NCBI GenBank assembly: GCA_964016885.1
Contig: OZ024764.1
Coordinates: 20,088,001-20,152,000 of the forward strand
From: Eledone cirrhosa
Taxonomy: Eukaryota
Direction of reading: 5' to 3'
Length of the DNA: 64,000 bases
The position numbers and the translations under genes are program-made. The notes under the pieces are model-generated. The model saw only the letters and a program-made list of their open reading frames with translations, had not been told where the DNA came from and made no database searches. Shown piece by piece: positions 1-64,000 of the stretch (within the stretch, counting starts at the first letter, position 1; the number at the start of each line of letters is the position of its first letter).

Positions 1-780
1 TCAGTGTGTTCTGCTACATTAACTACCTGGAGGTCACCACATGAGACAAAGACTACATTTCAAAGAAGGGTCATAAAAGAACTAAATACGAAAGTACCCA
101 CAATGCAGCAACAAGCAAATAATTGAGCTTTGGGTCTAGGTTAAGGGGGCAGAAGTGCTGCGCCCTGTGGATAAGACTGCAAAAGTATTCGCCCCGGACG
201 ATGGACAGTGACACCCACTGCAACAGCCACCCCAACCTCATGGGGCTCCCTCTTCAGAAGGGCCACCAACGTTGTGATCTTACAAAGGAGCTTGGCATTA
301 CGGGGTCCAAGTACTTCTGAGGTCTTGATGGTGACCAGTGTGAAGAGACCTACAATTGATGTCATCCCAGTTATGTTGGACTGTAATATACTGGGGTATA
401 GAGATGCCTTAACCTGTCTCAGCCGGGCCACCCAGGGTTGTGTCATCTAGGTACTAGACAGGGGTGACTAGACCATGTTGTCAACTGTCACCACCAATAG
501 GAGTGAGGCGAGTGGGTCCCCTTGCTAGACACCATATATAAAAACGTATTTGTTAATTACTTTAATGAATAATTTGTTTCATACGTAATTATTACTTTTA
601 ACACAACAGGATTTTGTACACGTGTTTGTTTGAAAACATCTTTCAAAGAAGTATGAGACAGTCTTTTGTAGTCTTCTGGAGTTGCGACCGATAGATAGTA
701 TTAGCAATTGGAAAGACCAATGGAAACATTGTTTCCTCGGTCCGATTTGACGAAAAGTCGATCGTAAAGAAAAAATATAT
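1..780. repeat. Segmental-duplication block, paralogous to ~29083-30080, ending in a SINE 3' part
   Basis: tcagtgtgttctgctacattaactacc...gtcttttgtagt recurs at 29083-29750; ctggagttgcgaccgatag...aagtcgatc (676-761) recurs at ~29982-30069. This copy lacks the SINE head. Confidence 0.9.
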
Positions 781-789
781 ATATTTATA

Positions 790-3700
790 TATTAATTCTA
801 TCGTATCCTCCAATTCCTTAATTCTATCGTATTCTCAAACAAAAAACAAAATCCTTCCCATTCTACTTCTCATAAATTCCTTTAAATATATATATTATGC
901 TACCTCGAAAGTCAAAAATCCCGCTGATACACCCTTCACCCTCCATCTTCTTCACGAGGGGCTGCGGTCAGCCACTCTCTCTCTCCCCCTTCCCCCTCTC
1001 TCTCTCTTCCCCTTCCCCTCTCTCTCTCTCTTAGCTACACATATATATATATATATATATAAGATAAATTCCCGTTTTTGTTTATTCACTTTCGCCAAAC
1101 AATTGCTGCTTCAATTATTCCTACTACGGTGTACCCATGTAGTCGTAACGTTCACATTTTTCTATCTACTCCACGCCACAATTTCGTACATAGTCCAAAC
1201 ATCCAATCTCGCAAAATCCGAAATCTGTATTTTTTGTTATTTATTTAGGTTTAAATACGGTGTTTTTGTCGTATTGAACAGAACAAATCTTGCAGTTTTG
1301 CTTTTTGTTAATCGCTTGTTAAACATTCATAAACTTCAAGCTAGCTACCCCACACCCCTCCCACCCCCATTCTTAATACGTGGACCAATCATAAGCCAGA
1401 GACCCCCCCCCCCCCACACGCATCACCATTATTATTATTACGCGGACCAATCATAAGCCAGAGGCCTATACTATCGCTTGCACGGTTGCCTTCGATATAT
1501 GATGGATGGATGGATGGATGGATGGACGGACGGCGGAATCCTGGAGAGTGGAAGGGAGAGAAAAATCTGGACGCTCAGAGCGAAAATGCCAAAGTTAAAG
1601 TCAAATTCACCTCGTGGACGAGAATGCGAGCACTCCTCTTTGTTTCGTCCGCGGATGGCTAACATAACCCCATCTCCCCCGCCCCCCACCACCCCCACCC
1701 TCCAAACGCAATCCAAAACTTCAAAGTTGGTACCATAAATGTAGGCACCCTAAAGGGTCGCGCTAACGAGGTTGTAGAAATGCTTGAACGTAAGGAGGTC
1801 GATGTTTGTTGTATTCAAGAGACCAGGTGGAGGGGTGGGTCTGCTAGATTCATTGAGGGTAAAAAACGATGTTATAAGCTTTTCTGGGTGGGAAACGACG
1901 ATGGGCTGGGTGGAGTAGGAATCATGGTAGCAGAAAAGTGGGCAGATAAGATAATAGACGTAAATAGAGTGAACGACAGAATAATTAAAATACGACTTGT
2001 CCTCAATAGAACTACGGTGACAGTAATATCTGCGTACGCACCCCAATCCGGACTGCCCGGCACTATAAAAGACAGATTCTATGAGACACTGTTGCTAACT
2101 ACCTCCCAAATATCTGACAGTGACTATATAATTATTGCAGGCGACCTAAATGGTCACGTTGGACAACATTGTGACGGCTACGACGAAGTCCATGGAGGCT
2201 ATGGGTTTGGTACTAGAAATGAGGAAGGCTCCAGAATCCTGGAATTCTGTGATGCAAATAACCTAACTATCTGTAACACTAACTTCAAAAAACGTGACAA
2301 TCACCTGATCACCTATAGATCCGGGGAACACACAAGCCAGGTAGATTATATCCTTACCCATGAAGAATGCACCTCCCAACATAGACTGATAATTAGCGAC
2401 CTCATAGTCAGGACGAGACGTACTCGACAGCAGAAGAGGACTATCCTCAGGAGAAAAATATGGAATCTTAAGGACCCCACAGCCAAAAATAAATTTCAAA
2501 ACATATTACTTGATGCTTTCGACAGTAAGGAAGAACATTTAGAGTCGGACAATATAGAGGGACAGTGGGAATTTCTGAAAGCAAACCTGCTGTTGGCGAT
2601 AGACGAAGTCTGTGGCTGGAGCAGGCCTGTAGGCAGGAGGAGAGTAACATGCTGGTGGAACAGTAAGGTGGAGGGGTCAATTAAGGCCAAAAAGCAGGCT
2701 TGGAAAGTATGGCGGGATGGGGGAAGTAGAGTAGACTATCAAGTGGCCAGGAGGGAAGCTAGGAGAGAAGTGTACTTAGCAAGAAGGGAAGCTGAGGAAA
2801 GAAAGTTCAAGCATGTTCTACAACGCGATGACCAAAAACGTGAGGTGTTCAGGATTGCTAGGCAATGCGTCAAGGAAAACCGTGATATTGTCGGAGAGAA
2901 GTGTGTACTTAACGATGATGGCATACTTGCCATCACCGACACTGATAAGAAGGTAGCTTGGAAGTGTCACTATGAAAGGCTACTAAATGAGGAGAATAAA
3001 TGGGAGAAAGACAGTCTCCCCCATATCGACCCAATAGAGGGACCAGCAGTGTTAGTCGAGGGGAGTATAATAAGTAAGGCAATCAAGGATATGAAGACGG
3101 GTAAGGCGGCTGGGCCTTCGGAAATAGTTGCTGAGATGCTGAAGGCATCTGGCACGGTGGGACACACCATGGTCACTCGCATAGTTAACCAAGTCGTACA
3201 GAATGGGGTTGTTCCGAAGGACTGGCATAGCAGCATCATCGTTAACTGTTATAAGGGTAAAGGAGACGCCCTAGATAGGAGTAACTATAGAGGCATTAAA
3301 TTAATCGACCAGGTCATGAAGGTCACGGAAAAAGTAATAGCGCAACTAATCAGAGAGAGAATTGACCTAGATGAAATGCAGTTCGGGTTTGTGTCAGGCA
3401 AAAGTACCACAGACGCTCTTTTCATAGTACGACAACTACAGGAGAAGTTCCTAGCTAAAGGTAAACTTAGCTTTTGTCGACTTGGAGAAAGCCTTCGACA
3501 GAGTCCCCCGCTCCATTATCTGGTGGGCTCTTAGAAAACTAGGCGTTGACGAATGGCTTGTGAGGGCTATACAAGCCATGTATAAAGAAACAGTCAGCAA
3601 GGCTAGAATTAACAACGAATATAGTGAAGAGTTTAGCGTAAAAGTTGGCGTCCATCAGGGCTCTGTTCTCAGCCCCCTACTATTTATTATTGCCCTTCAG

Positions 3701-5219
3701 GCTATAACAGAGGAGTTCAAGACAGGCTGCCCATGGGAACTCCTATACGCAGACGACCTGACACTCATAGCGGAATCAATAGCCGAGCTAGAGAAGAAAT
3801 TCCAAACATGGAAGCACGGCCTAGAGTCAAAAGGACTTAAAATTAACCTGGCTAAGACCAAAGTTCTAGTTTGTAGGAAAGAAAACAAGGCGGCGGTCCC
3901 TTCTGGGAAATGGTCGTGCTCGGTGTGTAGGAAAGGCGTAGGTAGAAACTCCATTTTATGTCCTAAATGCAAAGTATGGGTGCATAAAAGATGTAGTGGG
4001 ATCACAGGTAAGCTAACTAAGAACATAGATTTTACATGTGGCCGGTGTTCTGGTGCAATAAGTAGCAGCAAGTGCCCACAAAATACTAGCTCTTTCAATT
4101 GCGCAGAGGGTTCTATAGAAATAGTGGACAGCTTCCGTTACCTGGGCGATAAAATCACCAGTGGGGGGGGGGGGGGGGGGGGAGTGCTCTGAAAGTACTG
4201 TAGCTAGAGTCAGAACTGGTTGGAAAAAGTTCAGAGAGCTTATACCACTATTAGCTGCTAAAGGGTTCTCCCTAAAAATGAAAGGCAGGTTGTACGATGC
4301 CTGCATACGAACAGCAATGTTGCATGGCAGTGAGACCTGGGCATTGTGTGCAGAGGATATACGCAGACTAGAGAGGAACGAAGCTTGCATGCTCCGCTGG
4401 ATGTGTAACAGTAATATACGTGAACGGCAAAGCATAAACGAACTAAGAAAAAAATTAGAGATAAGAGGGATCAGATGTTGTTTACTCGAGAGAAGGCTAC
4501 GTTGGTATGGACACGTGATGCGCATGAAAGTCGATAGCTGTATAACAAAGTGCAGGGCAATAAAGATAGACGGTAGTCACGGAATAGGCAGACCTAGAAA
4601 AACCTGGGACGAGCTGATAAACTCCGACATCACACACTTACACCTCTCCAAGACAATGTCACTGGACCGAGACCTTTGGCGGTACTCAGTAACAGAGAAG
4701 ACCCGCCTTACCTAAATATATAGTAAAACCTACTCCAGCCAGTAGGCATCTCTAACAAAATACCCCCCCCCCCCCCCCCCCCACCCCATCCACACCACCC
4801 CGTTCTATGTAAAGTTATGTTGGTGCCGCGCCATCCAGGCCGAAACAAATGAGATCGTGTAGGTGTCACGACAAAAAAACACACAGTCCACGCTGTAATG
4901 TGGCCGTGTAGGTAACACGGTAAAAACCTCCTAGTCCCACACTGTAAATGTTGTTGGTGTCAGGAAGGGCATCCAGCTGTAGAAAACACGCCAGACAGTC
5001 CACGCTGTAATGTGGCCGTGTAGGCAACACGGTAAAAACCTCCCAGACCCACACTGTAAATGTGGTTGGTGTTAGGAAGGGCATCCAACTGTAGAAAACC
5101 TGCCAGACAGTCCTATGCGAGCAAGACAATCACTCTTGCCTCAAGTGGGACTACCCCCGTCCAAACCCATGCAAGCGTGGAACACGGACGTTAAACGTTG
5201 ATGATGATGATGATGATGA
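790..5219 (+). mobile_element. RTE-clade LINE, near full length (5' UTR, EN-RT ORF, 3' UTR, (GAT)n tail)
   Basis: APE endonuclease and RT motifs; 3' UTR with duplicated gttggtgttaggaagggcatccagctgtagaaa; (GAT)n tail at ~5200-5220; the paralogous site at ~30070-30100 lacks the insert, which defines the boundaries. Confidence 0.92.
1718..4715 (+). pseudogene. RTE endonuclease-reverse transcriptase ORF, frameshifted
   Basis: GTINVGTL, CCIQETRW, AYAPQ, GDLNGHVG, NYRGIKL, QFGF, DLEKAFDRV, GVHQGSVLSP, LLYADD, Cys-rich insert CSVC..CPKC..WVHKRC..CGRC, GRPRKTW. Frame breaks at ~3465 and in the G-run at 4163-4182. Confidence 0.9.
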
Positions 5220-6499
5220 TAGTGAGAGAGAAACACACAAACGTACACTACTGTAAAACACATGTAAGGGGAGACAATTCTCGTTACATTCCCCCTTCTT
5301 TTTGATATACGTTCTTTATATGTTTTGTACAATGAACTCTGCTTTATTTTGTGTCCTAAGTAGATTTCTGTTTAAGTATTTACGAGATTCACAATGATTC
5401 ACGTAACCAAGTTACTTACATAGAGATATATTTCACATAGAATCACAACAAATGAAAATATTAAGTCAACACTCTGTCAATCAGTCTCACATCACATGGA
5501 GTGCTGGAGTCTCCTTCTAATACTTTCTGAGACAGTCTTACCTCGAGTGATAGCAAGGCTAAGATGTTGGAACTACCAAACACCCTCATATGTATCACCT
5601 GACACCTCGGTAAGGAGAGCTGCCAACGATAACAAGAACCTCGTTGTCAGGGACCTATCTCCTCCAAACTTCTCCAACACCACAGACTAGAATATTCTAC
5701 TCTTTATTCCCTATCAAATATATTTCAGTCTAGTCATTTATCTTGTATCTTGTATATGTATTTTCAAAACTAACTGTCACATTTGTGAGACCCCAGTTAG
5801 TGATGTTTTTGTCTCCCTCCCACATCCTACATGCTGTAGTAAAAGTGAGGGTCACTGCTTCCGTAGACGAACGAAATAAAAGCTAAACTACCAGTAATTA
5901 TCGGCAAAGTATTTATTCCAGTCTGATGTTTGAGAAGCTGGGCTGCTGACAACTAAGTTGTGGTCACTGTTGGCAGCTGGCTTTACCGAAGTACCCGATG
6001 ACTCTTGTGAGGGTACTTATCTGTTCTGGCAACTTAGCCTCCATATGACCCGATCTTACCGAGATACACGGTGATCTCTGTCAGGGTACTTAGCTGTTCT
6101 GGCAACTTAGCCTCCATATGACCCGAGATACCCGGTGATCTCTGCCAGGGTACTCGATTGATCCAGCACCCTACTATTTCTACCAACAGGTTATATCGAG
6201 GTATCAAGTGATACTCTTTTCAAGTCAAGACCTCCTCTGCTGTCCTCTGTCTTCCAACTGCCCTGTTATTCTACAGACTCACGAAAGTGGACACCACCTG
6301 AAGGAGAGAGTGGTTGGTGTAGTGGTCATCGCTGGCTATTGTTCAAGTGACACAGGTAAAATACACTACCTAGACTGAGGTGAAACGTCTACCGTCCATT
6401 CCTCACCACCAACACCTTACTTTCTCTATTTTAATTACATTTACTGTTTTCAACTTCACTTTTTATTACAAACTTTACAGAATTTAATTCGGTAAAAAT

Positions 6500-6636
6500 A
6501 TTTTTTACGTCACAAAAATCCTTGAAGCATGCGCAGTGGTGCAGTTGTCGACTTCCTGTCCACGTGTTAGTCTTCCTACAACATCATTTAGACAACATTT
6601 CTGTAAATACTAAACACCTGAGACTATAATGTAAGT
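6500..6636 (+). promoter_or_regulatory. Promoter-like module plus non-coding first exon and splice donor (copy 1 of 5)
   Basis: TTACGTCA (CRE/ATF-like, 6505), GCATGCGCA (NRF1-like, 6527), ACTTCCTG (ETS, 6551), CACGTG (E-box, 6561), donor AT|GTAAGT at 6631; near identical in five copies. Confidence 0.6.
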
Positions 6637-6879
6637 ATTATGTCTATTAATATTGTAGATTTAAGCTCACTTTTCACATCACAAATATATATTTTCTTCG
6701 CTCAACCTTAAGTCTCACGTCAGAAATGAAATTTATTTACATTTTCGATTTATTAAAAACTATTGTTTTTCTGAATACAAAAACTGGTTGGACGACTACG
6801 GGCTGGCACTACGTTAGTTGATGTAAATGACATCGTTAATGAGAATACTACACTTGTTACTCTTATACCTGTCATACAC

Positions 6880-7384
6880 GGTGACAATCTATGTTACAGT
6901 GGCTGGTAAGACGGCAGTGACAGTGTCAATTGTCCTGTTTGTAATGAAACCTGCACATTAAACCATTATTCTGAGACTCACAAGAAATGGAGATGGCGAT
7001 GTAACCCCGACAATGTCTCCCAAGCAGTGCGACATAATTGTTTTTTTCAAGGAAGCCATGTGCCACTCGATCACCTTATTTGTATTTTATACATGTGGTG
7101 CTACAATTATACACAAGCTGAGATGATTCGAGAAACGGGAGTCTCCCAACCGACAATTATTGACTGGTGCAATTTTATTCGAGAAATTTGCCAGCAATAT
7201 TTGGAGGAAAATCGCCAACAACTTGGAGGCTTCGATGACAATGGTGAGTCCATCATTGTCGAGATCGACGAGAGCCAACATGGTACCAGAGCTGCTTTAT
7301 TTCAATCTTATATTGCAGTCTTTGGCGACAGAGAGTTGGTGCCAACAAGTTTGGCGAGATGATAAACTGCATTGGAGCAATTGA
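6880..7384 (+). pseudogene. Merlin/IS1595-family DDE transposase fragment
   Basis: Zn-ribbon-like CPVCNETC..KWRWRC, then R..FFQGS..L..ILY.W, TIIDWCNFIREIC, LGG...IIVEIDES. Catalytic core deleted after DES. Confidence 0.82.
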
Positions 7385-7494
7385 TATGGTGTTTCATTAC
7401 TGGAAATATAAAATGTTATGGTAATTATCTATATTTTACCTCACACCTTAGGGGTTAACTACACACTTTGAGGCAAGCCAACACACTGGCAGCA

Positions 7495-7669
7495 ATACCA
7501 CGGGTGATGGTGAGGCTAAGGTGCTTAAATAACCAGGTACCCACACGGGTATCACCTGGTACCTCGGTAAGGCGAGGCTAATGTGCTGAAATAACCAGGT
7601 ACCCTCACGGGTATCACTTACACCTCAGTAAGGTGAGGCTAAGGTACTGAAATAACCAGGTACCATCAC
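7495..7669 (+). repeat. 62-bp tandem repeat (~3 units), Merlin subterminal array
   Basis: Unit ctcggtaaggYgaggctaaggtgctgaaataaccaggtaccctcacgggtatcacctgRYac; the period of 62 is clearest at 61141/61203/61265/61327. Confidence 0.85.
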
Positions 7670-8021
7670 GGAAACGACTAGATTTGTAGAAAAAGTAGGG
7701 TGAAAGTATACGAAGAGATGTAGTTTCACAGATCTACTCACACCTCACGTTGGGTGGGAAATAATTATTTTTCTTAGATTTTTTTCTAGACCCCTTTTCA
7801 ATATTTTCTCTGAACCCCTTAGATACTTGCAATAGACGTTTTATTCCCCGGTGTTAGGGTTTCCATTTTCAGGAAGAAAAGTCGATTGCAAACATCTAAG
7901 AGGTCGAGAAATGAAATTAAGGAAAGATAATTATTTCCCAGCCAACTGGAGAAGTGTGTAGCTCTTCTAAACTCCGATAATCCTGTCTCCCACTTCTTTA
8001 TCTACAAATCTAGTCGTTTCC
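7670..8021. mobile_element. Foldback MITE with GGAAACGACTAGATTTGTAGA TIRs (Merlin-like ends)
   Basis: 21-bp perfect TIR (7670-7690 / 8001-8021) plus an internal imperfect palindrome (gggaaataattat / ataattatttccc); no TSD visible. Confidence 0.8.
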
Positions 8022-8139
8022 TGCTACTTTGAAGGCCCTATTTATTGATAACACCACTTGTAAATCTTTGTGTACTTTTCATACGTAAATTGTGAATCAG
8101 TTATTTTTAAACAAACTATCAAAGAAGTGATCTCACAGT

Positions 8140-8366
8140 AACTGTGTTTGATTTAATCAACTTATTCCCCCCAAACATTGTCAACCTTGTGTCTAAATCA
8201 GAAACTATTATTAGATCTTAAATCAACCCCGTAAAGATGAAGGGCAAAGCTAACCTCGGCGGGATTTCAACCCTTTATGTTATGAGTTCAAATCCCACCA
8301 AAGTTAACTTTGTCTTTCATTCTAACGGGGTGGATAAATTAAAGTTCCAGTAATCTACTGAGGTCT
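8140..8366. mobile_element. SINE fragments in opposing orientations
   Basis: gagttcaaatcccaccaaagttaactttgtctttcattc...gataaattaaagttccagt on + faces its reverse complement gatgaagggcaaagctaacctcggcgggatttcaac; the same family recurs at 52350-52476 (-). Confidence 0.65.
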
Positions 8367-8422
8367 GAGATATTAAACGTTTGAGTTGATTCTATCTTTT
8401 TGTGTTTGTATTTATAATCTTA

Positions 8423-8872
8423 CTAGAAACCCTGTGACCTGTTGGGTCACGTTCCCTTTAAAAATAATTTCTAAATAATTAAAATATACACAGACATGTC
8501 TATAATCTAAAATGAAATTAGTAGGTAGGCCCATGTATATATATATATATGCGTGTGTGTATATATATGTGTGTGTGTGTATAGCTATATGTCACAGACA
8601 CACACACACAAGTCGCTTGTTATAATTTTAAAATTTCGTTCAATAACACCAACAGCTCTCTCTCTCACACACCCATTATCTTTCTCTATTTATGAAGGTA
8701 CCAGAAAAACCCATAACTCGGGAACCTGTGCTCTGATCTACGTGAAACTTATTTTATCCCATTTGTGTTTCCATTTCAGGGTCAACTTCCTTTCAAACTA
8801 TTTTCCCGTTATGCCCCGTTTTGGCTGTATTACATTACAGACAAGACACAATCACAGAGTTTTAGGTTTAGA
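8423..8872 (-). mobile_element. Non-autonomous Helitron
   Basis: On the minus strand: GTGACC-CAACA-GGTCAC hairpin followed by CTAG|T; homologous to 24918-25302; partial or full copies at ~14589, 16785, 48973 and 62146. Confidence 0.75.
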
Positions 8873-8875
8873 ATG

Positions 8876-9125
8876 TGTGGGTAGAAAAAGCTATCTCACC
8901 GCTTTTCACAGGCGCCGTTAAATTCCACTGCAGGTTACTCCTCTTCCACGTGCGTCCATCTTCTTAACACCGGGAGCTGCCCAAAACTCGCGTCCACACC
9001 GTTTGCTGGTCACCACTAGAGAGAGGCCCTCTGCTGGCCCTTCCGGTCGAGCATCCTTCCAGCCAAACACCTTCCGGTCGAGCATTCCCCCGCCTCAGGC
9101 CACCGCACGCCACACCATACCCACA
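8876..9125 (-). repeat. 3' LTR
   Basis: TGTGGGTA...TACCCACA terminal inverted repeat; homologous to 12714-12961. Confidence 0.9.
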
Positions 9126-9142
9126 CGCCCCCCCCCCTGATC

Positions 9143-11718
9143 TCAAGGATCAATTTCCCCCTCGTCCCTCTGCATATGAAAGTCTGCTGTCCAGGTCGGT
9201 AGTCTACGACTTTGTTGCGATCTTCGTAGTATTGGGGCAGAGCTCTGGGTTCCCACCTCATCTTGGGTTTCCTCTTCCTCGGAGTCCGTCGACACAGTGA
9301 TTCTTCTTACGTCCAGGATATGACGTGGCACCCCGTCCACGGACACATTGTTCTTTGAATTTACGGCCGTCACCGTTCCCCTTCCCCATTGAGATGTGCA
9401 ACGTGCATCTGGGGGCTTAACACAGACTTCTTCGCCCACCTGCACGAATGCACTCTCTCTCCCCACTGGCCGTTGTGGTGGCGTGCACGGGTGCCGCCAC
9501 TCGTATTTGAATACTGCTCTATGTGGCACCGATTCATCGACCTGTCCAACCCGAGGGGACATTGTACCAGAACACTGCCTACATTGGTGAGATATGGCCC
9601 CGCTCCGCCATTGCCTTGATCGTCCGGTGGTGTCGCTCCACGATTCCATTCCCGCTCGGCCTCTGCGCCGCTCTGAAGAAACGGTCCACCTTCCATCCAT
9701 CGAGCATCTCCCTCAGTGCCTCCGAGCAGAACCATCCGCCGTTGTCCATCAGCAGTTCGTCCACAGGGCCCCGCTCCAAGAACACCTCTCTCAACGTCCG
9801 CATGATTTCCTCGGCCGTTCCAGTCTTCATCTCCCTCCATATCGCCATCCGTCCTGGTCCACAGTCGACCATCGAGAGGTATGTTCCCTGTCGGTAGTGC
9901 GTTACATCCACCGCCAATCGTTTCCAGTCGCGATCCACTGGAAGGCTTCCCGTTTCGTGTACACCCGGGGTGGATCAATGGACTGACATCGGATGCAGCC
10001 TCTAACCACCCTTTGAACACTGTGACTGTTAACGTCCGAGTCGATTCTCCTGGCTAGGAACAGGCTCCTATCCACTCCCATGTGGTGCATGTCATGCAAC
10101 CCTTTCAGATCCGACTCGCTCAGCCGACACACGGCAGCTATCTCATCTTCTACCTCCTCCGGCGCTGCCATCCAGGCTTTCTTCACCCTAGTTAAGATGT
10201 CCGCCCTATTTTTCTCTGAGGGCACGAAAACTACGCTCAGCCTCAGAACGAACTCGGTGGCCAGCTCTCCTAAAGTTCCCAGGCGGCGCTTTATCAGCAT
10301 CTCCGCCGCGCCTCTCGTTCGCACTCTCTTCTCACTGGTGAGCACTGATCTCACCCATCCGAGTACAGTAGCCGAGTCGGTACGTTTCTCGATGGTGCGC
10401 AGTCCCCACCTCAGGGTGAGGTTCACCCCTCTCAACACTGCGTCCAGTTCGGCCACATTGATGCATCCTCGACCTCAACACCTCCTATCTCCAACGTGAC
10501 ACCCAGCGCTATGCTGCTGGCATCGCACCATACGGTCCCGCTCTGTGATTTGGGAACATACCAGCGTCGCCGCACTGGGTCGTCGGCCTTCACCCTCCCC
10601 ACGATCTCCTGCATCATGGCCACCATCCTCTCTCCCACTCTGTCACTCCAAGTCACCCCTCCCGCTCATCTCTTGACATAGCTGCATGCCGTCCGGAGCC
10701 ACCCAGCAATCGGGTAGTGACCCACCAACTTTCCACACACCGAGAAAAGCTCCCGCCTACTCATACTTGGGCCCAGTTCTGGAACTTCATTTCCCCTCTG
10801 GAATACCAAGACGCCCGTCCTGTCTCGCCGTAGCCTAAGTCCCAGCGCGGCTCCTCCCTCCAACGCTTCTGACGGCTTCGCAGCCAGTCCATACCTCGTG
10901 ACCTCCGCCGCCGCCACCACAGACTCGTCCACTAGGATGTCGTCAATATAGGAGTTAGTGGCCCACTTCATCTTGTCGGACTTTCCCAGAATGGTCTTGA
11001 GGACCGCCGCCATGATCTTCGGTGCGGAGCTCAGCCCGAATCCGAGCTTGGTCAGGCAATATGTCCGGCCCTTATACCTGACCAGCTGATACTGCCAGAG
11101 CTTCTCATCTATATGCAATTGCAAGTAAGCCGACTTTAGATCTACGATTGCTGAACCCCCCGTCATGCGTCTCCACTCACGCAGGGTTTCCCCACAGACA
11201 TCCGTGACCTCGCCACCCGTGTGGCATGACAGGTGCTCGTTCAGCTCCCGAAAGTCCAGCACCGGCCTCACCTTGTTCTTCGTGGGTTGCGCCACCGCCA
11301 TTAACGGCAATACTCTGCACTTCACCTCCTCTTTCCAGGGAAGCAGTATGCCCTCCTCAATCCATCTCTCTACCTCGCTCCTAATAGTTTCCTTTCAATG
11401 TGTGTTGATAGCAGCCCACTTTGGTCTTCAGTGTTGGTGGTTCTCACTTCCAGTACCACTCAACAACCCATTGCACACGGCCTTGAAGTCTTTGTCCTGC
11501 ACAGTGTAAGCGGGGTATTTCTCCTCGTGGGCCTTCTGGTTCTCCTGTCGCGCACTCACAGCGCATACCGATGCAGCGGCGCCAAACGACACACCGACGT
11601 TGTTCACTGTGACGCCTCCTAGACGGCCAATTGCGTCCATGCCCATAACCACGCCAATCCCATCCACCTTACTTTCCTTCCCCGTACCGCTATTTCCATC
11701 TCGCTGCGACCTCAGCAT
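9143..11718 (-). pseudogene. Gypsy pol (protease remnant, RT, RNase H, integrase), frameshifted
   Basis: VVMGMDAI; VRPVLDFRELN, VDLKSAYLQ, FGLSSAP, YIDD; WCDASS, AELDAV; LH..HH.G..CIRCQ; AVDVTH, LMDNG, GNGIVER. Confidence 0.9.
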
Positions 11719-11918
11719 TCAATTTTCCTGCCGTCGACTGCCCTTACACTGCTCTTCCCTCTCCACCTCTGCGCCATCAGTGTCGTCAAACAGCCCGTGT
11801 CCACGAGTGCTCGCTGTGGCTTTCCCCTCACGAAGACTTCCACCACGGGCAGCGCCTCTACTCGTAAGGGGAAACTACCAGCGCAGTAGTTCCCCTTGGA
11901 TTGTTTCCCTGGTCGCAG

Positions 11919-12593
11919 TTAATACCGGTAGCATATTATTTCCAGCCTTGACTCTCTGCAGTCTCTAGCCATGTGCGGTCCCTGGCACCAAAAACAGCGA
12001 CCCCTAAACGTTCGCGGGCGACCGCGTGCCGCGGTTGCCTCCCTTTCACCATTTCGCTGCCAGCTGTCTTGAGCCTCTGTAGTTGCTATCGCTGCAACAC
12101 TCTTCTTGGCATCTTCTGCTATGATCCAGGCTTGTTCCACCAGTGAATGCATTTCCATTTCTTTGTAACCCGGGACTTGCTGCAGTTTCACCGCTATGTC
12201 GTCTGGAAATCCATTTATGAACGCCAACCGCACCGTGCATTCGCATTCCACCTGATATCCAGCCAACATGGCCAATCGCCGTATTTCCGCTGCGAAAATT
12301 TCAACGCGTTCACCGTTCCATCTAATTCTTGCTAGCTTAGCGAAAGCGGCTAACGGTCCCTCTGCGAACGCTTCCATCATGCGCCTCTCAATCTTTTGCG
12401 CATCTCTTTCGCTGTGTTCGTCCAACTCAAGGAAGAGTACCAACGCGTCCCCCTCGAGGTACAGTGCCATGAGGCCAGCCACATCTTCTATCTTCTGCAA
12501 GCTTGCGACCAGCCGGACTTTTCGCAGCCAAGCGACATCAACTACCCCGGTAAATGCCCTGATAGCTTCGCTTGTTCGTAGTCTTGTCGCCAT
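11919..12593 (-). pseudogene. Gypsy gag with CCHC knuckle
   Basis: LYLEGDAL, AFINGFPD, CFWCQGPHMARDC, second knuckle cut by a stop codon. Confidence 0.85.
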
Positions 12594-12713
12594 CTTCTAA
12601 TTTGTCTTGCGGTACGTGATAAAAAAAAAACAACAGACTCCTCTTTGTTTTTCCAGTAGCTTATTTATTTATTTTTTTTCAATCAGATCTCAGTTTCCAG
12701 TGCCGAAATAGCT

Positions 12714-12961
12714 TGTGGTTAGAAAAAGCTATCTCACCGCTCTTCATAGGCGCCGCTAAATTCCACTGCTGGTATCTCCTCTCCCACGTGCATCCAACTC
12801 CTTAACACCGGGAGATGCCAAAACTCGCGTCTACACCGTTGCTGGTCACCACTAGAGAGGGCCATCTGCTGGCCCTTCCGGTCGAGCATCCTTCCGGCCA
12901 AGCACCCTTCCGGTCGAGCAATCCCCTGCTTCCGGCCACCGCACGCCACACCATACCCACG
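12714..12961 (-). repeat. 5' LTR
   Basis: tgtggttagaaaaagctatc...ccatacccac; visibly diverged from 8876-9125. Confidence 0.9.
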
Positions 12962-12962
12962 T

Positions 12963-13834
12963 TTTTATTAAAAACTTCACATAATTTAATTCGGTAAAAA
13001 TATTTACGTCACAAAAAAACTTGACCTTTGACATTGAAGCATGCGCAGTGGTGCAGTTGTCGACTTCCTGTCTACGTGTCAGTCTTCCTACAACATCATT
13101 TAGAAAACATTTCTGTAAATACTAAACACCTGAGACTATAATGTAAGTATTATGTCTATTAATATTGTAGATTTAAGCTCACTTTTCACATCACAAATAT
13201 ATATTTTCTTGTTTGTTTCATTACTGGAAATATAAAATGTTATCGTAATTATCTATATTTTACCTACCTCTAATTAATTAAAGTGAAAACTTTTGTTGTT
13301 GCTGAAAAATAAATTAACAAAACTAAATATTTAAATATTCTAAAGGTCGTTTTTATATTATGTGATGATATAATTAATATACTTTATTACAATTGTATAA
13401 ATTTACAGTAGAATAACGTTGTAAATATGTTTTAAATATATACATAAATAACATAAGTGTGTAAATAACATTATAAATTGCTGGCAATTCCTTGAGAAAC
13501 ACATTACAAATATATTGCCTAAACTGTGTATAATAATATAATTTATTGAACAATAATGATAAAGGAAAGAAAAACACAGTGGGAGATGGCAATTGACCAC
13601 CAGGTGTGATAATAGGCCACACCTCACACCTTAGGGGTTAACTACACACTTAGAGGCAAGCCAACACACTGGCAGCATTACTAAGGTGTTGAAATAAACA
13701 GGTACCCTCACGGGTATCACCTGGTACCTCGGTAAGGCGAGGCTAATGTGCTGAAATAACCAGGTACCCTCACGGGTATCACTTACACCTCAGTAAGGTG
13801 AGGCTAAGGTACTGAAATAACCAGGTACCATCAC
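12963..13834 (+). mobile_element. Merlin derivative copy 2 (transposase deleted) with promoter module (13004-13148) and 62-bp repeats
   Basis: Matches 6460-6698 and 7388-7669; GCATGCGCA at 13039, donor at 13143; E-box mutated to TACGTG. Confidence 0.7.
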
Positions 13835-14186
13835 GGAAACGACTAGATTTGTAGAAAAAGTAGGGTGAAAGTATACGAAGAGATGTAGTTTCACAGATCT
13901 ACTCACACCTCACGTTGGGTGGGAAATAATTATTTTTCTTAGATTTTTTTCTAGACCCCTTTTCAATATTTTCTCTGAACCCCTTAGATACTTGCAATAG
14001 ACGTTTTATTCCCCGGTGTTAGGGTTTCCGTTTTCAGGAAGAAAAGTCGATTGCAAACATCTAAGAGGTCGAGAAATGAAATTAAGGAAAGATAATTATT
14101 TCCCAGCCAACTGGAGAAGTGTGTAGCTCTTCTAAACTCTGATAATCCTGTCTCCCACTTCTTTATCTACAAATCTAGTCGTTTCC
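13835..14186. mobile_element. Foldback MITE copy 2
   Basis: Same GGAAACGACTAG TIRs and flanks as 7670-8021. Confidence 0.8.
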
Positions 14187-14732
14187 TGCTACTTTGAAGG
14201 CCCTATTTATTGATAACACCACTTGTAAATCTTTGTTAACTTTTCATACGTAAATTGTGAATCAGTTATTTTTAAACAAACTATCAAAGAAGTGATCTCA
14301 CAGTAACTGTGTTTGATTTAATCAACTTATTCCCCCCAAACATTGTCGACCTTGTGTCTAAATCAGAAACTATTATTAGATCTTAAATCAACCTCGTAAA
14401 GATGAAGGGCAAAGCTAACCTCGGCGGGATTTCAACCCTTTATGTTATGAGTTCAAATCCTACCAAAGTTAACTTTGTCTTTCATTCTAACGGGGTGGAT
14501 AAATTAAAGTTCCAGTAACCTACTGGGGTCTGAGATATTAAGGTTTGAGTAGATTCTATCTTTTGTGTTTTTGTATTTATAATCTTACTAGAACACCTGT
14601 GACCTGTTGGGTCACGTTCCCTTTAAAAATAATATTTAAATAATTAAAATATACACAGACGTGTATATAATGTAAAATGAAATTATTAGGCCCATATATA
14701 TATAATTATATATATGCGTGTGTGTGTATATA

Positions 14733-15583
14733 CAGGGTGTGGACGATATTTGTTCACAATTTTCAACTGCTAAATTTATGCAAATTTTTTTTACTTCCGT
14801 TGTCACTCTTGTCTTCATAAAAACAGCGACTATATTTCCATTATTTATTTTCCGAATAATTGATTATGAATAATTTTGAACCTCCAAATTTGTGGAAGAG
14901 ACAGAGTTCCTCTTGGAATCCGCGCCTGGAGGACAAATAAGGACCAGAAGATCAACTCCCAGAACAACAGGTGGCTCGCTGTCTCATCCAAAGACCTGCC
15001 CAGAGTCATGTAGACAAAGTTTCCAGCGACAGCATTGGTCTTTGGTGTTATCAGCAGTCAAGGTGACGTCAAGCCACCTCACTTCTTCCCTGAGGACCTC
15101 AAGCTGAACACCGATGGCTACATCCACGTTCTGAGCGAGGTAGTAAAGCCCTGGATCGATCAGGTAGCTGCAGGTAGGCTGTACGTGTGGCAGCAAGACC
15201 CAAGCCTTGCTGTCAGAGAACTTCGTCGACCACACTTCACCTGACATCTGGCCTCCCAGCTCGCCTGACTGCAACCACCTCGACTTCTTTGTATGGGGCG
15301 CAGTGGAACGAGACACCAACAGATGTAGCTGCAATACGAAAGACGATCTGAAGGCCAGGATCACAAGTGCCTTTAGGGGCCTAAGTCGGGGGACAGTGAC
15401 AAAGGCCTGTAGCTGGTTCCGAGGCCGTCATCAAAGCCAATGGCTGGTTTATGGAGTGAGATCGAAGGAACAAGTCATGAAGACAAACTGACACAAGTTT
15501 GATAAATATATCTTAAAAAATAAAACTACTGTCTTATTTTTTCCTAGACAGTAATCTTGCGAACAAATATCGTTCGCACCCTG
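14733..15583 (+). mobile_element. Tc1/mariner element, maT (DD37D)-like, internally deleted
   Basis: TA|CAGGGTGTGGACGATATTTGTTC ... GAACAAATATCGTTCGCACCCTG|TA; transposase motifs V.GVISS.G, WQQD, WPPSSPDCNHLDFFVWG. Confidence 0.88.
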
Positions 15584-15679
15584 TATATATGTGTGTGTGT
15601 CTGTGGCCTTAATACCCTAGTCACAGACACACTCATACACACACACACACACAAGTAATAATTTCGTTCAACAACATGA

Positions 15680-16785
15680 GGGCGTGGGGGCATATTGTCT
15701 ATATGCTTCAGCTTCAGCTTGTACCCGTGGGGTGGTCGGGTCTTCTGTATTACTGCATGACGCCAGAGGTCACGGTCGTGTGTCATCGCCTTTGAGAGGT
15801 GTAATTGGGTAAGGTCGGCTTTTATCACCTCATCCCAGGTCTTCTTGGGTCTCCCCACTCCACGGCTTCCATCGACTTCTAGTGCTCTGCACCTTTTTAT
15901 GCAGCTGTCATCCTTCATACGCATCACATGTCCATACCAACGCAACCGCCTCTCCTGCACACAGCATTTGATTCCTCTTATGCTCAGTCTCTCTCTCAAT
16001 TCGTTTCTGCTTTGCCGTTCACGTATATTACTATTACACATCCAACAGAGCATGCAGGCTTCATTTCTTTCTAATCTACGTAAGTCTTCCACCTTCAGCA
16101 CCCAGGTCTCACTACCATGCAACATTGCTGTTTGTATGCACGCATCATCCAGTCATGAACTTCTTCCATCCCATTCTTACCCTAGTCATTGTACTTTCCG
16201 AACACCCACCTCCGCTCCTAATTCGGTCACCTGGGTAGCAGAAGCTGTCTACTGTTTCTACAGAGCCCTCTCAGAGATTGGTAGTACTTATTTCCTGTGG
16301 CTGTTTGCTGCTTGCTGTCCCAGCACAACTGCTACATGTGAAGCATGCTACATTCTTAATTAAGCTTCCTGAGATCCCGCTACATCTCTTGTGTACCCAT
16401 TGTTTGTATTTGGGGCAGAGGACGGAGTTCCTACCTACACCTTTCCCACATACTAAGCAAGGCCATTTCCCTGAGGGATCTGGGTTCGGCTTTCTCGTCT
16501 ACTTACAAAGACTTTAGTCTTTGTCAGGTTGACTTTGAGACCCTTTCTTTCTAGTCCCTGCTTCCAAGTTTGGAATTTCTTCTCTAGTTCTACCATAGAG
16601 TCAGCTATAAGTGCGAGGTCATCTGCATACAGGAGTTCCCATGGGCATCCGGTCTTAAACTCCTCCGTTATTGCCTGCAGAACTATGATGAACAGGAGAG
16701 GGCTAAGAACAGAGTCCTCTCTCTAGTCATTGCTAATGCTAACTCTGCTGACTGCTCCCCTATACATGGCTGGTACAGCTTTCAC
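15680..16785 (-). mobile_element. RTE LINE 3' fragment
   Basis: LHGSETW, RRLRWYGHVMR, GRPKKTW and WELLYADD; closely related to 790-5219. Confidence 0.88.
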
Positions 16786-16937
16786 ATTTCGGGGTCAACT
16801 TCCTTTCAAACTATTTTCCCATTATGCCCCGTTTTAGCTGTATTACATTAGAGACAAGACACAATCACAGAGTTTTAGGTTTATAATGTTATAGTATCAT
16901 GATAGGGTAATACAGTTATTTATAGACCTGTGGTAAA

Positions 16938-17068
16938 TGTTGGTTCAGTGCACCCTGGGGGATGTTAGTGTTGGTTCAGTCCACTCTGGGGGGTGTTAGT
17001 GTTGGTTCAGTCCACCCTGGGGGGTGTAAGTGTTGGTTCAGTCTACACTGAGGGGTGTCAGTGTTGGT
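16938..17068. repeat. ~31-bp minisatellite, ~4 units
   Basis: gttggttcagtccaccctggggggtgttagt repeated. Confidence 0.75.
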
Positions 17069-17084
17069 CAATGATAACCTTTAT

Positions 17085-17451
17085 AACTAGAGACCTGTTG
17101 GTGAGGACAAGCTGGAAGTGGTGACATCTTTCTGCTACCTGTGTGACATGTCAGCTGGAAGTGGAGCCAAGTTCACTGCCATCGTGCTGTGCCACTCCAC
17201 AGGTAACAAATTTAGGCAGCTTCTCCTAATCTTCAAGACATGCTGGCTACCATTACACACCATGGGGCAGATTTATAACACCTGTGGGAGAAGTGTGTTG
17301 TTTCATGCCAGCGAGACCTGGGCCATGTTATCTGACTGTCTGAATTGACTCTGAAGAAATGACAGAGCTATGATCCACTGGATGTGTAATGTGACCATTG
17401 AGGATGATGTCAGCTCAACTGAGCTCTTAAAAAAACTGCTGATCGACAACC
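17085..17451 (+). mobile_element. Old RTE fragment (C-terminal region)
   Basis: LEVVTSFCYL, HASETWA, DRAMIHWMC. Confidence 0.7.
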
Positions 17452-20087
17452 TCAAGGATGTGTTTCACAGGAGACACATGCACTGGTATGGCCATGTTGT
17501 GCATTCTCTCTCAATTCATCTATGCTTGGTCGTTGATGCACATTGACATTGCACATCCAACGGAGCATACTTGCTTCATTTCTCTCCAGCCATCGCATAT
17601 CCTCCACAGTTGCTGTCCATGTCTCACTACCATGCAGCATCACACATCTCACGTAGGCATCACCAGCCATTCGTTCTTAGGGAGAAACCCTTCTTTGTCA
17701 ACAGAGGAAGCAGCTCCCTAAATGTCTTCCAACCCGTCCTTATTATAAATACTATGGTCTCACAACACACTCCCCCCTTGTGCTAATCTGATCACCTAGG
17801 TATCAGAAGCTATCAACCACCTCTGTAGATCCTTCCTGCATTTGAAACATGTGTCTCACTGCAACTTCTACTCTCAAATTTCCCTGTACATCTACTGCAT
17901 ATGTAGTTTTGCCTACCTGTTAGTTTGCCTGCTATCCCACTACATTTCTTGTGTACCCAAAATCTGCATTGTGTACATTATAGAATTTATGCCAGTTCCT
18001 TTTCTACATATTGAACAAGGCCATTTCCCTGATGGAATGACAGTTTTGTCCTCTTTTCTACTCATCAACACTTTAGTCTTAGCTAGGTTCACTCTCAGTC
18101 CTCTTGATTCCAACTGCTGTTGCAATAGCCAGAATTTATTCTCTAGCTCCTCTCCTGATTCTGCTATAAGAACCATATCGTCAGCATAGAGAAGTTCCCA
18201 TGGGCACCTAGTCTTAAACTCCTCTGTTATGACTTGGAGGACTATAATGAACAAGAGCGGGCTGAGGACCGAAACCTGATGTACTCCTGCATCTGTAATT
18301 CCTCACTAAACTCCATGCCTACCCTCACTTTACTGACAGCACCTCTGTACATAGCTTGCACTGTCTTCACAAGCCATTCCTCTACACCTAGTTTCCTTAG
18401 GGACCACCAGATGACAGATTGGGGTATTCTATCAAAGGCCTTCTCTAGGTCAACAAAAACTAAGTATAGTGGTTTTCTTCTCTAAGAACCTCTCTTGTAG
18501 TTGTCTCACTAAGAAGAGGGCATCTGTTTGACTCTTTCTCTAAGTTGCGCTAGTATTCTTTCTGTCACTTTCATAACCTGATCCATCAGTTTTATGCCCT
18601 TATAATTACTCCCCTCCAGAACATCCCCTTTACCTCAATTTATGAGAATACTGCTGCACCAGTCTTTGGGTATGACACCACCATATATAGCTTGATTAAT
18701 GATGCATGCAACCAGTTTAATTCCTACTTCTCTTGATGCCTTCAGCATCTTAGCAACTATCCCCAACAGTCCAGCGGACTTACCATTTTCATTTCCTTAA
18801 TTGGACCCTATAGTCGTCAATCTCAATAGCTGGTCCTTCTGTCGGGTCTACTGAAGGTAGCTCCCCTCCTATTCATTCTCCACATTCATCAGTCTCTCAT
18901 AATGACATTTCCAGGCCTCCTTTTTTTTGAGAATCAGTGACACTAAGTGCACCAACATCCTGATTTACACTGACACACTGCCTTGCAATGTGGATCACTG
19001 CACATCTCTGATCTCCCTATCGCAGGACATTGGCAAACCTTCTACTCTCAGCCTCCCTGCATGTTAAGTAGGCCTGACATCTAGCTTCTCTCTTAGCGGC
19101 TGTGAATCGGTCTCTACCCCTACCATTTTCCAAGCCTTTTGTCTCTAATGGCTCTATCTAGCGTGCTGTTCCACCACCAGGTCACTCTCTGTCTGGTTGG
19201 AGCTCTGCTCCAGCCACAGGTTTCAGTAACCTGCAGTAAGTTGTTACGTAAGAAATTCCAGTTATCATCTATGTCATACGACTCTAAATCGTCTTCCTTT
19301 TCGTCATACACATCTTGAAGGGCTTTCCTGAATTCATATTTTAGTGAAAGGTCTTTTAGTTTCCAGACCTTCCTTTTTCACACTTTCTTGTATGTCTCAC
19401 TTTGTCTCTTGCTTACTGAGATGTCACTAACGATTAACCTATGTTGGGGGGTTACATTGTTCCCTGGGATATGCCTTAGTATTTGACACATCTGTCTGAC
19501 TTGCTGCCTAACTAGCAAGAAGTCAATCTGTCTCATGTGCTCACCTGATTGGTAGGTAATTAGGTGGTTGGTAGGTTTCTTTAAGTATTGCAAATGGTTA
19601 GTTCACTTGCATCACAAAATACAAGAAGCCTCACTCCTTCTTCATTTCTTGAGCCATAACCATGACCATCATGTACCCCAGTGTATCCATCCTGGAGCTG
19701 TCCAACATGACCATTGAAGTCCCCTGCTATTATAACTAGGTCTCTGTCATTGAGGTTATCTCTACTTATTCCTTTTCTACATATGGAGCAGGGCTACTTT
19801 CTTGAAGGGGTCAGGGTCTTCTCTCCTATCCATTAGCACTTTAGTTTTGGCTAAGTATATTCTCAGAACTTACCATTTCAAATTCTATATCTATAGCTGG
19901 TCATCTACATAGAGAAGTTTCCATAGACAGCCAGTCTTAAACCTCTCTGTTATGGCTTGGAGAACTATGATGAACAACAGTGGGCTAAGAACTAAACCAT
20001 GATGAACTCCTACCTGTACCTTCAATTCCTCACTAAACACACTTTACTGACAGCTTCTCACAAGCCATTCTTCTACACCTAATTTCT
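17452..20087 (-). mobile_element. Degenerate RTE LINE fragments (EN to RT C-terminus)
   Basis: HLITYQSG, VTWWWN, CPWELLYADD, LHGSETW; second RT piece at ~19780-20087; paralogous copies at 33990-34618 and 62633-64000. Confidence 0.85.
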
Positions 20088-20091
20088 TTAA

Positions 20092-20299
20092 CCCTTTAGT
20101 ATATAAACTGGCCATATCTGGCCAGAATTGTCTCACATCTTTCTGTTCAAACTGGCCGTAACTGGTCACTTATACTTATATTAAGGTATTGTTCTCAAAA
20201 TAAGTAACATCAAAATCTCATAGATTTGATATTATGTGAGATAAAGCATTTACTCTGAAAATATAATAGTAAATATAGAGTAATGTGAATACTAAAGGG
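20092..20299. mobile_element. piggyBac-type MITE
   Basis: TTAA|CCCTTTAGTAT ... ATACTAAAGGG|TTAA. Confidence 0.85.
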
Positions 20300-20300
20300 T

Positions 20301-20948
20301 TAATCTGAGGTCACTATTAACTACTTTTATCAGTCAGTTTAATCTGATATCACTAATAACTACTTTTATCAGTCACTTTAATCTAATGTCACTAATAACT
20401 ACTTTTATCAGTCAGTATAATCTAATGTCACTAATAACTACTTTTATCAGTCAGTTTAATCTAAGGTCACTAATAACTACTTTTATCAGTCAGTATAATC
20501 TACTGTCACTAATAACTACTTTTATCAGTCAGTATAATCTAATCTCACTAATAACTACTTTTATCAGTCAGTTTAATCTAATGTCACTAATAACTACTTT
20601 TATCAGTCAGTATAATCTACTGTCACTAATAACTACTTTCATCAGTCAGTATAATCTAATGTCACTAATAACTACTTTCATCAGTCAGTATAATCTAATG
20701 TCACTAATAACTACTTTTATCAGTCAGTTTAATCTAATGCCACTAATAACTACTTTTATCAGTCAGTATAATCTAATGTCACTAATAACTACTTTTATCA
20801 GTCAGTATAATCTACTGCCACTAATAACTACTTTTATCAGTCAGTATAATCTAATGTCACTAATAACTACTTTTATCAGTCAGTTTAATCTAATGTCACT
20901 AATAACTACTTTTATCAGTCAGTTTAATCTACTACCACTAATAACTAA
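20301..20948 (+). repeat. 39-bp tandem repeat, ~16.5 units
   Basis: Unit taatctaatgtcactaataactacttttatcagtcagtW; translates as MSLITTFISQ(Y/F)NL repeats. Confidence 0.95.
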
Positions 20949-21075
20949 CCTATGTTAGGCAGCACATTCTTCACCAAAGAAGGCCTTAGTATTTATTAGA
21001 GTCCATTTATCAATATAGAAATATTCTATGAAATTTGTACTGATGTATTACAAGTTTCTGAGTATCTTATAATGT

Positions 21076-21092
21076 TCTTTTATTATTTCAGA
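21076..21092 (+). promoter_or_regulatory. Probable splice acceptor of the ZNF terminal exon
   Basis: ttcttttattatttcAG|aatacc; conserved at 35230; similar ttcAG|aata junction at the relic exons. Confidence 0.6.
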
Positions 21093-21903
21093 ATACCAGA
21101 GGACATAGGCATTAAAGAGCACGTTACATCAGACATATCCTCAATATTTACCATTTCTAAAATATTACCCATCATTTTCAAATAATTTTGAAAACACTCA
21201 ACACTTTGAAGGGATTTAATAATATAACTAAATTTCTCAGTATTAAGCTGCTATTTGGAACATAACTTTGCACAATTTCATGAAGTTACAATGGAAAGTT
21301 TTTAGATAAATATAAAGACTGGTATGAAAATGATAAAACACTTTTATATCAGTTGTTTCATCAACACCATTATTTATAGACTAAAGGAAGCTGTTATACA
21401 GAACAGACACAACCTTGTTTATATAAATCTATGGGAGAAATACTGGAAAATATTTCTTGTAAACTCAATAACACTTCTATTCTTTGCTGTCTGGAATATG
21501 TAGAAGATACAAAATAAAGCAGAAGAAATTTACACATGATTTTGTAATATCTTCATATATTGACAAAGATGATAGTTGATGGAACTACAGGAGTAGAAAT
21601 ATTTCCATTATTACAGGAATAACTAATCAAATAAAAACCAAAAAAATTAGATTCTTCACTGTCTGGAATATGTACAAGATGATTTTATATGTATATTAAA
21701 CTTGAAGAGATCTACAAAACAGTTTGTATCATCTTTAAATATAAAGAAAGACCAAGTTGATGGAAATATATCTGGAGGAATATGTTTTAGGAATAATATT
21801 ATAAACATAAAGAAGAAAAATATCCATATATTGACAGAAGAAAAATATTAAAACTGTGAATTATGTGTGAAACTGAGGTCATTGATATCTTTTAGTAGGA
21901 GTT

Positions 21904-23187
21904 ATGTCGAAAAATATAGTAAAATCACCATTCCACTGTGATATCTGTGACAAATCATTCTCTCGTAGTAATCAGCTAACTACTCACAAACGTATTCATA
22001 CAGGAGAGAAGCCTTATAAGTGTGATATCTGTAACAAAACATTCAGTCACAGTAGTAGCGTCAGAGTTCACAAACAAATTCATACAGGAGAGAAGCCATA
22101 TCACTGTGACATCTGCGGTAATTCATTCTCTCAGAGTAATCACCTAACTACTCACAAATATATTCATACAGGAGAGAAACCATATCACTGTGACATCTGT
22201 GGTAAATCATTCTCTCATAGTAATCACCTAACTACTCACAAACGTATTCATACAGGAGAGAAGCCTTATAAGTGTGATATCTGTAACAAATCATTCAGTC
22301 ACAGTAGTAGCATCAGAGTTCACAAACAAATTCATTCAGGAGAGAAGCCATATCACTGTGACATCTGCGGTAAATCATTCTCTGACAGAAGTAGCTTTGT
22401 TAAACACCATCGTATTCATACAGGAGAGAAGCCATATCACTGTGATATCTGCGGTATTTCATTCTCTCAGAGAAATCACCGAATGACTCACAAACGTATT
22501 CATACAGGAGAAAAACCATATCACTGTGATATCTGTGGTAAAACATTCTCTGAAAATAATAATCTAGCTACTCACAAACGTATTCATACAGGAGAGAAGC
22601 CATATCATTGTGACATCTGTGGTAAATCATTTTCTCGTAGTCACCTAACTACTCACAAACGTATTCATACAGGAGAGAAGCCATATCACTGTGATATCTG
22701 TGATAAATCATTCTCTCATAGTAAAACCTTAACTACCCACAAATGTACTCATACAGGAGGGAGGCCATATCACTGTGATATCTGTGATAAATCATTCTCT
22801 CAGCATAAAACCTTAACTATCCACAAACGTACTCATACAGGAGAGAAGCCATATCACTGTGACATCTGTGGTAAATCATTCTCTCATAGTAATACCTTAG
22901 CTATCCACAAACGTACTCATACAGGAGAGAAGCCATATCATTGTGACATCTGTGGTAAATCATTCGCTGACAGAACTAGCTTAGCTACCCACAAACGTAC
23001 TCATACAGGAGAGAAGCCATATCACTGTGACATCTGTGGTAAATCATTCTCTCATAGTAATACCTTAGCTACCCACAAACGTACTCATACAAGCGAGAAG
23101 CCATATCCCTGTGACATCTGTGGTAAATCATTCAGTCACCGTAGTAACTTAACTACCCACAAACGTACTCATACAGGAGTACTCTGA
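21904..23187 (+). CDS. Tandem C2H2 zinc-finger protein, 15 fingers, no effector domain visible
   Basis: 427-aa ORF of CxxC-x12-HxxxH fingers with TGEKP linkers; finger 9 one residue short; AATAAA at 23502. Confidence 0.92.
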
Positions 23188-23887
23188 CAGTAGTACCTTA
23201 ACCAAGCATGTGTGTATTCATACAGAAGTTTAGCTGTATCAATATCAAACTCATTACATCATACTACAACAACAACAACAATTGTGTAGATCCATCATCC
23301 TGGCTAAAACTGAGGTTAACCTTGTAGGTTTTACCTATGACAGGGATCATAAACACCAGGTTTCTATTTTTGAAGCAGTGTTTGAAGATTTTGTGTAAAG
23401 TAAAGTTTTTCACATTAAACTTTGATTTATTATACTTTAACAGGTAAGATATATATTTGTATTTTTAGTAAAGTTGGGAACTTCTGTAATTTAAACCTGC
23501 CAATAAAATGAAAACTTTTGTTGTTGCTAGTCTGACATTGATATTAATTCTATTGTCCTGTACATTGTCTCAAATATCACAGATTAAACAGATTTTAACA
23601 ATAACAACAGAAATCAATAACTTGTAAGCCTAATATCTAGCTTCCATTTTAACTATTTGATATTGTTGTTCCTCTCCTATCTCTTCAGGTCTTTTAGATT
23701 TCAACTTCTATCTACTGTACTATTCCATCACCAAGGCAACATTCATCTGGCTGGCAGCTTACATCAACTACAGATCTCATCAGTGGTTCACAACAGGCTG
23801 TCTGAAAGAAACTTCCAGATATCTTCTATGTCATAGCTATCAATCTCATCCTCCTTATCATATGTATCATGTAGAACATCTCTGAAT

Positions 23888-24132
23888 TTATATTTAACAG
23901 GGAGATCTTTTACTATCCCTACCCTTTTCTCTAGGTTGTCTTGTACCTCTCTCACAGTCCCTCTAGATCTTATATTTAACGGAGATATTTTACTGTCCCT
24001 ACCCTTTTCTCTAGGTTGTCTTGTACCACTCTCACAGTCCCTGTAGATCTTATATTTAACAGGGAGATCTTTTACTCTCCAACCCTTCTATCTCCAGATA
24101 GTCTTGTATCTGTCAGTCCCTCTAGATCTTAC
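23888..24132. repeat. ~82-bp tandem repeat, 3 units
   Basis: ttatatttaacagggagatcttttactatccctacccttttctctaggttgtcttgtacctctctcacagtccctctagatc; 5 units at 37389-37795 and ~3 at 49917-50150. Confidence 0.88.
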
Positions 24133-24421
24133 ACCTAGTATCTAGTCTATGTTGAGTGGTACGTCCTTCTCCAGTAAAGGAGTTAATATTCCCAACCATC
24201 TGTCTATCCTGTTTTCTGATGAGAATGAAGTCAATCTAGTTTATCTCTTCACCTGATTGAAGTAACTAGATCAAGTAACTAGATGGTTTCCTGTAAGTTA
24301 GTGTTGCAGTGTTTGTGTCACCATGTAAGGTTTATATCTATTAATATAGAGATGTAGTAAAGTTTTCACTGTTGTATCTCTATTTTCTAAATATCTTAAT
24401 AATGTTTCTCTACTATTTCAG

Positions 24422-24780
24422 AATATCACATGACCTTGACAGAAAAGAGTCTTTTAAAGACAACAGAAAGATGTTACATACAAGTGATATAAACTTGTTT
24501 AGTCTGTGGTGAATTATGGTGAAATATTTCTTCTGAATTGTGATAAATAACAACATTTTCCTTTTTCACTGTCTGGAATATTTACAAGATGATTTTACAT
24601 TCTGATTAAACTTTGGATATTTACAAAGGAGTTTTCAAAATATTTGGATATTGACAAAGATCACATTTGATAAAATTATGAACAATAGAAATATTTACAT
24701 CAACATAGGAATATTTTCCAGAAGAGATGGGAAAATCATTATACCACTGTAATATTTGTGGTAAAGTATTCTCTATTCTT
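24422..24780 (+). pseudogene. Relic ZNF terminal exon
   Basis: ttcAG|aata acceptor, shares the ctgtctggaatat...caagatgatttt motif with the ZNF 5' region, ends in MGKSLYHCNICGKVFS; copies at 38073-38430 and 50439-50798. Confidence 0.65.
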
Positions 24781-24917
24781 TATATGTAGAACATCTAACT
24801 AAACACTTTAACTAACAAACTATTGTGCTATAGAATTGACAAACTTGAACAATGTTTAATAAATGTTACAGATTTCTCCAAACTGTCGTTTACTAACTTT
24901 AATTTGAAGCTATATTA

Positions 24918-25302
24918 TCTATATACTACTAAAACTGTGATTGTGTCTTGTCCGTAATTTAATACAGCTAAAACAGTGCATAATGGGGAAATACTTTGAA
25001 AAGAATAAAACAAGTTTTGTATAAAATGGAGCACAGGTTCCCAAGATACGGGGTTTTCTGGGTACCTTCATAAATATAGGGAGAGAAAGAGATAGTGGTT
25101 GTGAGAGTGAGGAGACAGATGGATGAGAGAGAGAGAGAGCTGCTGGTGTTGTTTAATAAAATGTCTGCGTATATATATATATATATGTGTCTATATATAT
25201 ATGTCTGTATATTTTAACTATTTGAACATTATTTTTAAGTGAACATGATTTTAAAATAATAGTTTTAAGGGAACGTGACCCAACAGGTCGCGGGTGGTCT
25301 AG
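24918..25302 (+). mobile_element. Non-autonomous Helitron
   Basis: A|TCTATATACTACTAAAA start; 3' hairpin GTGACC-CAACA-GGTCGC, then CTAG|T; internal microsatellites. Confidence 0.82.
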
Positions 25303-25704
25303 TTTGTTACTAAATACTAGATATTAGAGGGTCATGTTGTTCTAGATGTGCTGGAAGAGCCATTCCATCTTGTGAGGCTCACACCAGCAGCTAGCCACCT
25401 CAGCACCTATGGTGGTATATTTATTATATTATTTATTCTTTACCATTAACATTAATATAAAAGATAATTATATATTTTTAGAGAAGAACCTCTAATTTCA
25501 TATAGCTTAGGGCTTCAGTAGGTAAAAGTCTGGCCCTGCTTGTCCTGTATTTTTTAGGGGAGAAGTTAGGGAATACTGTTATTGTGTGAAAGTTTTCTAA
25601 ATCTTCAGCCACTAACATGGAGAAGATATTTCAGTAAGAAGGTTCACATCCTGACATCTATAGCTGTTAACAATGAGATTGGAATTCATTATAAAACAAA
25701 TGTT

Positions 25705-26395
25705 ATATCATCATCACTGTTTAACATCAGCTTTTTCACACTGGCATGGGTTAGACGAGTTATCCTGTTGTAAGCAAGGCCAGGTCAGGTGATCACGTGT
25801 TGCTTCTACAGAACAAATTTTGGATTGGTTTCTACAGCTTGGTGCATCAACCTTATTTACATTAAGTACTGGGTGCATTTTACCATCTCACCATCACGAC
25901 CACTTTACAGTGTGGGCTGGGTGCTTTTTGTTGTGACAGCTACATGACCACTTTAAAGTGTGCGTTGGGTGCTTTTTGTTGTGACACCTACATGACCACT
26001 TTACAGTTTGGACTGGGTACTTTTTGTTGTGACACCTACATGACCACGTTACAGTGTGGGCTGGGTGCTTTTTGCCATGACACCTACGTAACCGCTTTAC
26101 AGTGTGGGCTGGTTTTTTTTGTCATATCACCTACATGACCAGTTTATAGTGTTGGCTGTGTGTTCTTTACAGTGTGGGCTGGTTTCTTTTTGTCATATCA
26201 CCTACATGACCACCTTATAGTGTTGGCTGTGTGTTCTTTGCGGTGTGGGCTGGTTTCTTTTTGTCATATCACCTACATGACCACCTTATAATGTTGACTG
26301 TGTGTTCTTTGCAGTGTGGGCTGGTTTCTTTTTGTCATATCGCCTACCCAACCACTTTGCAGTGTGGGCAGTGAAATATCAGTAATGCACCAGCT
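25705..26395 (-). mobile_element. RTE 3'-UTR-derived sequence with expanded internal tandem repeats
   Basis: Reverse complement of the 4860-5219 motifs (catcatca tail, gcatgggttagacg, cagtgtgggctgg repeats); paralogs at 39690-40455 and 43403-43945. Confidence 0.75.
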
Positions 26396-26399
26396 CCAA

Positions 26400-26910
26400 T
26401 ATTCAGTAATCAGAAGAAGGGAGGTAGGCATAAAAGCCAAACTTGCTGTCTTCAATTAGATTTTTGTGCCAACCCTTACCTATGGTCACATATCTTGGGT
26501 AATGACCAAAATAATATGATTGGGAATACAAATGGCAGATATGGGATTCCTCTGAAGGGTCTTTGAAGGAACTTTTCTCAATAAAGTGCATAGCTCCTCA
26601 GAGCGTCACTCCAGGTTCAGCTGTTACTTCTCCTAATTGAGACATCACAGCTGCAATACTATGGCCATGTGGTTAGAATGTCTGAGGAAAGAATCACTGG
26701 ATACATTTTACAGGCAAAACTAACCGGCAGGAGACCCAGGGGTAGACCTGAGCAAGATGGTCACATAACATCCATGAGCTTGGCTGGTCTCTCTGGGAGA
26801 TCCAGCCAGATCAGTTGGAGTGGGTTGCTTCTGACAGGACCTGTTGAAGGGAGTGTTTGAGGACTCTGCCCCCAAGACCCTTTATGGAATAAGTGGGTTA
26901 ATAAGAAGAG
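26400..26910 (+). mobile_element. Old LINE 3' fragment
   Basis: PTLTYG, YGHVVRM, GRRPRGRP motifs; paralog at 40460-40970. Confidence 0.65.
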
Positions 26911-27200
26911 GTTGAGGTTACATGATCAACATCAGATTTCCCTGCTAGCAAGGATTTAATGAGTCTACTTCAACCAAGTAAGTACTGAAGTGAGGCTACT
27001 GATCTCCCAGACAGACCAAGGATCTGAGACTTATTTACATAAGGTCTCATTAGCTACTGAGTGCACAGAAAAGGTTGTCATGTCTTTGTCATGATTGAAG
27101 GGTTCTCCGACACTATTGTCGGGCAAGCTTTCTATGGCTAGATGTCCTTCACATGACCAACCACATTACAGCCTGTGTTGGGTGTGTTTATCATGTAGGT

Positions 27201-29045
27201 GAGGCATAACAAACTGAGGGTTCCCCAAGGGCCACATAGGTCACATGTGTTGTCTGAGGGTTGCACAGTGCAACTAATTATGTACATTACAACTAATTAA
27301 AGTCATTTAATAAAATATATTGCAGAAAGATTTGTTACTTAAATTTAGAAACATACAATGTACATACAAATGTTTTAGCAGCATTCATGAATACAAAGTA
27401 ATGAAGTAGTTTGACAAAAAACTAGAATTTAACATGTCAACATATACTTGCAGATTATAACAGCAACAAATACATTGTACACAAATAACAACAGTTGAAA
27501 ACTGAACATTTATTTGCTACTATTCAACCATTTTTAGTGTTTTGTCCTGAGGCTTGACACTTCTTTCTGTTGACAATTTTTGGTATATCTGGCTGAAATG
27601 TCTGTACAGTTCCAACTTTGATCAGATGACAAGTGTTGATCTGTCAGCCTTGTTCTCTGAGAATTTTTTGTTAAGCTAAGTACAGACTCAGTATGGGCAG
27701 TGATTTTCAGCTCTTTGAAATTAAAAAAATGAATTAAATTTTCATCTGACAACGGAGACTTCCATAAGCTAAGTTTTCTAATGAACAACTTGATGTCATC
27801 ATACAACTGAGTGATGGGTTTGTTTTTACCTTGTAATTTCAAATTAAGATCAGTTAATTGTGCAGTAATATCCACAACAAAAGCCAGATGTTGGAGCCAA
27901 CTTTCATCTTTTATTTCATCTGTGTTTTGACCTTTCATCTCCAAAAACATAATTATTTCAACAAATAGAATCTTTTCAGCACTTTGTGACATGTCAACCA
28001 GCAGACTTCTGTGTAGAATGGAACATCGGTGAACTGATTATCCATATCTTCCAACAACTGGCTGAACTGACGGTGGTTGCGAGCACGGCCTCTGATTTAC
28101 TTTACTGTCTTTGTGACCAAGCTAAGCACATGATGCAATTTTAAAATCTTTGAACATAAATTTTGCTGATGAATAATAGTGAAAATGTGCAAATGATGAA
28201 TCTAGATATGAGTTTTCTATTTTTGTTTGTAACTATAAATATTAAATTCACTGTCACAGGCCCTGATAAAGAATGCAATCTGTACTATTCCAGTGATGTC
28301 AACAGTCTCATCAATAGCAATAGAAACATGTTCAAACCTTGATGATACAGCCTTTAACTGTTGTTTCAGATCACCTGACATTTCATTAATCTGTTCAGCA
28401 ACAGTGTTCCTGGTTAATGAAATGTCTTTGAATAACTCTGCTTTCTCTGGACAATTTCAGCTGTTTTTACAAGACATTGCTTTACAAAATCTCCTTCACT
28501 GTAAGATTTCCCACTCATGGCAATCATTTGACTGAGTTCATAGCTTGCAGTAACGGAAGTGACATTCTCTTCCTGAATTAACATAAAACAGGTCTGTTGC
28601 TGTGTCAAGTTAACCTTCAATTCCTTGAGTCTTGAAACACACATTGGGCCTTCATATTTATCGTAAGATCGAGGGTTTGTTTCATAATGTCTTTTTAAAT
28701 TGTACTCTTTTGGCGTGGAGATGTAGTTGTTGCAAATTAAACAGTGTATGTTTCTGTTCACCATTGGGCAAAAATACTGTAATTCCCACTTTTCTTGAAA
28801 CACTTGCCCTTCTTAGTTCAATTTCCTTTTTCTCTTTGCTGGAGGAGCACTAACCATTTCAAAAACAAAATCTTTTGAAATTTTGAAAGAAAGTTTTCTG
28901 TTAATGAGCTGCACGTGAAAAGTAGTTGACAAAATTTGCAAAAAAAAAATAATTGTATCGAAAATGTTTTAAATTTTATATTACGAAAATGAAACATGGT
29001 TGCACTGTAAAAACCTTAGTGTGGGCCGCATGTTTGACATGTCTG
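27201..29045 (-). mobile_element. hAT transposon (Charlie/SPIN, GTF2IRD2-like transposase), degenerate
   Basis: 8-bp TSD ATGTAGGT at 27193-27200 and 29046-29053; imperfect TIRs gaggcataacaaac / gtttgacatgtctg; FQEKWE..CLIC..KEYNLKRHYET, LAFVVDIT..LNLKLQG. Confidence 0.9.
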
Positions 29046-29856
29046 ATGTAGGTTACCAACACTAGGGAGGGCAGCATGTCCTTCAGTGTGTTCTGCTACA
29101 TTAACTACCAGGAGATCACCACATGAGACAAAGACTACATTTCAAAGAAGGGTCATAAAAGAACTAAATACGAAAGTACCCACAGCAAAAAGCAAATAAT
29201 TGAGCTTTGGGTCTAGGTCAAGGGGCAGAAGTGCTGCGCCCTGTGGATAAGACTGCAAAAGTATTCGCCCCGGACGATGGACAGTGACACCCACTGCAAC
29301 AGCCACCCCAACCTCATGGGGCTCCCTCTTCAGAAGAGCCACCAACGTTCTGATCTTACAGAGGAGCTTGGCAGTACGGGGTCCAAGTACTTCTGAGGTC
29401 TCGATGGTGACCGGTGTGAAGAGACCTACCTACAATTGATGTCATCCCAGTTATGTTGGACTGTAATATACTGGGGTATAGAGAGGCCTTAACCTGTCAC
29501 AGCCGGGCCACCCAGGGTTGTGTCATCTATGTACCAGACAGGGGTAACTAGACCATGTTGTCAACTGTCAGCACCAATAGGAGTGAGGCGAGTGGGTCCC
29601 CTTGCTAGAGACCATATATAAAACGTATTTGCTAATTACTTTAATGAATAATTTGTTTCATACGTAATTATTACTTTTAACACAATAGGATTTTGTACAC
29701 GTGTTTGTTTGAAAACATCTTTCAAAGAAGTATGAGACAGTCTTTTGTAGTGTTTATTATAATAAATTACTGTATGTTGAGCTGTTTTAACTTCTCCACC
29801 TTCTATTATTTCATATTGTTTTTGTAAAAAACCAGATCTTTTTCATATATATATAT

Positions 29857-30080
29857 GAAGGCGTGTGGCTGAGTGGTTAGAGAATTGGATTCGGAATTGT
29901 GAGATTGTGAGTTCGATTCTCAGACTGGGCGATGCGTTATGTCCTTGAGCAAGACACTTTATTTCACGTTGCTCCTTCTACCTGGAGTTGCGACCGATAG
30001 ATAGTATTAGCAATTGGAAAGAAAAATGGAAACATTGTTTCCTCGGTCCGATTTGACGAAAAGTCGATCATAAAAAAATA
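29857..30080 (+). mobile_element. tRNA-derived SINE
   Basis: A box TGGCTGAGTGG (29866), B box GTTCGATTC (29911), gtccttgagcaagacactt body, flanked by (TA)n. Confidence 0.82.
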
Positions 30081-30089
30081 TATATATAT

Positions 30090-31642
30090 AGAGAGAGAGA
30101 AACACAAACATACACTACTGTATTACATATGTAAGGGGAGACAACTCTCGTTACATCCACCCTACTTTTTGAAATACGTCCATTAAATACTTTGTACAAT
30201 GGAACCTGCTTTATTTTGTGTCCTAAGTAGATTTCTGTTTAAGCATTTACGAGATTCACAATGATTCACGGAACCAAGTTACTTACATAGAGATATATTT
30301 CACATAGAATCACAACAAATGAAAATATTAAGTCAACACTCTGTCAATCAGTCTCACATCACATGGGGTGCGGAGTCTCCCTCTAATACTTTCTGAGACA
30401 GTCTTACCTCGAGTGATAGCAAGGCTAAGATGTTGGAACTACCAAACACCCTCATATGTATTACCTGACACCTCGGTAAGGAGAGCTGCCAACGATAACA
30501 AGAACCTCGTTGTCAGGGACCTATCTCCTCCAAACTTCTCCAACACCACAGACTAGAATATTCTACTCTTTATTCCCTATCAAATATATTTCAGTCTAGT
30601 CATTTATCTTGTATCTTGTATATGTATTTTCAAAACTAACTGTCACATTTGTGAGACCCCAGTTAGTGATGTTTTCGTCTCCCTCCCACATCCTACATGC
30701 TGTAGTAAAAGTGAGGGTCACTGCTTCTGTAGAAGAACGAAATAAAAGTTAAACTACCAGTAATTATCGACAAAGTATTTATTCCAGTCTGTGATGTTTG
30801 AGAAGCTGGGCTGCTGACAACGAAGTTGTGGTCACTGTTGGCGGCTGGCTTTACCGAAGTACCCGATGACTCTTGTGAGGGTATTTAGCTGTTCTGGCGG
30901 TTTAGCCTCCATATGACCCGATCTTACCGAAGAACCCGGTGATCTCTGTAAGAGTACTTAGCTGTTCTATTTTAATTACATTTACTGTTTTCACCTTTAT
31001 TTTTTTTTATTACAAACTTTATGTAATTTAATTCGGTAAAAATATTTTTACGTCACAAAAAAACTTGACCTTTGACATTGAAGCATGCGCAGTGGTGCAG
31101 TTGTCGACTTCCTGTCCACGTGTTAGTCTTCCTACAACATCATTTAGAAAACATTTCTGTAAATACTAAACACCTGAGACTATAATGTAAGTATTATGTC
31201 TATTAATATTGTAGATTTAAGCTCACTTTTCACATCACAAATATATATTTTCTTGTTTGTTTCATTACTGGAAATATAAAATGTTATCGTAATTATCTAT
31301 ATTTTACCTACCTCTAATTAATTAAAGTGAAAACTTTTGTTGTTCCTCAAAAATAAATTAACAAAACTAAATATTTAAATATTCTAAAGGTCGTTTTTAT
31401 ATTATGTGATGATATAATTAATATATTTTATTACAATTGTATAAATTTACAGTAGAATAACGTTGTAAATATGTTTTAAATATATACATAAATAACGTGT
31501 GTAAATAACATTATAAATTGCTGGCAATTCCTTGAGAAAGACATTACAAATATATTGTCTAAACTGTGTATAATAATATAATTTATTGAACAATAATGAT
31601 AAAGGAAAGAAAAACACAGTGGGAGATAGCAATTGACCACCA
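30090..31642 (+). repeat. Duplication block with Merlin derivative copy 3 and promoter module (31048-31192)
   Basis: Matches 5220-6098, 6426-6698 and 13210-13600; GCATGCGCA at 31083, donor at 31187. Confidence 0.85.
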
Positions 31643-32379
31643 AACGAGGTAAACATTTTCAACTTTCCCCCTTTTCTTGCTTTGTCCGAGACAACTCAAA
31701 ATATTCTTCAAGGAACTGGATTTTCCATTCGGTTGGATCGAACGGATTTTACCATTTATAATCTACGGAGAGGCATAACAGATGTTCGGAGGAAAAAAGA
31801 ATTGTTTGTGTCAACAACGTAGGGAACCAACCTGGAGCAATTGTATCACACAATTATACTTTCCTCCTTAACATACACTTACAATTTTTCAAAATCAAAC
31901 CCTCCAAATATAAAATATAAATAATTATAAATGGCGAGGAACCATCCCATCTCCCTCTTGAAATAACCTGAATCTATTTATAGTCAGGTGTGACTGAAAG
32001 GTCAATCCATACTTCCATTCTATTTCACAGAATTAGAAGCTTTGACCACTTGATAGAATTCAGGTCCAGTAATGTAATCACTCCGTAATTGTAAACATCT
32101 TGTATCACTATCATTCAGGTTTTGATTTTACTTAAGTCTTGCCCATGTTTTTTTTTTTTTTTCTTTTTTTTTTACACAACCTCACAATTTCGGTTTTTAC
32201 TGCGGATCTACCCATGCGAACTATTACACAAACTCACAGCCTTAGATTTTGTATTTCTAGCGTTTTTATTTTCCTTCTCTTTGCATGTTCAGTGCTCTTT
32301 CTCTCCCACTGTATTTATCTGCCTCTCACATGACCACACTCCTCTCTACGCACTCATCATCTTCTCACTCCTTCTACAC

Positions 32380-33850
32380 CTTCCATCGCTGGCCCTCTAC
32401 TGCCGGCTGTTGCCAGCCCGCCACCTGATTGCGCCCTCTGTGCCCGCACTAACCAGTACTTAAAGACAATTAAATGTCACCTATGCCACACAAGCTACCA
32501 CAGAAGCTGTGTCAGCATCACCAAAGCTCAAGCCGAAAGGCTTCAACACTGGACCTGTCATCGGTGCCACTTCAGCTCCGTCTATTCCGTGGTTTTGACC
32601 AACACTCTACCGACGACTTTGCCAGAGCCCCCCAGGGCTTCTCCAAATCAAAGCTCCTTAGGAGCCCCGATCACAGATCTGGCCTTCGAGTCAACCATCC
32701 AATCGAAGATGGTTGGCCTTGAGCAGCTGCTGAGGAATATTGAAGATATCGAACCCCATCAAAGTTTCTTCTTACTCAGGAACTACCTGTCTATTCCTAA
32801 GCTTCTGTATCTGCTCAGGGTCAGCCCCTCTCACAGATTTCCATCCTGCCTCCAACGCTTCGACGACCTAATCTTCGAGAGACTCGAGTGTCTGGTCAAT
32901 GTTAGTAAGTGTTCGTCCCTCTCTCTCCCCTGCTTCCTTTCCTCCACCCAAGCTTGCAGCATCCTGTCCTCTCCAACATGGACTAGTTCCAACAGGGAGT
33001 TGTGTGAAGCTCTCCAGCAATGAGTTGGGCTTGTCTCTTCCTGAGAAGGTGGAGGACAGTCGAAGTCAGAGAACTTGGGACAGGATACGTTGGAATGCCA
33101 CCTTCGACTCCCTCTTTGTCCTCTCAGATCAGTTTACAAGGTGCCGCTTACCTTCTACCAGCGCCAAATACTCCGGTGACTGGGTCGATGCCTTACCCGT
33201 GGCCAACGTTGGAGGCCTACTCAGCCTGGATGAACTTCGTGTCTCCATCACCCTCAGAGTGGGAGCTGACGTCTGCATGGGTTTGAGATGTGGCTAACTC
33301 CTCGACTCCACAGGCCCCCACAGTCTTTCTTGCTGCCTGAATGCCGGCCACTTTGCCCGTCACACAGAGCTAAACTTTATTCTGAAGAGAGCTTTGGCCC
33401 GGGCAAACATCCCCTCGGTCTTGGAACCATCTGGGTTGTCCAGAAGTGACGGCAAAAGACCTGACGGCCTTACCCTGTGCCCCTGGTCGAGAGATAGGTG
33501 CTTAATCTGGGACGTCACTGTTAGTGACTCCTTTGCTCTTTCCCACATCCTTGATGCTGCGGTAAGGACGAGAGCCACAGCTTCGGCAGCCGAGCGGAGT
33601 AAGACCCTCAAATACTCTGATCTGTCGGCCAGCTACATTTTTCAGCCTGTGGGTTTCGTGACGTTTGGGGGAGTCGGGCCGCTGACTGCGAGTTTCCTTT
33701 CTTCACTGGCGGCTCGCCTTGTAGAGGTAACTGGCGAAATCGCGAGGGCGCTTGGCTGTTCCAGCACTTCAGCCCCGCCATCACCCGAGGTAACACTGTC
33801 AGTGTGCTGGCTTGCCTCAATACTCATTAGAGAGGTTTCCCAGTACCCCT
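32380..33850 (+). mobile_element. CRE-like non-LTR retrotransposon fragment (RT end, CCHC, restriction-like endonuclease)
   Basis: LLRNYLSIPKLLYLLR, SGDWVDALP..G, R.G...RCG..D..G.H.LSC, RH..LN, LEPSGL.RSDGKRPDGLT..PW...L.WDVT..D, AE..K..KY. Confidence 0.85.
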
Positions 33851-34622
33851 CGTTGCTGTCTTTTGCTCTGGTGTTGGCTCCGTTGTCCACCCCTTCCTTT
33901 ACATTTTCTTTAATATTGCAACATTGAAGGAATTTATCTTTCATTGTATCATCCTTTATCTACAAATCTAGTCGTTTCCTGTTACTTTGTTCCCTGGGGT
34001 ATGCCTTAGTATTTGACACCATCTATCTGTCTTACTCCCTAACTAGCAAGAAGTCAATCTGTCTCATGTGCTCACCTGATTGGTAGGTTATTAGGTGGTT
34101 GGTAGGTTTCTTGAAGTGTTGCAAATGGTTAGTTCACTTGCATCACAAAATACAAGAAGACTCACTCCTTCTTCGTTTCTTGAGCCATAACCATGACCAC
34201 CATGTACCCCAGTGTATCCATCCTGGAGCTGTCCAACATGACCATTGAAGTCCCCTGCTATTATAACTAGGTCTCTGTCATTGTGGTTATCTCTACTTAT
34301 TCCTTTTCTACATATGGAGCAGGGCCACTTTCCTGAATGGGTCAGGGTCTTCTCTCCTATCCATTACCACTTTAGTTTTGGCTAAGTATATTCTCAGAAC
34401 TTACCATTTCAAATTCTATATCTATAGTTGGTCATCTACATAGAGAAGTTTCCATAGACAGCCAGTCTTAAACCTCTCTGTTATGGCTTGGAAAACTATG
34501 ATGAACAACAGTGGGCTGAGAACTAAACCATGATGAACTCCTACCTGTACCTTCAATTCCTCACTAAAAACACTTTACTGACAGCTTCTAACAAGCCATT
34601 CTTCTACACCTAATTTCCTTAA

Positions 34623-34828
34623 CCCTTTAGTATATAAACTGGCCATATCTGGCCAGAATTCTCCCACATCTTTCTGTTCAAACTGGCCCTAACTGGTCAC
34701 TTATACTTATGTTAAGGTATTGTTCTCAAAATAAATAACATGAAAATCTCAGATTTGACCTTATGAGAAATAAAGCATTTACTGTGAAAATATAATAGTA
34801 AATATAGAGTAATGTGAATACTAAAGGG
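34623..34828. mobile_element. piggyBac-type MITE, paralog of 20092-20299
   Basis: TTAA|CCCTTTAG...CTAAAGGG|TTAA. Confidence 0.85.
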
Positions 34829-34829
34829 T

Positions 34830-35087
34830 TAATCTAATGTCACTAATAACTACTTTTATCAGTCAGTTTAATCTAATGTCACTAATAACTACTTTTATCA
34901 GTCAGTTTAATCTAATGTCACTAATAACTACTTTTATCAGTCAGTATAATCTACTGCCACTAATAACTACTTTTATCAGTCAGTTTAATCTACTGCCACT
35001 AATAACTACTTTTATCAGTCAGTATAATCTACTGCCACTAATAGCTACTTTTATCAGTCAGTATAATCTACTGCCACTAATAACTAA
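34830..35087 (+). repeat. 39-bp tandem repeat, ~6.5 units
   Basis: Same unit as 20301-20948. Confidence 0.95.
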
Positions 35088-35441
35088 CCTATGTTAGTCA
35101 GCACATTCTTCACCAAGGAAGGCCTTAGTATTTATTACAGTCCATTTATCAATATAGAAATATTATATGAAATTTGTACTGATGTATTACAAGTTTCTCA
35201 GTATCTTATAATGTTCTTTTATTATTTCAGAATACCAGAGGACATTGGCATTAAAGAGCACGTTACATCAGACATATCCTCAATATTAACCACTTCTAAT
35301 GAAAGACACTACCCATCATTTTCAAATAATTTTGAAAACACTCAACACTTTGAAGTGATTTAGTAATATAACTAAATTTCTCAGTATTAAGTTGTGAATT
35401 ATGTGAGAAACTGAGGTGATTGATACCTTTTAGTAGGAGAT

Positions 35442-36539
35442 ATGTCGAAAAATATAGTAAAATCACCATTCCACTGTGATATCTGTGGTAAATCATTCTC
35501 TCGTAGTAATCACCTAACTACTCACAGACGTATTCATACAGGAGAAGAGCCATTCCACTGTGATATCTGTGGTAAATCATTCTCTCAGAGTAATCACCTA
35601 ACTACTCACAGACGTATTCATACAGGAGAAGAGCCATTCCACTGTGATATCTGTGGTAAATCATTCTCTCGGAGTAATCACCTAACTATTCATACAGGAG
35701 AGAAACCATATCACTGTGATATCTGTGGTAAAACGTTCTCTAAAAATAATAACCTAACTACTCACAAACGTATTCATACAGGAGAGAACCCATATGATTG
35801 TGATATCTGTGGTAAATCATTCCCTTGTAGTCAGCACCTAACCACTCACAAACGTATTCATACAGGAGAGAAGCCATATCAATGTGATATCTGTGATAAA
35901 TCATTCAGTGACAGTAGTAGCTTCAGTGTTCACAAACAAATTCATACAGGAGAGAAGCCACATGACTGTGACATCTGTGGTAAATCATTCAGTCACAGAA
36001 ATACCTTAACTACCCACAAACGTATTCATACAGGAGAGAAGCCATATCACTGTGATATCTGTGGTAATTCATTCTCTCAGAGTAATCACCTAACTACTCA
36101 CAAACGTATTCATACAGGAGAGAAGCCATATCAATGTGATATCTGTGATAAATCATTCAGTGACAGTAGTAGCTTCAGTGTTCACAAACAAATTCATACA
36201 GGAGAGAAGCCACATCACTGTGACATCTGTGGTAAATCATTCGGTAATAGAAGTAGCTTAGCTAACCACAAACGTACTCATACAGGAGAGAAGACATATC
36301 ACTGTGACATCTGTGGTAAATCATTCTCTCATAGTCATAACCTAACTACCCACAAACGTACTCATACAGGAGAGAAGCCATATCACTGTGACATCTGTGA
36401 TAAATCATTCTCTCATACCTTAACTACCCACAAACGTACTCATACAGGAGAGAAGCCATATCACTGTGACATCTGTGGTAAATCATTCTCTCAAAGTGGT
36501 ACCTTAACCAAGCATGTGCGTCTTCATACAGAAGTTTAG
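35442..36539 (+). CDS. Tandem C2H2 zinc-finger protein, 13 finger units (3 and 12 shortened)
   Basis: 365-aa ORF with the same [12 protein letters not shown] start as 21904; TGEKP linkers; AATAAA at 36809. Confidence 0.92.
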
Positions 36540-37017
36540 CTGTATCAATATCAAACTCATTACATCATACTACAACAACAACAACAATTGTGTAGATCCA
36601 TCATCCTTGCTAAAACTGGGGTTAACCTTGTAGGTTTTACCTATGACAGGGATCATAAACACCAGGTTTCCATTTTTGAAGTAGTGTTTGAAGATTTTGT
36701 GTAAATTGAAGTTTTTCACATTAAACTTTCATTTATTATACTTTAACAGGTAAGATATATATTTGTATTTTCAGTAAAGGTTTGGGCATTATGTAATTTA
36801 AACCTGCCAATAAAATGAAAACTTTTGTTGTTGTTAGTCAGACATTGATATTAATTCTATTGTCCTGTACATTGTCTCACATATCACAGATTAAACAGAT
36901 TTTAACAATAACAACAGAAATCAATAACTTGTAAGCCTAATATCTAGCTTCCATTTTAACTATTTGATATTGTTGTTCCCCTCCTGTCTCTTCAGGTGTT
37001 TTAGATTTCAACTTCTA

Positions 37018-37208
37018 TCATCATCATCATCATCATCATCATCGTTTTACGTCCGTTCTTCCACGCTAGCATTGGTTAGACGGGGCATATTGTCTATATG
37101 CTTTAGCTTGTACCCATGGGAGGTCGGGTACTCTGTATTACTGCGTGACGCCAGAGGTCACGGACGTGTGTCATTGCCTTTAAGAGGTGTAATTGTGTAT
37201 GGTCGGCA
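37018..37208 (-). mobile_element. Short RTE 3'-end insertion
   Basis: (CAT)n tail; matches 15690-15820; flanked by tctat repeats; empty site at 23705; related junction at 49735. Confidence 0.8.
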
Positions 37209-38566
37209 TCTATCTACTGTACTATTCCATCACCAAGGCAACATTCATCTGGCTGGCAGCTTACATCAACTACAAATCTCATCAGTGGTTCACAACAGGC
37301 TGCCTGAAAGAAACTTCCAGATATCTTCTATGTCATAGCTATCAATCTCCTCCTCCTTATCATATGTATCATGTAGAACATCTCTGAATTTATATTTAAC
37401 GGGGAGATCTTTTACTGTCCTTACCCCTTTTGCTAGATTGTCTTGTACCTCTCTCACAGTCCCTCTAGATCTTATATTTAACAGGGAGATATTTTACTGT
37501 CCCTACCCTTTCCTCTAGATTGTCTTATTACATTCTCACAGTCCCTATATATCATATTTAACAGGGAGATTCTTTACTGTCTCTACCCTTTTCTCTAGGT
37601 TGTCTTGTACCACTCTCACAGTCCCTCTAGATCTTATATTTAACGAAGCTATTTTACTATCCCTACCCTTTTCTCTAGGTTGTCTTGTACCTCTCTCACA
37701 GTCCCTCTAGATCTTATATGTAACAGGGAGGTCTTTTACTCTCCACCCCTTCTATCTCCAGATAGTCTTGTATCTGTCAGTCCCTCTAGATCTTACACCT
37801 AGTATCTAGTCTATGTTGAGTGGTATGTCCTTCTCCAGTAAAGGAGTTAATATTCCCAACCATCTGTCTATCCTGTTTTCTGATGAGAATGAAGTCAATC
37901 TAGTTTATCTCTTCACCTGATTGAAGTAACTAGATGTTTTCCTGTAAGTTAGTGTTGCAGTGTTTGTGTCACCATGTAAGGTTTATATCTATTAATATAG
38001 AGATGTAGTAAAGTTTTCACTGTTGTATCTCTATTTTCTAAATATCTTAATAATGTTTCTCTACTATTTCAGAATATCACATGACCTTGACAGAAAAGAG
38101 TCTTTTAAAGACAACAGAAAGATGTTACATACAAGTGATATAAACTTGTTTAGTCTGTGGTGAATTATGGTGAAATATTTCTTCTAAATTGAGATAAATA
38201 ACAACATATTCCTTTTTCACTGTTTGGAATATTTACAAGATGATTTTACATTCTGATTAAACTTTGGATATTTACAAAGGAGTTTTCAAAGTATTTGGAT
38301 ATTGACAAAGATGACATTTGATAAAATTATGAACAATAGAAATATTTACATCAACATAGGAATATTTTCCAGAAGAGATGGGAAAATCATTATACCACTA
38401 ATCTTTGTGGTAAAGTATTCTCTCTTCTTTATATGTAGAACATCTAACTAAACACTTTAACTAACAAACTATTGTGCTATAGAATTGACAAAGTTGAAGA
38501 ATGTTTAATAAATGTTACAGATTTCTCCAAACTGTCGTTTACTAACTTTAATTTGAAGCTATATTA

Positions 38567-38765
38567 TCTATATACTACTAAAACTCTGTGATTGTGTCTT
38601 GTCCGTAATTTAATACACCTAAAACAGTGCATAATGGGGAAATACTTTGAAAGGAATAAAACAAGTTTTGTATAAATTGGAGCACAGGTTCCCAAGATAC
38701 GGGGTTTTCTGGGTACCTTCATAAATATAGGGAGAGAGCGAGACAGTGGTGGTGTTAAATAAAAT

Positions 38766-38796
<31 letters not shown>

Positions 38797-39281
38797 GATA
38801 TACGTATATATATATATATATATATATATATACGTATGTGCATATATATGTATCTGTATATATATATACGTATGAAGCATATAGACAATATGCCCCCACA
38901 CCCTCCCACTGCAAGGTGGTCGTGGAGGTGCCACGGCAAAAAAGCACCCAGCCCACACTGTAAAGTGGACATGTAGGCGCCACGAAAAAGCACCCAGCAC
39001 TCACTGTAAATGAGGTTGGTGTTAGGAAGGGCATCCAGCTGTAAAAAATCAAGCCAAATCAGTTCCTGTATGAGCAAGGCATGGTCAGCCGACCAGACGC
39101 TGCCCACAACAAGACAACCCGTCTAACCCATGCTAGTGTGGAAAAACGGACGTAAAACGGTGATGATGATGATGATATATATATACGTATGTGTATATTT
39201 TAACTATTTAAAAATTATTTTAAATGACTTTTAAAAAATAGTGATAAAGGAACGTGACCCAACAGGTCCCGGGTGGTCTAG
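38567..39281 (+). mobile_element. Helitron paralog with nested RTE 3' end (~38873-39176)
   Basis: TC...CTAG ends as at 24918-25302; the insert ends in ggacgtaaaacggtgatgatgat and sits in (TA)n. Confidence 0.82.
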
Positions 39282-41262
39282 TTTGTTACTAAATACTAGA
39301 TATTAGAGGGTCATGTTGTTCTAGATGTGCTGGAAGAGCCATTCCATCTCGTGAGGCTCACACCAGCAGCTAGCCACCTCAGCACCTATGGTGGTATATT
39401 TATTATATTATTTATTCTTTATCATTAACATTAATATAAAAGATAATTATATATTTTTAGAAAAGAACCTCTAACTTCATATAGCTTAGGACTTCAGTAG
39501 GTAAAAGTCTGCCCCTGCTTGCCTTATATTTTTTAGGGGAGAAGTTAGGGAATACTGTTATTGTGTGAAAGTTTTCTAAATCTTTTTAGCCACTAACATG
39601 GAGAAGATATTTCAGTAAGAAGGTTCACATCCTGACATCTATAGCTGTTAACAATGAGATTGGAATTCATTATTAAACAAATGTTATATCATCACTGTTT
39701 AACATCAGTTTTTCCACGCTGGCATGGGTTAGACGAGTTATCCTGTTGTAAGTAAGGCCAGGTCAGGTGAACATGTCTGGCTCCTACAGAACAAATTTTG
39801 GATTGGTTTCTACAGCTGGATGCCCTTCCTAGCACCAACCTTATTTACATTGAGTACTGGGTGCATTTTACCATCTCACCATCACGACCACTTTACAGTG
39901 TGGGCTGGGTGCTTTTTGTTGTGACACCTATATGACCACTTTACAGTGTGGGCTGGTTTCTTTTTGTCATATCACCTACATGACCAGCTTATAGTGTTGG
40001 CTGTGTGTTCTTTACAGTGTGGGCTGGTTTCTTTTTGTCATATCACCTACATAACCGCCTTATAGTTTTGGCTGTGTGTTCTTTGCAGTGTGGGCTGGTT
40101 TCTTTTTGTCATATCACCTACATGACCACCTTATAATGTTTACTGTGTGTTCTTTGTAGTCTAGGCTGGTTTCTTTTTGTCATATCACCTCCATGACCAC
40201 CTTATAATGTTTACTGTGCGTTCTTTGCAGTGTGGGCTGGTTTCTTTTTGTCATATCACCTACATGACCACCTTATAATGTTGACTGTGTGTTCTTTACA
40301 GTGTGGGTTGGGTGCTTTTTGTCATATCACCTACACGACCACCTTATAATGTTGGCTGTGTGTTCTCTACAGTGTGGGTTGGGTGCTTTTTGTCATATCA
40401 CCTACCCAACCACTTTGCAGTGTGGGCAGTGAAATATTAGTAATGCACCAGCTCCAATATTCAGTAATCAGAAGAAGGGAGGTAGGCATAAAAGCCAAAC
40501 TTGCTGTCTTCAATTAGGTTTTTGTGCCAACCCTTACCTATGGTCACATATCTTGGGTAATGACCAAAAGAATATGATTGCGAATACAAGTGGCAGATAT
40601 GGGATTCCTCTGAAGGGTCTTTGAAGGAACGTTTCTCAATAAAGTGCATACCTCTGAGATCAGAGAGTCACTCCAGGTGGAGCTGTTACTTCTCCTAATT
40701 GAGAGATCACAGCTGCAATACTATGGCCATGTGGTTAGAATGTCTGAGGAAAGAATCACTGGATAGATTTTACAGGCAAAACTAACCAGCAGGAGACCCA
40801 GGGGTAGACCTGAGCAAGATGGTCACATAACATCCATGAGCTTGGCTGGTCTCTCTGGGAGATCCAGCCAGATCAGTTGGAGTGGGTTGCTTCTGACAGG
40901 ACCTGTTGGAGGGAGTGTTTGAGGACTCTGCCCCCAAGACCCTCTCTGGAATGACTGGATTAATAAGAAGAGGTTGAGGTTACATAATCAACATCAGATT
41001 TCCCTGCTAGCAAGGGTTTAATGAGTCTACTTCAACCAAGTAAGTACTGAAGTGAGGCTACTGATCTCCCAGACAGACCAAGGATCTGAGACTTATTTAC
41101 ATATGGTCTCATTAGCTACTGAGTGCACAGAAAAGGTTGTCATGTTTTTGTCATGATTGAAGGGTTCTCCGACACTATTGTCGGGCAAGCTTTCTATGGC
41201 TAGATGTCCTTCACATGACCAACCACATTACAGCCTGTGTTGGGTGTGTTTATCATGTAGGT

Positions 41263-42929
41263 GAGGCATAACAAACTGAGGGTTCCCCAAGGGCCACATA
41301 GGTCACATGTGTTGTCTGATGGTTGCACAGTGCAATTAATTATGTACACAACAACTAATTAAAGTCATTTAATAAAATTTAATGCAGAAAGATTTGTTAC
41401 TTAAATTTTGAAACATACAATGTACATACAAATGTTTTAGCAGCATTCATGAATACAAAGTAATGAAGTAGTTTGACAAAAAACTAAAATTTAACATGTC
41501 AACATATACTTGCAGATTGTAACAGCAACAAATACATTGTACACAAATAACAACAGTTCAAAACTGAACATTTATTTGCTACTATTCAACCATTTTTAGT
41601 GTTTTGTCCTGAGGCTTGACACTTCTTTCTGTTGACTATTTTTGGTAAGTCTGGCTGAAATGTCTGTACAGTTTCAACTTTAATCAGAGATGACAAGTGT
41701 TGATCTGTCAGCCTTGTTCTCTGAGAAGTTTTTGTTAAGCTAAGTACAGACTCAGTATGGGCAGTGATTTTCAGCTCTTTGAAATTAAAAAAATGAATTA
41801 AATTTTCATCTGACAACGGAGACTTCCATAAGCTAAGTTTTCTAATGAAGAACTTGATGTCATCATACAACTGAGTGATGGGTTTGTTTTTACCTTGTAA
41901 TTTCAAATTAAGGTCAGTTAATTGTGCAGTAATATCCACAAATAAGCCAGATGTTGGAGCCAACTTTCATCTTTTATTTCATCTGTGTTTTGACTTTTCA
42001 TCTCTAAAAACATAATTATTTCAACAAATAGAATCTTTTCAGCACTTTGTGACATGTCAACCAGCAGACTTCTGTGTAGAATGGAACATCGGTGAACTGA
42101 TTATCCATATCTTCCAACAACTGGCTGAACTGACGGTGGTTGAGAGCACGGCCTCTGATTTAGTTCACTGTCTTTGTGACCAAGCTAAGCACATGATGCA
42201 ATTTTAAAATCTTTGAACATAAATTTTGCTTATGAATAATACAGTGAAAATGTGCAAATGATGAATCTAGATATGAGTTTTCTATTTTTGTTTGTAACTT
42301 GGCAGCAACACCATTATGTCTACCAACCATATTTGCAGCACTGTCAATAGATAAACATGCAAGTTTACTCAGATCAAAACGATGCAGACCTTGCTTGACC
42401 TTCTCAAAGATGTCCTGGCTTGTTATAGTGTCATGCATGGGGACCTGTTCAATCAGTTCTTCATAAATATTAAATTCACTGTCACAGGCCCTGATGAAGA
42501 ATGCAAGCTGTACTATTCCAGTGATGTCAACAGTCTCATCAATAGCAATAGAAACATGTTCAAACCTTGATGATACAGCCTTTAACTGTTGTTTCAGATC
42601 ACCTGACATTTCATTAATCTGTTCAGCAACAGTGTTCCTGGTTAATGAAATGTCTTTGAATAACTCTGCTTTCTCTGGACAATTTCAGCTGTTTTTACAA
42701 GACATTGCTTTACAAAATCTCCTTCACTGTAAGATTTCCCACTCATGGCAATTATTCAACTGAGTTCATAGTTTGCAGTAATGGAAGTGACATCCTCTTC
42801 CTGAATTAACATAAAACAGGTCTGTTGCTGTGTCAAGTTAGACTTCAATTCCCTAAGTCTTGAAACACACATTCGGCCTTCATATTTATCGTAAGATCGA
42901 TGGTTTGTTTCATAATGTCTTTTTAAATT
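41263..42929 (-). mobile_element. hAT paralog, truncated
   Basis: Same left flank and TIR as 27201; IAIDETVD..QLA.F.R, HCIIH.QNLC retained. Confidence 0.88.
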
Positions 42930-43996
42930 TAAAAATTATTTTTAAATAACTTTAAAGATAATTTTAAGGCAACATGACCCAACAGGTCGCGGCTGGTCAA
43001 GTTTGTTACTAAATACTAGATATTAGAGGGTCATGTTCTAGATGTGCTGGAAGAGCTATTCCATCTCGTGAGGCTCACACCAGCAGCTAGCCACCTCAGC
43101 ACCTATGGTGGGATATTTATTATATTATTTATTCTTTATCATTAACATTAATATAAAAGATAATTATATATTTTTAGAGAAGAACCTCTAACTTCATATA
43201 GCTTAGGGCTTCAGTAGGTAAAAGTCTGGCCCTGCTTGTCTTGTATTTTTTAGGGGAGAAGTTAGGGAATACGGTTATTGTGTGAAAGTTTTCTAAATCT
43301 TCAGCCACTAACATGGAGAAGATATTTCAGTAAAAAGGTTCACATCCTGACATCTATAGCTGTTAACAATGAGATTGGAATTCATTATTAAACAAATGTT
43401 ATATCATCATCACTGTTTTACATCAGTTTTTCCACGCTGGCATGGGTTAGACAAGTTATCCTGTTGTAAGCAATGCCAGGTCAGGTGACCACGTCTTGCT
43501 CCTACAGAACCAATTTTGGTTTGGTTTCTACAGCTGGATGCCCTTCCTAGCACCAACCTTATTTACATTGAGTACTGGATGCTTTTTACTATCTCACCAA
43601 CTCGACCACTTCACAGTGTGGGCTGGGTACTTTTTTACTTTTTGTCATGGCACCTACATGACCACTTTACAGTGAGTACTGGGTACTTTTTATCGTGACA
43701 CCTATGTGAAAACTTTACAGGGTGGACTGTGTACTTTTTGCCATGACACCAATGTGACCACTTTACAGTGTGGATTGGGTACTTTTTGTCGTGACACCTA
43801 CATGACCACTTTACAATGTGGAATGGGTACTTTTTGTTGTGACACCTACATGACCACTTTACAGTGTGGATTGGGTACTTTTTGTCATGACACCTACACA
43901 ACCTCTTTACAGTGTTGGCAGTGAAATCTAATGCACCAGCTTCAGTAATCAGAATATACATATACACACACACAAACACAAATATATATATATATT

Positions 43997-46060
43997 CAGT
44001 GGTACCTTGACTTACAAGTGTCCCAACTAATAAGTTTTTCGAGATACGAGCCCTCTTTCGGCTGATTTTTTGCGTTGAGTTCCAGAGTAAAATTTGGGTT
44101 ACGAGTCAGCTTCAGATGCCCCGCCACTAGTTGGCATAGTGACCGCCACAGGCAATCCGTAACACCCGCCCGGCATCCCATGACTTCGAAGAAAGTGAGG
44201 GCGAAGGACAGTTCTGAGAAGAAGAAGCAGATGATGTGTATTGAATTAAAGAAAGAAATTATAGAAAAACATGACCAAGGTGTGTGTAGTGGACTTGGTG
44301 AAGTAGTACGAGCGTGGCACTTCTACGATATGTACCATACTGAAGTAGAAGGACTTGATAAAGACTATAACCCCAGCTAAGGGTGGTAAAATAATTTCTA
44401 AATAGCGGACATCTATCCATGAAAATATGGAAAAGCTGCTGATGGTGTGGTTGACGGAGAAGCAGCTCGCAAGAGATACCGTGATGAAGATTATAATATG
44501 TGAGAAGGCACGAGCTATTTACGCTGATTTGCTGCAGCAGACCCCAGGTACTTCTACGGACGAGGCATCGGCAAGCCCTTTAATGCCAGTCGGGGTTGGT
44601 TTGAGAATTTTAAAAAGAGGACCGGCATTCACTCCGTTGTCAGGCATGGTGAGGCAGCGAGCGCGGATATGAAGGCAGCTGAGGATTACCTCAAAACCTT
44701 TCCCTGAATTATAGCAGCCAAAGGATACATCCCTCAGCAAGTCTTTAACTGTGATGAAACAGGACTTTTTGGGAAGAAGATGCCAAGGAGGACTTATATA
44801 ACGGCAGAGGAGAAGAGGATGCCTGGCCACAAACCCATGAAGGATAGGCTAACCCTCGCACTGTGCCACTGTGAACGTTGACTGTAAGATTAAGTTGCCA
44901 CTCGTTTATCATTCAGACAATTCCAGAGCCTTTAAGTCACATAAGATTCTGAGAGAAAAACTGCAGGTTATGTGGAGGGCCAACCCGAGGGCATGGGTCT
45001 CCAGGCAGTTCTTTGTGGAGTGGGTGAATTTGGTCTTTGGTCCTGACGTTAAAAGATATCTCCAGGAAAATAACCTACCCCTGTAAACCCTTCTTGTCCT
45101 AGACAGTGCAACTGCTCACCCACCTAACCTTGAAGAGTTCAAGTTTATAAAGGTCCTCTACCTTCCACCAAACACCACCCCTAACCTACAGACTAAGGAC
45201 CAGCAGGTACTTTCTAATTTCAAGAAGCTCTTCACCAAGCACCTGTTCAGTCGCTGCTTTGAAGTGACGGAGAGCACAAACCTCAACCTTGAGAGGTCTG
45301 GAAAGACCATTATAACATCGTGATATGCCTCAGAATTATCGATATGACCTGCCAGGGTCTTACAAAGAGAACCTTGACCTCTACATGGAAGAAGCTGTGG
45401 CCTGAGGTTGTGTCTAAAACAGACTTTGAAAGACTCGAACCCGAAGCGGCAGTGGTGGAGGAGATTGTACCCCTCGGTAAGTCCATGGGCCTGGACATGG
45501 CTGAAGGTGACATCAACGAGCTCATCAAGGAGCACTCCGAGGAAATGACAACGAAGGAATTAAAGGAGCTACAGACACAGCAATACACGGAGTTTTTGCA
45601 GGAAATAGGTGACACAGAGGAGGTTATCTCAACAAGTGAGATGAAACAAACCCCATTAGACAGGTTCTTATCGAAAATCCCTGCAGATAAAAATGAGGAA
45701 AGCGTGACGAAAAGGGCAAAAATCAACGAATAAGATTCAGTTATTCAGTTCATCCTTTCTCCTCCGTCAACATCCTCAAGTCGTCTGATCTCCAAGATAG
45801 ATGCTGTACATTATACTTAATAAAACCAGTTTATTGTAGTACATTCTATTGTATTGTTTTTTTATATACAATATTTGTCATTTATAAGTACATTTTTCTT
45901 ATTTAAAAACACGTAACAAAACAAACTGGTTTTGGGAGTCTGGAACGGATTAATGGCATTTTATTTTATTTCAGTGGGGAAAATTGATTTGACATACGAG
46001 TAATTTAAGTTACGAGGTCCTCCACGGAACAAATTAAACTCGTAAGTCAAGGTACCACAG
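43997..46060 (+). mobile_element. Tigger/pogo DNA transposon, degenerate transposase ~44179-45733
   Basis: TIRs CAGTGGTACCTTGACTTAC / GTAAGTCAAGGTACCACAG in (TA)n; IELKKEII, MEKLLMVW, VFNCDETG, WRANPRAWV, YLPPNTT. Confidence 0.92.
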
Positions 46061-46086
46061 TGTATATATATATATATGAAGGAACG

Positions 46087-46252
46087 ATCGACTTTCGTCA
46101 AATCGGACCGAGGAAGCAATGTTTCCATTGGTCTTTCCAAATGCTAGTACTAACGGTCGCAACTCCAGGTAGAAGGAACAACGTGATATAAAGTGTCTTG
46201 CTCAAGGACATAACGCATCGCCTGGTCCAGGAAGCGAACTCACAACCTCAAG
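46087..46252 (-). mobile_element. tRNA-derived SINE, 5'-truncated
   Basis: Reverse complement of ~29900-30069. Confidence 0.8.
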
Positions 46253-46329
46253 ATATATATAGTTAAATATTAGACAGGAACAAAAAACAGAGGCAGTGCA
46301 AATGGTAGTTTTTACCGAGAGAGAGAGAC

Positions 46330-49300
46330 AGACAAATACATCTATACCTCTACTACTGTCAAACATAAAACATATGTAAGGAAAGAGAACTCTCGTTTCA
46401 TTCCCCTCTTCTTTTTGACATACATTCTTTAGATACTTTGTTCAATGGAATCTACTTTATTTTGTGTCCTAAGTAGATTTCTGTTTAAGTATTTACGATA
46501 TTCACAATGATTCACGTAACCAAGTTACTTACATAGAGATATATTTCACATAGAATCACAACAAATGAAAATATTAAGTCAACACTCTGTCAATCAGTCT
46601 CACATCACATGGGGGTGCCGGAGTCTCCCTCTAATACTTTCTGAGACAGTCTTACCTCGAGTGATAGCAAGGCTAAGATGTTGGAACTACCAAACACCCT
46701 CATATGTATCACCTGACACCTCGGTAAGGAGAGCTGCCAACGATAACAAGAACCTCGTTGTCAGGGACCTATCTCCTCCAAACTTCTCCAACACCACAGA
46801 CTAGAATATTCTACTCTTTATTCCCTATCAAATATATTTCAGTCTAGTCATTTATCTTGTGTCTTGTATATGTATTTTGAAAACTAACTGTCACATTTGT
46901 GAGACCCCAGTTAGTGATGTTTTCGTCTCCCTCCAACATCCTACATGCTGTAGTAAAAGTGAGGGTCACTGCTTCCGTAGACGAACGAAATAAAAGTTCA
47001 ACTACCAGTAATTATCGGCAAAGTATTTATTCCAGTCTGTGATGTTTGAGAAGCTGGGCTGCTGACAACGAAGTTGTTGTCACTGTTGGCGGCTGGCTTT
47101 ACCGAAGTACCCGATGACTCTTGTGAGGGTACTTAGCTGTTCTGGTGGTTTAGCCTCCACGTGACCCGATCTTACCGAGATACCCGGTGATCTCTGTCAG
47201 AGTACTTAGCTATTCTATTTTAATTTCATTTACTGATTTCAACTTCATTTTTTTATTACAAACTTTACATAATTTAATTCGGTAAAAATATTTTACGTCA
47301 CAAAAAAACTTGACCTTTGACATTGAAGCATGCGCAGTGGTGCAGTTGTCGACTTCCTGTCCACGTGTTAGTCTTCCTACAACATCATTTAGACAACATT
47401 TCTGTAAATCCTAAACACCTGAGACTATAATGTAAGTATTATGTCTATTAATATTGTAGATTTAAGCTCACTTTTCACATCACAAATATATATTTTCTTG
47501 TTTGTTTCATTACTGGAAATATAAAATGTTATCGTAATTATCTATATTTTACCTACCTCTAATTAATTAAAGTGAAAACTTTTGTTGTTGCTGAAAAATA
47601 AATTAACAAAACTAAATATTTAAATATTCTAAAGGTCGTTTTTATATTATGTGATGATATAATTAATATATTTTATTACAATTGTATAAATTTACAGTAG
47701 AATAACGTTGTAAATATGTTTTAAATATATACATAAATAACGTAAGTGTGTAAATAACATTATAAATTGCTGGCAATTCCTTGAGAAAGACATTACAAAT
47801 ATATTGTCTAAACTGTGTATAATAATATAATTTATTGAACAATAATCATAAAGGAAAGAAAAACACAGTGGGAGATGGCATTTGACCACCAAGTGTGATA
47901 ATAGGTCACACCTCACACTTTAGGGGTTAACTACACACTTTGAGGCAAGCCAACACACTGGCAGCATTACTAAGGTGTTGAAATAACCAGGTACCCTCAC
48001 GGGTATCACCTGACACCTCGGCAAGGTGAGGCTAAGGTGCTGAAATAATCAGGTACCCTCACGGGTAGCACCTGGTACGTCGGTAAGGTGAGGCTAAGGT
48101 GTTGAAATGACCAGGTACCCTCACGGGTATTGTCTGACACCTCAGTAAGGTGAGGCTAAGGTGTTGAAATGACCAGGTACCCTCACGGGTATTGTCTGAC
48201 ACCTCAGTAAGGTGCTGAAATAACCAGGTACCCTCACGGGTAGCACCTGGTACCTTGGTAAGGTGAGGCTAAGGTGTTGAAATAACCAGGTACCCTCACG
48301 GGTATCACCTAACACCTCGATAAGGTGAGGCTAAGGTGCTGAAATAACCAGGTACCCTCACGAGTATTTTCTCTGGACCCCTCAGATACTTGCAATAGAC
48401 GTTTTATTCCCCAGTATTAGGGTTAGGGTTTCCGTTTTCAGGAAGAATAGTCGATTGCAAACATCTAAGAGGTCTAGAAATAAAATTAAGGAAAGATAAT
48501 TATTTCCCAGCCAACTGGAGAAGTGTGTAGCTCTTCTAAACTCTGATAATCCTGTCTCCCACTTCTTTATCTACAAGTCTAGTCGTTTCCTGCTACTTTG
48601 AAGGCCCTATTAGGGTTAGGGTTTCCCTTTGAAGGTAAATTGTGAATCAGTTATTTTTAAACAAACTATCAAAGAAGTGATCTCACAGTAACTGTGTTGG
48701 ATTCAATCAACTTATTCCCCCTAAACATTGTCGACCTTGTGTCTAAATCAGAAACTATTATTAGATCTTAGATCAACCCCGTAAAGATGAAGGGCAAAGC
48801 TAACCTCGGCGGGATTTCAACCCTTTATGTTATGAGTTCAAATCCCACCAAAGTTAACTTTGTCTTTCATTCTAACGGGGTGGATAAATTAAAGTTCCAG
48901 TAATCTACTGTGGTTTGAGATATTAAGGTTTGAGTAGATTCTATCTTTTTGTGTGTTTGTATTTATAATCTTACTAGAACACCTGTGACCTGTTGGGTCA
49001 CGTTCCCTTTAAAAATAATGTTTAAATAATTAAAATATACACAGACATGTCTATAATCTAAAATGAAATTAGTAGGTAGGCCCATGTATATATATATATA
49101 TGCGTGTGTGTATATATATATGTGTGTGTGTGTATATATATATGTCACAGACACACACACACAAGTCGCTTGTTATAATTTTAAAATTTCGTTCAACAAC
49201 ACCAACAGCTCTCTCTCTCACACACCCATTATCTTTCTCTCTCTATTTATGAAGGTACCAGAAAAACCCATATCTCGGGAACCTGTGCTTTGATCTACGT

Positions 49301-49450
49301 GAAACTTATTTTATCCCATCTGTATTCCCATTTCAGGGTCAACTTCCTTTCAAACTATTTCTCCATTATGCCCCGTTTTGGCTGTATTACATTACAGACG
49401 AGACACAATCACAGAGTTTTAGGTTTATAATGTGTGGTTAGAAAAAGCTA
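46330..49450 (+). repeat. Duplication block: Merlin derivative copy 4 (promoter 47293-47437; ~7 x 62-bp repeats 47970-48362), partial MITE, SINE pieces, Helitron, LTR stub
   Basis: Collinear with 5240-8895 apart from deletions. Confidence 0.88.
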
Positions 49451-50798
49451 TACCCTGCTTGCAAGGGTGGGACGGGAACTGATACTGGCTTGATTTCTAC
49501 AGCTGGATGCCCTTCCTAACACCAACCTCATTTACAGTGAGTGCTGGGTGCTTTTTCGTGGCGCCTACACGTCCACTTTACAGTGTGGGCTGGGTGCTTT
49601 TTTGCGGTGGGGGCATATTGTCTATATGCTTCAGCTTGTACCCATGGGAGGTCGGGTACTCTGTATTACTGCGTGACGCCAGAGGTCACGATCGTGTGTC
49701 ATTGCCTTTGAGAGGTGTAATTGGGTAAGCTCGGCTTCTATCTACTGTACTATTCCATCACCAAGGCAACATTCATCTGGCTGGCAGCTTACATCAACTA
49801 CAGATCTCATCAGTGGTTCACAACAGGCTGTCTGAAAGAGACTTCCAGATATCTTCAATGTCATAGCTATCAATCTCCTCCTCCTTATCATATGTATCAT
49901 GTAGAACATCTCTGAATTTATATTTAACAGGGAGATGTTTTACTGTCCCTACCTCTTTCTCTAGGTTGTCTTGTACCTCTCTCACAGTCCCTCTAGATCT
50001 TATATTTAACAGGGAGATATTTTACTATCCCTACCCTTTTCTCTAGGTTGTCTTGTACCTCTCTCACAGTCCCTCTAGATCTTATATTTTACAGGGAGAT
50101 ATTTTACTCTCCAGATAGTCTTGTATCTGTCAGTCCCTCTAGATCTTACACCTAGTATCTAGTCTATGTTGAGTGGTACGTCCTTCTCCAGTAAAGGAGT
50201 TAATATTCCCAACCATCTGTCTATCCTGTTTTCTGATGAGAATGAAGTCAATCTAGTTTATCTCTTCACCTGATTGAAGTAACTAGATCAAGTAACTAGA
50301 TGTTTTCCTGTAAGTTAGTGTTGCAGTGTTTGTGTCACCATGTAAGGTTTATATCTATTAATATAGAGATGTAGTAAAGTTTTCACTGTTGTATCTCTAT
50401 TTTCTAAATATCTTAATAATGTTTCTCTACTATTTCAGAATATCACATGACCTTGACAGAAAAGAGTCTTTTAAAGACAACAGAAAGATGTTACATACAA
50501 GTGATATAAACTTGTTTAGTCTGTGGTGAATTATGGTGAAATATTTCTTCTGAATTGAGATAAATAACAACATATTCCTTTTTCACTGTTTGGAATATTT
50601 ACAAGATGATTTTACATTCTGATTAAACTTTGGATATTTACAAAGGAGTTTTCAAAGTATTTGGATATTGACAAAGATCACATTTGGTAAAATTATGAAC
50701 AATAGAAATATTTACATCAACATAGGAATATTTTCCAGAAGAGATGGGAAAATCATTATACCACTGTAATATTTGTGGTAAAGTATTCTCTATTCTTT

Positions 50799-51755
50799 AC
50801 TAGACATGAAAAATGCGCAAGCTCAAAAGTGCCACAGAATGTTATAATAAACCTTCAAAAGTGTGGGACTAGAGTTGTTGCTAAAAAATATTGTAATCAT
50901 TATATATCGTACAATCTGTGGCATCCTTTATAAAAATAGCTTAAACCAACGAAGCCTTTATTTTTACGCTATTTCACTTAGTTAATTCTTAGAGTGTAAC
51001 ATATAAAAATATGATTTACAACTATAAAATAAATTAATTAATATAATAACAGAGCTGCGGAGCTGAAATTTAGGAAATAATGGAGTATCGGATCCTGAGT
51101 TGGAGCCAGTCATTTTTTGGCCGACTCCGCAGCCCTGTATAATACATTTCATATTAAAGTTATTAATAAACCTATTTTACACTGCATGCAAATTACCATG
51201 AGATATTGATATTAGATATAAGATACAGCGCAATATCTACAGCTGTAAAAGTACGAAAGCGAAGTAATAATAAGTGGCTTAAGGTAATTCCAATATGAAA
51301 GTTTGTAGTGATAAAAATTTGATAATGCAATACGATTGTTAATATTATAGTTCTATGAAAATGTAACAATAGATAACTAAATTATTTTACTATTAGTATA
51401 TTTAAGAAATTATCATTATAGATTTGATCGTTCATATAAGCATCATATTAAGTTTCAACACAATTATTTTGTTACTATGAGTATATGATAATAATATTAC
51501 GTAATTATTTATAGCTGTTATTACATTAAACATAGATGTATTTATTTTTATATGTTACACTCTAAGAATTAACTAAGTGAAATAGCGTAAAAATAAAGGC
51601 TTCGTTGGTTTAAGCTATTTTTATAAAGGATGCCACAGAATGTACGATATATAATGATTACAATATTTTTTAGCAACAACTCTAGTCCCACACTTTTGAA
51701 GGTTTATTATAACATTCTGTGGCACTTTTGAGCTTGCGCATTTTTCATGTCTAGT
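50799..51755. repeat. ~213-bp near-perfect inverted repeat with ~530-bp spacer
   Basis: Arms 50799-51011 and 51543-51755; one mismatch seen. Confidence 0.93.
51050..51137. mobile_element. 88-bp hAT-type MITE
   Basis: CAGAGCTGCGGAG...CTCCGCAGCCCTG; TSD tataataa/tataatac (7 of 8 match). Confidence 0.7.
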
Positions 51756-52349
51756 TTAATATTTTTTTAAGGCAACGCTTGTAATAACTCTAGTTAAACA
51801 GGATATATATTAATAATAAATTATCGTTGTAATGTAATTAGATTATGTAATTGTTATTATAAATTATCTTATAAATATTAGTGTAAGATGTATAAAAATA
51901 TTTTCATACTTTTAATATAAACAACTACAAAAAACAATCAATATTAAATCAATATATTATACATAATAGAAAACATAAAATAAACAATACAAAAACAAAA
52001 TATTTACATACAATTGCAATTATCAGTGTATATACATTTTCTTTATATTCCCTGAGCAAATTAATAAGATTTGTTTTTATTGTACATAATTTGATGACTT
52101 GTTGGAGTGTATTAAAAGATAGCAACAATTTGTGATTAAATTGTTATCTTAAGCAACTCACTTTTTAATAGTTGTTGGCTGAGCGAAATTGTAAAAGCCT
52201 ATGAGCAAATATAAAAAAAAATACACAAACAACATTTCCTTGTGTTATTACAACATTAGATAAAATAATTGAGCAATGTCGTTATATTTTGCTCTTATTG
52301 CACATTAATAGTGTTTCTATTTTTCGGCACAAATCCATTACGGCAGTCC

Positions 52350-52476
52350 ATTACTGGTACTTTATTTTATCGAATTAGTAAGTATGAAAGTCGAAGTTAA
52401 CCTCGGCAGGATTTGAACTTAGAATGCAAAGGACCATAACAATACTGCAAAGCATGGTGTCTGACGCTCTACCAAT
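52350..52476 (-). mobile_element. SINE fragment
   Basis: tactggtactttattttatcga...aacctcggcaggatttgaact...gacgctctacc, reverse of a tRNA-like head plus body. Confidence 0.65.
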
Positions 52477-52947
52477 ACTTGTGTTGAGCTGGTCATTAAT
52501 TTATGGTGGTCGTGCGTGGAGTAGAGCAATCGCTAGTTGAAATATTATGAACAAAACATTTTTATTTGCCGAAGAACATATTTTCAATACTGTTTGTGAA
52601 TGTGACAAAGGAAATACATTCTGATATGGAACAGTGTACAAAGTGTGTCTGTGAATAACATAATGTTACCTCATGTTGTTGTCAAGACATAATGGATTTC
52701 GTATATCCAGTTAGAAGATGAAACCTAGCCATCTCGGATTAGTTATATTTCATGCCATGTGTAAACGTGTTTGAGGATAGCAAAATATGCGTGTTTCTTG
52801 TCTGGAAACTTTCTGCTAAACTGATTGGTTTCGTTTTTGGCACTATACAATACTCATCCAACAGATAGCTGTATTGGATCCTTGATTGGTTAATATTTAG
52901 GTGAGGGTGCTTGATGCAGAGTTAGTGCAAAATGGATCAATGAGTGT

Positions 52948-53600
52948 AATAATAATAATGATAATAATAATGAAAATATTGTGTACAATGCTGAGGTGCA
53001 CTACAACTCATCAAAAGTGCATATATAATACATAGGGTAATATAAAAACGTCAGGAAAAAAGAACAGTGCATGAGTCATGATATACACATATGTGCATGT
53101 GTATGGAAGGGGGACATCAGGTGTAGTTTTGGTGTATTTCGGAATGTATGATGGTTTTAAAGGATGCAGTGTGTCATCAGCTAACAACTGATGCAGGAAG
53201 TTTGTTCCATCCTTCAGCAACTCTGAGCATGAAGAAATATTTCCTAAAGTCATGGGAGCTGTGTTGTTTTCTGACTTTGTAGGCATGTCCACGTGTTAGA
53301 CACATGGAGATCAAAAAGGTGTTCGAGGTTGTTGTTGGTCGGATGGTTAATAACTTTGTGGGTGTTTACCAAGTCCATTGCCAGAGGGAAGCAAAATATT
53401 CAGGGTATGGTAGGTGTCTGATGGAGGGTATGCGTTTGGTTGCATGTCTCTGAACAGTTTCCAGGAGGTCAATGTTCTGAGCAAGATAGGGGTTCCAGAC
53501 TGATGACGCGAACTCCAAGTGTATTCGTACCATAGATGTATACAGCTTTAAATAGATGGTTGGAGAGCAGCTAATGAAGGTCTTGCTGATTGATGCCAAG
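52948..53600 (-). mobile_element. CR1-type LINE 3' fragment
   Basis: LYTSMVRIHLEFASSVWNPY..IDLLETVQRHATK; (TTA)n tail at 52948-52970. Confidence 0.82.
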
Positions 53601-53811
53601 TCAATCTTAATAAATTGACTGATTTATCTGTTCACTACTGCTAATCCACCGCTGTTTGTACAATTTTTTAGATAATGTCAATTTGAGCTTGAATCATTGG
53701 CGTAATGAAATTTGAAAAGATTATAAGCAAATCTTTTTTAAAATACACAGACAACATTTAACTGTATCGTTGCAACATTAGATCTAATAATGGAGCAACA
53801 TTTGTGCAGAA

Positions 53812-54276
53812 TTATTGTTTGTGCAATAAGATATTTGCAGATCTGTACTTGGTCTGCTCTTTAGCCAACTCGGTACGTTTAGAAGCTCTACGCTCGGCTT
53901 GCTTTTGAGATATAATAGCTGAATTTGCAGATCTATACTTGGCCTGCTTGTTTGCCAACTCATACCGTTTTGAACATCTATACTTGGCCTGTTTTTGTGT
54001 TAATTTAGCAAAATTCACAGCTCTATAATCAGCCTGTTTTTGTCTCAACTTCTCCCGATTCCGCATCCGGTAAGCTGCTTTCACATCCAATTTAATACGC
54101 CCATCTAGATTATTAGCACAGGAATGTGAACAAGCTTGTGGGACCGCATCATTGTAAGTATATGAACTGCCTGCAACATCAAGACCCAATTCACAAGTGC
54201 AGCGTTGCTCATTCACATCGGCAGTGGGGACACCAAAATCAGTGACAGGTCTCGATTCACTCGCGAGATACATCAC
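53812..54276 (-). other. ORF with 14-aa basic helical repeats, probably a TE-derived fragment
   Basis: KQA(K/D)YR..N...L repeated ~5 times with a 42-bp period; resembles low-complexity regions of Helitron/Polinton proteins; family not determinable. Confidence 0.35.
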
Positions 54277-54303
54277 AGCTACACTATATATTTAAACATA
54301 TAT

Positions 54304-54365
54304 ACAGTGATACCTCGCTACTTGGCGGTTCAACTATCGCGGATTCACGATTTCGCGCATTTTTA
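54304..54365 (+). mobile_element. Tigger/pogo-like terminal fragment
   Basis: TA|CAGTGATACCTCGCTACTTGGCGG..TATCGCGGATTC; no partner TIR seen. Confidence 0.5.
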
Positions 54366-54771
54366 GAATATATATATGAACACCTAAAATTTTTCATTAA
54401 ATCCATTAAAATATTAATAATAAACACAGTTCTAATCATACGCTATATATATATATATATATATATATAAATATAAGTAATTAATACCGTATAAATGGTA
54501 CAAAGACTGTTTATGTAAAATGTATTTCTCAACAGAGTATTGAATACTTAGGAGAAATTCAAAACGAAGAGTGATAAAATTTCAAGCAAAGAGTTTAATT
54601 AGGTAATGACTTACAAATTTGTTTCAGTATATAGACAAAGCCTGAAGCGTTAATTATAATAATTAGTTAATAATATTACAAAATATATTAATATTATATT
54701 AAATATATACTGAAACAAATTTGTAAGTCATTACCTAATTAAACTCTTTGCTTGAAATGTTATCATTCTTC

Positions 54772-54799
<28 letters not shown>

Positions 54800-54807
<8 letters not shown>

Positions 54808-55149
54808 AAGGTTTAGCAAATAATGAAAAAGTTTCAAAATAAATTTTAAAAAATTGACTTTACCTACTATAGTTACCTTTACCGATCGGTAAACCTGTTT
54901 CTACATCATCCACTCTCATCACAGGAACAGTTTTGATAGCGCTAGTTTGTGATTTAAATTCAGGAATTTTATATTCTTTGAATGAAAAGAACCTTCTGAC
55001 GAGAATCTCTCTTTGCAACGAAGGCCGTATGGTCTCCGTTTTATTTTTGGGATTCGAAACCGATCGGTAAAGGTAACTATAGTAGGTAAAGTCAATTTTT
55101 TAAAATTTATTTTGAAACTTTTTCATTATTTGCTAAACCTTGTTTATAT
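54800..55149 (+). mobile_element. Penelope-like solo pseudo-LTR with inverted partial copy
   Basis: ~90-bp inverted repeat 54800-54890 / 55059-55149 next to (TA)n; contains a hammerhead motif. Confidence 0.7.
54991..55074 (+). ncRNA. Type I hammerhead ribozyme (minimal, palindromic stem III)
   Basis: Stem I acctt/aaggt; core CTGACGA; stem II gaatctc/gggattc; GAAA; stem III ACC-GATC-GGT; GUA triplet at 55067-55069. Confidence 0.85.
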
Positions 55150-55254
55150 TTGTTCTGGCTCGTTAATTTATTAACCCGCCATTGAACCACACTGGCATTT
55201 GGTTGGACAATAGATGCGTACCCTGGCGCCTTGTGCGTGAAGGAACATATTTCC

Positions 55255-55288
<34 letters not shown>

Positions 55289-55335
55289 AATGAATAATAA
55301 CAGGTAGACATCATAAAAAGGTAGTTTATTCCGTG

Positions 55336-55447
55336 TGCTTACAAGTGTTTCCACGGTGGTACTGCAGCCTAGTTCCGCTACGTGCAAATTCACAAGTATT
55401 TGCAGAACTCGAATATCCAATGCTGTGACCACTGTTTCCTCAGAGCA
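55336..55447 (-). ncRNA. Hammerhead-like motif, inverted copy
   Basis: Reverse complement of 58201-58312. Confidence 0.55.
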
Positions 55448-56099
55448 GAATGGTAAATATACAATGTAAAAACCCTTAAGTGGGGTTGTTGGGGAAGATA
55501 GAGTGGAACAAGAAGAGAGAAAAGTAGGGAAGATGGAGAGAGAAGGAAAGATATGCAGGGGTTGGAGAAGTAGGAGAGAGTGGCTTGTAGATATCTTAAT
55601 CAAAATGATATGGTAGGGGTTTTATTAGTTACTTTTGGAGAGATGCGTAGATAGTTGAGGTCGGAATTATTTATTGCCCCAGAGGTCAAGTTCATAGATG
55701 TTGAGAGGGAGGTAGGTCAAAGGTGAGAGAGAGAGAGTGTAATGGATGTAGAGAGAGATATATAGGTAGAGAGGGGACAGATAAAGTATATGTGGTGAGT
55801 GAACTTTTGGTTTTGTAGTAGTAATCTAGGAATTGTACTGAGTTACCATGTATAGTGATAAGCAGTGTATTGTCTTGTAGTGTGGGGGAGAAGAGAAGGT
55901 TGTTAGCTAGAAAGTGGTGTTGTAGTTACGGGTTCGAATGTTAAGTTATTTTATAGTGAGAGAATTTAGCTTTTAGTTTGTGGTTGCAGTATAATGATCG
56001 TTCAATTCTATCGTTAAGTAGTTTGTTTTGGGATTTTAGTATGTAAAATAGCTCAAGGTTACATAACCTGCAGTACTTCAAACCACTCCGATATGCATT

Positions 56100-57707
56100 A
56101 AGAATAAATCTAAGTTTATACAATTTGACATAGACGAATACTACTCTTCCATCTCACCAAGCACTTTACGTAAGGCCCTATCGTTTGCTAAGGCCAATTC
56201 CGACCTAACGGAGGAAGAAATTAATATTATTCTCGAGGCTAGAAAAACCATTATTAAATTCGATAACTGCTACTGGGAACGTAAGGACAGACCCACAAAT
56301 TTCGATATTACCATGGGTTCCAACGACTCGGCGGAGGTCACGGATCTCGTGGGAATTTACATAGCCCACATATTACATAGTAGATTTAGTAATCTACAGG
56401 GGGGGGGGGGATATATAGAGATGACGGGCTCTTATTAGTTAATAACTTGAATAACCAAAATCTTGAAAGGCTACGGAAAAATATTAGAAAATCTTTTAGT
56501 GAACTGGGCCTAAAAATAACATACGAATACAATCTTAAGGTAGTAAACTTTCTGGACGTAACTCTTAATTTAAATACCGGACAGATACGACCCTTCCACA
56601 AGGTAAATGAGAACCTTACGTATATTAACTTTAACTCTAACCACCCACTCTCCATGATCAAATCAGTTCCCCGGAGTATTTCTCTTAGAATCTCTCGCCT
56701 ATCGTCTAACTCTGATATTTTTAGCGAACATGCTGAATACTACAATAATGCATTAAGGAATGCTGACCACCGGGATACAATAAAATACATCGATAGTAAT
56801 TTCCACAACACACATAGCTCTACACGTAATCAAGGTATACGTAACCGGGGGACTAAAACACAAGCACACACACACTATACTACCAGACATACTAATAATA
56901 GAAGTTCACCACCAAATAAATCACGTTGTAGAAAGTATATCTGGTATAATCCTATTTTTAATGCCTCGATTAGTACAAAACTATCTCTTTCATTCTTCAA
57001 ATTAATCAATAAACACTTCCCTAGTTCCCATAAGTACAGCAAAATTCTGAACTCCAAAACTATTAGACTATCATACTCCACGGCACCAAACCTTGAAGCA
57101 TACATAAAAAAAACTTAACTTAAGGCAATTAAACAACTCTACAAAACAAAACATTTTAGTAACAGGTGGGCAGAACGCAATATCTGCCTCCCAACCACTA
57201 AATGGGAGACGGATATTGCACAACCCACCTGTACCGCTATCACAACCTATCCATGGTATACCCGCTACCCACAACAAAGCATGTAACTGCCATCTACCTG
57301 AAAGATGTCCATTGCGGAATGAATGCCTAAAGTCCAACATTGTTTACCAATGCACGGTTGAATCGGACGACCAGAAATGGTATTATATCGGATCTACCAC
57401 CACATCGTTTAAATCTCGCTGGTACCGTCATCGATTCTCAATCAAACATCAGAATCACCGTTTTGTGACCACGCTCGCCAACAAGACCTGGCAACTCCGT
57501 GAACACAACCAACAGTTCACCTTAAAATGGGATATACTTTCCAGCGCAAATGCATATCGGAGTGGTTTGAAGTACTGCAGGTTATGTAACCTTGAGCTAT
57601 TTTACATACTAAAATCCAAAAACAAACTACTTAACGATAGAATTGAACGATCATTATACTGCAACCACAAACTAAAAGCTAAATTCTCTCACTATAAAAT
57701 AACTTAA
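56100..57707 (+). pseudogene. PLE reverse transcriptase plus GIY-YIG endonuclease, frameshifted
   Basis: FDITMGSNDSAE, IYRDDGL, VNFLDVTLNL, SNHP, IWYNP.F, CNC..CPL..C..IVY..YIGST..FK.R..H, CRLCNLE. Confidence 0.9.
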
Positions 57708-58200
57708 CATTCGAACCCGTAACTACAACACCACTTTCTAGCTAACAACCTTCTCTTCTCCCCCACACTACAAGACAATACACTGCTTATCACTATACAT
57801 GGTAACTCAGTACAATTCCTAGATTACTACTACAAAACCAAAAGTTCACTCACCACATATACTTTATCTGTCCCCTCTCTACCTATATATCTCTCTCTAC
57901 ATCCATTACACTCTCTCTCTCTCACCTTTGACCTACCTCCCTCTCAACATCTATGAACTTGACCTCTGGGGCAATAAATAATTCCGACCTCAACTATCTA
58001 CGCATCTCTCCAAAAGTAACTAATAAAACCCCTACCATATCATTTTGATTAAGATATCTACAAGCCACTCTCTCCTACTTCTCCAACCCCTGCATATCTT
58101 TCCTTCTCTCTCCATCTTCCCTACTTTTCTCTCTTCTTGTTCCACTCTATCTTCCCCAACAACCCCACTTAAGGGTTTTTACATTGTATATTTACCATTC

Positions 58201-58312
58201 TGCTCTGAGGAAACAGTGGTCACAGCATTGGATATTCGAGTTCTGCAAATACTTGTGAATTTGCACGTAGCGGAACTAGGCTGCAGTACCACCGTGGAAA
58301 CACTTGTAAGCA
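58201..58312 (+). ncRNA. Type I hammerhead-like motif in the PLE pseudo-LTR
   Basis: tgct-CTGAGGA-long stem II (acagtggt/accaccgt, nested tgcaaat/atttgca)-GAAA-cacttg-TA-agca; first pair of stem II mismatched. Confidence 0.6.
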
Positions 58313-58504
58313 CACGGAATAAACTACCTTTTTATGATGTCTACCTGTTATTATTCATTCTTTATATACACTCCGGAATACTGAAGGATCAGGAACTAAG
58401 TTTCTTGAACAATTCTTCCATAACTCGTAGAGTAACCTCTTACCGTACGTCAACCATATCCAGTGTAGTAATTAACCATCACTGCATCTTGGATAATCCT
58501 ATAC

Positions 58505-58555
<51 letters not shown>

Positions 58556-59340
58556 GGAGAGAGAGATTTATCTAGTCCTTCGCTCAAGATTAATCTATAA
58601 GGTTGGATGTCTGCCTTCGTTTAAGTAAATATTACAGTAAGATTTTTAATATAAACAACTACAAAAAACAATTAATATTAAAACGAAAAAATTATCAATG
58701 ATAAAAGAAGCGGATGCAACTTTTTTTTTTATAAAGTTATATTCCTGTTTCTTTAAAGAACATTTCATTTTTGTTCTATTGTAGGCGAAATAATGCAATG
58801 GTTTAATAGGGAAGATATAACTTACCAATTATGTCTCTAACCGTGTAACGCTTTTTAAGTAGATAACTACAATTGAAAATACTAAAGAAATGGAACCAAC
58901 AATTCAATTTGAAAGTCGTCTACTTATAGTGACAGTGTATTACTGGTACTTTATTTTATCGATCCCGTAACGATGAAAGGCAAATGCTTAAAATTTAAAT
59001 TGCCTTAATTCTATCGTCTGCTGTTTCATTAAAGGGAGATTCTCGTCTGTATTTAATTCTATCGTCTACTGTTCCACTAAACAGATATACCTCCACTATC
59101 GTCTCTATTTATACATTTTAACTTATAACTTATACACATTTGATTTGAAATATTTTATCTAGTCCCCCCTCTCAATATTATGATGATTTCTTTCGAATGA
59201 AACAGTTCTAGTCCTGTAGAAGCCATTTATATATATAATTGAACTGAGTTAAAAATTCACAATATTTATAATTAAATAAGCTCATATATATATATGTGTG
59301 TATTTATCTGTTTATTGTATTATATATAATGTGTGTATAT

Positions 59341-59440
59341 ACAGGATGTCCCCCCAAAATATATACACACTTCAACATCATTCTAATAACTATTGCCTGT
59401 ACAGGTAATCAAAGTGTCAATCGAATGTTAGTTTCGTGTT
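59341..59440 (+). mobile_element. Tc1/mariner-like terminal fragment
   Basis: TA|CAGGATGTCCCCCAAAA..TATACACACTT; partner end not seen. Confidence 0.45.
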
Positions 59441-59594
59441 TTAACAGTACAAATTTACAATACACACATAAAACCAGTGTATATACATACATGAGTGTGT
59501 ATACACATACATGAATGTGTATATACAATATATATGTATATATATATATAGACACATATATTCACGGTGCAACAGAACATTAAAATATAGATGC

Positions 59595-59900
59595 GGGAGG
59601 GGGGTGTATATATATAGGGGCGCTGGGGATAAAGGAGTGTAAAGCGTGTGTAATTGATATATTGAAGGAGAGGAGCGTGCAGCGATAGAGTAACAAATAT
59701 ATAGAGAGGGGGAGAGATGGTATTGAAGGGGAGGAGTGTAAAGCGAAAGAGTAAGAGAGATATATATAGAGCCGGAACAGATAGAGAGAAACAGGCGTAA
59801 GTAACAGTGGAAGAGATATATATAGAGGGGGAAATGTGTTATTGAAGGGGAGGAGTGTAAAGCGAAAGCGTAAGATATATATATAGAGAGGGGGAATAGT
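59595..59900. repeat. Purine-rich imperfect minisatellite
   Basis: atatatagagggg...tattgaaggggaggagtgtaaagcg recurring. Confidence 0.65.
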
Positions 59901-60354
59901 ATATAGATATATAGATATATATATATATATATATATATATCAACACTTACTCTGATTGGTTGAAAATTAGCCAATGACATACGATCACCACCACCACGGC
60001 TATCCCGGGAAAATTTATGAAGAAGTTAGGCATATATGTTATTATTATTATGTTATTATATATATAATATGTTATGTTATAATGTTATAGAACACGAAAA
60101 GTGAACATTCTGTTGTTTCACACTTTTCGTGTTCTAACAGATATACATACAGACACACATATACACACCCACACATATATATATAAGAGAAAATAATCAC
60201 ACACGCAATACTAATTAACACCATATCACTATAGAGACCTGTTGTAAATAAACAAAGAGTGTATCGTAAATTTCATTGTAAAAAAAACAAAAAACACATT
60301 AACTTGTCAGAAAACCTAGTTTCATATTCGAGGACGTAAAACTTAACCTATGCC

Positions 60355-62344
60355 CTTAGCTGTTCTATTTTAATTACATTTACTGATTTCAACTTTCATT
60401 TTTTTTATTACAAACTTTACATAATTTAATTCCGTAAAAAGATTTTACGTTACAAAAAAACCTTGAAGCATGCGCAGTGGTGCAGTTGTCGACTTCCTGT
60501 CCACGTGTTAGTCTTCCTACAACATCATTTAGACAACATTTCTGTAAATACTAAACACCTGAGACTATAATGTAAGTATTATGTCTATTAATATTGTAGA
60601 TTTAAGCTCACTTTTCACATCACAAATATATATTTTCTTGTTTGTTTCATTACTGGAAATATAAAATGTTATCGTAATTATCTATATTTTACCTACCTCT
60701 AATTAATTAAAGTGAAAACTTTTGTTGTTCCTGAAAAATAAATTAACAAAACTAAATATTTAAATATTCTAAAGGTCGTTTTTATATTATGTGATGATAT
60801 AATTAATATATTTTATTACAATTGTATAAATTGACAGTAGAATAACGTAAATATGTTTTAAATATATACATAAATAACATAAGTGTGTAAATAACATTAT
60901 AAATTGCTGGCAATTCCTTGAGAAAGACATTACAAATATATTGTCTCAACTGTGTATAATAATACAATTTATTGAACAATAATGATAAAGGAAAGAAAAA
61001 CACAGTGGGAGATGGCAATTGACCACCAAGTGTGATAATAGGTCACACCTCACACCTTAGGGGTTAACTACACACTTTGAGGCAAGCCAACACACTGGCA
61101 GCATTACTAAGGTGTTGAAATAACCAGGTACCCTCACGGGTATCACCTGGTACCTCAGTAAGGCGAGGCTAAGGTGCTGAAATAACCAGGTACCCTCACG
61201 GGTATCACCTAACACCTCGGTAAGGTGAGGCTAGGGATCTGCAATAACCAGGTACCCTCACGGGTATCACCTGACACCTCGGTAAGGTGAGTCTAAGGGG
61301 CTGAAATAACCAGGTACCCTCACGGGTATCACCTGACACCTTGGTAAGGTGAGTCTAAGGGGCTGAAATAACCAGGTACCCTCACGGAAACGACTAGATT
61401 TGTAGAAAAAGTAGGGTGAAAGTATACGAAGAGATGTAGTTTCACAGATCTACTCACACCTCACGTTGGGTGGGAAATAATTATTTTTCTTAGATTTTTT
61501 TCTAGACCCCTTTTCAATATTTTCTCTGAACCCCTTAGATACTTGCAATAGACGTTTTATTCCCCAGTATTAGGGTTAGGGTTTCCGTTTTCAGGAAGAA
61601 AAGTCGATTGCAAACATCTAAGAGGTCGAGAAATAAAATTAAGGAAAGATAATTATTTCCCAGCCAACTGGAGAAGTGTGTAGCTCTTCTAAACTCTGAT
61701 AATCCTGTCTCCCACTTCTTTATCTACAAATCTAGTCGTTTCCTGCTACTTTGAAGGCCCTATTTATTGATAACACCACTTGTAAATCTTTGTCAACTTT
61801 TCATACGTAAATTGTGAATCAGTTATTTTTAAACAAACTATCAAAGAAGTAATCTCACAGTAACTGTGTTTGATTCAATCAACTTATTCCCCCCAAACAT
61901 TGTCGACCTTGTGTCTAAATCAGAAACTATTATAAGATCTTAAATCAACCTCGTAAAGATGAAGGGCAAAGCTAACCTCGGCGGGATTTCAACCCATTAT
62001 GTTATGAGTTCAAATCCCACCAAAGTTAACTTTGTCTTTCATTCTAAAGGAGTGGATAAATTAAAGTTCCAGTAATCTACTGGGGTCTGAGATATTAAGG
62101 TTTGAGTAGATTCTATCTTTTTGTGTGTTTGTATTTATAATCTTACTAGAAACCCTGTGACCTGTTGGGTCACGTTCCCTTTAAAAATAATATTTAAATA
62201 ATTAAAATGTACACAGACATGTATATATTGTAAAATGAAATTAGTAGGCCCATGTATATATATATATATATATGCGTGTGTGTGTATATATATATATGCG
62301 TGTGTGTGTATATATATATATGCGTGTGTGTGTATATATATATA

Positions 62345-62376
<32 letters not shown>

Positions 62377-64000
62377 CACACACGTCACTTGTTATAATTT
62401 TATAACTTTGTTCAACAGCACCACCAGCTATCATTAGACACCATGGGGCAGATTTATAACACCTGTGGGAGAAGCGTGTTGTTTCATGCCAGCGAGACCT
62501 GGGCCATGTTATCTGACTGTCTGAATTGACTCTGAAGAAATGACAGAGCTATGATCCACTGGATATGTAGTGTGACCATTGAGGATGATGTCAGCTCAAC
62601 TGAGCTCCTAAAATAACTGCTGATCGACAACCTCAAGGATGTGTTTCACAGGAGACACATGCACTGGTATGGCCATGTTGTGCATTCTCTCTCAACTCAT
62701 CTATGCTTGGTCGTTGATGCACATTGACATTGCACATCCAACGGAGCATACTTGCTTCATTTCTCTCCAGCCATCGCATATCCTCCACAGTTGCTGTCCA
62801 TGTCTCACTACCGTGCAGCATCACACATCTCACGCAGGCATCACCAGCCATTTGTTCTTAGGGAGAAACCCTTCTTTGTCAACAGAGCAAGCAGCTCCCT
62901 AAACGTCTTCCAACCCGTCCTTATTCTAGATACTATGGCCTCTGAGCACCCTCCTCCCATGCTAATTTGATCACCTAGATACCGGAAGCTATCAACCACT
63001 TGTATAGAACCTATCTGCATTTAAAAAATGTGTCTATCAATGCGACTTCTACTGTCAAATTTCCCTGTACCTCTACTGCATATGTAGTTTTCCCTACCTG
63101 TTAGTTTGCCTGCTATCCCACTACATTTCTTGTGTACCCAAAATCTGCATTGTGTACATTATAGAATTTATGCCAGTTCCTTTTCTACATATTGAACAAG
63201 GCCATTTCCCTGATGGAATGACAGTTTTGTCCTCTTTTCTACTCAACACTTGTCTTAGTTAGGTTCACTCTCAGTCCTCTTGCTTCCAACTGCTGTTTCC
63301 ATAGCCAGAATTTATGCTCTAGCTCCGCTACTGATTCTGCTATAAGAACCACATCGTCAGCCTAGAGAAGTTCCCATGGGCAGCCAGTCTTAAACTCCTC
63401 TTTTATGGCTTGGAGGCCTATAATGAACAAGGGCGGGCTGAGGACCGACCCTGATGTACTCCTACTTGTATCTGGAATTCCTTATTAAACTCCATTCCTA
63501 CCCTCACTTTACTGACACCACCTCTGTACATAGCTTGCATTGTCCTCACAAACTATTCCTCTACACCTAGTTTCCTTAGGGACCACCAGATGACAGATTG
63601 GGGTACTCTATCAAAGGCCTTTTCTAGGTGAACAAAAGCTAAGTATAGTGGTTTATTCTTCTCTAAGAACCTCTCTAGTAGTTGTCTCACTAAGAAGAGG
63701 GCATCTGTTTGACCCTTTCTCTAAGTTGCGCTAGTATTCTTTCTGTCACTTTCATAACCTGATCCATCAGTTTTATGCCCATATAATTACTCCTCTCCAG
63801 AACATCCCCTTTACTTTTACCTCAATTTATGAGAATACTGCTGCACCAGTCTTTGGGTATGACACCACCATATATAGCTTGATTAATGATGCATGCAACC
63901 AGTTTACTTCCTACATCCCCTGATGCCTTCAGCATCTCAGCAACTATCCCCAACAGTCCAGCAGACCTCCATTTTTCCTTTCCTTAATTAGTCTTGGACC
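60355..64000 (+). repeat. Duplication block: Merlin derivative copy 5 (promoter 60445-60577; ~5 x 62-bp repeats), MITE 61386-61743, SINE pieces, Helitron end, RTE fragments
   Basis: Collinear with 12963-14730 and then 17255-18810; continues past the window end. Confidence 0.9.

Follow-up and report, generated by a model that had tools for sequence, protein, structure and literature searches.

Does the short promoter-like module that recurs near zinc finger genes in this 64-kb stretch of DNA (hereafter, the window) descend from a transposon, or is it a part of the host genes? A preliminary description had taken it for the promoter of a Merlin transposase that was exapted as exon 1 of the C2H2 zinc finger (ZNF) genes. 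We examined the module and its copies, the ZNF genes, the transposase remnant, the flanking repeats, and contigs of public runs.

As had been described, the module was found five times in the window, always on the forward strand, with the donor G at positions 6631, 13143, 31187, 47432, and 60572. Copy 1 (6491–6630) carries a promoter-like motif cluster at 6505–6566 and reads as a non-coding exon ending at 6630. The upstream flank of copy 2 (13004–13142) is replaced by an LTR ending at approximately 12960. Copy 3 (31048–31186) lies 4044 nt upstream of a ZNF acceptor at 35231, the nearest ZNF-type acceptor to copy 4 (47293–47431) is that of a truncated paralog at 50439, and copy 5 (60445–60571) is followed by no ZNF exon within the window. 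The LTR next to copy 2 belongs to a minus-strand LTR retrotransposon (8876–12960; LTRs at 8876–9124 and 12714–12960, 90% alike) with RT and DUF7047 matches, which abuts the module.

The motifs GCATGCGCA, ACTTCCTG, and ATGTAAGT were present in all five copies, as proposed, but TTACGTCA and CACGTG were each present in only four of five. We take these motifs to be NRF1, ETS, E-box, and CRE-like sites. The motif cluster is beyond chance: all four motifs occurred together in 0 of 20,000 local shuffles, and no other 100-nt interval of the 64 kb contained even two of them. The CpG observed/expected ratio was 1.41 at 6485–6570, compared with 0.53 across the window. The composition of the cluster suggests that the module may act as a promoter. 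All five copies lie within segmental duplications of kilobase size and were therefore counted as one duplicated event, not as five independent observations. The module had been singled out as almost unchanged; its divergence (1.2–1.9%), however, is on a par with that of the flanking sequence, which is 1.9% on the upstream side (copies 1, 3, and 4) and 1.4% on the downstream side (copies 2–5). Purifying selection on the module was rejected on the same ground, and the absence of differences over the first 67 intron nucleotides was not clearly beyond chance.

Contigs of four of eleven public runs, none of which is recorded as RNA, were aligned to 6150–7500 at 80%; their depth does not equal copy number, and contigs cannot show transcription starts. 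One contig of run X4, whose kind is unrecorded, departs from the window at 6630 and goes on as a ZNF acceptor exon of the 35231 type. Its 164-nt unaligned part was assigned by comparison of the first 30 letters, which gives the type of the exon and not the locus. The ends of the junction are GT-AG, with a GTAAGT donor and a TTTCAG acceptor. The cover in X4 was 269 on the exon and 31 in the intron, which suggests that this run behaves like RNA. The predicted junction between the module and a ZNF exon was thus seen, and this junction, together with the position of the copies in segmental duplications, bears out the proposal that the module is an exon duplicated with the ZNF unit.

The window contains two forward-strand ZNF genes with a large acceptor exon. 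ZNF gene 1 (21092–23187) has its ATG at 21904 and a C2H2 array with 14 zf-C2H2 stretches in Pfam; ZNF gene 2 (35231–36539), with its ATG at 35442 and a C2H2 array, represents the type of splice partner seen in the X4 contig. A 39-nt minisatellite lies approximately 150 nt before each acceptor (20301–20947, 16.6 units; 34829–35086, 6.6 units). In addition, three near-identical truncated ZNF paralogs were identified at 24325–24780, 37976–38430, and 50342–50800; two of the three have a remnant of the ZNF start, at 24727 and 50744, which breaks off in the first finger. Each paralog retains a forward-strand GT-AG intron of 97 nt (24325–24421, 37976–38072, and 50342–50438), which matches both the donor flank of the module and the acceptor flank of ZNF1/2. 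The acceptor side of this intron aligned with the ZNF2 acceptor with a z of 15.3 (0 of 1000 shuffles), and the donor side aligned with 6629–6697 with a z of 6.2 (0 of 1000). The latter outscored every other non-self match in 3194 tiles (53 vs 40), and it still did so when the donor consensus was left out (43 vs 35; z 5.1, 0 of 2000 shuffles).

The donor GT and the start of intron 1 (6631–6698, forward strand) are therefore homologous to the short intron of the ZNF paralogs, and the match stops at 6697, at the junction with the Merlin piece. Since the 68 nt between the donor and the Merlin piece match this intron, a host intron separates the module from the transposase. The motif cluster and the exon body (6480–6630) did not align with the region upstream of the paralog intron (272/1000 and 574/1000 shuffles were as good), so host ancestry is established for the donor and the intron only; for the promoter motifs, no match was found in the one type of older paralog in the window. 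Extension of the paralog-intron homology across the junction of copies lacking the Merlin piece (the empty junction) added nothing significant (2258/3000). Two further comparisons, one across the empty junction and one between the AT-rich intron block behind it and ZNF UTRs, were likewise dropped as not significant (46 and 83/1000). ZNF1/2 have a possible dead donor approximately 115 nt before the acceptor, which is weak by itself (102/2000). The ZNF 3′ UTR (23440–23530, 36809) contains a site resembling a donor, and behind its AATAAA stands a word shared with the AT-rich intron block of copies 2–5; the overall similarity between the two was not significant.

The Merlin-type fragment is located at 6699–7389 on the forward strand, in copy 1 only, and consists of an 85-nt leader piece and a dead transposase. 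The remnant at 6784–7391 was 61% identical over 176 amino acids to P0001, the sole match among 30 candidates, which carries PF12762 (DDE_Tnp_IS1595); a Pfam search with the remnant itself returned 0 families. The same-strand IS1595/Merlin remnant reported beside copy 1 was thereby confirmed. Its start position, 6784, reads CTG, one in-frame stop is present, and its homology to P0001 reaches the last residue or stop position. No intact DDE triad was found in the remnant: the first block is kept, and residues ~174–283, including the catalytic core, are deleted. Copies 2–5 join 6698 to 7390 with 3 other letters in place of 6699–7389, close to the shared loss described before (6698–7388). No convincing TIR or TSD was found for this piece. 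The ends that had been proposed, 5903 and 7669, showed no inverted match (261/1000 shuffles were as good), and their flanks differ, with no TSD. The Merlin piece is probably a TIR-less internal fragment and a passenger in intron 1.

Is this piece an insertion into copy 1 or a loss in copies 2–5? The empty joint 6698→7390 was found in X1, X4, and X5, with a depth of 2287 in X1, and Merlin-bearing contigs had depths of 169 in X1 and 6 in X4. Copies with the Merlin piece (the filled form) thus do exist and are probably the minority. In X1, the loose ends listed include one at 7441 and none at 6491. Behind the piece, an AT-rich intron sequence (7390–7441, forward strand) is common to all five copies and is approximately 380 nt longer in copies 2–5, copy 3 diverging near its end; this gap of copy 1 after 7441, like the absence of ~6101–6428 from copies 3–5, had escaped the preliminary description. 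Because 38 X1 contigs at 7438 continue as copies 2–5 do, the ~380-nt gap is derived, and this deletion sits 50 nt from the Merlin piece. Copy 1, on the other hand, shows the ancestral state at 6101–6428, yet its exon is identical to that of the empty copy 5 (0/113 differences). The copies are thus mosaics, and parsimony is unsafe; a tree of the module copies was set aside, as the informative sites conflict (6, 3, 2) and the row of copy 4 is poorly aligned. On balance, insertion into copy 1 is favoured over loss in copies 2–5.

X5 was rejected as an outgroup for this direction: it has the empty form and no cover at 6702–7299, but its depths on shared parts are approximately 1/400 of those of X1, so the run may merely sample a very similar genome thinly. 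In a free relative from X5, the sequence after 7390 is unrelated, for which UTR divergence between families could also account. An X8 match at 6468–6506, with 7 differences in 39, was taken as chance. The sequence 6215–6428 occurs only in copy 1 within the window, yet it is present in X1 and X4. A 954-nt contig of X4 (record 12, depth 130) encodes a related Merlin transposase; it aligned to 6985–7013 and 7150–7269 and continues through the catalytic region that the remnant of copy 1 has lost. It possibly represents an intact, expressed Merlin family in the same species.

The inverted arrays around copy 1 had been regarded as subterminal repeats of the Merlin. Known Merlins have TIRs of 24–462 bp with terminal GG, TSDs of 8–9 bp, and, in some cases, internal tandem repeats (PMC8101967); the Merlin reading of the arrays was therefore reasonable, but it is wrong at this locus. 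Both arrays arose by tandem duplication of a retrotransposon ORF at its 3′ end, and they are not TIRs. The left array region (5781–6130, forward strand) derives from a non-LTR retrotransposon ORF, of which it retains the 3′ end with a tandem 73-nt duplication (array 5983–6126), and has colinear DNA matches of 60–71% to 33505–33792. The right array (7468–7671, reverse strand) is the same ORF end with a tandem duplication of 61–62 nt and is 72% identical to 33698–33820 (E 3.3e-18). A third fragment of this end (5531–5695, reverse strand) is 68% identical to 33637–33800 (E 1.6e-21). A decayed ORF at 33298–33927 is matched at its 3′ end by all three (60–72%). The arrays are only ~71% complementary to each other, and on the left the match reaches out to 5781, approximately 120 nt beyond the proposed boundary at 5903. 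An inverted pair at 7670–8031, considered as a Merlin MITE, was rejected, as its ends match 33954–33989 behind the retrotransposon ORF and a TSD is absent.

The ORF at 33298 had 363 relatives among 5064 candidates, with RVT_1 in many of the 120 relatives listed. In a tblastn search with these 120, the right array was matched by 8 and the fragment at 5531–5695 by 4; the left array was matched by 0 of the 120 and rests on the DNA matches. Searches of PDB and the Atlas with the ORF end yielded no name. The decayed non-LTR retrotransposon (32334–33990, forward strand) encodes a PHD finger, a C-terminal zinc knuckle, and a PD..D..K endonuclease, and we assume that it belongs to a CRE-like clade. 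Its single-ORF relatives, of ~970 amino acids, have PHD or SAP, RT, and a C-terminal knuckle plus PD..D..K, and in P0004 and P0008 the RT is followed within one ORF by the zinc knuckle and a restriction-like endonuclease; unlike such full elements, only 3′ ends with local tandem duplication occur around the module. The ORF end forms minisatellites of 2.5–6.6 units that vary between copies. The retrotransposon-derived end at 7438–7500 is very abundant in X1, where its summed depth is ~18000, and possibly represents a SINE-like family. Elsewhere in the window, an 820-nt inverted repeat, 99.9% alike, surrounds ORFs at 56067–57707 (55280–58368); these presumably are of the Penelope type, with RT and a GIY-YIG endonuclease, and a Pfam search with 56393–57115 gave no match.

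The proposal of the preliminary description can now be weighed. If the module was a Merlin promoter, an old Merlin would have begun at 6491, with both the motif cluster and an intron of the 5′ UTR in its leader; the ORF and the acceptor would have been lost from copies 2–5, and the orphan donor would now splice to the ZNF exon. That the module lies on the same strand as the transposase and that copy 1 is ancestral at 6101–6428 agree with this proposal. A scan with P0001 yielded 80 related metagenome loci, and 35 with long or N-terminal matches were examined. A 5′ TIR pattern was found in 14 of the 35, 99–200 nt before the ATG (the distance of L061 was corrected, as its match starts at residue 24). 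TSDs were likewise not evident in the flanks given for these loci, probably owing to collapsed assemblies. Leaders of this length would place the left end of the Merlin at ~6584–6685, downstream of all four motifs, while 6491 lies 293 nt before the start, past this range. In a TIR profile built from 9 TIR types, true TIRs left out in turn scored 18.5–34.5 bits, and the best site within 400 nt upstream, 6491, scored 6.5 bits (rank 11 in the window; 70/2000 local shuffles). This weak match is the main residue of support for a Merlin origin, but the sequence at 6491 is nearly palindromic and scores on either strand, and copy 1 alone has it in register. As the left end of a shorter Merlin (6491–7441), it had no significant 3′ partner (232/1000, 112/1000, and 746/2000 shuffles); pairing it with a TSD-like match of 6/8 at 7445, noted by eye, likewise gave no significant arm pair. 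The possibility that the module is an antisense exon of a Merlin 5′ end in reverse orientation was rejected, as the profile does not rank the end at 7438–7441.

Related leaders do carry ETS-like (3/9), E-box (1/9), and CRE (1/9) motifs, but an NRF1-like motif and a sense GTAAGT were absent in 9/9, and the region 6460–6698 had no sense-strand similarity to any of the nine. The leader piece at 6699–6783 likewise matches no related leader, so the leader comparison is low in power. On the reverse strand, leader L019 resembled the module region (8/300 shuffles), as 1 of 27 tests. The exact 21-nt core of the module was found in 0 of the 80 related loci, the related transposase contig of X4 did not align to the module at 80%, and no free-standing copy of the module was seen among the loose ends listed. 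Given these leaders, the ZNF-type intron between module and ORF, and the retrotransposon origin of the supposed boundaries, we hold the Merlin promoter to be very improbable, and so too a variant in which the cluster at 6491–6570 is an old Merlin leader grafted onto the ZNF exon and amplified with the whole subfamily. Antisense GTAAGT sites lie between the TIR and the ATG in three of the nine leaders (L002:1135–1304, L014:65–215, and L038:443–639), and an outward-facing spliced transcript from Merlin leaders is possible; the word TCTGC is common to six of the nine.

Two other origins deserve consideration. The donor may be ZNF-derived while a rearrangement a little way before the exon end captured the motif cluster from another TE or gene promoter. 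The lack of homology between 6480–6630 and the paralog upstream region would fit such a capture, as would a neighbourhood made up of TE pieces and broken by deletions. No donor element was found, however, and the loose ends listed for X1 offer no second context for the module. Moreover, truncated as the paralogs are, their promoters may have decayed or lie farther off. We regard such a capture as unlikely. Alternatively, the module may be an internal exon of the 5′ UTR, or the contig with the splice junction a retrocopy, the motifs not driving transcription. The junction comes from one contig of one run of unrecorded kind, which cannot show a start, and no such cluster is found in the paralog exon that precedes the short intron. 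Against this stand four promoter-type motifs within 62 nt together with the CpG enrichment, the lack of a clear acceptor in the sequence before the exon, and the fact that copies 2 and 5 kept the module despite losing their upstream flanks; an internal exon or a retrocopy thus seems highly improbable.

The reading that we prefer, with a probability of roughly 0.7, is that the module belongs to the host: it would serve a recently amplified C2H2-ZNF subfamily as 5′ non-coding exon and probably also as TATA-less promoter, with TE debris lying in intron 1. Transcription would start near the NRF1/ETS/E-box/CRE-like cluster. The exon ends at the GT at 6631 and would, as in the one contig, be joined to the large ZNF exon at the AG that precedes it, across 4–14 kb of TE debris. 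As the alignments show, the donor descends from the family's own short intron 1, which the three truncated paralogs retain. The present exon 1 might perhaps have been borrowed from an upstream paralog, at which the dead donor of ZNF1/2 faintly hints. Exon, putative promoter, and flanks were copied jointly by the segmental duplications. The Merlin fragment lies in intron 1, which it would have entered in only the smaller part of the copies. The arrays are separate retrotransposon ends.

The locus resembles the C2H2-ZNF expansions of coleoid cephalopods, in which recent multi-finger duplicates lie in tandem amid TE remnants (PMC12513265, PMC12988792). Tandem duplicates may share regulatory elements (PMC12513265), but the words "promoter" and "exon" are absent from the main text of that paper, whereas here a shared element is located and seen to splice. 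Members of zebrafish ZNF clusters likewise share an alignable first exon and have promoters of TATA or TATA-less classes (PMC10547256); translation there starts in the first exon, whereas here exon 1 is non-coding and the ATG lies in the large exon. The remnant is of the Merlin/IS1595 type, falling by sequence in a clade with DDE_Tnp_IS1595 and GG-ended TIRs. In contrast to the Merlins of PMC8101967, the locus is without a convincing TIR, TSD, or catalytic core, and its arrays come from a retrotransposon. As in TE-derived first exons known from LTR exaptation, a promoter-like exon beside a TE splices into a host gene; in LTR exaptation, as far as its available descriptions go, the exon lies inside the TE consensus, and the module exon is outside TE-homologous sequence. 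The best-ranked matches of a literature search, supplements aside, contained no Merlin promoter in ZNF genes.

A Merlin origin, if true, would be a rare case of a DNA-transposon promoter behind the expansion of a gene family, one such promoter driving many ZNF genes that may themselves control transposons. The locus also holds a trap, as opposed, tandem-duplicated retrotransposon ends can mimic Merlin subterminal repeats. The question of co-regulation is raised by papers such as PMC12513265, in which we found no such elements named. The module is a candidate shared promoter and first exon of a young, high-copy ZNF subfamily, and as such it may offer a handle on co-regulation after tandem duplication.
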